This document shows positions 1-64,000 of a stretch of DNA of 64,000 nt, piece by piece. The notes beneath the pieces are model-generated. The model saw only the letters and a list, made by a program, of their open reading frames with translations, did no database searches and was not told the DNA's origin. Source of the DNA: Welwitschia mirabilis (taxonomy: Eukaryota); assembly GCA_051453625.1 (NCBI GenBank), contig JBOZIK010000001.1:19123681-19187680 (forward strand). Direction: 5' to 3'. The translations under genes and the position numbers were made by a program. Position 1 is the first letter of the stretch. Each line of letters starts with the position of its first letter.

Positions 1-1090
1 TAGGTTATTTCTACCATGAAATATCTGAGGAAGCAATAGACAAGTGTCTTGACAAGTTTGAGAAGAAGCCTATGTGCCAAGAGTTGTCTGTTGCTTCAGC
101 AGATATTAGATAACTCTATGATATGGTGCACCTATTATAAGATCTAGATCTTTCTTACTTTCTTGATATCTCAAGACCTACTTATCCTTTTCTCACCAGG
201 ATGTTTTAGAGCAATGCTTCTTTTGATTCTAATACTACTACCCTAGAAACCCTGGTTTTGGGGAAGAAGATGAGTGTTACTACAAACTACATTTATAGCA
301 TTACAAAACTCCCAAGAGGAGATTATAATGAGTTTTAACATCTTCATAACTTCATGGAAGAGAAGGTAGAAGTAATAAGAGATCTTCTTAGTAAGTTTCA
401 TAGGTAAAAAACCACCCTTCCTACTTCTTTCCTTACCCTAAAGTACTATTTCTTGCATTTAGTTTTTACCTATAATTTCTTGCCTTTGACAAGTCATTAT
501 GATGAGACCTCTAACTACAGGGTCTATTTGATGTATTTGGTAGGAACTAGACACTCTATTGATTCTCCTATCATAATGTTAGAAACTATGATCTCCCAGT
601 TGGAATATTATAGGGCTAGGGCTCTTTCCTATTCAGTGTTAAATGCTAGCATCTGTCACCTATATATAGTCTACTTGTATCTAAAGCTAGAAACCCTTAA
701 TCCTATGTTATCCATTGAGTGTATGACATTATCTCACATGCATATATTTGTAGGTTTAAAGAAATCCTTTAAATCTCTTTCTCCTAAGTGAGCCTTAGCA
801 GAAGAGAGTCTCTCATACCTGAGGAGGATAGACTCTCATACTAGGCATATGAAATAAGATCTGATTGCGGCTAGATATGAGATTGTTGATACTTATGAGA
901 AACTCAGAAGCTCTACACAAAAGGCAATTGAAGAATAAGAGGAAGAAGAAGAATAAGATTCTAAAATAAATAAGAGGAGGAATCTGAAGAATCTAACTAA
1001 TCTTCTCTTTCGATGTTGTGTTTTTTTTATTATTTATGCTTATTTTTCTTCTCTTCTTTGTCATTGATATCAAAGGGAAAGAAATAGTTA
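1..1090 (+). mobile_element. 3' portion of a degenerate Sirevirus-like (Ty1/Copia) LTR retrotransposon: extra 'env-like'/plant-transposon-protein ORF remnant plus PPT-like motif
   Basis: Stop-riddled reading frame containing PTYPFLTRMF*SN (cf. the YPxLVREFYAN motif of retrotransposon extra ORFs) and HLVFTYNFLPLTSHYD, with an acidic E-rich tail. It is followed by 'ctttgtcattgatatcaaagggaaagaa' (1056-1083), which resembles the Sirevirus PPT boxes seen in reverse at 42151-42390. Confidence 0.55.
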
Positions 1091-1479
1091 GTTGTTATTT
1101 AGCTTTTATCACATGATATTAATCTTTTCAGTGTTTTCAGTAGTACTTTTTAAGTTTTATCAGATATAATTTCTCTTAATGAGCACTCTAAAGAAAGACC
1201 TAGAATAAGAATTGGTCCATGAGAATTATTGATAAGCCTCAGTTTAGGATTTACATTAGTAAGAGATATTACCAGAATGAAGAATCTAGTAGTGAATAGG
1301 ATTGATAGATGGTTTGGAAAGGAAGCTATGTTGGAAAGCTTTTAGTTAAGGATGATTGAATTACTTTCCTTCATTTTATTGATAGTTGTAGTCATCTTGT
1401 TTGTCTTGTATAAGGCTCTTGATCTTTGGGAAAAGAAATAAGAAAAGATGTAGAAGTTACACAAACTAGTCAAACAAGC

Positions 1480-2030
1480 AGAACTGTGGTATGATATAGA
1501 ATCACAAGAAATCTATTTTCCTGATCGAAAAAGGTCAAATCTATATAAGGTAGATGATATAAAGAACATATGATGCAACATATCAAGCAATATAAGGTTC
1601 ATATGGATGTGTTAGGAGAAGGATTAAGACCTATTTTTCTTCCATTCTTCTCTAAAGATGATGTAAGACATTAGAAAGAGAAAAAAATATCATTCATTGC
1701 ACTTAGGAGAAATAAATATCATAGTACACCCAAAGTTTAACTATGATATTGGTGCGGAATACATGGTAGCATTGTTATATGTTCATCATTATGAATGGAA
1801 TAGAGCTTGGATAGGTCAATTTAAGGGATGCTTAGATAAAGACATTGTTTGCTACATACAACCAAACTTTCAGCTATCCTTATCAGATCCACACATAGCA
1901 AATGCTCTGGTTTCCTGTGTAGAAATCAAAGGAATACAGATGTTACCTTAATTTGTATACTGCTCAATTAGTTTACGATGCATTTTTTTATCTAACTTCC
2001 TCAATGTTTCTTAACTATAGATTACTGCAG
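1480..2030 (+). pseudogene. Caulimovirid 30K-family movement protein remnant
   Basis: YHSLHLGEINIIVHPKFNYDIGAEYMVALLYVHHYEWNRAWIGQFKGCLDKDIVCYIQPNFQLSLSDPHIANALVSCVEIKGIQMLP matches the caulimovirid MP core (HLGxIxI...PNFxxSLxDPxI...L...KG..M.P). Confidence 0.9.
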
Positions 2031-2959
2031 GAAGTAAGCTATCTAGTAAAAAGTAGAAACATTTTGGAGAAGGATTACATATCTCATCTGAAGAATTTCA
2101 AACTTCACATCTAATTATTGAAAAGATGCTAAATGGTAAATCTCAAGAGTTTGTTAAGAAATATTATGAGCAGTGCAATGGAAGCATTGAATTCTCAAAA
2201 ACTCCAAAAAGACATGCAAAAGAGTTAGAGAAATTAGACTCCAAACAATTAATCCCTCAAGCATCATAATCCAGCCAGAAACAAAAACTATCTTTGTTGG
2301 TAAAATCAACTTCATGGAAGATGACTTTATGGAAAAAATTAGAGGATCAATCGAATCCTACAGAGAATACCACACCTTTGACGATTCAGATAGTGAAGAC
2401 ATAGTAACTACTGATGACAAGCAAGATCCTACAAAGCTATCATGGAAAAATATACAGCTAAATGAATGGTTGCCAAAACAAAAATTCTACTATTCTCGCA
2501 ATAGCAAAGCTATAACAATAGCATATTATACTCATCTTCTTCAGCATTTAGTCAAGGATAAACAACCACAAAGAGATGAGATATGATAACTTAATTACTT
2601 AATTAGTTGGTCTGATAAAGCTTCAAGAAAATTAGATGTTACGCACTCTACTCTCAATAATCTTGAAGAACAAGGAAAAGAAACATACAGTACTAGGTCA
2701 GAACAGTCAAAAGAAAAAAGGACTCAATATACAATTACTAAGATAAGAAATTGGGAGATTGGAGAAGGAAGCAATTTTCCTACATAGATCAAAGGAGGAA
2801 TGAGTATATTTACAAAGCCATCAGAAATTCAAGAAATATGGAGGTAAAACACAGAAAGAGGAGAAAGATCAAAATTGAAGCAAAATATGTGTAAACAGAT
2901 GATGTGTAAAAACTGGTATGATGATACAGCTGATACCGAAGAAAGCTCTGAAATACATA

Positions 2960-3870
2960 TAATAAGAGGTAGAAGGCAAAGAACACCACGTAGACATCAA
3001 CCAAGGGCAAGAACCGAAAGACATCCATTTTATAGAGTGTCTGATGCTCAGCAAGAAGGTATTCAAGAAAGAAGCCTTTCAAGTATTCCTGTATTGAACA
3101 TGAATAATATTGAGATAGATGAATTAGTTCAAGTTGTCTTATCTTAGGCTAATGAAATATACTTCTTTGTCAATGTAAATAATTCAACTAAAAGAAAAAC
3201 TATAGAAGTTTCTTATCTAAGATTCTCAAGAACACTCAAATATTAGTGGTTTAATGTCGATGCAGCTCAAAAAAAATTTGCACTTGATCAAGGTATTACT
3301 CATATTACTAGAACCAGTCTTGTAGAATTTGTTGATGCTCAATCTTAAAGATTGAAGCAGTTAAAAATACAAGAAATTTTAAAAAGAAAACTGCTTTCAC
3401 TCGATTGTTTTGAAGAATATTCATGAGATTATATACATGACGTATCTAATCATGCACTCAATTATGATGTTATGTTTAAACATGCTTATCTTGCAAGTTT
3501 ACCACATGGATTAATAGGTATACTTAGCAAGCAGATGGAAAATGAGCAATTAAACATGCAAACTATTGCATTTGTAGTGCTAGTCAATTTAACTAGATGA
3601 GGCATCATGGATTCTGATCTACAAAGAGGTATATAGAAAGGTACCAAAGATATTCTGATCTCTTTAATATAAACATACAAGGAGGTTAATGCATTCTAAT
3701 ACCATCGAGCTCTCCAAGATACAAAGGCCGATACAAGCCAATTAAGAGACGTTGTACATACAAACCATACAAGTTTGCAAAACGAAGAAATACAAAATCT
3801 TAATGTACTCCAATATTCTGGACTTATCACAAAAAAGGACATTATACCAATCCGTGTCCTAAATGTGCTC
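2960..3870 (+). pseudogene. Caulimovirid capsid protein remnant with degenerate CCHC zinc knuckle
   Basis: Contains PVLNMNNIEIDE..., RFSRTLKY*WFNVD (cf. GFxGxLxxWW) and FKHAYLASLP. A K/R-rich stretch is followed by FWTYHKKGHYTNPCPK (~3816-3863; Cx2Cx4Hx4C-derived) and then an acidic tract. Confidence 0.75.
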
Positions 3871-4250
3871 CACAAGCAATTCGAAGTTTCAATATGCTCG
3901 ATGAATTTGATATTATTTCTTCTCAATTTGAGTTAGATCAGGCCATTCTAGAAGGTGCTGAACTGATTGAAATCGACTTTGATGAGATCAGTGACTTTTC
4001 TAATGAATCTCCATGCTCTAGTTCATCAGAATCACTCCAAGGTCATCATTTTTTATCTACAACTCAAACTTCTTCCCCACCACCAAGGAAAGAGACAATA
4101 ATGTATCAATCGTTTAAGTTGTAGACTCAAAAGACCCAAAAGCCTGAAGAAGAAGCAAAATCAAAGACTGTCATCAGAAATGAGGATCAAGATGATAAAT
4201 AAGTTGAAGAAATTTCTAGAATAATACTTACAGGTAAAAAGCTCAAGTTA

Positions 4251-4600
4251 GTGGTTATACCTGTAAAAGTTGAAAATAAACGTTGCAATGCTCTAGTAGA
4301 TACAGGTGCAACATTCAATTTTGCAAAGAAAGTTATTACTACAAGATGGATGAAATTACCTGATCCATACTCTATTAAGACAATGAATGGAACAAGATTA
4401 ATTGAATGGGTAGCTAAGGATGTAAAGATTTGGATTGCAGGAAAAAAGATGAAGATAAACTTCCTGGATATAGAAGGATCAAGCCATACAGTAGGAACAG
4501 GTATGTATCTTATTAAAGAAATATAACCTGTTACTATCTATCATAATAAGAACTAGTTCTATTACCAAGATAAACCAGTGACAGTACTACGACAAGAAAA
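4251..4600 (+). pseudogene. Caulimovirid aspartic protease remnant
   Basis: ORF 4251-4526: CNALVDTGATFNFAKK...W..LPDPYSIKTMNG, a retropepsin DTGA active site. Confidence 0.88.
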
Positions 4601-4664
4601 GAAGAAGATTGATAAGGTAGTTAATGCAGTTTAATATGAAAAGGTATTAAAGAAAATATCAAGA

Positions 4665-4912
4665 GTTGTTGCATTGAACATCACTTAGAAAAGTGGGATC
4701 AACATGGTATGCTAGCAGAAATTCCTTTAATCGATAATATTCCAGTTAAAAGCCCATTGATTAGACTTCCAAAGAAGATGAAGATGAATTAGAAAAGCAA
4801 GTTGAAGAATCTGTGGATAAATGATTAATTAGAATATCCACTTTAGTGTACTCTTTTGGAGTTTTTATTATCAGAAATTATTCAAAAATCAAAAGAGAAA
4901 AGGCAAGATTAA
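4665..4912 (+). pseudogene. Caulimovirid reverse transcriptase, N-terminal fragment (truncated)
   Basis: CCIEHHLEKWD...AEIPLIDNIPVKSP...EDEDELEKQVEESVDK*LIRISTLVYSFGVFIIRNYSKIKREKARL resembles the caulimovirid CxENPLxxW...EFxxQIxELL...LIRPSxSPxSSPAFxVxNHxExKRGKxR. It breaks off before VINYK. Confidence 0.85.
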
Positions 4913-5125
4913 CATGCTCAATTTTTTTCTTCCATTTGACCCTTTCATCAGTAGCCTTTACATCTGCAAGATAAATAAGCACTCTTTCTATCTCTTGATT
5001 AGCCTGATTAAGCTTTTCTTGATTAGTGAGTAGCAAGGATTGTTCAGAAATCTTTTCATATGCTTCTTGTATTTTATTAGAGTCAGAAAATAATTCATTA
5101 CATACCTTAAAATCTTGAGATTTTG

Positions 5126-6983
5126 CATCCAAATTTTTTACTATGAACTATAAACCCATACTTATCTATTCTCATTCACTTATTCTTAAAAACCATAAAA
5201 CTTGTCTTTAAGTGGGAGAGTATTATAATGTGAAACCAAAAATTTATATGCTTTTTTTCTTTTAATGGTATATTTTATCATTGACTCCTTTTAATATTTT
5301 GAAATGTAGTTATGTATAAATCACATTTAGGCGTGAAATAAAGTTAGAACAAAGAGGACTTGTTTAGACATCCTTAGAAGATTCTATAGGTTAACTAGCT
5401 TCTAAAGGTTTCTTCCCTAAAACTATCTTGAGGTTAGAAATATTTATAAGATATTCTTAGTTAATGCCTTTATCAATGATGACTTATGTATTTCAGTTTT
5501 AATAATCAATTAGTGTTGCATTGCATGTGGATATAAGGTTAAAAGAGTACTCAAGCTATGTTAAATTGTTCTTTATGGCATGTGTTTGCTACTACTTTAT
5601 TGATTTAATGTATTTTTGATTTCATTACAATCTTAACTCCAACAACCATATCTAATTGTATTTTGCCACAACTCCAAAGAGAAATATTATACTAACAGTT
5701 CCTTTGACAAATTTTTCATAAACCATTCACTAAAGACTTATGGATGGTTTTTTAAAGTCTAATCCAAGGAGAGAACAATCCATGTCAGTATACATATGAA
5801 GAGCATATATAGTTTACTATGATAAATATTAACACACTCAATGAAATATTCTAAAAGGATGAAATGTAAGTCAAGGAAGAAACTATGCTAATTTAAAAAG
5901 TTGAGCTTCAACCCCAATAGTGAAAAGAATTTTCTTATTTATTATTATCTTCTAGACATTTATTATGAGTTGATAAGGCCTTTTTCCCCCTCTAATTTGT
6001 ATTGGTAGTTTTACTAAACATGTTATAAAATTTAATAGTTGTATATTAAACTGAATTGTGTAGTAGGATTTGTCATTCCATTAAGCCTGTAACCTATTTG
6101 AGAAGTGTTTAATCTGGGACATTGTGACTTTGTCTTCAAATTTCATGTAACCTAGGATGACTACTGTATAAACTTAAATAGTTGTAAATTTTGGTATCCT
6201 TTTTTTATGTTTCATTTCTATGTAATTCTGTTACTTGATTCTAATACCTTCAATGTAAACTTCAAACTACAAACTGAATTCTTCTTCTATTTGCTATCCT
6301 CGATTTATGGCTTATGGTGATTTTTAGTTTATTTTAAAATCATATTTGAAGTGATTTTCATTTTTCAAACTGTGATTTTTGTCTTGTAAATTTCATTAAG
6401 TATTATTTAAGGAGAATGTTTTTAAATGTTCAATTGCATTGAAAATTTGGAACATAGGGAAAATCTTCATTGTGCCTAACAAAAGTTATTTACACTGTTC
6501 TCATTTTTCATTATGTATCTTAATTTTTAATCATTTCTTTTCATTGTCAGACCTATGGATGAGAACTCCAAGAAGCTTATGAATGTTGTTTGAAATATAA
6601 AAGAACTTGAAAGAAGGCTGAAATCACCCAGGTACCAAGATTGTTGTTTCTCTAATAGGTAATTCTATTTGCATTTTTCTAGTACATGATTACTTTTTTC
6701 CTTTTTTGTAGGCTTGGGATCTTTATTATCATGTCTTCAAACACATTAACAAGCAACTACCTAGTCTAACTGCACTAGAATTACATGTAATGAATTTGAA
6801 TTAATCAAAGCTAGTAATGTTGGAAATTAGGATTGCGTTTATGTACTATAACTTGGTTTCAGATTTAGTGTGTTTAACCTAATTTAGTAACTACTCATAA
6901 CATGGAGCTAGTAGTATTAGGCACTTATCAGACAGGTTATTTTTATTAGGCAAATTACTAATGGTGTAACTGTTGCTATGCTA
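5126..6983 (+). repeat. Copy 1 of ~1.9-kb diverged direct duplication (gene-fragment cassette)
   Basis: Collinear with 7084-~8985 from 'cat(c/t)caaatttttt(t)actatgaactataaacccatac' onward. It has scattered substitutions and indels and ends at the 100-N gap. Confidence 0.9.
6551..6786 (+). pseudogene. TOR: Captured TOR kinase fragment (two exons, FRB-domain C-terminus), copy 1
   Basis: Exon 6551-6631 TYG*ELQEAYECCLKYKRT*KKAEITQ and exon 6712-6786 AWDLYYHVFKHINKQLPSLTALELH, with AG/GT splice sites. Matches plant TOR ...ELLEAxECC..YK.TGKDAELTQAWDLYYHVF+RIDKQL.SLTTLDL. Confidence 0.92.
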
Positions 6984-7083
6984 NNNNNNNNNNNNNNNNN
7001 NNNNNNNNNNNNNNNNNNNNNNNNNNNNNNNNNNNNNNNNNNNNNNNNNNNNNNNNNNNNNNNNNNNNNNNNNNNNNNNNNNN

Positions 7084-8985
7084 CATTCAAATTTTTTACT
7101 ATGAACTATAAACCCATACTTATCTATTCTCATTTACTTATTCTTAAAAACCACAAAACTTATCTTTAAGCAGGAGAGTATTACAATGTGAAACCAAAAA
7201 TTTTATGCTTTTTCCTTTTAATGGTATATTTTATCATTGAATCCTTTTAATATTGTGAAAAGTAGTTATGTTATAAATCATCTTTAGATGTGAAAATAAA
7301 GTTAGAACAAAGGGAACTTGTCTAGACATCCTTAAAAGGTTCTATAGATCAACTAACTTCTAAAGGTTTCTTTCCTAGAACTATCTTGAGGTTATGAAGA
7401 TTTATAAGATATTCTTGCTTAATGCCTTTATCAAAGATGACTTATGTATTTTAATTTTAATAATCAACAAGTGTTGCATTGTACATGGATATAAGATTAA
7501 AAAAGTATCCAAGCTATGTTAAATTGTTTTTTATGGCATGTGTTTGCTAATCCTTTGTTGATTTAACGTATTATTGATTTCATTGCAATATCAACTTCAA
7601 CAGTCATATCTAATTGTGTTTTGCTGTAACTCCAAAGAGAAATATTGTGCCAACAGTTCCTTTGACAAATTTTCAATAAGCCATCCACTAAAGACTTATG
7701 GCTGGTTTTTTAAAGTCCAATCCAAGGAGAGATCAATCCATGTTATGCTACATCTGAAGAGCATATAGAGTTCATTGTGATAAATATTGACACACTCAAT
7801 GAAGTATTCTAAGAGGATGAAATGCAAGTTAAGGAAGAAACTATGCTGATTTAAAAATTTAAGCTTCAACCCTAATAGTGAAAGGGTTTTACTTATTCAT
7901 TATCATCTTCTAGACATTTATTATGAGTTAACAAGACCTTTTCCTCCCTCTAATTTGTCTTGGCAATTTTACTAAATATGTTATGAACTTTAGTAGTTAT
8001 GTATTAAACTGAACTGTGTAGTAGGATTTGTCATTCCATTGAGCATACAATCTATTTAATAAGTGTTTAAAATTGAGAATATAACCTATTTGAGAAGTGT
8101 TTGATCTTGGACATTGTGACTTTTTTTTCAAATTTCATGTAACTTAGGTTGACTACTGTATAAACTTAAATAGTTATGAATTTTAGTATTCTTTTTTTTT
8201 TGGTGTTTCATTTCTATGCAATTTCGTTACTTGATTCTAATACCCTTAATTTAAAATTCAAACTACAAACTGAATTCTTCTTCTATTTGCTATTCTTAAT
8301 CTATGTATTATGGTGATGTTCAGTTTATTTTAAAATGGTCATATTTGAAGCGATTTTCGTTTTCCAAACTGTGATTTTTGTTTTGTAAATTTTATTAAGT
8401 ATTATTGGAGGAGAATATTTTCAAATGTTCAATTGCATTAAAAATTTAGAACATAGAAAAAATCTTGATCTTTCTTGACAAAAGTTATTTATACTATTCT
8501 CATTTTTCATTATGTATCTTAATTTTTGATCATCTCTTTTCATTGTTAAGCCTATGGACAAGAACTCCAAGAAGCTCATGAATGTTGTTTGAAGTACAAA
8601 ATAACTTGAAAGGAGGCTAAAATCACTCAGGCACCAAGATTTTTGTTTCTCCAGTAGGTAATTTTATTTGCATTTTTCTGGTACATGATTGTTCTTTTCC
8701 TTTGTTGTAGGCTTGAGATCTTTCTTATCATGTCTTTAGGCACATAAACAAGAAACTACCCAGCCTGACTACACTAGAATTGCATGTAATGAATTTGAAT
8801 TAATTAAAGATACTAATGTTGTGAATTAGGATTGCATTTGTACATGTATAACTTGTTTTCAACTTTAGTGTATTCCACTAGATTTAGTAACTACTTATAA
8901 CATGGAGCTAGCAGTACAAGGCACTTATTAGATAGGTTAGTTTTATCAAGTAGGTTAGTGATGATGTAGCTGCTATTGTGCTGGT
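7084..8985 (+). repeat. Copy 2 of ~1.9-kb diverged direct duplication
   Basis: Collinear with 5126-6983. Sequence continues into further thiolase exons. Confidence 0.9.
8550..8785 (+). pseudogene. TOR: Captured TOR kinase fragment (two exons), copy 2
   Basis: 8550-8630 AYGQELQEAHECCLKYKIT*KEAKITQ; 8711-8785 A*DLSYHVFRHINKKLPSLTTLELH. Confidence 0.9.
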
Positions 8986-9261
8986 TAGTGGAAAGAAAGT
9001 TATGGAGCTGGGATTAAAAGGATTAGCCAAGATTATTGAATACTCTGATGCCACAAAGGTGAATTTTAATTCATTAGTGTTACATATGAAAGATTATCTA
9101 ATAAACTCAATTAAGAATTAATGTTAACATATGTTATATTTTTGACTTAGGCTCTTGAATTATTCACTACTACACTTGCACTTACCATACTAAAAGATGT
9201 CTCTAAATCTGGATTGGAATCTTCACAAATAGATTATTATGAGATAAATGAAGCCTTTTTT
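8959..9261 (+). pseudogene. Captured acetyl-CoA C-acetyltransferase (acetoacetyl-CoA thiolase, AACT) fragment, two exons
   Basis: Exon 8959-9058 DDVAAIVLVSGKKVMELGLKGLAKIIEYSDATK and exon 9151-9261 ALELFTTTLALTILKDVSKSGLESSQIDYYEINEAFF, with GT/AG intron boundaries. Carries the thiolase SDGAAA..LVS and YEINEAF motifs. Confidence 0.92.
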
Positions 9262-10989
9262 GTAAGTCCCTCCACATATTCATTGAATACTTACTTTGAA
9301 AAGCAAGTGTGTGCATAAAGTGGAGTCCTTCTTTGTAATTTTCTTTTATTATGTGTATGTCTAATTGATTGACGCCTTGCAATGGAATAAATATTTCATT
9401 AATAGTTCACTAGCTTATATGTTTAATTAATTTTCTTAAATAGAATAAATGTTGTAGTGAGAATCTTAATGTTTTCCTTGATATCCTTTTCTAGTAAAAG
9501 CCTTCACCCAATTAAAACTATTCAGTTGTTTCGACATTGGATAGCAATCAAGTCATGACATAATGATTAAACTTAAAGACTAAACATAGTCCCAATTCAA
9601 TTCATTTATTTAATGATAAAAAAGTTTTCCTTTTTTTGATTTTCTTATTTATCTCCATATAGATATATTACCAATAACCACAACTCTTACTAAAACAATC
9701 TATATTTAATTAATCTTTAATTACATAATTATAATTTTTCTAGCAAGAAAATTTTATAACATTGCTGTTATTATATTTTATTATTTTACTTGATTAATGT
9801 TAATAAAACTAAAGCATATAATCAAGTAGTTGAATAAGTATTACTTTGATCATATTTATATCATACTTCTACCACAAAAGAGACTTAGATCATGATACAT
9901 AAAATCAAATGATCCTGTACTTGAGATTTCTTTCCACAGTGGTCTAACTTCTTGTAAAACACTAGGCATGATATGATTTATGATTGATCATACTACAACA
10001 TCCTGCTATCCAAAACAGTGACAGCTTTTTAATGCTAGGACTAACTGACCTTGTCATTGTGACACTTAAATTGTATATCTAATAATAAGCTAGAAAGTAT
10101 TGATTCATTTGTTTGATGAATTTAAAATCTGTTTATCAACTCTTTATCCTAAGGAATGTCCTTCTAATGTGAGCCCAGAAAAATAGGTAACTAGCAATAT
10201 ATTCCTTTAATGGAGTATCCCATGGTGTCCTCTATGATTGATGCAACCTAGTTTTATTGGCAACAATCCCTTTAATTATTCTTTGTGCACTAATATAATA
10301 CATCATATAAAAACACATAGAAGATCAAACAATGTATCCCACTTTGCATAAAGAATACATTAAGTATAGACTCTACATCCTTCCATTGCTCAACGGCAAA
10401 CAGAACAAGCTAATGCATTCAAATTTGCCTCTATGATACTCAACAGAACACTAACATCCTCTTTAAATTCACAAGAAGAAGAGGCATTGATTTCAAACAT
10501 TAATGATTAAGATGTATCACCATCAAAGACCTGCAGATCTTAGATGTTATAATCATGTCTTAATTATATTTATCTTAAGTAAGCCTCTTTGTTTATAATC
10601 ATGTCAAGTTTTACNNNNNNNNNNGGCAATTTGGGGCTTCACTTTTTTGGATTCCTATGGGTATGTCTTAGACTATTTTAACCCTTTCTCATTTTGGGGA
10701 CTATATGTAGAATCCTAATTATCTAAAAAATTCTTAACTATATTTATCTTGAGTAAGCCTCTTTGTTTATAATCATGTTAAGTTTTACTTTAGTAAATTG
10801 GCATGCTTCAAATGATTGCATAAGATCTTCCTATGGGCATGCTCATAGAATTTCTTTCAAAAACGTGTCTTCTATGAAGTACCTGATAAATTACATTAGT
10901 AGTACTAATATTTTATTCTAAGTTTATTTATCTTAAGACCTAGTGCTGCTTAAAATCCTAGCTTATTTTATAAATTTTTTCCACAGGTG

Positions 10990-11265
10990 ATGCCTTTTGA
11001 GGTGTTTATTTCATAAAATACCCCAAAAGGTGGGCTTTTAAGCCTTTTTGAGGAGGCTTTTTTTTCAAAAAATGCTTTAAAAGGCATTTTTAGGCTTTTT
11101 TTTAAGAAACGCTTTAAAAGCCTTTTGAGGCTTTTTTTTCCAGAAATGCCTTAAAAGGCCTTTTAGAGGCATTTTTACTAAAATACCTTGGAAATTTCTT
11201 AAAAGCTAATTAGCTTTTAAGGTAATATTTTTTAAAGTGTTTTGTAAAGAAACAAGTTAAAAGTG
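10990..11265. repeat. Array of short inverted/direct repeats resembling CACTA subterminal repeats
   Basis: Repeated 'ccttttgagg(c)...' / '...gcc(t)ttaaaagg' palindromic units. No clean CACTA/TAGTG terminus was found. Confidence 0.55.
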
Positions 11266-13649
11266 TTTAAACCATTTTTTAAGACCTATATTTCTTATAG
11301 TAATAATTCATTTCTATGCAAGAAGGTTGGAGTTTTTCATATCTATGGTTGAATGTTTTTCTAAATGAGGAAAAATCCCTAAAGTATTGAGGATTATCAT
11401 CATAACTAAAAGAAGGTTGAAAATGAAATGCTAAAAAGAGGAAGGGAAAAAAAAAGGAAGGTTGAAAGAAGGAATGGGTCCTAGTTTCAAAAAAATCTTT
11501 CAAAGGTAAGTTCTTCTTTCTATCATTCAAGATTTCTTGAAGAGACTTACTTTTTCTACNNNNNNNNNNACAAAAATTTCACATAAAGGTCTCTTACCAT
11601 CCGTGGACTCATTCTTCAATTGTAAATTCCTCTTTCTTTTAGCAAGGATTTCATGTAGAGGCCTTTTTTCCTCCATAGAAGTATCCTTTTCTAATGGAAA
11701 ATTCTTTCTTATTTATCTAAAACTTTCACATAAAGTTATTTTGTCTTTGATAAAACCAAGCTTTAGCAACACTAAATAAGTATGTGATAGATGAATGTTT
11801 TAGATAGAAATTTTCAAAATCACAGTAAAGCACAAGGAGTAGATCAATTTATTAAATCTAATTACTAAAAGTAAATGATATAAAAAAAAGAAGATATATT
11901 ATGATCAAATAAGAGAAATCAAGCAAATCTTATAAAGTCAAAACTTGATACTATATTACAACATCAAAAGAAGGTAACACATTCAAAGAATAATATCACC
12001 TTGCTTTTGATGTAGAATCTAATCTTTCAAAGACTCACTTTCTTTTCCAAAATTTCAAGATCCTTTTAAACACTGGCATTAAACTGTTGTACTTATTTAA
12101 TGTGTAGGTTAGATCTTAAAAAATTCTTAAGTTATGGTAAGCAAACACATAGGATATAGAGTGAGTTAATCTAGGATCATAAACTTAAAGAAGCAAATGA
12201 GTTAGAGAATATATGATTCTTTGAGAAAAGGAAAGATAAGATGAGAGAAGATTTTATGTTTTTAATATTTAAGAAATAAACATGAATAATGCAAATAATA
12301 AAATTCAGTAGGATAAATGCAAATGAAAGTGGAAATGCTATGAGATGAAAATGCAAATCCTAAATGCAATCAACTAATGTTTTTGCCAACTTGTTATCAC
12401 CTAAGTTGGCCCTCATCCTCTATATCAAAATTAGATTTAATATGTAATAATATTTAATTAACATCACCATAAAGTATAAGTAATACAGAGAGAGTATGAG
12501 TTTGAGAAAAAGAAAGTACATTTTATTAACTTTTAAAATAATGTATTTTATTACATCCTCTTGTAAATAGTAGTTTCTCAATGGAAGAGACAAATCTCAA
12601 TACTAAGGAGACATCTTTTATAAATGAATGGACCCCCTTACCTAAGGTTCTCCTATTACAAGCTACTTTGATGTCAAAGCTAGGATCAGGCAATGTGAGG
12701 CCTAACGGGTTTTATATAAGTTTGGATGGTAGACTAATTTAGCTAAATGATAAACTTGAAATAATCTCATTACCTTTTTAGCTAGAAAATAGACTTGGAC
12801 AATTACATTATGATTTTAAGTAAAAGAAAAAACTAGTTATTCATCACCCACTAGACTTCATCCTCTAATGATTTATCTTTTATTAGTAGGAGAAATCTAA
12901 TTGTGGGTGGAATTTGATTGCTTTTGTCTTTAGATGTTTTTCCTCTAGTTCTTTTTATTCTACATGTTTGTACTCTAATTCTTCATCCTCTAATGCTTTG
13001 TCCTCTAGTGCTTTATCAAATGTTTCATAATTACTCAATTTTAATCCAAATATGATTAATTTTGATATTTTACCTTTTACATTCAAAAATAGTCAAGTCA
13101 ATCATTATTCATGTCAAAATTAAAATAAAATATCAACTATGTCTGGAGAAAAACCTTTTTAATTTAACAACATCTAACTTTATTTCTTGCAATAAATAAA
13201 GGGAACTAAACATTATTATAAAATATTTTAAAGATGCAAAATTATTTGGCCATTTCCTAGGCCTCCACAATTCTAGAAAACTATCATTAGAAAGATAATT
13301 GAAATTGGTTATCATTTCAGAGATCTTCCTTCATTTCCTTCTCTATATTTCCCTTATGCATATTAGGTTAAACCATTTGTACTATAATGTTTTTCACTAG
13401 GGTGTCCGCCTTGCTCACTTGTGGCATGTCTTCACAATGCTCAGTATGTGTACTATTTATTCCTTCATATTTGGATAGACTTACAGGAATCTAATCTACT
13501 CCTTTTCTAAGCTCTTCCTATTGTAAGTCTCCTCTAGTGTCTCTAGGGGTTTCTTTGGCTTTTCTTCTGATAGAATGTCAAACTTGTTTATCTTAGAAAA
13601 TGGAGAACTGTTTAGAATAGAAGCTGGCTTCTTCCTTCTGCTCTTCTTT

Positions 13650-14450
13650 TTCACCTTCTACCTTCCTTATTAGCATCCTCTTTTTTTCCATTGATCTCAT
13701 ATTTCTTGCATCTATCTACTATGTGTTCATTTGCTTCACATTTGAAACATTGGATGAGATGTTCTCTATTTCTAGTTTAAAGACTAATTGTTCTCATTAC
13801 ATATCCAAGATTATCTTACTAGCTTTAAAGTTTTTCAGCTTCATATAGATACATATCCTAGTTAATTCCATTGTTGTCATATAATTTGTACTTTTATTCA
13901 CATAGATGAACTCACTCATCATATTATCTAGTTGCTTGAAAAACTCAGGGTGCCATATCTCTGGATGAGGATTTCAAATATGTATCCATATTGACATCAT
14001 TTCAAATATGTTGGCCTTCATGAAGGCTAACCTTCATTTGCAAAACACTATGATCCAATTGATAACATTTTGTTCATATATTATTTTAAGTCAAATACAA
14101 AATAAAGAAGACCATTACAAAGAAAGACTATGTTTCATGTAGCTAGAAACTTCTAATCACACTAGAGTCTAAACTTTTTAATGAATGATAGTCCTCCTGA
14201 ATACTAAAGATTCTCAATCAGGTTATTATTGAAATAATATTCAAGGTTTCTTGAGTAGCATTCTATAATTTTTATCCTAATGATTAAACCCTTGTGTTGA
14301 AAGTCAAACTCCAAATTTGAAAATCTTTGCTGTTTGCCTTCCCTAATAAATCTGCATAGGTTTTAAACCTTGCAGATTCAGTTGCCATTTTCTGAGCTTT
14401 ATCCTACTCCCTAAAGATGAAATTTACTGCTTGCTACCTACTGTTGAAGC
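13650..14450 (-). mobile_element. L1-type LINE ORF1 remnant (DUF4283-like region plus zinc knuckle)
   Basis: Minus strand reads NGLLYFVFD..., SIWIHI*NPHPEIWHPEFFKQL..EFIYVNKST...TRICIYM and QCFKCEANEHIVDRC (Cx2Cx4Hx4C). Confidence 0.75.
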
Positions 14451-14839
14451 TCCTTCTACCTTGGATGCCTCAAATCCTCTTAAGCCTATCCTTTATGTTT
14501 TTAGGGGTTATAATACACTAGTAAAAAAAACTCCCTAAGGAATAGAAAAACTGATATAAGGCTTTAACACTCATGTTGTGTCCTTTTAGGTTTCCACAAC
14601 ATTTGTATCACTAAAGATCCTATTGAAATAGCATGATAATAATACATTACTTATGGTCTCCCATCACTACTCCACTTTTCTCTACTTATGCATATGAATG
14701 AAGAAGCATCATCTGAGGTGTTTCCTATAGTGTGCATTACCAGTGCCTGTGAAACCCTTCTCTTATGACAACTTTAAACCCTAAACCCTAGCTCATCTTA
14801 GCTTTTTTCTACTTCTCAACCTTATCTAACATTAAAATA

Positions 14840-16320
14840 TTTAATTTACTAAATTTTAATAAGCTAAAATTGTAAAACTTAGAGTATCATTACTTTTGTA
14901 CATTTAGAGTATATTTTCTATGACATAGAATCATTAAACTTTTTGTATTATTATTGATGATCTTATTTCAAACTATCAAATCTCTTCTTTAATGAATAAA
15001 ATAATTTTTTAGTTCTAGCAATAATCCATCAATAAATTCCATGTAAATTTCCTTTTCCATATCACCATGTAATAATGCTATTTTAATAAATAAGAATATG
15101 CTTTAATGAAAGTTTAATAAGTCTAAGTATTTCACTTAAGTTAATACCTAGTTTATGACTGAAACTCTATACAACTAGCCTTGTTTTCTTTTATAATTAA
15201 TCTTTATCTTTTTTTAATGGCTTAGACTCACCTACATCTTAAAGCCTTATCCTCTTCTAAAAAAGAAACTAAATTATATGTATTAGTTTGTTTTGAAGAT
15301 TGTACTTCCTCATCCATGATCATTTTTTACTTGTCTAAATCTGGAAACAAAATATTATTTTTATACATATTTCACTCTTATTTATTATTATATATCACAT
15401 AATGAAAATAAGAATAATATCTCATAAGTGTTCTAATGGATCTCATGGATCAATTAAAATAATGACAAGAGTAACAAGGCTTTCCTTATTATCCTTTACA
15501 TCGAGAACAATAGGCTGGTTCTGTTTAAGTTGATCAAATTTAATATGTTGACCCTTATCATCATTAGAACATCTCACAGGTTTTTGTAGGGTGCCAGAAT
15601 CAAATTTTTCTAGTTTTTTAATTATCATCCTATAGTCTATAATACATAAAACTAATATCACATTATGAAAAAATACAATTTGATATCCCATGTGATTTCA
15701 CAGCCTATATTCAAAAACTATCTTCTTGATAGCAAAATAATGCAAATTTTCTATCATGCTACTCTAACTTTTATTTAGTATGTAAATGGACATACTTTTT
15801 ATAACCAGACACATGTAAATAAGATAGTGAGAGAGAACTTTCACTTCAAAGAAGTTTTGGAATCATTCTATCTACTACAACATGAAAAGTAAAAATGATG
15901 AATTATGTTGTTATTCTAGGAACTTTTACCTAGAAAAACTTGAGAACACTTAACTATGTGAACATTGATATTGATCATTCTAAAATATTGTTATTGTATC
16001 TTTTACCTATGCCATTATTTTATCATGTTTTATAAGAGTAAACATTTGTGAAATACCTATCTCTAAAAGAATTAAACAAACTCGTAAGAGATGTACTCAC
16101 CTCCATTATCAATTATTAATTATTTAATTTGCTACCAAACTTGCTTTTTACTCTTTCTTCAAATTCATTGAATTTATTTGAAACTTGATACTTTAAATTC
16201 AAAGAAGACAAACAATTCCTTCCAATATATATTTAAAAAAATAATAGAATACAAATCATCAACCAAAAAATAAGACACAAAGGAGTAAATATATCCAAAT
16301 AAATACTATCTAACTATCTT
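14840..16320 (-). mobile_element. Highly degenerate Ty1/Copia pol remnant (integrase to RT)
   Basis: Minus strand reads QIK*LIIDNGGEYISYEF (~16080-16135; integrase TDNGGEY) and IKIALLHGDMEKEIYME (~15035-15090; RT DVKTAFLHGDLEEEIYM). INT lies upstream of RT, as in Copia. Confidence 0.8.
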
Positions 16321-16885
16321 TCTTTTCTACCTAAACTCTATTTCTTAAAAGCAATTTTTTTAAAAAAAACTCAATAGCACAATTGTGAAAAATATTAATG
16401 AAATATAAGAAAAGTAATATATTTTTGTAAGAAACTACATCCATAAACATTTTTATGCTATTTCTTAGTCTTTAGTGCCATGAATAGACATAATTTGGAA
16501 TAGCAGTCATTACTTAGCCTATAGCAATCTTAGTCTCTCAATAAGTATGAGTTCCTTCCTTCTTTTCATGCATCAATGTCACCACACCATTGTCACCCTT
16601 TTATTGTCCACTTTCTTGAATGATTACACACCTAAGATCATCTAACATCTTAAAATAAATTAGATTCTTAAATACATAAGCTATACAACACACATTTTTT
16701 AAGGCAATGGTCTAGGTCCTTTTTTGTTATAAAATAAGAAAACCCATGTACATGACCTTACAAGGTTTGTCATCTTCCAAAGAGTTTTTGCTACTAGAAA
16801 TAGTCTCATATGAAAATAAATATTTCCTATGTGAGTATACATGAAAAAATACTCCTTAATTAACAATCCAAACATTAGGATAAAA

Positions 16886-17043
16886 GTATATGAATAGATT
16901 GGCTTCTCAACATGTAATAAGAAAAATAATTGTAGCTTCATCTTCAAAATTAAACTTATATTAGGTATATGAATAGATTGGATTCTCAACTTGTAATAAG
17001 AAAAATAATCGTAGCTTCATCTTCAAAATTAAACTTATATTAG
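16886..17043. repeat. 79-bp tandem duplication (2 copies)
   Basis: 16886-16964 and 16965-17043 are near-identical ('gtatatgaatagattgg...aaacttatattag'). Confidence 0.9.
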
Positions 17044-18442
17044 TTGTTATTCTCTTATGTATTCTTTGATTCTTTTCTTTTTCTCTTATTTTTTATGGCA
17101 TGACAATATTTTCTAATGTGTATTTCTTTTTTCAATTCTATTAAGAAAACTTACCATATTCAACAAACTTAATTTTACTTTTACTTATGTTACATTCTTT
17201 ATCTCTAAACTATGAATAACCATTGTTAGCAGTGGTAGCCAACACTTGTTGTAGGATTCACTAATATAAGTCATTTGTCTATAGTTTTCAACATAAAAAA
17301 AACATATTTAAAAAAAATAAAAGGGAGTTTTTAGATTGAAAATTTTAGTTGGTGCAATGGTCAATTTCATTTATGTAGTCTTCTAGCTATTAAGCAAATA
17401 ACTAGAAATAGCTATTACATAGAGGTTTTTTGAAAATAGAGCTTGCACATCATCTAGTTACATAAATATTTAATTCATATCATCTAAATGGAATTATGAA
17501 CATGAACCCTCCTTCATCCCAATCTTAAAAACTCTATTCACTATATAAGACTAGTTCTTATTGGGAAAATTTTACACTTACGGGGAGCCATGCCCACTTG
17601 GGATGGGGATTCATGTTGTTGTGAGATTCTAGTTCTATTGGTTGTTTGATCAAAATGTTACTTTAATTTCTTCCACAATTAGGAGGAATCCTCTATTTTA
17701 CATAAAAATGTAAAATTCTATTGTGGAGATAAAGGAAAATCAAGGGCAATAACTTCTTGCCATTTTGGTCCACTCTACATTAGACATTACTTGAGGCTTA
17801 ATTGTTACTTTATCTCCTAAGATCAAATCATAGTTTTGTAATAGAATGTCTTCCGTCAAGATATCATGCAATCCTCCTCCTCCTTCCTACTATAAAGTAA
17901 GAGTAAAATGATAAACAATTTAAAAGGAACAAATAAAGAATAGATATAATTACATTGTTAAACCTCTAATTTAAGGGAAAACATGCATGAAAAGTAAGTA
18001 TAGAATTCTATTGAGTACCAAGAAGAAAAAGTACAAGGCATATAAGCATGCACTAGGTACTTTGAAGTAAGAAAGAGATTAGATTTTTATCATATAGTTA
18101 AAACACATTTTTTCTTTAGTTTGAAAAGGAAAAACAAAATTGATTTGGAAAAGGATCATCATCATCTAGTACACTTCTGTATCTACATGAGTCTTTGATC
18201 TTATAACATCCTTCTCTTACTTAATATCTGCAATATTATTTTGTCTAAGAAAGTTCCATCGATGATCATTTTAGTAATAGAATTAGTAAAAAGTGACTTA
18301 ATGTATTTGCAGAGATCCTTGTCAATATTCGTCTAAATGACAAGAAGCAAAAAGATCCAACAATTTTTTCAATATGCTTTAGTGAAATCAAGCTTAGAAA
18401 AAAAAGCTTCATTAACTATGTCTATTTCCTAGGCCTCATCTT

Positions 18443-18512
18443 ATAGTGTAATTGGCAATGGACTCTTGGCTAGTAACAATATGCACTTATGGTTGAGGTT
18501 CAAATCCCCACA
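18443..18512 (+). mobile_element. Possible tRNA-derived SINE head (Pol III A/B boxes)
   Basis: 'tagtgtaattgg' (A-box-like) and 'ggttcaaatccc' (B-box) at a plausible spacing. No cloverleaf. Confidence 0.4.
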
Positions 18513-20975
18513 AAATTATTGCCTATTCTAATCTTGTATGGGTCAAGATTTTACTACATTTACTTCCCAGTGAAGGTCATAACATAGCTATAAAAACATT
18601 ATTAAAAAAATAAAGCAAAGAATAAGAATATCATTATTTTCTAGGAGAATAATTATATGAAGTCATCATTTAATCTTATTAATAATGATGTCGATAACAA
18701 CTATATATGAAATTATCAAAAGGATTATCATCTACTAGTTATTAATTTCATATTTGCTAGTTCCTTCAAGAATAAATTTAATACTTTCAAGAATTTATAC
18801 ATCCCTAAGATTTTTTATATCTTTAAGCTTATAAACACATTATATAAAAGTTCACATCTATAAAGGGATAGAGATTTTTATAAAATTTAATTGGACATGT
18901 ATCTATATCTAAAGCTACATTAGTTGAGATACCATTCAAGGTTTTAAAAAGATTCCTATAGAAAAGGCCTAATCAACTTTGAGAATATTAATGTTAGAGG
19001 GAGTTATGTGTAGTAATACTTCTTTCAAGTTCATACGTTAATGTCTTAAGTACTAAAAGTGTGAGTTAAACTTTTGAGATATTCTTTTGGGTGTCATAAC
19101 ACACATGGACTTTGGATTGAATGCTAAAGATAATGACCATTTTTATTTTTTTAATCTTAATTACATTAAAGTAGAAGGTAGTAGCATGATATTCTTAGTT
19201 GATCTCATTAAGTCTAGAAGTTAATTTGAATTCTTATGCTTAGTGAACCCGAATTTATCTTAAATAAGACACAATAGAATCATGTATTTCTATACAACAT
19301 TAATAGTAATCTTCCTATCAAGTACCTAATAATATGAACCTATCACTAGTCTAAGAATATGAAACGTTATCTTGTAAAAAACCACATTTATTCTTCTTCT
19401 CTATTATATTGATTTCTAAGTGTAAAGTAAGGTCGCAAGACATAGAAAGATGTCAATCATCAAGTACAAAATTTTTAATGCTTAAGATGTTATCATAAGG
19501 ACAACATAGTGTAACAAATATTTTAGATTTAATATTATATGTAATTACTAATTGCAAGATCATATGATAAGAGTTTATGTTCCAAGGCAATCCCAAAGAA
19601 CTTTTATTAGGTTATGAAGCAGTAAAAGGGGTTGTCCAATTATTATGACAAGTTATAGATCAGATTAGAGGAGACATGAAGAAATAACAATGAATAGAGT
19701 TTAAGGAAAATTCCAAATGATGATGTGTACATATCCAAGATGACATTAAGGGAAAGAAATCAATGTTTAAATGGAAGAATTTGATAAGGGGAAATAGGGA
19801 AAAAAAAAATCTTTTCAAATGAAATCTCTTTTACTTTCATTGAAAGGGACTTATAGGCTTTTTCATCTTGAAAGTTAATGAAGTCGACTTTTGTTTTATG
19901 GGTTTTAATACACATCTAGTACTATAGTGACATGTTAAAGTCTTTTTAATGAAAATTGGTAATTAAAGTTCCATAGCATCTATTTTTTTATACTTGTGTT
20001 TTCTTTATTTATTTCTTGTTCATCTCTTTCTTTATTTCTTGTCCCCCATTTTCATCATTCTACTATACACTCTACATCAGCTAGTATTATAGCTTGTTTT
20101 ATTAACTTTTCTTATAAGTAAAAATAATGATACACAAATTGAGGATTTTATGTTATTATTATTATTTTCACGTTATAACATTAACAGTGTGATATTTTGA
20201 AGTTTTACAAGGTGAAGGAAATGAAGCGAGGGCATCCTCATGAGATTTGGAAATATGTGTTTATGGAATATTCATAGAAAAATAGAAATGTTAGTTAAAG
20301 ATTTCAATGATTTTATAGCTTAGAATTATACTTAGTTTGTATTCATAAACCAACCGCAATGGTCACATCTATAAGTTGTGTTCAGTTTTATAGCTAGAGG
20401 TTGTGTTGGAAGGGTGATTAACGAATCAAAATCTTAGTCCATTAGCCTTGAAGAGATTTCTATTAAATAGTTAACTAATTACTTAAAATTTCATCTAAAT
20501 CAAAGTTGGTTAATTAACAATCTAAGAAGAATCAACCAATGATTACAACCAAGAGGGAAATGCAAACATAACAATAAGAAGATAGATAGATAAAGAGAAA
20601 TTTGAAAGGGTAAGTACACAAGTGTCTAAGAAGAAGAAAATAAGTCAGTGTGACAAATTCTAATTAAAGAAGATGGAAATGAATTAGTTTCAAAGTAAAA
20701 TATCTTTCCACTGGAAAGGATTTTTTGGTTGCTTCATCTAGGAAGTAAATTGAATATCGTTCCTCCTCTTAAAGTTGTATTATGTAGGTAGGATTATAAT
20801 TGTAATGGTTATTGTAATTATTTAATGAAAACTTGTAATTGAAGTTCTGGGCATCTATTCCTTAATTCCTCTGATGTCATACTTTATGTTTTTTCTATCC
20901 CATTTACATATTTTTGTTATATCTCTACATTAATTATAGGACTAATGTTAAGTGTCTAAAGAATTATAAGCCAAT

Positions 20976-21135
20976 GGAGTGGTAGTTCAATTGGTTAGAT
21001 ACTTATCCTCCATTTAGGAAGTCATGGATTTGAATCTTTGGATGCTTAGCTTGGCATACTATAAGGTCTTAGGTTGTGATAAAATCATTGTCTTGGACGA
21101 TCACAGTGGCTATACTTCTTGGAAGGTACAGCTAC
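20976..21135 (+). mobile_element. tRNA-derived SINE, copy 1
   Basis: 'ggtagttcaattggttagatacttatcctcc...gtcatggatttgaatctt' gives an A box and a degenerate B box. Alignable over ~160 bp with the reverse complement of 28810-28973. Confidence 0.65.
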
Positions 21136-21399
21136 AAAAACTTTCAAATTCGATATCCAGTTTCCTCAAAGAATTGTAAGAATTCATATTGCATAAGTTC
21201 CAAAATTCTCAATATCGTTAGCATCAAGAGAATAATCATCAAGCTCAAAATTTATCAAGACTATTAACATCCATTTAAAATTTTTGAGACGTTCCCCATA
21301 TAATAAATAAGAAGTTAAGGAACCAGCATTAATTAAAAGTGTCTCTTATTTGGGTTGTATCATATACATATACATGATAATTTTCAATTTGAAAAATTA

Positions 21400-24300
21400 T
21401 TCATTTAAATTTGTCATTATGAAAATTGGCAAACTAGTGGGGTTTGAAGCCAAATCTTGTATTTGAGATTTTGTGTAATGTTGAAATGTTGTAAAGGAGG
21501 ATTAGCTCTTAATAGTCTATTTACATTTTGTAATTAAAAGTAAGACCTATGAACAAATGAGAAAGCAAGACACATAGCTAAGTAAAGAATAAGATGTAAG
21601 GCATCAAGATTGGATTGAGTTAAAACACTAATCCTATTTAGAGGGCTTGAATCCTTGCATATTATATAGTGGCAAGTTCATTTTCATTTCAAACAATAAA
21701 GCTCTTTCTTCTGTTGCGGATATTTCTCTCAATCTTTGAGAGTTTTACAATGTAAATTTGCATGTCTTGTGTCTTTTCTTGTTTTTTAGCTTTTTTATTT
21801 TTTAATTCATCACTGTTTTTATTATTGTCATTGTGCATAAACTTTGATTTTTCACAAAATTGATATTAGAGAATGAGGTTTTAATTCTTGTGTTTTAGTA
21901 ATTACTTGAATACGAAAGTAATGTAAAGGGTCGAAGAATGCAAACCTAGGGTTTTTAATCCATAGAATCCATGCAGATCTCTGGGGACATGCAGTCTGAA
22001 CTTAGATGAATTGCAACTTCTTCTAAAATTATGGTTGATTATTTTTTTCTTCCCTTGTAAAGTCTTGATTCAATGGGAGCCACAAATACAAATATGGCTA
22101 TTATTTAAAAGTTTGATGAAAGGCATTATGACCTATGAGGATGAAATCACAAATCTATTATATAAGAAAGGGTGGTACGTTGTTCTTCTTGGAAAACTTT
22201 CATCTCTGTCTCACGAGGAATGGTTGAAGCTTAATTACATGGCACTTGGCTTAGTCTAGATGTGAATAACTAATTCAATCTTAATGAACGACCAAAAAGA
22301 ATAGATTATGCTAGGGTTATTAAAAGATAAATCCGTGTTTCTAGACTATGAATGCATGCAACATGGTTTATCTTTTCACAAAGTTTCACTGAACGGATAT
22401 ACAAGAACCTGAGAGGTGTCCGATTTCTTAATATGATTCAATGCTACAATGGTAGATCTAGAAGCAGTAGGTTACAATGTTTTTGGTGAACGTTCATTAA
22501 TTTTCTAGAGTGCCCTATCAAAATGCTATGGTCATGTAATCACAATAATTAGTACTAACACCGTTATAGCCGATGAAGTTGCTAGTGTGTTTAAGATAAA
22601 GGAATGACAACATAACAAAAGCAAGAAGACAGAATGCAAATAAATTTCTTCTATTGCAAACAAAGATTCTACAATGAGCTTATAGCATTCGATGGATCAT
22701 TATCTCACATTCCCCCAAACATGGCATAATAGATGCCCTAATAGGCTATTACCTATTGCCTTAAGGGGTCTTAAAGAATTTTAGAAGTAATCAATTTTTA
22801 AACTACCACATGATTCAAAATTTTCTAATAATTTTGACAATTTTTTTTCCTTTTTTTGTTGATTGTGAACAATTGTTAAATGAATGTAATTAACAACCAT
22901 GGAACATCAAGTTAGAATGGACGTCCCTATGCCATATGCCCCTCCTTGATGTGGTAGTTGCCCCTACAACTATGTCTAGATTTGGTACATCTACATAGTG
23001 ATCTTCAAATCATCTCAGAAGTCGATGTTGCCTTGGTCCACATGCTTCTTCCAATAGTATATTACCTAATTCTTTTCGGGCACTAAAATTTATCACCTAT
23101 GCATTTCCCTCATTATGGTAAGTTGGAAGACCTTTCACATTGAATGTGTTATTAATTAGTAGCCATTGTGGAACCTTAGCCTTGTATGCATTACAGCGAA
23201 TCTTTTAATTTTGTGGTTGTCAATTTGGCCTTCTTCACCTCTGGTAATTCCTTCAACTCAAAATCGTTTTCCATCTCATAAATCTCATTAAACAAAGTAT
23301 TTGGATTCAAAATTCCATCAAAACACATAACATCAGCATGTGTTTTCTTTCCTGCCTACAAGACGACTTTAAGAAATAGCTAGTTGCTTTCCTTGACATC
23401 TTCAAATGGATTTTTGAGTACCAAATTCCCTTCTTCCTTGTCATTGTCATCTTATATATGACTAGGTATTGTTCGTCATTGATAGGTTTCCATTGGATCC
23501 ATTTCTTTCGTTAATTTTTGCAACATTTGCAATGTTTCCTTCCATTCCTCTGTTCTCTTGACCATCTTCTACATGGCCTTATCATGTGCCTATGCCTCCC
23601 ATTCCCTTTTCATGACCTATCATGATAGCTTTCTTGTAGAGATCCTTCCCTTAGGTTTCCTACTCATTCATCCTATTATCTTTTGTCATTGCAGTCTCCT
23701 AAACCTTGCTCCAATACTAGTTGATATAGCAAAAGCACAAAGACAAAATGCAAACAAATGTCTTTTACTGTAAGTAAAGATTCTACAATTGAGACCTACA
23801 ACATTTGGCAAATCACATATCCCTCATTTTCCGTAAGCATGCCTTAACAAATGTCATAAGGGGTTATTTATAAGTTGCCTCGAGGGGTCTCAAAAATCAT
23901 TGGAATTAATCAATTTTTAAGGTACTCCACTTTGTACAGTTTTCTAAAAATTTCTATAAAATTTAATTGTTTTTTTGTTTATTGTGAACAACTATTAAAA
24001 GGATGTTATCAAACAATCGTAGGGCACCAAGTTAAAACAGACACTCATGTTCCAAATGACAATGTTCTAAGACTGCTGATCTTCATCCATAGTTGAGGTA
24101 CTATTTACAAGTGAAAGCTAAGTAGAAGATTAAAAAGCAACAACCAATTTGTTTGAAATGCAACAAGAAAGGACACGTGAAGGCAAACTGTCAATTGCTT
24201 ACACACAACTATCATTCCACTAATAAGGCTGAATCTTCAAGACGAGTTGGCATCATTGCCAAGGACGATGGTTTTTTTTCTTTCTTTTTCTTTTTCCTTT

Positions 24301-24935
24301 TTTTCCTTTTTTCCCTTTTTTTTACTTTTTTGAATTCGAGCTCAGTCATAGTGTATCCTACCTCTAATATGATTTATTGCTTTTGAGCCTCGTGGTGTAT
24401 TCTCCTTCTCTTCTCCCAGCACTTCTTTACCATGATGTAGCCTATGTTAATCATTTTGCACAAGAAGGCTTTGACCGTGTTTATGGTTATTTTAGGGGAA
24501 GGTCCCAGCAAAAGATGACATGTGATGTCAAAAGCAACCTCAAAACATCCTTAGACGTTGAAGATCACATTAGTATTTCAATTACTTTGGATGGATCGAA
24601 ATGATTGATTTATCTTCTAGTAAATTATTAGTGCTTAAAGTCTAATCTTATATTTGAGCTCTTGTGTTATGTTGTAACATTGTCAAAGAAGATTAACCTT
24701 TAGTAGTCCATTTACATGGTGTAATTGAAAGTCAGACCTATAGATAACTGAACAAGCAAATCATGTAATTAAATGGAAAGTGAGATTTAAGGTATCAAGC
24801 TTGGCTTGGTTTATAACACTAATCCTGTTTAAAGCACTGGGTTCCTCACATATTTGGTTAGTTTTGTCTTCTCCTATGGATATTTTGCTCTTCCTTTAAG
24901 GGTTTTGCCATGTATGCTTAATGTATCTTTTTGTT
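21400..24935 (+). mobile_element. Old gag-only Ty1/Copia LTR element (TR-GAG-like), interrupted by a nested element
   Basis: Diverged LTR pair (~21400-21860 and ~24590-24935) and a tRNA-Met-like PBS 'tgatattagag' at 21861. Gag remnant EITNLLYKKGWYVVLLGK..EEWLKLNYMALGLV, with knuckle CLKCNKKGHVKANC at ~24150. No pol before the 3' LTR. Outer LTR boundaries are approximate. Confidence 0.75.
22608..24054 (-). mobile_element. Nested 1.45-kb non-autonomous Gypsy (CRM-like gag fragment) LTR element with 5-bp TSD
   Basis: Direct repeats 22608-22934 and 23722-24054, with TSD AATGA at 22603-22607 and 24055-24059. PBS-like 'gctccaatacta' at ~23708-23719 and PPT-like 'cccctccttga' at ~22939. Minus-strand ADVMCFDGILNPNTLFNEIYEMENDFELKELPEVKKAKLTTTKLK is Gypsy gag-like. 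Confidence 0.8.
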
Positions 24936-25775
24936 GCCATTAAATATAGCAACACACGCAGATAATACCTTGCTTTCAGCTATGTTCATAATAGCCTTTT
25001 TACATTTTGTGGTTAGCTCCCAAGTTAATGGAGGCCTCATAAAACAGATAGGTCTTTTGAGATACCCTCACCAATACAACAGTGTCCCATAAAACTATTC
25101 AAAAGAGAAATGTGTCATCACCATTCCCCATGAACATATTCACAAAAGAATTGTCATCGCTAGGAGCATTCCTAGCCCAACCATTAATGTAAACATTACT
25201 TGTGCCCTTAATTCTTTATATGTTGCTTCAGACATTTCTTTTAAGCTAAGTAGGAACACAACAGCATTCTTTGATTCTTCTTTGAACAGAGAATTGCAGT
25301 CAAGGAGCAATACAGGTGGAACATTGATTCATCTGTTGTTGCAGTTACAACAGGTAACTTACCATGGATAGGAATAAAATGAAGCCATTAGACTGCCGCT
25401 ACAATATGAAGGTTATTAAATAACAGATGGACACACAAAATAGAGTATACAGATTATAAAAGTTTATGCATACTGATGGAAACCCAGGGAAAAGAAATAC
25501 TTAGCTAGCCCCATAAAGTATTTGAATCATCTCCTATGAATATAAACATGATTAGAATCTGAATGATATCTGCCAATATGGATTTTAGGGTTTCAGCACA
25601 AAAAAGTTAAGACCACCGGTACACAAGAATTTCAATTTTGAAACAAATCCAAACTGCTCAAAACGTCCTTTACCAGGTATTCCGTTTTATGATTGCATTT
25701 ATCAGAATACCAAAACTTGTTACCTTGTCACCCACCCTACACATCACCGCAGCATCAAGACGGTATCCATTTCCT

Positions 25776-27728
25776 TCATGCATTACGTTTTCGAACTCTG
25801 TCTTTCATTTTCCTTGAGAATCTTAAGAAAGCATCTGATATATCCAATTTCCCAGCCATTTTCATTTTCTCTGCTAGTTCTTCGTATATGTTTGGCCTGC
25901 CTGCTCTTGAAAAATCTGCAAGAAACTTATTGGTGTTGAATCTTGGAAGTTTCATGCCTTTGTCAATCATGCTTTCCATGTATGTACAAGCCTCTTGGGA
26001 TCTACCTTCCATGATAAGGCCCCCAATAAATATCGTATATGACTCAAAATCAGGGCAACATCCATTCTTTGCCATCTGGTCCCAAACAGAAAACCCCATC
26101 TCTGGTCTTTTTGTCGAAAAGTACAGCTTCATAAGCATGTTATAAGTGGGAACAGAAGGGACGACATTGCGTTGGACCATTTGATCATACAAATTAGATG
26201 CTTCATCTGGTCTTCTTGAAATTAACATTGCTTTGAAAAGTACGTTATAGATCCTAAAGTCACAAGGAACTTCTTTATCTTTCATTTCTTGGAGAAGCTG
26301 ATAGGCAAGGTTGAATTTCTTTCGAGCTCCAAAACCCTTTATCAAGTAAGCATATACAGCACCATCAGCAGGGTACCCATGTTCCTGCATTTCTGAAAAC
26401 AGTTTCATTGCTTCGGTTATTTTCTTAGCTTTACAAAGACCATGTATAACAATGGTGTAGGATTTCTTATTAGGAATGACATGATTTGCTTTCATTAGTT
26501 CGAAAAGCTTAAGAGCATCATCTATCCTTCTGCAGCTAAAAAGACCCTCCAGCATGATATTGTGGACTAAAATATCTGGTCTAAACCCTTCATCAACCAT
26601 CTCATTCCACAATTTCACTGCCTCTGTCAAATTTCTCACCCTACACCACCCATAAATCAACACACTGTAGGTGTTCCCGTTAGGGATAAGTCTTTCTCTC
26701 ATTCTTTCAAAGAGGGCATGGGCTTCCCGTGCTAACTTTGCTTTGCTCAAGGAAGCCAAGAGAACATTAAAAGTGTTGATATCAGCAAGGAAACCATACC
26801 TTTCCATCGAAGCAAACATCTGAACAGACCTCTTGTACTGCTTCCCTGAACAAAAACCCCTGATGGCAATTTCAAAAGTCTTAATGTTCAGAACATCCCT
26901 TTTCTTTCCCATTTCTTCCAAAAGCTCATTCATCGCCATATACTGCCTATTTTTGGCAAAAATACTCATCATGGTGTTGTATGTCAGAGAATTGTGCAAA
27001 AATCCTGGCTGTTTCCCAGCCCAACTAAAGAAACTGGAAAAAACGTTCCAAAAGAAACATATTCAGAATTCATAAGCAATATAATCAGAGTAAAAGATGA
27101 TAATCCTATCAGAAGAAACAACTGTGAGAAATATACCTGACAAAGACCTAACTGACCTGAAAGCAGGCCTCCAAGCATTGGACAACCTTCGTAAAACATG
27201 ATGCACAAGTGAATGAGACAGATCAACATCGCACTGATCGAGACCAGCCTCAAACCTGCGATTGGAAGCAAAGATCTCTTCCACAACTCCAGATACCCTA
27301 GCAACTTCCTCCAGATTAACAGGAGTATCTTCGATTTCGCGTTTTTCAAACTCTTCGTCAGAGTATTCGCCATTGTTCCCACCAATAGTCCAAGAAAATG
27401 CCCTGGTCAAGAAAGTAGGGCCGAAATTCCACGTCTTACTTCCTAATAACACATTTTGAATACCGTTTTTGCTGCTAGAAAACGTATTTATGCCGGCCAA
27501 GCTTAATCCATAAACAAAATTACAGTGCCAGAGTTTTCTTGCACAGTATCGCTGAATACTTTCATCAGGATTGACACTAGATGCATCAACTAAAAGACGA
27601 TGCGTTTGATAAACGGGAGGGATTCTTAAAGGGTACCCAAAAACCCTATGGAGCAGGAAATATCGGCTCACCATACTCCATTCTTCTGATTTTGGAAGGA
27701 AGCGTCTGCAGATGTTAAGTCGGCGCAT
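25776..27728 (-). CDS. P-class pentatricopeptide repeat protein, probably mitochondrial, At3g62470/At5g14820-like; join(27157..27728, 25776..27033), ~609 aa
   Basis: Two same-frame ORFs are joined by a 123-bp GT-AG intron (27034-27156; donor TTCAG|GTCAGT, acceptor TTCCAG|T), giving RPAFSFFSWAGKQPGFLHNSLTYN. Tandem 35-aa PPR motifs, an R/L-rich N-terminus, and C-terminal NKFLADFSRAGRPNIYEELA as in the At3g62470 family. Confidence 0.93.
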
Positions 27729-28809
27729 CGTCCTACACTAAGCCACCTTAGATACTGGACTACTGTGCAGAAACATGGTGCATACTTTCTGTAATTCCTC
27801 GAGATTTCCTTTCAACAACAGAGCGCAGCCAGATGATTTTTACATGGAGGGTATCAATAACGATACTGAATGGCTTTGGGTGCTAAATTTTACTAGGGAC
27901 TTGTCCTTGATATTTTTTAATTATAATTTATTTATTGTGANNNNNNNNNNTGAATTTTTGCCTCTAAATTTTTAGAGGAAATTATTTTACTACTATATTA
28001 ATATAAATATACTATGTTTGAGAATAAAAATACAATGCCAGATTGTATCTTCATAGTATTTGAATAGATGGATATGGAAACCAAAAAAAAGAAAAAGTAA
28101 ATTCGGCTTTACAAATCAGCATGAAAAAGATTTATGGAGTGTGAAAAATTCAAAACTTACACAAGATGAGCTTGCAAAACAGGCTTACAAAGAGATTAAG
28201 TTAGTAAAGAAGCTTGAACAAAGCACCATTTTAGAAGTCTTAAAAAGCAAACAAGAGTTTGAAAATATGGCTTCTAGTAACCTTGAATACAAAAGACGAA
28301 AATATCTTTCTTGTTCAAGAAAGAAAACATGGATTCAAAAAATTGGCTTCGAGTGACATTCAACACAAAAGAAAGTAGTGTATTGCATGTCTAAAAGTTG
28401 ATGCTACACTTGTCAATTGGTTGTTACAGTGTTAACAAGAACGTTTTACATTAGTGGGTGCTATGATAAAAGCAAAAACATAGTCATTTGCTCATCGGTT
28501 GAATATTCTTGCAGAGAGAAGCCGCCTTCCTCCCAAGCCCCACTTCTTTTTTTCCCTTCCAATGGATGGCTTCTATCTGTTCAAGGAGGACACATCTTCA
28601 AGTATTTGAAAACACATGGGAAAATCAAACTATTAGAGCAATGAAGCCATTGAATCAACTAATTGAATATAAGCACAAGAAGTAAGTATCCTCTACAAAA
28701 TATTTTTCAAATTAAAACTAAAACTTATATTTTATTATGTCTATAGACTCTAAGGATGTATTAAACAATTGAAATGTATATGTGATGAGATTTGAACACA
28801 TGAGACTTT

Positions 28810-28973
28810 TTAGTGACCATACCTCTTCCTTAGGAGTATGACCATTACAATCATCTAAATAAATGATTTAATTATGCTTAAGGCCTCATAGTATAATAAC
28901 AAGATCATCCAAAGGTTCAAATTGATGACCTCCTAACTAGAGGATAAGTGTCTTATCAATTGGACTGTTATCC
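28810..28973 (-). mobile_element. tRNA-derived SINE, copy 2 (same family as 20976-21135)
   Basis: Reverse complement 'cagtccaattgataagacacttatcctctagttaggaggtcatcaatttgaacctttggatg...catactcct' aligns to copy 1. Confidence 0.65.
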
Positions 28974-29489
28974 TAAGGGAGAGATGTGGTGATGAGAAAG
29001 TTATGTTTTTAAACCTCATTGCATGTATATTTCAATTATTCAATTGCTAAGCATTAAGTTGAAGGAAGAAAGTAAAAAAGACTTACATTACACTAGTTTT
29101 AGCTACAAAAATTTAAAAAAAAAAAGAGTTTTTTTAGGTTATTGTAGAATGCCTGGTTGTTTCAAAAAGAGATATGTAGAAGAATTAGGATTTATTCATG
29201 TTGTTAATTAAAAAAAATGGAAAGATAAAATTATTATTTCAAAGCTATATATCAAAATTTAATTTAAAAATGAGGTTGCAAAATCATCATGATTTGTTTC
29301 TACTGACCCTACTATTGGAAAGCACATTCAGGTCCCTAGTGTATACAGTGAAGATGCTAGGTCAGAAGTGGGCTGATGCCATGGATCTGACACCAGGTCG
29401 GATGCTGCCGTTGGCTTGAATGCTGGGTCAGCTCCTGCAAGCAATTGACTCGGCTTACATATGATGCTGATCGAATGAGGGCAATATAT

Positions 29490-30446
29490 AGCCACATTAA
29501 GCTTCTATTTTTGCCTCATCAAAGATATAACCAATGGATGCTGGCATTGTTGCATATGTCTAAGAATATTATAAGAGAATGCAATTGCAATATGCTTTGA
29601 ATAGAGATGAGATAGAAGAAGAAAACATCTACATGAGTAGTCAATTATAAGTTATATAATTCTCCAAAATAACTTAGCACGATGTTTTTGCAATAACCAT
29701 CAAATACTATTAGAAGCACAATTAAATACTAAGAACTATACCAAATTTAATCATTTTACTTAAAGATGTAGCTACAAAGAACATACAAGTTTTGGAAAAT
29801 AAGAAACATATTAAAGGTGAATTAGTTGCTCAAATGCAAATACTTTATTTAAGAAATGGAATGATTATTGAAACATTTAGATCAAGATAGAGAAAGAGAT
29901 GTGTATGAAGAATTTATAGACAATGCTATCATTTAAATGGTAGTAGCTAGAGAAGAAAATAGAGAAAAAGCATGACAAATAATGAATTTCTTGTGATTGA
30001 TCTTTCCATACTAGAAAAAATTGCTCATATTCATAATGTTAATAAGGCTACTAATGAAATAATGAAAGATGATGGATTAACTATAAAATGTTTGAGAAAG
30101 TTGAATAAAAGCTCAAAGATACATTAGAGAAGGAGGGGGAAAAAAATCTAAGAGATAAAGATTGATAAATCATTTAAAAAAACATAAGAATGCTTGTTAT
30201 ATTATTTCAATGTTGTGTAAGGTAGATATTTAGAATTTTTTATTCTACAAAACAATTGGATGCATATATATTTTGAAACTTTTATATAATGTTCTTTCTA
30301 AATCCATATTTAAAATTTATGTATTATTTAACATCATGGATGGTATATCATTACTTATAAATTAAGTGATTTTGATATATCGTCTTTGTATCATTTAAGA
30401 AAGGATATTAGTATTAATAACACTATTATGTAGAGGGATTAATGTA
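29490..30446 (+). mobile_element. pogo/Tigger-like (DDE_1) DNA transposon remnant: C-terminal transposase plus probable 3' TIR
   Basis: SHIKLLFLP / SKI*PMDAGIVAYV*EYYKRMQLQYALNRDEIEEENIY...QL...HDV..ITI....KH (cf. FLPPNTTSKIQPMDAGII..FK..Y). Ends in 'ttatgtagagggattaatgta', resembling a reversed pogo TACAGT..ACCTC TIR. Confidence 0.75.
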
Positions 30447-30799
30447 TTATCTTAGTCTTTTAAAATGGTGACTTGACAATATTCATCATTTAGGGATCCA
30501 TTTTAATGAACTATCATAGCATTGTCTTATCCTTTTGAAATGGTGACTTAACTTTTTATGAACTATAAGAATAAAGCTAAAAGCTTTATCTTCACACTAT
30601 CTTATCCTTTTAAAATGTTGACATGTTAATAAAAATTCCTATTTTAATTATACTTAAGAACTAAAAGGTTTTTAAGATTTCTTTTTAAAATTATCATTCT
30701 TTTAATAGCTAATTGTTTATGTATACTTCTCTAACATTCTTAAAGGCTATGATGGACATTACATACTTCAAAATAAGACTATGCCTATTATCATTAGGG

Positions 30800-30862
30800 A
30801 ATTAAATCTAGGACCTTTAGGTCCATAAGTGTAAAGATGTTCTAATTACCACTTGAACCACT
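30800..30862 (-). mobile_element. Possible tRNA-derived SINE head
   Basis: Reverse complement 'gtggttcaagtggtaattagaacat...ggtcctagatttaattccc' has an A-box and a degenerate B-box. Confidence 0.35.
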
Positions 30863-30967
30863 TTTAGGAATTAGTTTTATATAATGATCAATTGGTATAA
30901 CGAAACCATAGAAGAATATAAAAGAACTGCTTATTACCTTCTATTGTGATGAAGTTTTTACTATGCT

Positions 30968-32211
30968 TGATGCACTGCCAAATTGTATGTATTTTATGAG
31001 GTGTTATGAACTTTTTGGTAGGGCATTTCTACAGGTTTAGATGTAATTTTGAGGATTATGGAGAGTTGATGGATGATCACTGAAAAGCATAATTCTTGGC
31101 ATAACTAAAGCCATTTCAAGTACATTCTAATGCTCAGTGCTTTCAAGGAAGATCACTAATACTAGAGGTTAGCTTCTCTTGGATTGAAAGGATAAAGAAG
31201 ACTATTGTCTCCTCTGTCATCCCCACAACAGGCAGGACAAGAACACTACATAAGCCACATAGGAATGCTTATGTGGACTGAAGCTGATACCACTGGAGTC
31301 ATCCTTTTTAAAGAGGTGTCATCACCATGATCATCCCCACGATAATCAGGATGATAAACATAATGCATGAACCATCATTCACTTGGTCTTTTCCACAATA
31401 GTTAGGATGACATCTAAAATGGTTAGCTGACTTTCACCCATTTCATCCATTCCTTTCTTAGATTTGAGCATGTTTCTCAGTGCATTTTATGTGACAGTTT
31501 CGCCTTCTTCGCCCTATAAATAAATTCCTCTTTTGACTCTCCTATCCATCTTTATTTACATTAGACATTCTCATGACAAGAGATCGAAGGGCGGGAGATC
31601 CATCTTGTAAGTTACAGAAAGATGTTTCCTTGGTGTTGGGTTGTGCATCCTCCATTGAGGTGTAGCTATTTTGTAACCTAGATGTTGGTTTAATTCTTAA
31701 TATAAACTTTACTTTCTTTTGTGCATTTATACTATTAATTTCCCTTATAGTTTATGTTCTTCTTGATTCGATGTTAGTTTCATTAATGATATAGGTCTTA
31801 AAGGAAACCTTCATTAAGGTTGATGATAGTAGTTTAGAATCATTTTTGCACTACATTTATTCAACTTACTTAATAGCCTAAGTCAGTCTCAGTTAGTGAC
31901 AGTCTCATTGGCTAATCTAGGTTATATAGGACCGATCTTCTTGACACGTTGATTTAGTACTCGGGTAGGTGTTCATGTAGGTTAAGTGCATTTGCATTTC
32001 ATTGCATGTTTACTTTCTTGCATTATTCTTAATTTAGGATACAACATTTTCTCTAAAAATCAATTCTCCTTTTTCTCTCACATGCCTCCAATGGGTTTAT
32101 GACATTTGGGTCACTCCTATTTATACTAGAGTGTTGTATTTTGTAATATATCTATTTTGATTAGCAGGATTTAGTAAGATGTAAAGGACTACAAAAATAT
32201 GCACTACAACA
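30968..32211 (+). repeat. 5' LTR of Athila-like element
   Basis: TG...CA termini. Collinear with 40845-41004 joined to 50480-51553. Confidence 0.9.
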
Positions 32212-34599
32212 TCTTGGTGCCATTACTAGGGAAGGCTACTGAGAAGCATGAGGTTTCATTGCTCAGGTAAGTACATTGAATTTTAGTTTGAATATTTCTC
32301 TATAGTGACATCGCATTTCTATTTAGGAATTGTAGGTTTTCAATTCACAGTTTTCTATTTTTCGTAGTTTTTTAATAAGAGTCTATCGTCCTCTCTGTTA
32401 TCCCTATGACATTGAAAACAATAAACAGAGTATTGCTATTTATTTTCTATCTACAAAATTTTCTTTTAGTTTTTGTTTTAACAATAAAATAATTATCATC
32501 TTCTTTATCGTCCCCATGAAAGGCGGATGACAGCCTTTATTCTATTTTTCTACATTCTATTTTTATGTTATAGTTTTAGTTCAGCTTTCTGCTTTCTATT
32601 TTCATCATCCCCTCTATCGTCCCAATGACCAGAACGATGACTACTAGTTGTTTTTTATTTCATTTTCTATTACTTTCTATTTGAAGAATGTTATGACATG
32701 GTCAATCTGGGAAATAAATATCAAAGAGAAAGACTATGGATGGAAAAAAAATCAGAGAAGGACTAGTCAACTTCAAAATCAAATAGGGAATGCAGTCTCT
32801 AAGTGCATATAATATTCCTTCTGAGTTTTTTTTTTCTGAATCTGATTCCATAGAATAAAATTTTTTAGAAAGTACTTTAGAAGAAGATAATTTTATGAGG
32901 TCAACTACTGTGCAAAAACAAAACCAAGCCTTAGGTTCTTTAATGTCTGGTCCTAATGCAAACTTTACCCTTAAAGAATTAATTTCCAATATGAAATGGG
33001 AAATTCAAGTTCCTTTTGATTTATCCCCAGGAGATGATGCTGAATTAAAGAATTTATATTCCTGTCCCATCTTTAGTGGTGAACATAATGAGGATTCCCT
33101 TTAACACATTGCAGACATTGAATAGTTAGTCCTTACCTTTGGCAATGAGAAAAAAGGATTAGTGATCATACCTATATGGTTATTTTTCTTATTATGTTAA
33201 AAGAAAAGATAAAATTTTGATTGAAAACTATACCCACAAGAGCCTAAAAACTTGGAACCAAGGTCACGAAGTTTTTATTAAAAGATTTATAAGTGAGGCA
33301 ATGATTAGGAAAAGAAAAAAGAAGTGAAAAATTTCCAACAACAACCAAATGAGAATTATGCTTCCACATACGAACACTTAATCACCATTCGCTCTAATCC
33401 AATAGACACTTTTACATAAGAAGAGCTAGTTGATTGCTTTTATAGTGGGCTAAACCGCTAAATGAAATAACTCGAAGATTTCTCTTGTGGTGGAAACCTA
33501 ATGAACCTCATACTACAAAATGTATGGAAAACATTAGAAGAACTTGTGGAGGTGAGCTAAATTTGGTCAACATCAAAAGATAAGTGCACTGTAGGATAAA
33601 TCATCAAAGATTTGAAAAAGGTAAAAAAATAAAAGGAGGTAGACAAAATAAAAGATAACCCTATAAATTTGATTAAAGAATTCACAACAACTTTAGAGAG
33701 ATACACTGAGATGATTCTTAATGCAAAATTAGAAACTGAAAAAGAGTATTATGCCAATATGTGACTTATGCAAGGATAACTATCACATAACTAAGGATTA
33801 TCCACTATTGTCAACATACAAGGAGAAAATACATAAAGAACTTTATGCTTTCAATAAAAAATTTTCAAACTTCATAAATCAAAACTAGTCACAACCTAGG
33901 ATGAATACACAAATCTTTGATAACAAATTTAAAAATTTCCAAACTAATTTTTAATCTTTCAAAAATTGATTTAAAAATTCGAACTTTCAACCAAGTTCAT
34001 TAAATTTTCAACATCAAGATAATTCACTTTAAAAACCTATAGATAAACTTATGAAATTACAAGAAAGAATAAACTCTAGCATTGAAAAGACAAACACCAA
34101 CATTGAAAACTGAGTAAATGTCCTTCAACAAACCATGTTGGTAAACCAAAAACCACAAGAATCATTAGCAACACAACCTATACCAAACCCTAATGAAATG
34201 AGAAAAGATTATAAGGTTGTAACAAGAAGTGGACATGAAGCAAACCCTTCTCCTTCTGAAGCGTCAACCTCCCAAAACAACATTAGGGATGAGGAGGAAG
34301 AAGAGGACATTGAAATACTGAAAAACTACAACTTTCCTTTTCTTTGTAAAAGTAAAAAGAAAAAATCTTTACAACAAACAAAAAAGAAAATCGCTACCCT
34401 TTAGCTTTATAGGATTAACACTAATTCAACTTTCAATGAACATCTCAAAACCTTAATGCAAAATGTGAGTATAAACTTATCATTCTAGAAACTTTTTCAA
34501 GAAAATCCAAAATACTCTAAGATATGGAAAGACTTAATAAGAAGAAAGCAAAAACAAGTTATTTCTAGCAAAGTCTTTCTAGCTCAATCACTTACAACT

Positions 34600-37500
34600 T
34601 AGTATTATAAAAATCTCCAAAATTTAAGGATCTAGAGGTAGCAACAATGAGTGTTACATGAGATGAAGACAAAAGAATCAAAATAGCTTTAATTAACATT
34701 AGAGTGAGTGTTAACATCATACAATTACACATTTGTAAGAGACTCGATTTACAAGATAGAATAAAACCTAGTCAGATTCTCTTAGAATTAGTAAACACAT
34801 TGATTAAGAAACCGTTAGGGGTTATCAAATATTTAGTGATCCAAATTAAAAAAGTATTATACCCGATAAATGTGGTTATCATAGAAGTCAAACATAATAG
34901 AGGTTATCCATTGCTTCTAAGAAGATCCTTCTATGCAAAAGCCCATTACATCGTTAATACAAGAACTAGGATGATGGAATGTCACCTAGAAAATGAAAAG
35001 TTTTCAATTAGATTTTTTGATTCAGTTAAGAAAACTTAGGTGATGAATGGAACATAAAAAATAGAATCAAACCAATGTTATTTCTTCAACATCATTTCCT
35101 TTAAGAAAGATGGCTAATGTTACATGAATCTATGCTTTATGATGATCCACTTGAGATTAAAAATCTAGAAGTTTTTAATACATCCAACCTTAAGCATCTA
35201 GAAAATGACCTTTTAGATCAGGATGAAGAAGAAACAAAATCCTTAGTCTGTAAGGAAATCCAACTATTAACAACAAATGAAAACTCATACTTTGAGAAAG
35301 ATCATCTACTACATGAGTCAGAAACTGAATATCTTAATCTTAATTTGAAAAATCTTCCTAGTGAACTAAAATATATTTTTCTCTGTAATGATTAAAAAAA
35401 ACCTCTCATAATCAATGGTAATATTTTCTCTGAATAAGAGTCAACATTAATCTCCCTTTTGACTTCCAAAATTCATGCCTTTACTTGGTCTCATAAAGAT
35501 TTATCTGCCATTCCTCCTTTTATTGTTCAGCATAAAATCTATCCTAAGGAAAATGTGAAACCTATTAGGTAACCATAAAGAAGATTAAATCTAGCATTTA
35601 AACAAGTACTTAAGAATGAAATCATTAAGTTAATGGATGTTAGAATCATTTATGCTATATCAGATAGTGAATGGTTTAGTCCCTTAATTGTAGTACCAAA
35701 GAAGGATGGGAAATGGAGAGTATGCATAGATTTTAAAAAACTAAACAAAGTGTCAAAGAAAGATCATTTTCCCCTACTCTTTATTGACTAGATACTTGAT
35801 AGAATTTATGTACATGCTTTCTATTGCTTTTTAAATGGATATAGTAGTTATAATCAAGTTTTCATAGCTAGTGAACACTAGGCTAAAATAACTTTTACTT
35901 TACCTTTTAGGACATTTGCTTTTAGATGAATGCCTTTTGGATTATGTAACACTTCTAGAACTTTTTAAAGAGCTATGATGGGTATTTTTTCAGACATGTT
36001 AGAGGACTTGATAGAAATCTTTATGGATGACTTTTGAATCTTTGGAGAAACCTTTGATCAAATCTTCAAAAGTTTAAAAAAAGTCCTTAATATATGTATG
36101 GAGTGTGGTGTTCATTTAAGTTGGGAAAAGAGTTTTTTTTCTAGTTGAAATTGGAATTGTTCTAGGCCACAATATTTCTAAAAAAGAAATTAAGATGGAC
36201 CCTGAGAATGTTGGTATTATTCAATACTTAACTTCTCTAACCAATGTTAAGAAACTTTGATCTTTTCTTGGAAATTGTGGTTTTTACTACTGCTTCATAT
36301 AAGATTATGCTAAAATATATAAACCCCTACACTCATTACTAGAAAATAAGCTAAATTTGATTGAAATACATCTTGTCAGCTTACTTTCAATAAACTCAAA
36401 CATAAACTCTCTTATGCTCCTGTTGTAATAGGACCTGATTGGGAAAAATATTTTTAGTTAATATGTGATGCTAGTAATTTTGCTGTACGTGAGGTGCTTG
36501 AATAAAAATACAAAAATGATTTAAAGTTATTTCTTACCATAGTAAAACATTGTACAATTCTCAAGTAAATTACTTAACTATCAAGAGAGAAATATTATCC
36601 ATAATCTTTTGCCTCAATAATTTTAGACATTTTTTAGGCTTCCACACAAATGTCTACATAGATCATGTGGTGATTAAATACCTAATGACTAAGAAATATT
36701 ATAGCACTAGGTTGATTAGATGGATCNNNNNNNNNNNNNNNNNNNNNNNNNNNNNNNNNNNNNNNNNNNNNNNNNNNNNNNNNNNNNNNNNNNNNNNNNN
36801 NNNNNNNNNNNNNNNNNNNNNNNNNNATGAAGAGTCTGCATAGATTTTAAAAAACTAAATGAAGTCACAAAAAAGGATCATTGGTAGAATTTAAAAACAT
36901 GCTTTTTATTGCTTTTTAGATGAATGTATCAGTTATAACTAGGTTTGCATAGCTAGTGAAAACTAGGCTAAGAAAACTTTTACTTCACCTTTTGGAACAT
37001 TTTCTTTTAGAGAAATTTCTTTTAGATTATGTAACTTTTCTAGAATATTTCAACATGCTATGATGGGCATTTTTTTAGACATGATAGAGATTCAATATAA
37101 ATTTTTATTGATTACTTTTTAGTCTTTTGAGAAACCTTTGATCAAATCTTAAAAAGATTAAAAAATTCCTTGATAGATGCATAGAATATGGCCTTTATTT
37201 AAGTTGGGAAAAGAGCTTATTTTTAGTTGAAAATCGAAAAGTCCTAGGTCATCACATTTCTAAAAGAGAAATTAAAATGGAATCTAAAAAGTTTAGTATC
37301 ATTCAAAACTTAACTCTTCCAACCAATGTTAAGTAACTCTAATCTTTTCTTGAACATTGTGATTTTTATCATTTCTCCATATAAGATTATGCTAAAATCT
37401 ATAAACCCCTACACTCATTACTAGAAAAAGAAGTTAAATTTGATTGGAACAAGTCTTATTAGCTTTCTTTTAATAAACTTAAACATAAACTCTCTTATAC

Positions 37501-39200
37501 TCCTATTACAATAGAACCCGATTGGAAAGAAGATTTTGAATTAATATGTGATGCTAGTACTTTTGTTGTAGGTGGGGTGCTTGGATAAAAATATGAAAAT
37601 GATTTCAAATTTATATCTAATCATAGTAAAATAGTATTCAAAGCTCAAGCAAGTTATACAACTATGAAGAGGGAGATGTTAGCCATAATCTTTTGTCTTA
37701 AAAATCTTAGACATTATCTTTTAGGCTTTTACATAAACATCTATATAGACCATGTGGTGATTAAATACCTGATGACTAAGAAAGACTCTAGTACTAGGCG
37801 GATTAAATATATCCTCTTAATGCAAGAATTTAATTTCACCATCATAGATAAGGCAAAAAAACATAACAATATAGCAAATTAGTTATTACACCTTACTTCT
37901 GCTTTTGATGATATTTCTATTAGTGATTCTTTTCCAAATGAATAACTATTTATTGTATCTTATACTCATCCTCCTCCATAGTACATGGATATTGTTAACT
38001 ATCTTGTTACTTTAAAAACATCATAAAATTGGAGTCACAATTAAAGAAAATCTTTTCTCCATAGGATAGGTGACTACGAGTGGATCTCACCTCATCTTTA
38101 TCATTGGTGTAAGGATCAAACTAGAATGAGAAAAACCTAATATCCTTCACCCTTATCATGGTGGCATTTGTAGTGGACATTTTAGTAGTCAAAAAATAGT
38201 CATGAAAGTTATTCACTCCGGATTCTATTGGCCTAGTCTTTTTAGGACTCTTTTGAGTATGCTAGAAAGTCTAATGCATGTAAATATTTTAATATCCTTT
38301 TATGATCATAGGATATGTCCCTCAAACCTAGTCTTTAGTGTGAACCTTTTGATTATTAGGGAATCAATTTCATAGGCCTAATTAAACCACCTTCTAAAAA
38401 CAAAAATTACATCTTAGTGGTTATGGATTATGTGATTAAATGGATTAAAGTAGTTCCTACTTACTCAAATGATGTCTGAACCATTTGTAACTTTGTTAGA
38501 ACTCAAATTTTTTAATGTTTTGGATTTTTTTAAAATAATTATTAGCCATTAGGGAACTCATTTCATTAATTATCTTTTTAGAAAACTTCTTTTATTCATT
38601 GGTATAGAACATAGAGTAGCTTGTGCTTACCACCCTTAAACCAATGGATAAACTGAAAATGCTAATAAAGAAGTCAAAAAAATGCTTATAAGACTTATAT
38701 CTACTAATAAGAAGTCATGGAATTTTAAGCTAAATGATGTTCTTTGGGCTTACCATACAACTTGGCATAATTTACTTGGTTTCTCACCCTATGAACTTGT
38801 ATACGACAAAATCTATGTTTTCCTTATTGATGTTTGTTATAATTCTTATCGTTCTATACCTCAACTTAATCTTGTTAATTTAGAAGAGAATTTTACAACT
38901 TGTTTAGCTCAATTATATCATTGAGATGAAAAACAAACTCAAGATATGCATCGTTAACTTATTCACAAAGTCCAAAATAAGTTTAAAGATGATAAAAAGC
39001 TAGTCCATAAGAACTTTGAACTTGGTCAACTAGTCTTGTTGTACAACACTAGAATGTAACTCATACATAACAAGTTAACCTCAAAATTATTAAGTGCTTA
39101 CCTTATTAAGAAAATACATTCTAATGGCTCAGTTAAGATTTCTGACTTAACCACTAAAGAAATTTAGAAAGTTAATGGACAAAGGTTGAAAATATGCGAG
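34600..39200 (+). pseudogene. Degenerate Gypsy pol (protease, RT, RNase H, integrase), with RT-RH repeated across an N gap
   Basis: Motifs include PLIVVPKKDGKWRVCIDFKKLN, KDHFPL, FMDDF, ICDASNFAV, GGICSGHF, YHP*TNG*TE and KVNGQRLK. Confidence 0.92.
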
Positions 39201-42200
39201 CAACCTTCTGATATAAACATGATAGAAGCACTAGCCTTAGAGGTTTCCCTCGATGAGGAGAGCTTCTTTCCTATCATTTTCTAAATCTTATCTTAGCTTT
39301 TTCCTTTAAAGATCATTATGACATTACTTGATTATCTTTCAAAAATGACTTATGTATTTATTTTACTTCTATGACGAGTCTTTGACTTGGGCATTTTATA
39401 GTGATAAGATTGGATTCACCCAATCTTAAGACATTCACACATCTATGAACTTTGTTTTGAAGGAAGATTTTTTATTTCTAATGTTTTTCTTAATAATGAA
39501 AATGTCTTAGACTGTTTATGGATGTTCTTTTCTATCTTTTATCTTATTACTTCGCCTTTATCTTTTGGAATGTTTAATCATGTGAAATTTATTTAAAAAA
39601 AAGGTATGAAATAAGATCATGATGTCCTACTGCAAGTACACCAAGGTAAATTTTTCATAGAGAGGCCTTTGAAGTATGATATAAGAGCTGTGGGAACTTC
39701 ACTGGGAGGTCAATTGGCCATGATTCATGGGTCCTTACTTCTTTGACTATGGTTGCACTCCCCTCATCATGGATAATAAAATAATAAAAACTTTAAGGCT
39801 ACGAGATCAGTGGCATTCCCAGTGTCATCATAGCATTGCTTGTTTCCTAGAATCTTAGTTTTTCTACATGATCATTTCATTTCTAAGGATTTAGGTGTTT
39901 GTTTTGAGATGTAAGTAGGTGAGTTCATTTTTGAGAAACTCTTTGATCTTATCACTTATTATTTAAAGTATTTGATTTTTAGCATCATCATAACCACTAC
40001 CTTATCAAAGAGAATTTTACATAATTATACATCTGTCATGCTTTTTTAAATCAATTGATGTTATGATTTCTTTCATAGAAGTCTACTAGATTAAAATGTA
40101 GAGTAGGTAGGCTATCTTCTTTGTGTTGTCTTATGTTCATTCTTTTTGTTTTCTTTCATTATTCAGTTAGTTGTATCAAAATCATTTCCATATTTTCTTA
40201 TCATTTTAGGACCTTAACACCTAATGGTTTCCTTATTTAATTTTCAATAAAGAGCTGATTTCTTGCTTAGATGAGTTTTATTATAAATTTTATAATTTTA
40301 TTTTTAGTCTTTTAGAGTTCTAAACACTATTTTTATCATTTTTGTGAAGGCACATTTGTTGGGCACTTATGGATCTGCTTCATCCTAATTAGTACATTTT
40401 CATTATCTACTCTTCCCATGCTTGTCAAAATATTTCCTACATCTATATTTTTCAAATATGACATTTCTACACCTAGCTTTGCAATCAATTTCTCAAATGT
40501 TAACATTTAAAAACACCCATTGTCTACCTCCTCATTTGGATCTACTAATCTGATTTCTTTAGCTAGTTTGGGATGTATTGTTTTTCTCGGGGGATGGTCG
40601 GACTCATTTTCAAGATTTATTTTTCATAATTTTTACATCAGAGCTTTCATAAGACATAATTTTTAAAATTTTCACTTCATACACATGATGCATTACATGT
40701 TATTTTGTTATGTGATACGTTTGAGATTATTTAAGAGCCTGTTTTATAATTTCCAGAATGACTTTTTTAGAGATAATTTGACTCATAATTGTAGTTATGT
40801 ATCTGGTTTTTATCAAGGACTGACAAAGGCTAAGTGGAGGGCTATGATGTGCTACTAAATTGTATGCATTTGATGGGATGTCATGAGCTTTTCTGTAGTG
40901 CATTTATACAGGTTTAGATGAAATTCTGAGGATTATGAAGATTTGATGGATGATCATTGAAAACCATAATTCTTGGCATAATTAAAGGTATTTCAGGCAC
41001 ATTCTGTAGAATCATGAAGGTCAATATGACTTCTGAAAAATTTAAACAATTATTACTACCCAATAAATAAACTCAAAAATTAGAACCAAAATAATGCATA
41101 AGACAGGATTTATAGTTGTTTGGGATAGATCCTACTCTACTCTTGGAAGATAGTCAATAATCAAGACTATTCTGGATCTCTATTGCTTCACTATCCACCA
41201 TGTTTTTAAGGCTAACCTTCAACCTTACAAAGCAAACTTTTTTAGCTTAGATCTCAACCTTCATAGACTAGACTTTTATAGGATAAGTCTTAACCATAAT
41301 AAAATGGACTTTTACAGGCTAAGTTTCAACCTCAATAAAATACACAAGGATGAGTGAGAAAATGAAGCCTCTATGCTCTAAGTCACTCAAATGCAAGAAC
41401 TAACAATGGAGCCTTATTACTTAGCTTTAGTACAAAGGTAAGCGCTGAGTGAGAGAATAAAGATGTTATAAAGATAAGTTCTTTAAATTAAGAGTGTAAT
41501 CTTCTTTTTCAAAATTTGTTTGATTTACTTGACGAGGCTTTTGAGTGTTATTTCTTTAAATAGATTTCTTCAAAATATAGCCATTTAGAAAGTTAGAAGG
41601 GAATATGATATTTACAATGGATAGATTTGGAGAAATAGTGGTTAGAAAACTATTTCAAAATTTCTGCTTCTGCTCTGACTAGTCAACTGCTTGAAACATC
41701 TGGTTGTCTCGAGTGACTCACATTACCTAATTGGGTAATCCCCTTTCACATCTAGTCAACTCGAGTAATTCACTTTACTTAGTCCGGTGACCCCCATCTA
41801 AAATCTAGTTGACCACTTCTGTTTAGGTCTGGTCAACTTCACATGAGTCTGGTCGATCCCATATGAAATAGTACATATTAAAAAGCTTAAAAAGTGCATT
41901 CCTAGATTTGGTCAGCCCTATAAAGATCTAGTTGACCTCATATCAAGTAGCCTAAAATGTATATTTCCAGGTTTGGTCAACTCCTACTTTAAGTCATTGG
42001 ATAGAAAATCAAGTTACTTTAATCAGAACATGTCTACATCTTGGTTATCTTTTGGTTATGGATCTTTTCACTTCTTGCATCTATGAACTCACATTTTATT
42101 CTATAAAGATCATATTAATTTACATTAATTGGCAATATAAAGTTCTAACAATTTCCCCCTTTGATATTAATGGCAAACAAATAAGTGATTTCAAGACTAA

Positions 42201-42899
42201 ACAAATATCTCATTTTTAAGCTCTTTCTTTCATCAATCTAATAAAGAATATTGATATAATAAAAGCTCCCCCTTTCATAATTCCATACAAAGAATATTAA
42301 GTAAAGGATGCCTTTTCTTTTAATATATATATATTTCTGAAAAAACATTTTGATAATACCATATTTTCTTCCCCTTTTGACATCAATGAAAAAGGATAGA
42401 GAAAGAGAGATAAATAGCTATAAACATTAAACATGGGATAAGGAATATCATATTTTATCCCCCTAACTTTATGCCATATATATGTTAAAAAAATAATAAT
42501 CATGATAGAGTTTCCAAAGCAAGTATGTAAATGAGATGATAATTTTTAATTCATTATTAAAAAAATACCAATTGATGTTATGCTTATGATAATAAGATTT
42601 AATTACAAAGTAAAACTTCAAAATATTCAAAACTTATAGATGAATCTTCATAAAAAATTACCATTAAGAAGCAAATCTAATACAATGATAATGACTAGAG
42701 TATATATAACCTGCTTTAGCTAATAACCTTAGTGATCACATAGTAATGAGGTTCTCATACAAAAATAAGGTAAATATCATAATAATGCTTCCAAGGAGCA
42801 CAGCATATTACAATAGTTAACAATTTAGAAAACATAATGTAATAAATAAAAATTAATCAAAATAACAAGAATTAGTACTAATGTTTAAATTTTTTTGGA

Positions 42900-44435
42900 T
42901 CAAAAAGACTCTAAATTCTTAGCTTTATCCATATGGTCTTTCTTGACTTTTGGGTAGAAACTTGTTTAGGGAAAAATTTAAATGATAAAGCATCAGTGTT
43001 TGCAAAACACGTATTTTTTCTATATGGACAGTTAAATTCTAAATGTCCAAGTTTACAATAATAATGACAAGTGATATTTTTGGTAGAACATGTCATACAT
43101 TTAATACTTAACTTACTAGATGAAGTTGATGTACTATTACCTTCAAATCAATATCCTTTTTTTCATGTGCAAGTTGTTCCAATCCAAGAATCTTCTCAAG
43201 TTTCTTTAATCATTCTATGAATCTACTCAAGACTTGTGAATATTGAATTAATTTCCTTATGAGACTTATATTTTCTTTTTGAATCTCTTTATATCTTTGA
43301 TTTAAGACTTCATGCTCCCTTTTTAAATTATTAATGATATTATTTAGTTGATTGACTTTTACAACAACTCTTTTACATTCTTGATATAGTTCATGACATG
43401 TGTCTTCAACATTCTCCTCTTCTTCATCTTCACTCATATCCAAATCATCATGCTTATTGAGTTTTGATGACTAAGTAGTGGGATTCACAAGTGCCATGAA
43501 AGATAATGTTTAATGTTCTTTAGATTCTTTATTTCAGCTTTTTTCTTCTTATTCTTCTTCTTCAAAGTTATTCCAAGTGGCTACTAGTGAGGTCTTCTTT
43601 AGGTCCTTTAGTTTCCTATTATTGATATCATTATTTTTCATATGCCTAAAACTCTTGTTGAATTTTCTATCTCTTCTTTTTAATAAAAATGCTTTAAANN
43701 NNNNNNNNNNNNNNNNNNNNNNNNNNNNNNNNNNNNNNNNNNNNNNNNNNNNNNNNNNNNNNNNNNNNNNNNNNNNNTCTTCTTTCTATTAAAAAATTTT
43801 AACTCATAAGTTTGAAGGTTACCTTGTAGTTCATCTAGTGGCATCTTGCTAAGATCTTTACTTTCTTTGATTGCAGTCATCTTGGGTTCAGCTCTCTTGG
43901 GAAGGGTTCTTAAGATCTTCCTTACTATCTTAGCTTTCTCCATCTTTTCTCCAAGGCTTACCATGGAGTTTACAATGTTCATTAGAATTTTTTAAGAGTA
44001 TCTTCATCATCCATCTTAATATCTTCAAATTTTGTAATCAACATCTGCATCTTTACTTACTTAACATTAGATGTTCCTTCATGATCAATAGCAAGAATAT
44101 CCCATACTTCTTTGGTGGTCTCGTAGTTTACTATTCTCTTAAACTCATCTATAGCCATAGAACAAAAAATTGAATTCAAAACACAAGTATTAATAGTTGC
44201 ATTAGCTTTATCTAATTTATTGCATTTATCTTTTGGTTTCAACACTACTATAAAATTGCCATTGGCATCCTTTTAAGTTGTGTCATGGTGGCTATAACTT
44301 GTGATTAATAGATCCTCATAATCTATATCAAGAGATCTTAAGAATATTCGTATTCTAGCCTTCTAATATCCATAGTCTATTTCATCAAAGAGTGGAGGCC
44401 TAAAAATAGATAAAGCTTATGTAATAAAATCCATG
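42900..44435 (-). pseudogene. Sirevirus-like gag remnant (no pol)
   Basis: Minus strand reads RPPLFDEIDYGY*KARIRIFLRS, TTKEVWDILAIDHEGTSNVK, KIVRKILRTLPKRAEPKMTAIKESKDLSKMPLDELQGNLQTYE, a coiled coil, and CHYYCKLGHLEFNC. Confidence 0.9.
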
Positions 44436-45780
44436 GCTAGGGTTATTGAATCAAAGATTGATTAAAATCTTAGTATTAACTTAAACTAGACCTTTAATAC
44501 CAAATGTAGGATCCTAAACCCTAAAGGAGGAGGAGCAGGCAGGGTCGAGGGAAAGGTTGGGGTGGGAAATGAATAAGACTTCTAAAAAAATTTAAACAAT
44601 TATTACTACCCAATAGAGAAATTATGACATAATAACATATAAAAAAATAAACTCAAAAAGTAGAACCAAAATAATACATAAGATAGGATTTATAGTGGTT
44701 CAGGATAAACCCTACTCCACTCTCAGAAGATAGTCAATAATGAAGACTATTCCAAATCTCTATTTCTTCACTATCCACCAGGTTTTTAAGGATAATCAAC
44801 CTTAGAAAGCAGACTTTTTCAAGCTAAGTCTCAACCTTTATAAACTAGACTTTTAAAGGCTAACTTTTAACCTTAATAAAACATACTTTGTAGGCTAAGT
44901 ATCAACCTCAATAAAATGAATAAGGATGAGTGAGGGAATGAAGCCTCTATGCTCTAAGTCACTCAAATGCAAGAACTAACAATGCAGATTTATTGCTAAG
45001 ATTTAGTACAAAGGTAAGTGTTGAGTAAAAGAAGATAGATGTTATAAAGATAAGCTCTTCAAATCAAGAGTGTACTCTTCTTTTTCAAAATCCATTCGAT
45101 TTTCTTGTTGAGGTTTTTGAGTGTTACCTCTTTAAATAGATTTCTTCAAAATATAGCTGTTTAGATAGTTAGAAGGAAATCTAACATTTGCAACAGATAG
45201 ATTTGGTGAAATAATAGTNNNNNNNNNNNNNNNNNNNNNNNNNNNNNNNNNNNNNNNNNNNNNNNNNNNNNNNNNNNNNNNNNNNNNNNNNNNNNNNNNN
45301 NNNNNNNNNNNNNNNNNNNNNNNNNNNNNNNNNNNNNNNNNNNNNNNNNNNNNNNNNNNNNNNNNNNNNNNNNNNAGGTTAACCACTTGTGTTTTGGTCT
45401 AGTCGACTCCACATTACTCAGGTCGACCCCATATGAAATAGTACATATTAAGAAGCTTGAAAAGTGCATTTCTAGGTCTGGTCGATCCCATATGAAGTAG
45501 CCTAAAATGTGTATTTCCAAGTTCGGTTGACTCCTACTTTAAGTTCTTGAACAGAAAATCAAGTTACTTTAATCATAACGTGTCCAAATCTTAACTATCT
45601 TTTGGTTATGGATCCTTCAGCTTCTTGCATCTGTGAAATTACATTTCATTCTACAAAGATCATATTAGTTTGACATCAATNNNNNNNNNNNNNNNNNNNN
45701 NNNNNNNNNNNNNNNNNNNNNNNNNNNNNNNNNNNNNNNNNNNNNNNNNNNNNNNNNNNNNNNNNNNNNNNNNNNNNNNN

Positions 45781-45906
45781 AGCGAGTCTAGCGAGTCTGT
45801 GAACGTCAGACTCATCTCTGCGAGTTCGACATCGCAAACTCGCGGTGAGCTGCGAACTCGCGAACTTGCAAGACTAGCTGGACTCGCCATGAGTCTGGTA
45901 ACAGTT
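45781..45906. mobile_element. CpG-rich terminus of a probable hAT/MITE DNA transposon
   Basis: Repeated gcgagt/actcgc motifs end in 'gagtctggtaacagt' (TIR-like). CpGs are retained, unlike the flanks. The left side is lost in a gap. Confidence 0.5.
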
Positions 45907-48257
45907 CCTTATACAACTATGTTGCCCTCATAATTAGTCATATTGTATGGGTTCTTTTGTACAAAAAGGTAAAAGGGAGAGATTTGATAAGTCTAAATAA
46001 ATGTTAGTCCATTATGATTGTCTTTATTAGGGTATTTTCTACATAGATTTAATACGTTATGAACCTATATGTGTCTTTTACTTAATATATATTAATTAAG
46101 TGTGTCAAATATTATTGATCACTACCAATTCCTTACTCTAGCCATATTGAGTTAAGCTACTAAGTATATCATAATATAGCTATGATAATTAACTACACTT
46201 ACATATCAAATTTAATTGAATCTTTGGCTAAGTATAATTGTCTTAGTTCTAGTATAACTGTGCACATACTTATAAGTCTTAGCTAAATATTCCAATTTTA
46301 CTAATAAGCAAAATGTTTTAAGGAATGTTAAATTAAACTTGGGTATAACTAAGCTAACTATTGGAACTATATCTATGATATTATATAATAATCTCTTGTT
46401 GTCACATTGGACGTTTAAAATTGGACATTACAAAAGGTAATATATAAGAAAATAAATTAAATAAATATATTAAAAAATATGATACAAAATAAACTTTAAT
46501 AAGTTTAATATATGCAGTTTCATTAAGAGAAATATATATATAAAGAAGAATTTAGTGACAAGTATTATAATAAAAATTACAATGGCTTATAGACATACCC
46601 TATGCATATGATAATGTACTTGGACACATAACATTTTAAGAAGAAAGAGGTAGCTTTCGAATTTATTTTCATACTCTGGGATCATCATATTATTATATTA
46701 CATTATAGCTGCACAAACTATAGGATACAAAAGCATCCATTTTCTTTGAATGCATTTTTGTTCATCTAAAGTTATTCGCAAGTGTGCAAGGCCCTGAGAA
46801 TGGAAATTCACATGCACATCATATTATACATTCATAAAGTCATTTTCATTCTCATTCTTTATCATTTCATTTATCTTTTGTCCTTTTCTTATTCCACCCT
46901 TAGGATTGTTATTTTCAAATGGTCTTTTACCTTTTTTTCCTTGTATTTTTAACTCTTTATTTATTGGATGTTAATGAGAATAAAGGTCATTGAATTTTTA
47001 AATCTTTTGATGCTTTAAAGATAGAGCCTTGAGAAGATAAGATTTAATGTAGTGTAGGCCTTTGTGATGCTTGAAGGGGCAATCTCTAAGGGAGGTAAAT
47101 TTTGGTATGTTTCTTAGCTTCGTAATGGTGTGATGATCAAACTGTCATAATCAAGCTGTAAGAAAAATTATGTTTATCTAAAAATGGTTATTAAGCTCTA
47201 AGCTTTAAGATAGATGTTTTGAAAATATGATGGATGTTTTCATTAACAAAATGATAAGGATTAACTAAAGGCTCTTTATGGAAGGAGATGGTAATGCTTT
47301 CAAACATTATCATCTCTGGAGTAATGAATTTGCTAACTTTGTTTACATTTTTGCTTGTCTTTATAGTTCTTAAGGTTTATACGTTCAATGATAGAGTTCA
47401 TTTTTTTTTAAATGGTACATCATAGAAACCAGAAATAACCCTAGACATGGATCTTCTGTGAGATCAATTTTGAATTTTATCAATTTAGACTTTAAGATTT
47501 ATCTGTGATTCCTCAATTAGATGTATGACATGCTTAGGATGCCCAAAGCTGAGTTCATTCAACATGTAGTCTTTGACTCCATGATGTACTTTTAGATCTA
47601 CCAACTAGGTTCAAAGATCTTTCTTCCATTAGCATTACTTACATGGTTCATCCTTGTTTTAGTGAATGTATTAAGGGGCATATTATTAGAAGTAAAGGTA
47701 GTCTGTTTTATAGTAATATTGATAAACTTTCCATATTAAATAGTCAGATGGACTTTCTTAGAAGTTGGTAGATTAATAAATGCCTTAAGTATGAAAAGAA
47801 GGGCTTTTCCAGATCTAGGTAGGTGGTTTTAAATGCTATAAGTTTCATTGCTATATAACTTTAACTAGACTCTTAATGACATAGCAAAGAAATTAATAGG
47901 GAGGTTAAGCCATAGTTGTTGAAGATATGCAGTAGTAATAAATTGTTAAAGATGGAAACACAAGCATTTTTGAAGGAGAAGAGTTAATGGAACAAGGGAG
48001 AATACTCAAAAACCAAAATAGAATCACATTTCTTGGATTTACAGTTCATCTCTTGATTTCCTTGAATTTTATTGAAGTAAAGCAATAGTGTTTATAAAAG
48101 TAAAGAGGAAAATTTCACTGCTTTGCTTTAGCTATGGTCAAAGAAATAGCTCCTAGGTCTTGTCATTATGATTGGATCTTCTTTGCGAATTAAATTTGAC
48201 CAAGCAAAAATTTATGTTATAGGTATGTTAGTAGCCTCTACTTTTAAGCGAATGATA

Positions 48258-48826
48258 ATGACAACTCAGGAAATGATCAAGCGTAAGGCCCCTACAATGT
48301 ACCCACAATGAGGACGAGTGACATCACCATGAAAGTATCAATAATCATCTTGAAATATTAAGGAGTCTTATTACTAATACAACTAAGTCAAATAAGGCTT
48401 TACTTTTAGTAGAAGTGATAGAACATGTAAAGAGGCTTAAGCACTTAGTGGAGAACATGGGATAGAAAAGCCAAGTCTTGAGTGAAGTAGATGAAGTGAG
48501 CATGGATCCTCTAGATGAGGAAGGATGGCTTCCCATAAGAGATTTTCTCTGCTGTGAAGATTGTCTAAACCTTCTCATAGATCTGGTCAAGATCTAAAAA
48601 AGCTACACCTGCACACTATAAAAGTAATGATGGCAACCTTAAGTATAAGGATCAAAAAATGTTTTTTTGACTATCAATTATTTTGATTTAGTATAGGACC
48701 TTAACACTAACAACCAACCTCTTTCCAATGTAATGGACATGAAAGAGTCTAGATTTAGCATGGGCCCTTCTGTTTTCTAGTATCTAGGAGGCCCTCAAGG
48801 TGGTGTTAGAGAAGCATAATCTCAAT
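48258..48826 (+). pseudogene. Processed (intronless) pseudogene of a bHLH30/bHLH32 (TMO5-like, subgroup Vb) transcription factor
   Basis: MTTQEMIKRKA / HNEDE*HHHESINNHLEILRSLITNTTKSNKALLLVEVIEHVKRLK...SEVDEVSM...FLCCEDCLNLLIDLVK../LHLHTIKVMMATL / SSI*EALKVVLEK. Matches MTAQEIMDAKA..HSEAERRRRERINxHL..LRS..PNTTKTDKASLLAEVIxHVKELK...CCEDR.DLL...SIQEALKAVMEK. Confidence 0.88.
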
Positions 48827-51558
48827 GAAAAATTTAGTAAATAATACTTTTGATAGCAATACCAGCAAAAGTCCATGGCAAGTGAGTGTTATAAGTTTTC
48901 AAGTTTTAAAGATGTTAAACTCAAACTGCCTATAGATTAGTATGACAAGACTTACCAAATTAGTATTTAACCATGTTAAGAGGATAAATTTTATACGATA
49001 AATTGATGGAGATGAATAATGTTGAATTATACCTTTTATTGTTTTTAGATTAAGCATCTTCCCCTTCAAATAGGTTAATTCCATCATTTTCTCATATTTT
49101 CCCTCTTTAAGTTAGAAATGTTATTTTTAATAGTAGCTTGTATTAGTTTCTTATAATGTATAAGTGTCATATCTTTGTGAAAGTAGAGAGCTAAGTTATT
49201 TATAAATACTTGATTTGTGCTTTGATAGTTGTTAGTAATAATTTTAAAGCCTTAAAGTCTCTAGACATGCATTACCTTCAAATGTCTAGGTTACATCCTA
49301 AGTAATTACTATAGGATCTAAAACCCTAAGGGAATTGGAGGGGAAGGGGGATGTGTGCATAGGATTTATTTAAAAAAAAATTAAACAACTATTACTACCT
49401 AGAGATAAATTATGACATTAAAAAAATAACAAAACAAACTAAAAAGTAGAACCAAAGAAATGCACAAGATAGGATTTACAGTGGTTTAGGATACACCCTA
49501 CTTCACTCTCGAATGATGGTTAACAACTGATACTATTCCTGATCTTTGTTGCTTCACTGTTCACTATGTTTTTAAGGCTAACCGTCAACCTTACAAAGAA
49601 AATCTTTTCAGGCTAAGTCTCAACCTTCATAAATAGGACTTTTGTAGGCTAAGTCTCAACCTCAATAAAATGCACAAGGTGAGTGAGGGAATGGTGCCTC
49701 TATGCTCTAAGTCACTTAAATGTAAGAACTAACAATGGAGTCTTATTGCTTAGATTTAGTACAAAGGTAAGTATTAAGTGAGAGAAGAATGATGTTCCAA
49801 AGATAAGCTCTTCAGATCAAGAGTGCAGACTTCTTTTTTAAAATCTATTTGATCTACTTATTGTGGTTTTTGAGTGTCATCTCTTTAAATAGATTTCTTT
49901 AAAATCTAACCATTAGATAGTTGGAAAGGAATATAAAATTTGCAATGGATAGATTTGATGAAATCATGATTAGAAAACTATTTGAAAATTTCTACTTCTA
50001 CTCTGATCAGTTGACTCCTCAAAACATCCAGTTAACCTAAGTGACTCATATCACTTTATTCAGTTAACCCCTTTTTCATATAGTTAACCCGAGTAAATCA
50101 TATTACTTAATCTAGTTAAACCCATCTAAAATCTAGTCGACAGTTTTTATTTAGGTCTGATTGACCCCATAGGAGTTAGGTCAACTTCATATGAAATAGT
50201 GCATATGAAGAATCTTGAAAAGTGCATTTCTACATCTGGTCAACCCCATATAAATCCGATCGACCCCATATGAAGTAGCCCAAAATGTGTATTTTTAGGT
50301 TTGGTCAACCCTTACTTTAGGTCCTTAGATAGAAAATCAAATTACTTTAGTCAAAACATGTCCAAACCTTAACTATCTTTTGGTTATGGATCTTTCAGCT
50401 TCTTGCATCTGTGAAATTACATTTCATTCTACAAAGATCATATTAGTTTGACATCAATTGGTAATATAAAATCCTAATACATTATGATGCTTAGTGCTTT
50501 AGATGAAGATCAATAATGTTAGAGGCTAGCTTCTCTTGGGTTAAAAGGACAAAGAAGACTATCGCCCCCTTTGTCATCCTCATGATAAGCAAGATGACAA
50601 CATTGTATAACTCACATAGGAATGCTGATGTAACTGGAGCTAGTACTACTAAAGTCATCTTTTCTAAAGGGGTGTCATCCCCATGGTCATCCCCATGATA
50701 AGATGATGAACATAATGTATGAACCATCATCTCCTTAGTTATTCCCATGAAAGTTAGGACAACACCTGAAATAGTCAGCCGACTTTCACCTATTTTATCT
50801 ATTTCTTTCTTGGATTTGAGTGCATTTCTTAGCGCACTTTGTATGATGGTTTCACCTTCTTCACCCTATAAATAAACCCCTCTTTGACTCTCCTATCCAT
50901 CTTCATTTGCACTAGACATTCTCGTGACAGGGATAAAAGGGCGGAAGATCCATCTTGTGGGTTGTAAAAAGACATTTCCTTAGTGTTGGATTGTGCATCC
51001 TCCATTGAGGTGCAGTTGTTTTGTAACCTAGATGCTAGTTCGATTCTTAATATAAACTCTGCTTTCTTTTATGCATTTATACTATTAATTTTCCTTATGG
51101 CTCATGTTGTTCTTGATTTGGTGATAGTTTCATTGATGATATAGGTCTTAAAGGCAACCTTTATTAAATTTGATGATAGTAGTTTAGAATCATATTTTTC
51201 ATTACATTTATTTAACTCACTTGATAGCCTAAGTCAGTCTCAGTTAGTGACAGTCTCCCTGGCTGATCTAGGTTATATAAGGCCAATCTTCTTGACACAT
51301 TAATTTGGTACTTAGATAGGTGTTTATTTAGGTTAAGTGCATTTGCATTTTGTTGCATGTTTACTTTCTTGCATTGTTCTTAAGTCAGGACATAAAATTT
51401 TCTCTAAAAATCAATTCTCCTTATTCTCTCAGACATATTCGATGAGTTTATGATATTTAGATCACTCCTAGAGTGTCATGTTTTGTAATATATCTATTTT
51501 GATTAATAGGATTCAGTAAGATGTAAAGGATTGCAAAAATATGCACCACAATAGTGCT

Positions 51559-54332
51559 CTATATTAATGTAAATGTTATGAGTACAAGAGTTATCCTAGG
51601 ATACAAATCCAAGAGAAATAAAAACCCAACTTTTACTAATAAAACTAGGACTTCCATTTGAAGGATAGTCATAGTATTATTATTTCCAAGAGATAAATGT
51701 AGTAATAAAAACATATTACCTTACATAAACCAAATCCATAACTATCATAGAATTATTTTGTTTTGCAAGATTATAGAGAGGAAATGCATTATTAACCAAA
51801 TAGACTAAGCTAGGGAATAGGCATAGCCTCAAGATCTAGCATGAAAATAATAGTAATGACTAAAACCTTCAATAAAAATAGACTTATTCTATAGTTATTT
51901 CAAATGAAATGTATTTAACATTCATGAAAGCTCAAGCTTGGGTAAAGGCTCTAAGTCACTTTAACTCTCCTAGACTACTTCAAAAGCATGCAAAGTAGGA
52001 TATTATGCCTAAATAACATCAAATGATAGTAAACTAAAAGCTCAGATTAAAATAAAAGATTCACTTGAAAATATAGAAATGCTTACAAATACTTCAATTC
52101 TTATCAAGTATTATAAGTATGAAAAACTACATGCCTAAAATAAATAAATTAAACTAAAAAAAATCCGATCATTATTGCATAAAATGGAATAAAGTCTACA
52201 TCAAAAGATTTAAATCAAACTAGAAATGTCATGCTAGCCTTCAAAGGCTAGCTCATCCTTAATCAAAAGGTTAGAAGCTAAACATGCTAAGTGCTTTCAT
52301 AGTAATTTGTAAAAATCACTAAAGCATCAACCACCATTAAAGTAAGGCCAATGAGGGCTTTTATACATGAAAATTAGGGTTAGAAATAGGCTTCTAGAAA
52401 TTTTCATAAAATTGAGCCTCTTAAAATCTAGTCATCAATAAGCTCAATTAACTTAGTAACCAAACTCAATCCTGAAAACATAAGAGAAGAGGTGTGTTAT
52501 GCAATTTAACTAGCATTAGTATCAAGTATACTAGTTCCATCAGTTTCTTAGGGAGTTAGCTCTCTAGCTTCTTAAACAATGCTCTTATCCTGCTAGCAAC
52601 CTGCAAAATGACAGTGTAGAGGATAAATATTAGTAAATCATGATTTAATCAACATTGATTATAATAAATGCATAAAATATATGAGAAAGATAAAATGATC
52701 ATGCTAAACTGGCCTTAATAACTTGAAATAAATATCAATTTTTACATGTTAACATGCCTCTTAACCAACTTTGTATTAGTGTCTTAGCAAAAGTGTGATA
52801 AAGATGAATAACATGATAAAAAGTGAAATGTAAAATCATTTAACTATGATGCAAAAATGATGATGAAAAATTCAAAAAATTTTAATCAATTTTCAGGAAA
52901 AATTGCACTTAAATCAAAACAATAAGGCATCAATAAGTGTTAAGTGTAATTGTCACTCTTTCCAACCAAAATAAACTTTATCTTCAAAGTCTATAAGAGA
53001 GATAATGAATGTAAAAATGAGAGCAAGTCAAAGCATGTAGCTAGCTAGAAAAAGAAAATGTAGAAAAATGAAAGATACTTAAGAAAATTATACAATGCAT
53101 GCTATGTTAAAATGTACCTAAAAAGGATGCATGAAAATGAAAATAAGCCTTAGAAGTAATGGTAATCATTGTATTGCAAATGAGGACTATTGTGAAGGAT
53201 GAAATGGTAATGAAAATGAAATTGAAAATGAAAAATAAAAATTGAGAAATGAGATGGCAAGTTAAAGGTCAAAAATGAGTTATAAAATGTGTGATAGTTA
53301 GTTTCTAAAAATGTTTAGTAATGAAACTAAATCTTAACTAATTACAAATGAGATGAAAATTTTTCAGAAAAAACTAAGACTAGAATTCCACAAAAGAACA
53401 ATAATAATAGTCAACTGTAGTGATGACATTGGTTTAGTTATGTTCTGAGGTTTGATGTTGTATGTGTAGATTTAGGAGTCAGAATGAAAAATACTAAAGT
53501 TATTAGCCAAATTTAGTGAGAAAGGAAATTAACAAAAATAATGACTGAGAGTTAATTTTCACTATATGGGGGAAAAACATTATAACTAGAGTTATACATA
53601 AAAATAAAACATTACAATGTGTATTGTGAAAATTAATAATGTATGAGAAAACAAAATGGGGAATGAAAGTGAGGAAAAGGAGTTAAATAGTTGATCCTCA
53701 ATAAGATGCTATCCTTTTAAGATTCTTATTTATCTTCTCTTGCTTCTTAAATTTAACCTTTTGCTTTTGTGATATTTGCTTTATTTTTTCCCTTAGCTTA
53801 CCAATCCATATCTTGTGCTTTCTTGGTGCTTGCTCAAAAAGTGATTCACTTGAAGTGGAAGAAAAGTATTGTGGAGGAGAAAAAGGGGAATAAGCAAAAG
53901 AAGGAGGTTGAGAATGCATAGGAGTAGGATCTTGAGTTATTCNNNNNNNNNNCTCTTGTTGTTGATTTTTTCCCTTAGAACCTAATCCAAATTCTTGCAC
54001 TTTTGAATTGGACTATCTTCTTAGGTGTAATGGTTTATATGTAAGACCTATTTCAACTATTACAATCAAAGGTGATGTGAGGGTTGTTGTAAATGAGGTT
54101 GAAAACTAAACATGAAAGAGGCAAGTTACTCTTATAACCTACATGGGTAGCTATGGTATGAAAAATGAATTTAGGAACATTGAATAGTATGATATCTTGG
54201 ATGATCCTAATCAAGTCTAAGTGGCTACTATAAGCATCTATAACATGAGATTAGGTAAAATGTTCCTAATGATGAATCTAGAGCTAATTAAAGGGCTCTA
54301 TCTGTATTGGTTGCATATTCAACATTCGAGAT
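51559..54332 (-). mobile_element. 3' part (LTR plus extra-ORF region) of an older Athila-like element, interrupted at 54333
   Basis: LTR-like block ends 'tttacatgttaaca' at 52754, with a flank similar to that at 55662-55720. Extra-ORF remnant at 53698-54330 (SNLPLSCLVF..., P/S-rich, coiled-coil tail). Confidence 0.6.
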
Positions 54333-57300
54333 TGTTCACTTTAATATAATGACTTAGATTTAAACTAAGTTAATACTTAGTATCATTCTCTCTAAAGGGA
54401 TAATCTGGGTTGTCTTAGAGAAAGTATACAACTCTTTCTTAACTTACAAGTTACAATAAAAGAAAGGAAAAATAGAGAGAGCTGGGAAAGTGTTTTGAAA
54501 CTTCATTGGAAAGATAGGAAAGCAAGAAAGCTCTAAGGTCTAACCCAACTTGTCCTCTAGTAGTTCTTCACTCTAATGATACCCTACTATTTTCTTGAAA
54601 CACACTTCAAACTATGAAGTAATAATGGCTCAGATCATGGTGACATAATTTCATTCATCACATAAAGATTGTTGAACTCAATAGCCACTTGATCCTTCAC
54701 AGCCTTAAAATGATAATAGATAATAAGGACCTAAGGTATTCAAAATACATTAACTTAAAGAAGGATTAGACTAAATGATTATAGGATTTACTCAAATGGC
54801 AATAGAACTTAATACTAAAATTACTGCTTAAGCATTAAAAGTACAAAGTGATTTGCAACTTAAAATCAAACTAAGACAAATATTGTGTATTAAATCAATA
54901 AAGGCACATTATATCAAAGGAAGAAGGAATCTAGAAAGGACTTCTCAAGCTATTGTTGAAGCAAGTTTACTCCCCAATGAAAGAATTTAGAAGGCCATGT
55001 CGACTCGGCACTCCAAAGGTTCTATTATTTTGGCAAAACAAAGGATGTTACAAATGAGGGCTTAACACCATCTTATAGGCAGGCATGAGGTGAGGGGTGG
55101 TAACAAGTTTTTGTCTTATAGTGTTAGATGAGTGGTTACAAACTATAGCATGTAGCGTTTTATCATCTTGCATTAGGTAGGAATCATCATGATGAGCTCA
55201 ATACTTAACTTCTAAACACTATTGCTTCCATTAATCAATAATGTTGTTATGTGTCTCATTCTACTTAGCATTGTTACATGTCACTGCTACATGTCATTGT
55301 CATCATTGCCATGTATCGTTAAAAATGTTAGTTATTTTTTATGTAAAATTCAATTAATCCCATAATTTCATTCAACTAAATTTTGTATGAAAAGTTAAGA
55401 ATGTAAGTTTTGAAGTGCTTTAATCAGAAGGACTAATGGTGTTAATGACCTAGACAGTGGTGCTAGCACTTTAAACTAAATGATGTTCATATTTTGTAAT
55501 GTTCCTATGAATAAGATAATTATCCTCAAAATGTCATGAAAAGTAATAAGTCCATGATTATTATAGAAAAGCAATAGAAGATATGTTTTCATAACAAATA
55601 GATTATATTAGTATCTTTTATTAAAATAAATTGGTTAATTAACTTAATCAGGATGTTAGTTTTTACATGTTAACACATCCCCTAACTAGACTTTTTCTAG
55701 AATCTTAGCAAAAAGTTGATAATGAAATGATCAACATGGGAAAAATTGTATAAGGTAAAATACTTAACTGTAAAAAATAATATATCTTTGAAAAATTTAT
55801 AACCAATTTTATAAAATTAAGGTATTAAAATTTAAAAATTTTGTGAAAAATTAAATGTCATCCCCCCCAACCAAAATTGAACTCTGGTTTCAAAGTTTTT
55901 ATAATAGAAAGTTTTAATGCTTTTGAAAACATAGCCTTAGAAAGATTTCAACAATTCATTTTATTAAAAGAAAAAGATGTAAAGTGATTCAACTAAGCTA
56001 TCAAAAGGTAGAACTACCAAATGCGAGACAAACTGCTAATCAAAAAGTTAATCTATATACCTTATGATGTTATCTCTCATGAAATCAGGATAAAGTGGAA
56101 TGGGTGATCGAGACAGAGAATGAAAACATGATAAGGTATTAACCATGCAACTGATGGTAAGAGGAGATAATATACCTAATTCAATGATCTTTATTATATT
56201 TTTATTATTTTTAATGAATCTCGATATCAAATAAACATAGAATTGATCAACAAGAAATCATAGCAAATCTTAAGTATGAAAGCTAAAGATAACAGAACTT
56301 AGAAGGCTTCCAATTTCCACCTTTTTTCCCCTTTATTTTCCTTTTCTACTAACATATATGTTCTTAGTTTTAAGCCTTTGAATCACATTGAGCATCCAGT
56401 GTTATAACATTTTCTTGCAATAAAGTTAAGCATGTTATTTTATGAATAAATTAGTGTTGCATTGCCAGTAAGAATTTATAGCCTTAATGCAGTTGATTAT
56501 GTTATAATTAGATTGTTAGGGCTACATTGTCAGTGAACATCCATAGCTTCAATATAGTTAACTAAACCAAATTAAGTGATAATGAGATATACATTAGAGA
56601 AGAGATGATATTTTTTCTTTTTTTATTTCTTCTCATATTCATTTTTCATGCACATAAGAGGGGTTATTGGCTCATTAGCCTAATCAAGAAAAATCTTATC
56701 CCCATTAAAATATTAAAAAATAATGAACAAAATATGTTGGTATATCCCATTTTTCTTATCCATGTTTTACTAAAATCAAAGACTTCAATAGAACCTAACT
56801 TTAATAATTAGACTTAAGAGAAGGGTGACTTTTCCTTAAAAACCCATAAGTGTACTTAATCATAATCATTACTTAAGTGATAACAAGATCACTTATTATT
56901 GATTTTTGTTAAACACCATTAACTTGGATCTATAAGTCTCATAAATTCATAAGTTAATGGAAGGCATAGATGGTAATGTTTAAGGTGATGTCCATTAACT
57001 TTGAATTGTTGGTGATTTTGAGTGCTTTTGATAAAACCATTTGACAAAACCTTTTGTTATTAGAAATAGATCTTTCCACTTAGAAACTAGTTTTCCTAGG
57101 AATAAATGTAATCATAAGGTATATAGCAAAATTAGTTCTTCTTCTTGCAACTCTTTCCTAAGGATGTTTTCATCTAACTCATTAAGTTATATGACCCTTT
57201 TTTTTCTTGCTACCTCCAGACCCAAGTTCATGTTTTTAATCACCTAATATGCTTTATGTTCAAGTTCGATAGGTAAACAACAAGATTTTTCATAGAATAA

Positions 57301-60300
57301 CCTAAATGAGAAAATTTCTAAAGGTGTCTTATAAGCTATTTAATAGGTTCATAGAATGTCATTAAGCTTAAAAGATCAATCTTTTCTAATTGAGTTNNNN
57401 NNNNNNNNNNNNNNNNNNNNNNNNNNNNNNNNNNNNNNNNNNNNNNNNNNNNNNNNNNNNNNNGAGGGTAATCAAATCATGTTAAGATTTTTTTCCTTAA
57501 ATAATTTCACCACTATTTAAGCATCATTAGATTAATACTTTCGTACCTAGTAACAATGTTGTTAAATATTCTAGTGCAAAAGTGCATTTTACTATTGCTA
57601 ATCAAAACTCGAGGGTAATCAAATCATGTTAAGATTTTTTTCCTTAAATAATTTCACCACTATTTAAGCATCATTAGATTAATACTTTCGTACCTAGTAA
57701 CAATGTTGTTAAATATTCTAGTGCAAAAGTGCATTTTACTATTGCTAATCAAAACTCGAGGGTAATCAAATCATGTTAAGATTTTTTTCCTTAAATAATT
57801 TCACCACTATTTAAGCATCATTAGATTAATACTTGCATTCTTCTACACATTTAGTAATGTAATCAATGTAAATAAGAATATATTGATGTCTTTTTAGGAA
57901 GGATATAGGCCTTGAACGTTAATTACCCAAATATCAAAGGATTTAGTGACAAGGATGGGGTTTATAGGCATCATATGCTTTTATGAAAGACTGTAAATAA
58001 TATTAAAGGATCCAATGATGAGGATGGGGTTTAGACTCATCATATGCTTTTATGAAAGCATATTGAGCTTTTCATAATTTTTGCAAGTTTTGCAATAGAG
58101 GTAGGAGCTCTTAAACATGGATGGCCAATAAAAAATGGATTGGAGAATTTTCATGGTGGTTTTGTTAGTAAAATAATGGCCATCACAAGCCTTAGAATGG
58201 CAATGCTTAAGAATGTCATGAATTTCAAATTGAGAGATACATTTAAAACTTACTTATTTTGGCAATACTTAAACAAATAAGGACTATTCCAAAAGAATTA
58301 TTTAGCTGACTTAAGAATTGTTTTCTATTGTTAAAGATCCAGTGAGAGTAAATAACCTTGTACACTAAGTAGTTTGCAATATTAATAAACAAAGGTATTT
58401 TCTAAACTAAAAAAATGTATTCATCAAAAAAGGCATGATCCATGGAAAGGAATGTTTGCATGTTTTCTTGAGTTATTCATGAAAGGTGGCCTACAATTAT
58501 GTTATCAAAACCCTTTTGATTCTTGATTTCTAAATCAAATTTATACAAAAGGAGGATCCATCTAATTAATTTAGGCTTTAAATCCTTTTTAGCAAATAGT
58601 TATCTAAGGACTAAGTGGTGTGTGTAGATAATTACCTTAGAGCCTAACAAATATTGCCTAAATTTTTATAAGATAAAGACTATGGTGAGGAGCCCCTTTT
58701 TTATGTTAATGTAGTTCAATTAAGTTTTAGTTAGCATTTTACTGGTATAATAGATTATAGTTAGTTTTCTATTTATTCTTTGTCCTAAAGCAGCTTCAAT
58801 CTCATAAGTTCTAGTGTCTCATATAAGTTTAAAGGATAACTTCCAATCAAGCAGTCAAATAATAGGTGTAGAGGTAAGTTTTCCTTAAGTTCATCAAAAG
58901 CATGTTAACAATCAATGGTTCAATTAATAGAGGTATCTTTGCTTAGGAGGTTACATAATGATTTAGAGATTTTGCTAAAGTTTTTCATGAACCTCCTATA
59001 ATATTTTATATGAATCTTTCTACTTTTGTAGAGTGGGAAGGTGAATGATTAGATAAAATTTTATTGGATGTACTTGAATTTCTTCTAAAGAGATAATGTG
59101 TTCTAATACTATGCCTTTTTTAACCATGAAATAGCATTTTTTCCCACTCAAGAACAAGGTATTTTTCTATACATTGCATAAGAACAAGCTCTAAGTTGTG
59201 AAGGCAATGGTTGAAAGAGGACCTATGGATAGAGAAATCATCCATAAGTATTTTAATGCATCAATCTAATAAATCAACTAAAATTCTAATTAGGTAATGT
59301 TGAAATGTGGCTAGCGCATTGTATAACCCAAAAGGCATTCTTTTATAAGCAAAGCTTTTATATGGACAAGTGAAAGTTGCTTTATATTACTCCTCAGTGG
59401 CAATTTCTATTTGGTTGTACCCTGAATACCCATCTAAAAAGTAATAAAAAGAATTTCCCATGAGTTGTTCTAAGATTTAACTAAAAAATAAGAGAGTGAA
59501 ATGATCATTTCTTGATATAACATTTAGTTTTCCATAATATATGCACATTCTCTCTTTAACTGCAGGTTTAGTGGGGAGAGGTTTATTATGTTCATTTGGG
59601 ACTAGGATAATTCTAGATTTATTTGCTACTGTTTGGGTTGGACTTACCCATTTACTATCTCAGATGGTTTAGATGATTCCATTGTCATAATAATTTGATT
59701 ACTTCATTCTTCTTCTTTCAAGGTTGATTCTATTCTTCTTTGGGATTCTATGGATGACTTAGCATTTTCTTATAAGTAAATGTGATGCATGCAAATGTTA
59801 GGGTCAATTCACCTGATGCCAAAGAAGATCCATCCTATTTCTTCCCTATGTTTTATTAAGATGTTTAGCAATCCAGTTTCTTGAGATGTTGATAAAAAAG
59901 AATTTATCACTATCGAGAAGGTGGGATTTTCTTCTAAGAAATCATACTTGCGATTTTTTAGAAGAGGCTTAAGTTCAATGGGGGTTTTATCCTAAAAGTA
60001 TGATTACTCTAAAGAATTATTTGTATGAAGGTATGTGGAGGATTCTTGATCATCTAGAAGGCTTTCTATCCTATCCACATTTTCTACTCCATCATCATTA
60101 GAATGTAATTTCATGACATTACAAACATTTAATTCTATCATCATATTGCTGAAGGATATTTTCATTAAACCATTTCTATAATTAATCAAGGCCTTTGAGG
60201 TTACTAGCAAAGGCCTTTCTAAGATGATGAGTACTAACTTATTTATTGTGTTTTACATGTCCAAAAGTACAAAATCCACTAAAAATTAATAGCTACCTAC

Positions 60301-63300
60301 TCTAACAATGACATCCTCAATAGATCCTAATTAGGATTTTACAAAATTATTAGCGATCTGTAGTTAGAGTTTTGTATTTTTAAGCCCTTTCAAGCCTAAT
60401 TATCTGTAAGTTCCATAAGAAAGCAAGTTTATACTAGTTCCTAAATCTAATAAGGCTTAGTTAAGTTGTTTATTTCCTATGGTAATGGCAATTGTAGGGA
60501 ATCTAGGGTTTTTGTATTTAGGTGAAAATTGGTTTTTAAAGGATTGCACTTATTTGCTATGCCAAAAAGACTTTACTCTTTACATTCATATGTCTTTTCA
60601 CCATATACATGTCCTTTAGGAACCTTGTATAAGAAGGGACTTGCGTAATGGCTTCTAAGAGAAGGATATTTATGTTTACTTCTTTAAAGATTTATAAAGC
60701 CTCTAATTATTTTTTAATAATATTTTCCTTCCTAAGCTATTGGGGAAAGGATAAAGGCTTTTTATGAATGGGCAAGGATTCTTCTATTATTTCATTCTTT
60801 TTCTTATGAAACTTAGTTTTTCATTGGTCTTGTTTTGTGTAAGTGGATTATCTAATTCTTTTTTTCTCCTAAGTGAATGAACTTTCTATGTGTGTGGGCT
60901 CTATTCCTTTTGTGAACCTAACCCCTTTTGGATTTGGTTGTGGGATCATAAGAAGTTTACTTAGTTCTCTTTGATTTATAGAAAAGACAATGTGAGTTTG
61001 AGTTTGTTAAGATTTTTAAAGGAGAAGGAATGTTGTTTAATATTTTATTCATGATCATGATTTAGCTAGGTTTTGGTTTCCATGAATTTTTTTAAGGATT
61101 CCTCCAGAGGGGTGGATGAAGATGGTTTTTAATAGTTTGATGAAAAGGAATGAAAGGGTGATGAGGAAAATGAATTTTTTGGTTGGTTGTTTTGATTATA
61201 CAAATTGTCTTATTTTCAATAAAAGTTGGAATGATCCCTTCTTCTAAGGTTGTAGGTATTGGAATAGGGATTGTTCTTTTGGCTTTGCCATTGGTTTTCT
61301 ACATTATTAACTTATTGATTTATAGTATGCTAAAATAGGAAAATGGATGGATGCTTGGTTATTTTATGGGTATCTATGTGGTAAATTAGCCATTCAGGTT
61401 TTGTCTCTATAGGTAAAGGTGAGGTGGAAAATGATTCTACTTTTCTTGCTAATTCATTTATCTTATTGTTGACACTGAAGTTATCAGGTACTTTGAATAC
61501 ACTAAAGAACCTAATAAGATGGTGGAATTTAGATGATTCACTAGGCATCTCCCAATTTTTGGAACTCCTAGCTATGGTTTTGAGGTAGCCTGAAACTTTA
61601 TTTAATGGTATACTAAGAGAACTAACCCTACTCATCATCTTAATTAATTACCTATTTTTAATGGATAATCCATTGTAAAAGAAACTAATTTTTCTCCTTG
61701 GCTCAAATCCATACTATGGGAATTTTTTTAGCAAGTTCTTAAATCTTTCTAAGATTTGGGAAAAGGTTTCATGATCTTTTTGCTAATAGTTCATTATCTC
61801 TCTTTTTAAGGCATTTGTCTTATGATTTAGGAAAAATTTGGATATGAAGGCCTTATTTAAATTAGACTATTATCTAATGGATAAGGGCTTGAGGTTAGAG
61901 ATCCATGATTTAGCCTTTTCTTTTAAGAAAAATAAAAAGAGAATGATCCCAAGGGTATTATGAGTATTTAGATATTGAGGTATGGTTGACAATAGACATT
62001 CAAATTCCTTAAGGTTTAGGTATGGATCTTGAAATTTTAGACCATGAAAGTGAGATAAAAGCTAAATGGTAAATGGTTTGAATTCTAATGTTTAGTTTAT
62101 AAGTGGGTGTATTATGTGTGAAGGGGTCCCTAAGCATTGAGGTTGAAGATAATCATGATGGATTCACTTAATGGTTTTATTTGCTACATTATTTTGGGCT
62201 CTGGCTATTTCTTGGCTAGGGTAGAAGGCATTTAATTAGTCGATTATTTCTTGGTTTGATCATGATACATTAAAGGAAAATTGAAAATTAAATTGGACAT
62301 TTAGATTTTGTTGTTGGGATGAAGAGGCTTATTCTCTTTGAGTGTTGTTATGGAATTGGTTTTCCTAGGGGATTCTTTATTCTTCTTCAGAAATGGGGTT
62401 CATATTAAAGGGATTTCTAATCAACCTACTTGATTCATCTTGCATCCAAGGCATGTAAGGCTCAAATGAGTTTTAGACAAGTTACAAAAAGGTTATAAAT
62501 ATAGCCCAAATGACACAAGGATTTCCAAGTTTTAATAGGAGTCTTAGGAAAAATTTCATAGGCATTTACTCAAGAGAGCAACACTAATGAGGCAATGCAG
62601 TGACATCAATAAAGGTGTGAGTTACAATTGCAGAAAAATATTAGGGGTTTACATGATTCTCGCAAAGTGTTTGATGTTACAGAGTCATAGAAAGATGTAA
62701 CAAAAATAAAAATGGTATCACACTCAAAACCAATCCTAATGAAATATTTTTTAGTATTTTAGCATTTTAGAATAGCAAATTCGTAGAATGCATAGAATAG
62801 AAAATTAAATTACTAAATTACAAAAATGTAAGAAATAATTGAAATCATACAAGATGAGTTAAATTTTAGTTTTAATTAAATTCTAGACTTGCAACACAAA
62901 TCAAGTTAGAAAAGAAAAACTAAAGAAACTCAAAAACTAGACTAGTTTGGGTATCACTAGAAATGATCAGTATGAATCACTAGAAAGAAAAAAAAGGAAA
63001 ATAAATAGTTAAAAGAAAAGAAAATAAACCAATTCAGGTTTCATTAGAGAAGATCAGTACCAACCACTGCAAAAATAAAAAATTAAACTAAAAATCTTAT
63101 AAGAAAGTAAATTTTTTGCTCCTTTTAAGCAGCTACAATGCCATTATCCCCAAAAACGATGTCAAAAATCTTATTTGCTTTAGTACAATGAGTCGTATTT
63201 AAATTGTATTAATACTCAATATCATTCTCTCCATAGTGATAATTTGGATTGTTTTACAAAAAGTACACAACTCTTGCTTTGCAAGTTACAATTAAAGAAA

Positions 63301-64000
63301 GGAAAAATATAAAGAGTTGAGAATTTTATTTTAAAACTTCATTGAAAATATAGGAAAGTAAGCAAGATCTAAGATCTAACCCAACTTATCCTCTAGCAAT
63401 TCTTTACTCCAATGATATCCTGCACTTTCCTTAAACATACTTCAAACTATCAACTAATAACAACTTGGGTCATGGTGACATAATTTCATTCACCATATAA
63501 AGGTTAATGAACTTAATAGCTACTTAATCCTTCATAGCCTTAAAATACTAATGGACAGTAAGGAACTAAGGTATTGAAAATCCATTAAATTACAGAAGAG
63601 TTAGACTAAGTGATCATATAATTCACTCAAATGAAAATAGAACTTGATACTAAAGTTGCTACTTGAGAATTAAAAGTATAAAGTGTCTTGCATCTTAAAA
63701 TTAAAAGAAGACTATGTATTAAATCAACAAAGGCACACTACATCAAAGGAAGAAGGAAGTTGGAAAAAACTCCTCGAGCTATCTGTAAAGCAAGCTCACT
63801 TCCCAAAGTAAGTAGTTAGTAGGTCATATTAACTTCATTCTCTAAAGCTTTTATTCTTTCATCAAAATTGAGGATGTTACAAATGAGGGTTTAAGGCCCT
63901 TTTATAGGCAAGCATGGGGTAAGGAGTGGTTACAAGTCTTTCACTTGTAACGTTAGGTGAGTAGTTACAAAATATGGCATATAGCATTTTATCATCTTTC
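54333..64000 (-). mobile_element. Degenerate Athila-like Ty3/Gypsy element (5' LTR runs off the window)
   Basis: LTR 54333-55675 is collinear with 63172-64000. Reverse PBS 'tccccaaaaacgatgtca' at ~63147-63164 and PPT-like 'catccccta' at 55676. Minus-strand gag (~60800-62200) and pol remnants (FLDGYSGYNQI, KMPFGLYNA, KVNGHHLK). Confidence 0.92.
57464..57834. repeat. 147-bp tandem repeat (~2.5 identical units) abutting an N gap within integrase
   Basis: Units start at 57464, 57611 and 57758 and appear identical. Probably an assembly artefact. Confidence 0.85.

Follow-up and report, generated by a model that had tools for sequence, protein, structure and literature searches.

Near the beginning of the analysed DNA of Welwitschia mirabilis (64,000 nucleotides, hereafter the window) lies what is very probably a single, old and non-functional endogenous caulimovirid (ECV) fragment of the lineage of Welwitschia mirabilis virus 2 (WMV2), which belongs to Caulimoviridae subclade B.1 and the proposed genus 'Gymnovirus'. 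Viral homology spans positions 1457–4911 of the plus strand and comprises, in this order, a movement protein (MP), a capsid region, an A3 protease and the start of a reverse transcriptase (RT). A first-pass annotation had recognized an endogenous caulimovirid with its parts on one strand and in viral order, which was confirmed by the Pfam domains of MP and A3 protease, the collinearity with WMV2 and the plus-strand position of all parts. Its suggestion of an unassigned, possibly undescribed lineage did not hold.

Extent and condition of the fragment

A tblastn search with the WMV2 polyprotein gave five collinear HSPs, which place WMV2 residues 7–1153 on positions 1457–4911 with 544 identical residues, 567 mismatches and 20 stops in total (identity ~48%). 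The homology thus begins downstream of position 1352, where the element had been proposed to start. Coding sequence runs through all three frames and shifts between them six or more times (near 1557, 1665–1704, 2210, 3665, 4605–4645 and 4755–4768), besides the 20 in-frame stops; the fragment can therefore neither encode any viral protein nor replicate. The previously described single run of MP, capsid, protease and RT is hence collinear with WMV2 but not one open run. Retained is the 5' 55% of a single polyprotein gene, ending at residue 1153 of 2111 in WMV2 numbering; residues 1154–2111, i.e., most of the RT, the RNase H and the C-terminal region (958 residues), are absent.

Self-blastn revealed no second copy of the fragment within the window, and tblastn with the rest of the WMV2 polyprotein gave no caulimovirid match elsewhere in it. 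RT-like stretches at 35.5–39.2 kb (plus strand) and 58.4–59.6 kb (minus strand) were considered as the missing half and rejected, as they match best to Ty3-type proteins that carry an integrase, with 27–43% identity; Pfam RNase H and integrase zinc-binding domains occur at 37589–38372. Within the fragment itself, Pfam profiles run over the three forward frames found no integrase family, and no LTR-like direct repeats flank it, in agreement with the earlier description. The fragment has a GC content of 32.2% and a CpG observed/expected ratio of 0.28, compared with 30.4% and 0.19 for the window. For the Welwitschia genome, the available part of PMC8275611 gives a GC content of 29.07%, ascribed to long-term deamination, next to ~39% for Gnetum TEs.

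Domains along the polyprotein

An ATG at 1448–1450 (plus strand, as are all viral parts below), three codons 5' of the first WMV2-aligned residue, may be a remnant of the polyprotein start, as read from the sequence. It is directly followed by a stop codon, and the alignment to WMV2 sets in at 1457 with residue 7. The MP part (1457–2221, WMV2 residues 7–260) shows 49.8% identity over 259 tblastn columns and follows frame 2, apart from a detour to frame 1 at 1558–1704 with 63% identity to WMV2 residues 41–89. The 30K MP core that had been claimed was recovered by the profile PF01107 as a partial core at 1667–1951 (E 1.4e-8; 35.1 bits, cutoff 23; profile positions 67–158 of 191). Likewise, the three top clusters by ESM-Atlas features of the MP segment were MP-domain proteins (scores 0.93–0.95). 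Over the MP domain of WMV2 (residues 57–188), 81 of 132 residues are identical (61%). The divergence of the MP, previously taken as a mark of novelty, is shared with WMV2.

The MP is followed in frame 1 by an inter-domain polyprotein region (2209–3150, WMV2 residues ~257–590, within the HSP of residues 257–762), which matched no Pfam family and carries a 21-residue deletion in an acidic tract relative to WMV2. With 134 of 372 residues identical over WMV2 189–560 (36%), the alignment is continuous here, so that the ~1-kb MP-to-CP spacer (~2000–3150), likewise proposed to indicate a new virus, has its counterpart at WMV2 ~190–560 and consists of ordinary polyprotein. The capsid-protein core (3150–3663, WMV2 ~590–762) continues in frame 1 with in-frame stops; over WMV2 561–800, 142 of 240 residues are identical (59%) and seven stops occur. 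A Nymphaea protein designated 'Polyprotein CP' also aligns, at 3079–3597. In frame 3, a basic tract and a decayed zinc knuckle follow (3672–3860), the latter recognizable by alignment with the WMV2 knuckle. In the knuckle remnant (3816–3857), the first two cysteine positions are occupied by F (3816–3818) and Y (3825–3827), the histidine and the last cysteine are kept, and there is no zf-CCHC Pfam match. Of the capsid region with CCHC knuckle described before, the capsid core is thus recognizable by its alignment with WMV2, and the knuckle as a remnant.

An acidic, serine-rich capsid-protease linker (3861–4202, frame 3) has 31 of 92 residues identical over WMV2 840–931, with indels relative to WMV2 and two stops. 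It leads to the A3-type aspartic protease with its DTGA motif (4203–4604, frame 3), whose alignment with WMV2 reaches residue 1050. The protease of the first-pass annotation was corroborated by Peptidase_A3 (PF02160) at 4203–4526 (E 1.1e-6; 28.7 bits, cutoff 21.3); this stretch is open and then followed by two in-frame stops, and 73 of 149 residues are identical over WMV2 932–1080. The last part (4646–4911, frames 2 and then 1, from tblastn HSPs) corresponds to the protease-RT linker and the first RT part, WMV2 1065–1153, and is visible only through the WMV2 alignment, with no RVT_1 or RNase H Pfam match in 1201–5402. As the RT domain of WMV2 begins at residue 1124 and the fragment ends at 1153, the RT N-terminus noted earlier is indeed aligned but reaches only ~30 residues into the RT domain itself.

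Flanks, junction and transcription

High-copy repeats lie on both sides of the fragment, with read depths of hundreds to thousands compared with ~4 over the fragment. On the 5' side, depth reaches 939–2507 over a repeat at 1000–1146 as opposed to 4–22 at 1147–1440, and the stretch between this repeat and the ORF (1147–1447) is low-copy and may be either viral leader or host sequence. On the 3' side, a non-viral high-copy repeat (4908–5400) directly abuts the cut RT and is marked by a rise in depth from ~2–4 to 65–537. Its edge lies at ~4908, where one sequencing run shows loose ends. The junction with this repeat is real, since a contig from one sequencing run spans 4779–5058 with 0 differences. 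The fragment's sequence is contained in 13 DNA runs from four studies, so that the locus is confirmed by independent data. When the junction and positions 1–1500 were compared with the window by sensitive blastn, the only matches were a tandem copy located downstream and weak AT-rich ones.

There is no sign of transcription, although the evidence is weak: no RNA run is listed among the sequencing runs that contain the stretch, and about a quarter of each of two RNA raw-read runs contained 0 reads on 1147–4527 and three partial reads in total, near or in the 3' flank. Caulimoviridae feature a primer-binding site for tRNA-Met in front of their first ORF. A search for this motif gave 0 matches at up to one mismatch; at up to three mismatches, 38 were found versus 35.6 expected, and the one at 1065–1076 (plus strand) is no better than chance.

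Nearest relatives and phylogenetic placement

With 3693–4640 as query, phmmer was run exhaustively over 1,835,955,588 representative proteins and yielded five matches at E ≤ 0.001, the best of which was DBA06665.1, 'TPA_asm: polyprotein [Welwitschia mirabilis virus 2]' (2111 aa, E 6.4e-63, 46% identity). When 125 fetched proteins were compared with positions 1–6000 by tblastn, 23 matched at all. The summed bits were 947 for WMV2, 285 for WMV1, 168 and 152 for ECV proteins of Nymphaea thermarum, 77 for Pinus nigra virus 1 and 33.5 for Petunia vein clearing virus (PVCV). PVCV matched in the MP only, and ECV proteins of Fragaria only over 46–47 residues of the RT N-terminus. A word-indexed search of longer proteins with 3804–4640 (stops as X) produced 1009 candidates, none at E ≤ 0.001; the same type of search with WMV2 residues 1–1153 found WMV2 itself and one weak match only. 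A protease search of IMG/VR viral contigs gave 32 pattern matches, none of which was confirmed.

An IQ-TREE phylogeny was calculated from MP and protease (34 rows, 283 columns), not from RT, with reference proteins of 1161–3695 aa and without named rows for Florendovirus, Gymnendovirus, Fernendovirus, Caulimovirus, Soymovirus, Cavemovirus or Solendovirus. The fragment is sister to WMV2 (100/97), followed by WMV1 (98/94) and the Nymphaea elements (95/89), with end branches of 0.50 changes per column for the fragment and 0.17 for WMV2. PVCV and the Fragaria ECV proteins fall in another part of the tree, apart from this group, as do the badnaviruses; the PVCV branch is long (2.39) and its own position unsure. 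Pinus nigra virus 1 stands at the base of the tree and did not join the WMV group with support.

The lineage to which the fragment attaches has already been named and placed. WMV1, WMV2 and Pinus nigra virus 1 were united in the proposed genus 'Gymnovirus', with a polyprotein identity of 28.3% between WMV1 and WMV2 (bioRxiv 10.1101/2022.02.23.481439). According to the available part of PMC13308828 (PLoS Pathog 2026), WMV1 and WMV2 cluster in subclade B.1, whose hosts are gymnosperms including Welwitschiaceae as well as Nymphaeaceae and Amborellaceae; its supplement assigns RT clusters from the Welwitschia genome to the WMV2 OTU and gives 50 WMV2-type and 25 WMV1-type RT loci. The OTU threshold is an RT amino-acid identity of ≥55% to the OTU reference (quoted in PMC10377300), and the species threshold is ≥80% nucleotide identity in the RT-RNase H region, which is missing from the fragment. 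Judged by collinearity and tree position, the fragment does not represent a new genus but belongs, as an ordinary member, to this gymnosperm lineage that was described before. With ~48% identity, 211 of 567 mismatches requiring at least two base changes, and transversions being common, a recent copy of WMV2 would look quite different, and the assignment extends no further than the WMV2 lineage.

Decay, viral divergence and origin

The direction of substitutions was counted with the WMV2 protein taking the place of the ancestral sequence, by which only amino-acid-changing differences are seen. Mismatches explicable by one base change comprised 91 G>A and 37.7 C>T as opposed to 34.5 A>G and 10 T>C, i.e., 128.7 versus 44.5 for the reverse changes. 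Identity to WMV2 is distributed unevenly, with 61% in the MP and 59% in the capsid core compared with 34–36% in the linkers (chi-square over 24 bins, p = 1.3e-8), which argues that part of the divergence arose under selection in a virus.

The following history is very probable. A pararetrovirus of the WMV2 lineage left a DNA copy in a host chromosome, presumably by illegitimate recombination, the usual integration route of the integrase-less Caulimoviridae. The remainder of the polyprotein would have been lost at the junction with the high-copy repeat at ~4908–4911. Neutral decay after integration would then have acted mostly through C-to-T and G-to-A substitutions, the type that results when methylated cytosine is deaminated. 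The integrated virus would have been a relative or an ancestor of the present WMV2 rather than WMV2 itself. Tentatively, and with somewhat less than even confidence, the fragment may be regarded as the fossil of a distinct older species, or of the direct ancestor, within the WMV2 lineage and not as decayed WMV2, since identities of ~60% in domains and ~35% in linkers together with the WMV2 branch of 0.17 point to viral divergence beyond decay.

A copy of WMV2 itself, of the same species and with all divergence due to decay after integration, is unlikely. It would fit the fact that WMV2 is the best match by far, the strong predominance of G>A and C>T over the reverse changes, the WMV2-type RT loci catalogued in the Welwitschia genome, as far as PMC13308828 is available, and the stops, frameshifts and long end branch, which show that much neutral decay did occur. 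Nevertheless, neutral decay predicts an even identity and not the difference seen between cores and linkers, WMV2 has its own end branch since the split, and more than single-base changes are needed for many of the mismatches. Moreover, the published WMV2 matched sequencing libraries at 96–100% nucleotide identity, far closer than the fragment (bioRxiv 10.1101/2022.02.23.481439).

Far less probable still is an undescribed, genus-level lineage of endogenous caulimovirids. The low amino-acid identity to the nearest known protein and the handful of matches among 1.84 billion representatives are what such a lineage might show; likewise, read depth over the fragment is single-copy at 90% likeness with no near-identical family visible, and the RT used for formal classification is absent. 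Against this stand the collinearity with WMV2 over 1,147 residues and the strongly supported sister position, together with 61% identity in two intact stretches (MP and protease) despite heavy decay. The fragment is also much closer to WMV2 than the genus-mates WMV1 and WMV2 are to each other, and its end branch is three times that of WMV2, as decay predicts, not deep viral divergence.

Membership in Petuvirus or Florendovirus, angiosperm groups with a single polyprotein, suggested by the MP-CP-PR-RT order in one polyprotein and by the weak PVCV match in the MP, can practically be dismissed, given that PVCV and the Fragaria proteins match in such limited parts and lie outside the group of the fragment, WMV2, WMV1 and Nymphaea; for Florendovirus, which has no named row in the tree, this rests on the WMV2 placement in the available part of PMC13308828. 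Petuvirus, named earlier as one of the groups with a compact polyprotein, is thus not close to the fragment.

Significance and comparison with known caulimovirids

As a member of the WMV2 lineage, the fragment adds a further dead copy to a virus lineage that had been described before from the host group. It bears on the nature of WMV2, whose genome was obtained by assembly of sequencing libraries and which has been proposed to be episomal: an old chromosomal relative touches the question of whether WMV2 lives as a virus or was pieced together from young endogenous copies, which a single diverged copy cannot settle. On the tentative reading as a distinct older species, any further copies that carry an RT could establish a third caulimovirid of Welwitschia and provide a time point for the persistence of B.1 in this host.

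Petuvirus (PVCV) and the florendoviruses resemble the fragment in the N-terminal MP, the lack of an integrase and the often or mostly endogenous copies, and feature a single large polyprotein. Still, PVCV is distant, with a small fraction of the WMV2 score and a place in a different part of the tree. The closest system is WMV2 (BK061148, DBA06665.1; Debat and Bejerman, 2022), whose 7,648-nt genome carries one ORF of 2,111 aa with MP at 57–188, A3 at 932–1080, RT at 1124–1302 and RNase H at 1399–1559 (bioRxiv 10.1101/2022.02.23.481439). Both share the order of MP, capsid region, A3 protease and RT, with the zinc knuckle present in the fragment as a remnant. In contrast to the single ORF of WMV2, the collinear MP-CP-PR-RT order of the fragment is broken in frame by stops, frameshifts and acidic-linker indels, and its 3' half is absent; moreover, it is integrated between host repeats, unlike the circular assembly obtained for WMV2. 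Within subclade B.1, the next relatives of the fragment, WMV1 and the Nymphaea thermarum ECV proteins, match the published host range. The published B.1 catalogue was built on RT, and a fragment with almost no RT would go uncounted in it; RT-based catalogues of endogenous caulimovirids thus miss RT-less fragments such as this one.

Domains and state of preservation

The window holds a genuine endogenous caulimovirid of the published Welwitschia mirabilis virus 2 (WMV2)/subclade B.1 lineage, though an unremarkable one, dead and truncated at its 3' end. The remains of its polyprotein gene occupy positions 1457-4911 of the plus strand and include a movement protein (MP; 1667-1951, +; Pfam PF01107, E 1.4e-8) and a cauliflower-mosaic-type A3 aspartic protease (4203-4526, +; PF02160, E 1.1e-6), while Pfam gave no match over the element for capsid, zinc knuckle or reverse transcriptase (RT). 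Thus, the content, order and strand described in the first-pass annotation were borne out by Pfam, translation and alignment, including the match of the MP-like segment to the 30K profile PF01107. Its wording of one collinear run holds for the viral order on a single strand but overstates preservation, as three-frame translation and alignment to WMV2 revealed at least six frame changes and 20 in-frame stops in the coding path. Likewise, the CCHC knuckle survives as a remnant at 3816-3857, in which the histidine and the last cysteine persist, whereas F and Y occupy two of the cysteine positions. With the coding path broken and the polymerase absent, no viral protein can be made and no function is expected. 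In two RNA-seq runs, each sampled to about a quarter, no read fell on 1147-4527, which is weak evidence in itself.

Relationship to Welwitschia mirabilis virus 2

A word-indexed search with the element protein returned no matches. When the translation of 3693-4640, in-frame stops being read as X, was compared exhaustively by HMMER with 1.84 billion representative proteins, only five reached E<=0.001. The top match (E 6.4e-63) was the 2111-aa DBA06665.1, 'TPA_asm: polyprotein [Welwitschia mirabilis virus 2]', followed at ranks 2-4 by predicted Nymphaea thermarum proteins named as caulimovirid-like polyprotein pieces. By tblastn, the WMV2 polyprotein aligned to the window in five collinear pieces over 1457-4911, corresponding to its residues 7-1153, with 544 positions identical and 567 different; the gap in the MP N-terminus is closed by a further, sixth piece (1558-1704, frame 1, 63% identity). 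Among the fetched proteins, 23 of 125 matched window positions 1-6000, with summed bits of 947 for WMV2, 285 for Welwitschia mirabilis virus 1 (WMV1), 168 and 152 for Nymphaea proteins, 77 for Pinus nigra virus 1 and 33.5 for Petunia vein clearing virus (PVCV).

A tree was built on MP and protease, not on RT, from two unbroken open reading frames of the window (MP 94 aa, protease 107 aa) and the matching parts of 33 proteins, using IQ-TREE with LG+C20+F+G4 over 283 columns (supports as ultrafast bootstrap/SH-aLRT). Its rows comprised WMV1, WMV2, Pinus nigra virus 1, PVCV, genomic proteins of Fragaria, Cornus and Nymphaea, one tungrovirus, ten named badnaviruses and nine unnamed polyproteins of caulimovirid type, all of which contain both MP and protease segments, with three Ty3 proteins (protease only) as outgroup. 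Since the reference search spanned only proteins of 1161-3695 aa, named Florendovirus, Gymnendovirus and Fernendovirus members and genera with MP and Pol as separate short ORFs are missing from it. WMV2 is the sister of the element (100/97), the pair is joined by WMV1 (98/94) and the trio by the Nymphaea proteins (95/89). PVCV, on a very long branch, with the Fragaria proteins, and the badnavirus and tungrovirus group, fall elsewhere, away from the element. The terminal branches measure 0.17 for WMV2 against 0.50 for the element.

Mismatches to WMV2 explainable by a single base change show about a 3:1 excess of G>A (91) and C>T (37.7) over A>G (34.5) and T>C (10), and the element is poor in CpG (observed/expected 0.28). 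Both fit the methyl-cytosine deamination described for Welwitschia, whose GC content is given as 29.07%, with about 39% for Gnetum repeats, by Wan et al. (PMC8275611). Nevertheless, neutral decay alone should leave identity even, and it is uneven (24 bins, chi-square p=1.3e-8), with values of 61% for the MP domain, 59% for the capsid core and 34-36% for the linkers. Given this unevenness, the branch of WMV2 itself and the 211 of 567 mismatches requiring at least two base changes, we infer that capture involved an ancestor or relative of WMV2, possibly a separate species, with viral divergence and later decay both contributing.

Truncation and flanking repeats

The WMV2 match stops at residue 1153, leaving out 958 residues that comprise most of RT, the RNase H and the C-terminal region, and protein-to-DNA alignment found no caulimovirid remainder of the polyprotein elsewhere within the window. 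The stretch is present in 13 independent DNA runs from four studies. A 280-base contig of one of them (X7) crosses 4779-5058 without differences, so the 3' junction is genuine rather than an artefact of assembly. Summed contig depth was about 2-5 over 1147-4821 but reached 939-2507 at 1000-1146 and 65-537 from 4969 onward; accordingly, the fragment is low-copy at 90% likeness, with high-copy repeats on both sides (1000-1146 and 4908-5400 in independent runs). Other copies of the right-hand repeat start at 4908, and an 89-aa minus-strand open frame within it (4881-5147) matched no Pfam family. The repeat may have inserted into RT, the distal part being lost afterwards, or the viral DNA may already have been truncated at capture.

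Just 3' of the fragment lies a tandem unit of about 2 kb in two copies (5126-7083 and 7084-9040; block identity 79-94%). The second copy starts precisely where a 100-N gap (6984-7083) stops, and this hides the true unit boundary and the membership of 4912-5125.

Other contents of the window

The window is AT-rich plant DNA with ten N gaps, a CpG observed/expected ratio of 0.19 and 30.4% GC, which agrees with the 29.07% reported for Welwitschia. Together with the nearest virus, this agreement points to Welwitschia as the likely host. Its GC maximum (40%) coincides with a pentatricopeptide-repeat gene (25779-27737, -) featuring a 428-aa open frame (PPR_2, E 6e-79) and, upstream of it, a 224-aa frame to which no family was assigned. 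Two decayed Ty3-type bodies (35522-39152, +; 58444-59557, -) carry RT, RNase H and an integrase zinc-binding domain; a caulimovirid origin was rejected for both, their top matches being integrase-bearing proteins. A short copia-type gag fragment (44060-44272, -; PF14223, E 8.6e-5) stays under the curated cutoff. An array of five AT-rich 37-38-base repeats (10999-11512; 66-100% identity) adjoins two 10-N gaps.

Comparison with described caulimovirids

WMV2 was assembled as a 7,648-nt circle with a single 2,111-aa ORF encoding MP (57-188), A3 protease (932-1080), RT (1124-1302) and RNase H (1399-1559); its polyprotein shares only 28.3% identity with that of WMV1, and a gymnosperm genus, 'Gymnovirus', was proposed to hold the two viruses and Pinus nigra virus 1 (Debat and Bejerman, bioRxiv 10.1101/2022.02.23.481439). 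The two features taken as marks of a new lineage recur in this virus: the cited peptide of the supposedly divergent MP is nearly identical in WMV2, and the supposed MP-to-capsid spacer of about 1 kb is covered by a continuous alignment of 36% identity (WMV2 residues ~190-560 on window ~2000-3150, from MP core to capsid).

In a further study (PLoS Pathogens 2026, PMC13308828), Caulimoviridae subclade B.1 includes WMV1 and WMV2, its hosts including Welwitschiaceae, Gnetaceae, Pinaceae, Cycadaceae, Nymphaeaceae and Amborellaceae. This host list matches the next-best relatives, WMV1 and Nymphaea, and thus independently supports the placement of the element. After WMV1, the annotated Nymphaea thermarum genome proteins (P0002-P0004) are the nearest kin of the WMV2-type capsid and protease, in agreement with the described spread of B.1 into basal angiosperms. 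Moreover, the supplements place Welwitschia genomic RT clusters within the WMV2 and WMV1 OTUs (RT-based groupings), with 50 WMV2-type and 25 WMV1-type RT loci in the assembly. Hence the suggestion of an unassigned, possibly genus-level new virus is not supported: published descriptions already cover the lineage of the element, in the form of a virus as well as of endogenous copies.

Follow-up and report, generated by a model that had tools for sequence, protein, structure and literature searches.

The window, a 64,000-nt stretch of Welwitschia mirabilis DNA, contains an old, dead composite insertion, all parts of which have probably decayed since through transitions of the methylation type. 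Three direct copies of an LTR of about 1.15 kb (A, B and C), all of one high-copy, putatively gag-only Copia family and on the minus strand, lie within the 3' LTR of a plus-strand Ty3/Gypsy-type element, recognised as such by RVT_1 and RT_RNaseH domain matches on the plus strand, the inserted unit being antisense to this host. In the sense of the inserted element (minus), the order is LTR-C, low-copy DNA, LTR-B, PBS, gag, polypurine tract (PPT) and LTR-A, as follows:

30965–32209, plus strand: 5' (sister) LTR of the host, Ty3/Gypsy-type, with the empty site
40841–41004, plus strand: host 3' LTR, portion to the left of the insertion, with CATTC as its last bases
41005–42150, minus strand: LTR-A, which closes the complete gag-only element as its 3' LTR; the plus strand reads TGTAG...CTAACA
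42151–42163, minus strand: polypurine tract CAAAGGGGGAAAT (also given as AAAGGGGGAAAT), adjoining LTR-A
42164–44490, minus strand: internal region with a degenerate gag only; contains a 79-N gap (43699–43777)
44491–44502, minus strand: PBS-like TGGTATTAAAGG, two bases off LTR-B
44505–45680, minus strand: LTR-B, in the middle of the three and serving the complete element as its 5' LTR; last ~21 nt lost in the adjoining gap
45681–45780, no strand: 100-N gap, which independent low-depth read contigs enter by 103–105 nt from the right
45781–45905, no strand: CpG-rich piece, an imperfect hairpin (CpG O/E 1.30)
45906–47287, no strand: AT-rich DNA in which Pfam, Rfam and tRNA searches yielded no match
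47288–47768, plus strand: OSCA/CSC1-type pseudogene fragment, codons 1–156, with 2 stops and 2 frame changes
47769–48120, no strand: 352-nt spacer between the two gene copies
48121–48896, plus strand: bHLH pseudogene fragment, codons 98–357 of a 359-aa relative (P0001)
48897–49309, no strand: DNA up to the LTR-C terminus, without a poly(A) run or PBS
49310–50479, minus strand: LTR-C, the extra upstream LTR, both termini complete; the plus strand reads TATAG...CTAATA
50480–51551, plus strand: host 3' LTR, portion to the right of the insertion, starting with CATTA

A single 5-bp TSD, CATTC at 41000–41004 on the left and CATTA at 50480–50484 on the right, encloses all three LTRs and not the B-A element alone. 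The sister host LTR runs unbroken through the insertion site and carries CATTC there once (31123–31127), proving the empty site, and alignment with this copy shows the host LTR to resume exactly after the unit; on the TSD and on this exact resumption the preliminary description, made from the sequence before this analysis, was correct. Within the assembly, both the architecture of three LTRs with a single TSD and the copy of a bHLH gene hold up. Of the lineages proposed there, Sirevirus-like for the unit and Athila for the host, neither was confirmed: the evidence extends to a Copia-type gag, with no pol or env in this copy and only the LTR start TGTTAG read in the element sense, and to Ty3/Gypsy-type domains in the host. 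To the 100-N gap already noted in that description two further N gaps are added, at 43699–43777 (79 N) and 45219–45375 (157 N).

The gag-only element and the three LTRs

LTR-B, PBS, gag, PPT and LTR-A constitute a complete, dead element of about 4.7 kb (41005 to ~45700), whose PBS-like sequence we take to resemble the initiator tRNA-Met primer site. Two matches to Pfam PF14223 (Retrotran_gag_2) on the minus strand at ~43803–44179 (E 2.7e-8 and 1.7e-7) identify gag, two protein relatives of which bear the source name TNT 1-94-like. The gag-like ORF pieces run from 44272 down to 42911, with a CCHC knuckle in the ORF at 42911–43147, and are followed by ~750 nt of non-coding DNA before the PPT. 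No Pfam match to protease, integrase or RT, nor to any family other than this one, was obtained at E<=0.1 in the three minus frames of 42152–44508, in keeping with the earlier statement that only gag lies between LTR-A and LTR-B. The Copia family reaches a summed contig depth of 10^3 to 2x10^4, and gag together with the non-coding tail a summed depth of 10^3–10^4, in contigs so short that the gag-only state of other copies lies beyond them.

Alignment bore out that A, B and C are copies of one LTR. LTR-A and LTR-B both open with TGTAG on the plus strand and A closes with CTAACA, defining TG...CA termini (the LTR start in the element sense is TGTTAG), from which the termini of LTR-C depart by transitions. 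The inner end of LTR-C is complete and adjoins non-family DNA, and a search for a PBS beside it revealed no remnant (the local alignment scored 18, while shuffles averaged 17.6 and 223 of 500 of them reached 18).

Pairwise comparison of the LTRs places the outer pair furthest apart, with K2P distances of 0.256±0.019 for A-C, 0.185 for A-B and 0.197 for B-C. The distance within the host LTR pair, 0.191±0.015, agrees with that of A-B and is exceeded by that of A-C (Fisher p 0.0037 for all sites, p 2.4e-4 for transversions). Judged by these distances the outer LTRs were probably not identical at birth, and their being the most diverged pair argues against one ordinary reverse-transcription cycle. 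LTR-B is ~16–17% different from A and from C over ~930 sites, and private changes are unevenly distributed among the three (B 51, A 78, C 88; chi-square p 0.006). Next to the 100-N gap LTR-B and LTR-C are identical over 65 nt, and the last 110 alignment columns contain 5 differing sites for B-C, as compared with 19 each for A-B and A-C; the G at 45635, common to LTR-B and LTR-C, is found in only about 2% of the family contig depth.

Gene copies between LTR-C and LTR-B

Between LTR-C and LTR-B lie about 3.5–3.6 kb of low-depth DNA that is apparently single-copy, as its depth looks. The readable portion of this DNA is a chimeric processed pseudogene, consisting of the 5' part of an OSCA/CSC1 mRNA and, presumably, the 3' part of a bHLH mRNA. 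The plus-strand bHLH pseudogene was correctly recognised in the preliminary description, which missed the OSCA/CSC1 fragment as a second gene piece. The bHLH copy is colinear, without an intron-sized insert, and interrupted by numerous stops as well as by two frame changes. The OSCA copy runs unbroken through a conserved intron site at codon 105/106, where, among 46 plant genomic or transcript loci (the species' own parent gene not being one of them), 26 are split by 37–1847 nt, 4 end, and 5 have 81–201 extra nt. Its lack of the codon 105/106 intron of plant genomic loci indicates that it is RNA-derived; on sequence grounds an RNA origin is established for the OSCA part, by OSCA intron 1 only. 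Since both gene copies are found on plus frames and gag on minus frames, the copies are antisense to the Copia element, and relative to LTR-C the chimeric pseudogene has first-strand-cDNA polarity. The copies are partial and derive from two unrelated genes in the same orientation, and no poly(A) run or flanking duplication is visible at their ends.

As for the remainder of the segment, the AT-rich DNA at 45906–47287 may include the OSCA 5' UTR, and 48897–49309 may represent the bHLH 3' UTR. Compared with the rest of the window, 45781–49309 matched only an 87-nt AT-rich stretch (70%), so that an LTR fragment previously reported within it was not confirmed; the segment resembles neither the gag core nor any sequence of the family, and shows no trace of a second core. 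A suggested hAT-like end, for which a terminal inverted repeat and an 8-bp TSD would be expected, was likewise not confirmed, the region at 45781–45905 being the CpG-rich imperfect hairpin, with no inverted partner in the window and with any terminus falling in the N gap. The notion of a gag-only Copia moving a transcription-factor sequence was overstated, as the depth of the segment is single-copy-like and re-mobilisation is not indicated. The CpG-rich piece looks younger than all of its surroundings.

Possible origins of the composite

What the analysis establishes is the anatomy, the TSD with its empty site, the RNA origin of the OSCA part, the orientations, the low depth and the LTR distances. 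The reading we favour, though only tentatively, is that reverse-transcription products were combined into a composite which then integrated once. Template switching, or end-joining of an LTR-bearing cDNA, a cellular cDNA and the cDNA of a complete element, would have linked products possibly stemming from two different family members, and integrase would then have inserted the composite once, generating the single 5-bp TSD. Several observations argue for such assembly: one TSD and an exact empty site around three LTRs, the correct placing of PBS, gag and PPT in B-A, the complete, PBS-less inner end of LTR-C abutting non-family DNA, the contiguity of the OSCA copy across codon 105/106, an A-C distance exceeding that of the older host pair, and a 157-N gap whose length fits the ~156 aligned LTR-A columns that it replaces. 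Starting from the U5 end of LTR-C, the segment would read from the bHLH 3' side to codon 98, and then from OSCA codon 156 to codon 1, the order expected of one continuous cDNA run. Partial copies of two genes in one orientation and without poly(A) also point this way, as these are traits of LTR-mediated retroposition in the available portion of its description (PMC5131818). Against assembly before integration stand the antisense orientation of the gene copies, for which the published template-switch model would seem to predict sense, the location of the LTR-B/foreign-DNA junction inside the 100-N gap, the lack of read contigs bridging the gaps, and the 65-nt B-C identity at the gap, which may be due to an error of assembly or to gene conversion. 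Also unfavourable are the shortest private branch, that of LTR-B, which no model explains cleanly, the 1.4 kb of foreign DNA and CpG-rich piece without assignment, and the fact that post-integration recombination can yield the same map.

Quite unlikely, in our estimate, is a route in which LTR-length plus-strand DNA ending at U5, and so carrying no PBS copy, would serve as a primer on packaged cellular RNAs. RT would copy the bHLH mRNA from its 3' UTR to codon 98, jump to an OSCA transcript and run to its 5' end, and finally land on the cDNA of a complete element, resulting in a three-LTR product integrated in one step. If true, this would give LTR retrotransposons a way of producing retrocopies of several genes, antisense and located upstream of an intact element, that differs from the minus-strand template-switch model already published.

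Ectopic recombination between family members, one of the explanations offered in the preliminary description, is a live rival. It would form part of a post-integration rearrangement, somewhat unlikely on balance, in which an ordinary element or a tandem (an unequal-crossover product, LTR-core-LTR-core-LTR) was integrated and its upstream core replaced later. Another locus could have supplied the replacement, by ectopic gene conversion or by double recombination, the donor being two family members flanking DNA with an older chimeric retrocopy; alternatively, a nested insertion followed by deletion, or double-strand-break filler DNA, may be envisaged. The outer ends and TSD would stay in place, an A-C divergence above that of the host pair suits LTRs of different origin, the 65-nt B-C identity resembles a conversion tract, and the very abundant family offers many recombination partners; an LTR end exactly against foreign DNA would then be that of a 3' LTR at another locus. 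Rearrangement requires, however, two crossovers or several independent events, and makes a coincidence of a deletion that removed PBS and gag and stopped exactly at the LTR-C terminus. The absence of a second-core trace in 45781–49309 also counts against it, and the presence of an RNA-derived chimera in cDNA polarity at most ~410 nt from an LTR end would be due to chance. In a simple unequal-crossover tandem, moreover, the upstream end of the middle LTR should be A-like, whereas it is observed to be C-like.

A scaffolding problem at the gaps, likewise raised earlier, is also live, since no independent read contig was found to bridge any of the three. LTR-B is spread over two small contigs (43778–45218 and 45376–45680, separated by the 157 N), and its seat at this place would follow from the scaffold joins on which its placing rests. 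An artefact of scaffolding or gap filling, which we consider unlikely, would imply that the LTR-B contigs originate from other family copies or are chimeric local assemblies, and that the real locus is a two-LTR element (C...A) with its 5' half replaced by foreign DNA, or else that something larger is hidden in the gaps. The LTR-B contigs are indeed ringed by three N gaps, and the window base at 44117 is carried by essentially none of the family contig depth, those at 44919 and 45635 by 2–7% of it, depending on the run. Furthermore, the 65-nt identity sits right at a contig end, and a short private branch is expected of a consensus-like collapsed contig. On the other hand, the distance of LTR-B from both A and C marks it as a distinct copy, the 157-N gap equals the missing LTR length, the gag pieces flanking the 79-N gap have the order and the strand that one would expect, and PBS and PPT are placed as a B-A element requires.

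Least probable by far is the previously suggested LTR-mediated transduction of flanking host DNA, in which a transcript reading from an upstream LTR through flanking DNA and a downstream element is retrotransposed whole, for while one TSD around a unit with an LTR at each end suits it, on paper ordinary reverse transcription of such an RNA would duplicate the leader and give a four-LTR product (LTR*-X-LTR-core-LTR*-X-LTR) in which the two outer hybrid LTRs are identical, as opposed to the one X and most diverged outer LTRs found here, and the OSCA part from spliced RNA is at least not plain flanking gene DNA, both gene pieces being antisense to the element.

Relation to known systems

The locus is an unusual variant of known structures, part of which is unproven owing to the assembly gaps. 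In LINE-type chimeric processed pseudogenes, a 5' portion from one RNA is fused to a 3' portion from a second RNA. The gene copies described here differ from these in having ends without a visible poly(A) tract or flanking duplication, and resemble them in their same-orientation 5'/3' fusion, in the order expected from RT template switching.

Complex three-LTR insertions with a flanking TSD have been attributed to abnormal template switching by Sabot and Schulman (2007, PMC1950507), whose diagnostic set, in the text accessible to us, also comprises two complete cores and highly similar outer LTRs. The present unit shares with these complexes its Copia type, internal third LTR, direct orientation and 5-bp TSD, and the combination of internal third LTR and 5-bp TSD points to a single integration; unlike them, its upstream core is non-family DNA instead of a second complete core, and its outer LTRs are the most diverged pair. 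TSD-flanked rice complexes have been ascribed to cDNA recombination before integration (Zeng and Sun 2018, 10.1101/452573), and those termed 'abnormal' in the available account are similar to the present case in being TSD-flanked and in that their two outermost LTRs are less alike than another pair. The rice model, as outlined there, joins two normal elements of the same family, whereas here foreign cDNA would replace one core.

For the gene copies the closest parallel lies in LTR-mediated retroposition, described by Tan et al. (2016, PMC5131818) for Drosophila and vertebrate retrocopies, maize Bs1 and yeast Ty. In the template-switch model, as presented in the accessible part of that paper, RT moves from element RNA to an mRNA and back, which would presumably yield gene copies in the sense of the element. 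Like those retrocopies, the copies at this locus are partial, multi-parent, devoid of a poly(A) or TSD of their own, and situated between LTR-retrotransposon sequences with the element interior replaced; unlike them, they are antisense to the element, and they have an extra LTR without a PBS on one side and a complete element on the other instead of lying within the ORFs of one element. If the map is right, the locus would provide a natural plant link between TSD-bounded three-LTR complexes and retrotransposon-made chimeric retrocopies, with the gene copies in an orientation unforeseen by the usual model, and could inform gene-fragment shuffling by reverse-transcription by-products in genomes that are very large and rich in repeats. 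Being one ancient, decayed locus that has not been amplified and that contains assembly gaps, it is of small practical importance.

TR-GAG elements (Chaparro et al. 2015, PMC4350172) are characterised, in the portion of the report at hand, by LTRs, PBS, PPT and a TSD of 5 bp, with gag as their one coding region, and were selected for a length <4 kb and >=2 copies. The B-A element of ~4.7 kb, with its 1.15-kb LTRs, exceeds the 4-kb filter, and the gag of this copy is broken; in its LTRs, PBS, PPT and gag-only content, and in the 5-bp TSD around the whole unit, it is like them, and the Copia family would be of the TR-GAG kind.

Target site and anatomy of the Copia unit

The three-LTR Copia unit lies within the 3' LTR of a host retroelement, the sister LTR of which preserves the empty site. 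Alignment of the host repeats (30965-31127 with 40841-41004, 84%; 31123-32209 with 50480-51551, 83%) shows the sister copy to be uninterrupted at this point (...ACATTC/TAATGC...), and the insertion edges read ...CATTC/TGTAG on the left and ...CTAATA/CATTA/TGATGC on the right, so that the whole of 41005-50479 lies between the two copies of one 5-bp duplication, which differ at one position. One TSD (CATTC/CATTA) and an exact empty site surround all three LTRs, and the single TSD and exact resumption of the host LTR proposed in the preliminary description are thereby borne out. Between the host repeats (32210-40840), RVT_1 and RT_RNaseH domains fall on plus frames, which identifies the host as an element of Ty3/Gypsy type on the plus strand, with the Copia unit antisense in its 3' LTR. 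The RT_RNaseH matches of this element occur in two frames, and its RT/RNase H region is present twice at 83% (36135-36528 and 37217-37611), with a 100-N gap (36727-36826) in between; the region may truly be duplicated within the element, or the assembly may have joined two copies.

Both a repeat search and a three-way alignment recovered one repeat of ~1.15 kb in three direct copies, as first described, within a Copia element oriented on the minus strand.

Features of the Copia unit
41005-42150, LTR-A; plus strand reads TGTAG...CTAACA; placed from sequence
42151-42163, minus strand, polypurine tract AAAGGGGGAAAT, adjoining LTR-A
44502-44491, minus strand, PBS-like TGGTATTAAAGG, two bases inside LTR-B
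44505-45680, LTR-B; 157 N inside at 45219-45375; last ~21 nt lost in the 100-N gap 45681-45780
49310-50479, LTR-C; plus strand reads TATAG...CTAATA; placed from sequence

Pfam identified Copia-type gag (PF14223) on minus frames of the A-to-B interval (E 2.7e-8 and 1.7e-7), with a CCHC knuckle within the ORF at 42911-43147, and beyond gag no further match at E<=0.1; with PF14223 its sole protein signal at this threshold, the interior is gag-only, as had been claimed. LTR-B, PBS, gag, polypurine tract and LTR-A form a complete element; LTR-C lies upstream of it as a supernumerary LTR whose inner end is intact and which has no PBS. The B-A copy is dead, since its gag is broken over three frames with many stops. 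It is of the TR-GAG kind (PMC4350172), yet at ~4.7 kb it exceeds the 4-kb limit set there. In a check of gag colinearity, two gag relatives were too distant for alignment to the far side of a 79-N gap. A PBS remnant next to LTR-C, suspected by eye, was dropped, its local alignment being no better than those of shuffles.

Gene copies in the foreign segment

The foreign segment between the gap beyond LTR-B and LTR-C (45781-49309) has no other copy within the 64-kb window, and an 'LTR fragment' reported inside it was for this reason not confirmed. A Pfam search of its read-through frames returned, on the plus strand and in one frame, RSN1_TM (E 3.4e-6), which is found N-terminally in OSCA/CSC1-type channels, and HLH (E 1.7e-3, below Pfam's cutoff). 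Queried with the bHLH piece, a word-indexed protein search gave zero matches; an exhaustive HMMER search with the plus-strand read-through frame gave 140, the best of which include P0001, a 359-aa bHLH protein (E 3.7e-40), and OSCA-type proteins such as the 768-aa P0022, complete in its Pfam architecture (RSN1_TM, PHM7_cyt, RSN1_7TM). The presence of a bHLH sequence, noted previously, is upheld by this search and by tblastn, which delimited two gene copies, each colinear with its protein.

Gene copies located by tblastn
47288-47768, plus strand, OSCA copy; P0022 codons 1-156; two stops, two frame changes
48121-48896, plus strand, bHLH copy; P0001 codons 98-357 (of 359); many stops, two frame changes

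Both copies are antisense to Copia, and tblastn found no intron-sized insert in either. No assignment emerged for the 352 nt that separate them, for 1.4 kb upstream or for 413 nt downstream, and no poly(A) run is visible on reading the sequence. The bHLH copy presumably belongs near the TMO5/bHLH30 group. Rfam and tRNA scans of the segment yielded one sub-threshold chance match only and no tRNA.

Metagenome contigs supplied 46 OSCA loci of plants, in which exons were mapped with codon 105/106 as the reference junction. Over half of the loci (26) are split there (up to codon 110) by 37-1847 nt, four end at the junction, in five a single alignment passes through it with 81-201 nt added, in ten the addition on crossing is no more than 6 nt, and one does not cover it. 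Of these ten, seven end at codon 120-125; the other three reach codon 200-260 and resemble transcripts. The window OSCA copy crosses the junction in a single alignment (codons 38-124, 6 extra nt) and thus lacks the conserved first intron; most likely a spliced RNA was its source, unless the intron is also missing from the parent gene in this species. A second conserved intron interrupts codon 154, where the frame leaves the protein in 8/8 genomic loci inspected (...GSN AG/GTATGC). Since the window homology stops at codon 156, within ~7 nt of this junction, the 352-nt spacer might be a retained intron or a switch point. The term 'retrocopy' is putative for the bHLH sequence, where its one support is colinearity across 260 codons. 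In P0006, of all OSCA-type proteins the closest to the copy in the window, the sequence diverges from that of its relatives just past residue ~152, where the conserved second intron lies, and converges again further on, which suggests a gene model extended into an intron.

LTR divergence, independent reads and origin of the unit

K2P divergence of LTR pairs
A-B, 0.185 +- 0.016, 938 sites
B-C, 0.197 +- 0.017, 929 sites
A-C, 0.256 +- 0.019, 1108 sites
Host LTR pair, 0.191 +- 0.015, 1185 sites

The pairwise comparison proposed in the preliminary description identified the outer pair, A-C, as the most diverged (0.256, or 0.241 on the 900 columns with bases in all three LTRs). Any insertion into the host LTR must be younger than the host LTR pair. 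A-C nevertheless exceeds that pair over all sites (Fisher p 0.0037) and in transversions (64/1108 vs 32/1185, p 2.4e-4), and A-B does not exceed it. The outer LTRs therefore do not have the appearance of a pair made in one ordinary round of reverse transcription. Private changes number 78 in A, 51 in B and 88 in C (chi-square p 0.006); B equals C in the 65 nt that precede the 100-N gap, and in the last 110 columns B-C differ at 5 sites, A-B and A-C at 19 each. B and C also have in common a G at 45635 carried by only ~2% of the aligned family contig depth. Gene conversion, a biological cause, could account for these oddities of LTR-B, as could a technical one, a contig end.

Contigs from four runs, two samples and two studies (organism A, three runs of one sample; organism B, one run under another label) were aligned at >=93% likeness. 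Summed depth reached ~10^3 to 2x10^4 over the LTRs, gag region, non-coding tail and host flanks, so that the Copia and host TE families are both very abundant; it was 10-95 at the edges of the foreign segment and 0.4-7 over 46758-48743, a count that at the 93% cut would omit an old, diverged second copy. Uncovered parts, and the numerous 'joints' inside LTRs, stem from other copies of the family and are uninformative on this locus. Both gene copies are contiguous on a 2122-nt contig (46857-48977, 17 differences) and on a 1876-nt contig. Organism B contigs match the gene-copy region at 0-1% difference, and one of 117 nt (49282-49398) crosses the foreign/LTR-C junction exactly. Four contigs, each 295-297 nt long, match 45781-45972 and extend 103-105 nt leftward into the N gap, where real low-copy sequence therefore continues.

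In the assembly, LTR-B and LTR-C enclose low-copy DNA with a chimera of two partial gene copies that has no poly(A) and is at least partly spliced. From the U5 end of LTR-C, in element sense, the order is bHLH 3' side, bHLH codon 98, OSCA codon 156 and codon 1, an arrangement and polarity that one cDNA copied in a single run would have. We tentatively favour a composite built from reverse-transcription products before a single integration, because the unit matches, orientation excepted, the traits of LTR-mediated retroposition given in PMC5131818, and because it resembles TSD-bounded three-LTR complexes. The latter share the TSD and three LTRs, but according to PMC1950507 must have two cores and similar outer LTRs, neither of which is found here; the abstract of 10.1101/452573 reports complexes in which the outer pair is not the most alike, and there cDNA recombination before integration is proposed. 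The component cDNAs, possibly of two family members, would have been joined by template switching or end-joining, and one integration would have followed. A specific version of this assembly, in which LTR-length plus-strand DNA ending at U5 without a PBS copy would prime on packaged cellular RNAs, is decidedly unlikely.

Recombination or conversion after integration can yield an identical map and is only somewhat unlikely, although in its simple form, unequal crossing-over within one element, it predicts an A-like upstream end of the middle LTR, and the observed end is C-like. Mis-scaffolding of the LTR-B contigs, an unlikely explanation, would accord with the three N gaps, which no contig of the four runs bridges at >=93%, just as none spans the whole stretch. 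Read-through transduction of flanking host DNA, raised initially, is highly improbable and fits poorly, as working it through on paper does not give the observed map. As a whole, the unit is a combination of known phenomena, ancient, decayed and partly gap-hidden, and apparently without further amplification.

CpG pattern and other repeats

CpG is depleted about five-fold in the window (284 observed, O/E 0.19, GC 30%), with O/E of 0.0 to 0.25 in the LTRs, gag and gene copies. Differences between LTRs are mostly transitions, and this excess, together with the depletion, fits long-term cytosine methylation and deamination. The only undecayed piece of the region, 45781-45905 (12 CpG in 125 nt, O/E 1.30), is unique in the window, adjoins the 100-N gap and is predicted to fold into a long imperfect hairpin (dG -31.8 kcal/mol, z -3.7). 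The 'hAT-like end' that it was taken for is not confirmed; Helitron, CACTA and MULE readings were set aside, no fitting terminal motif being seen by eye. The piece may be the edge of a younger insertion hidden in the gap, and the predicted hairpin could itself be the cause of that gap.

Elsewhere in the window, ~1.6 kb is repeated at 79-89% with 2-kb spacing (5336-6982 and 7294-8982) across a 100-N gap (6984-7083), and three tandem 147-nt units (57464-57904), the first two 100% identical, directly follow a 67-N gap. Direct repeats at 54591-55167 and 63426-63996, 8.8 kb apart, 76-82% identical and reaching the window end, probably represent the two LTRs of another old element.
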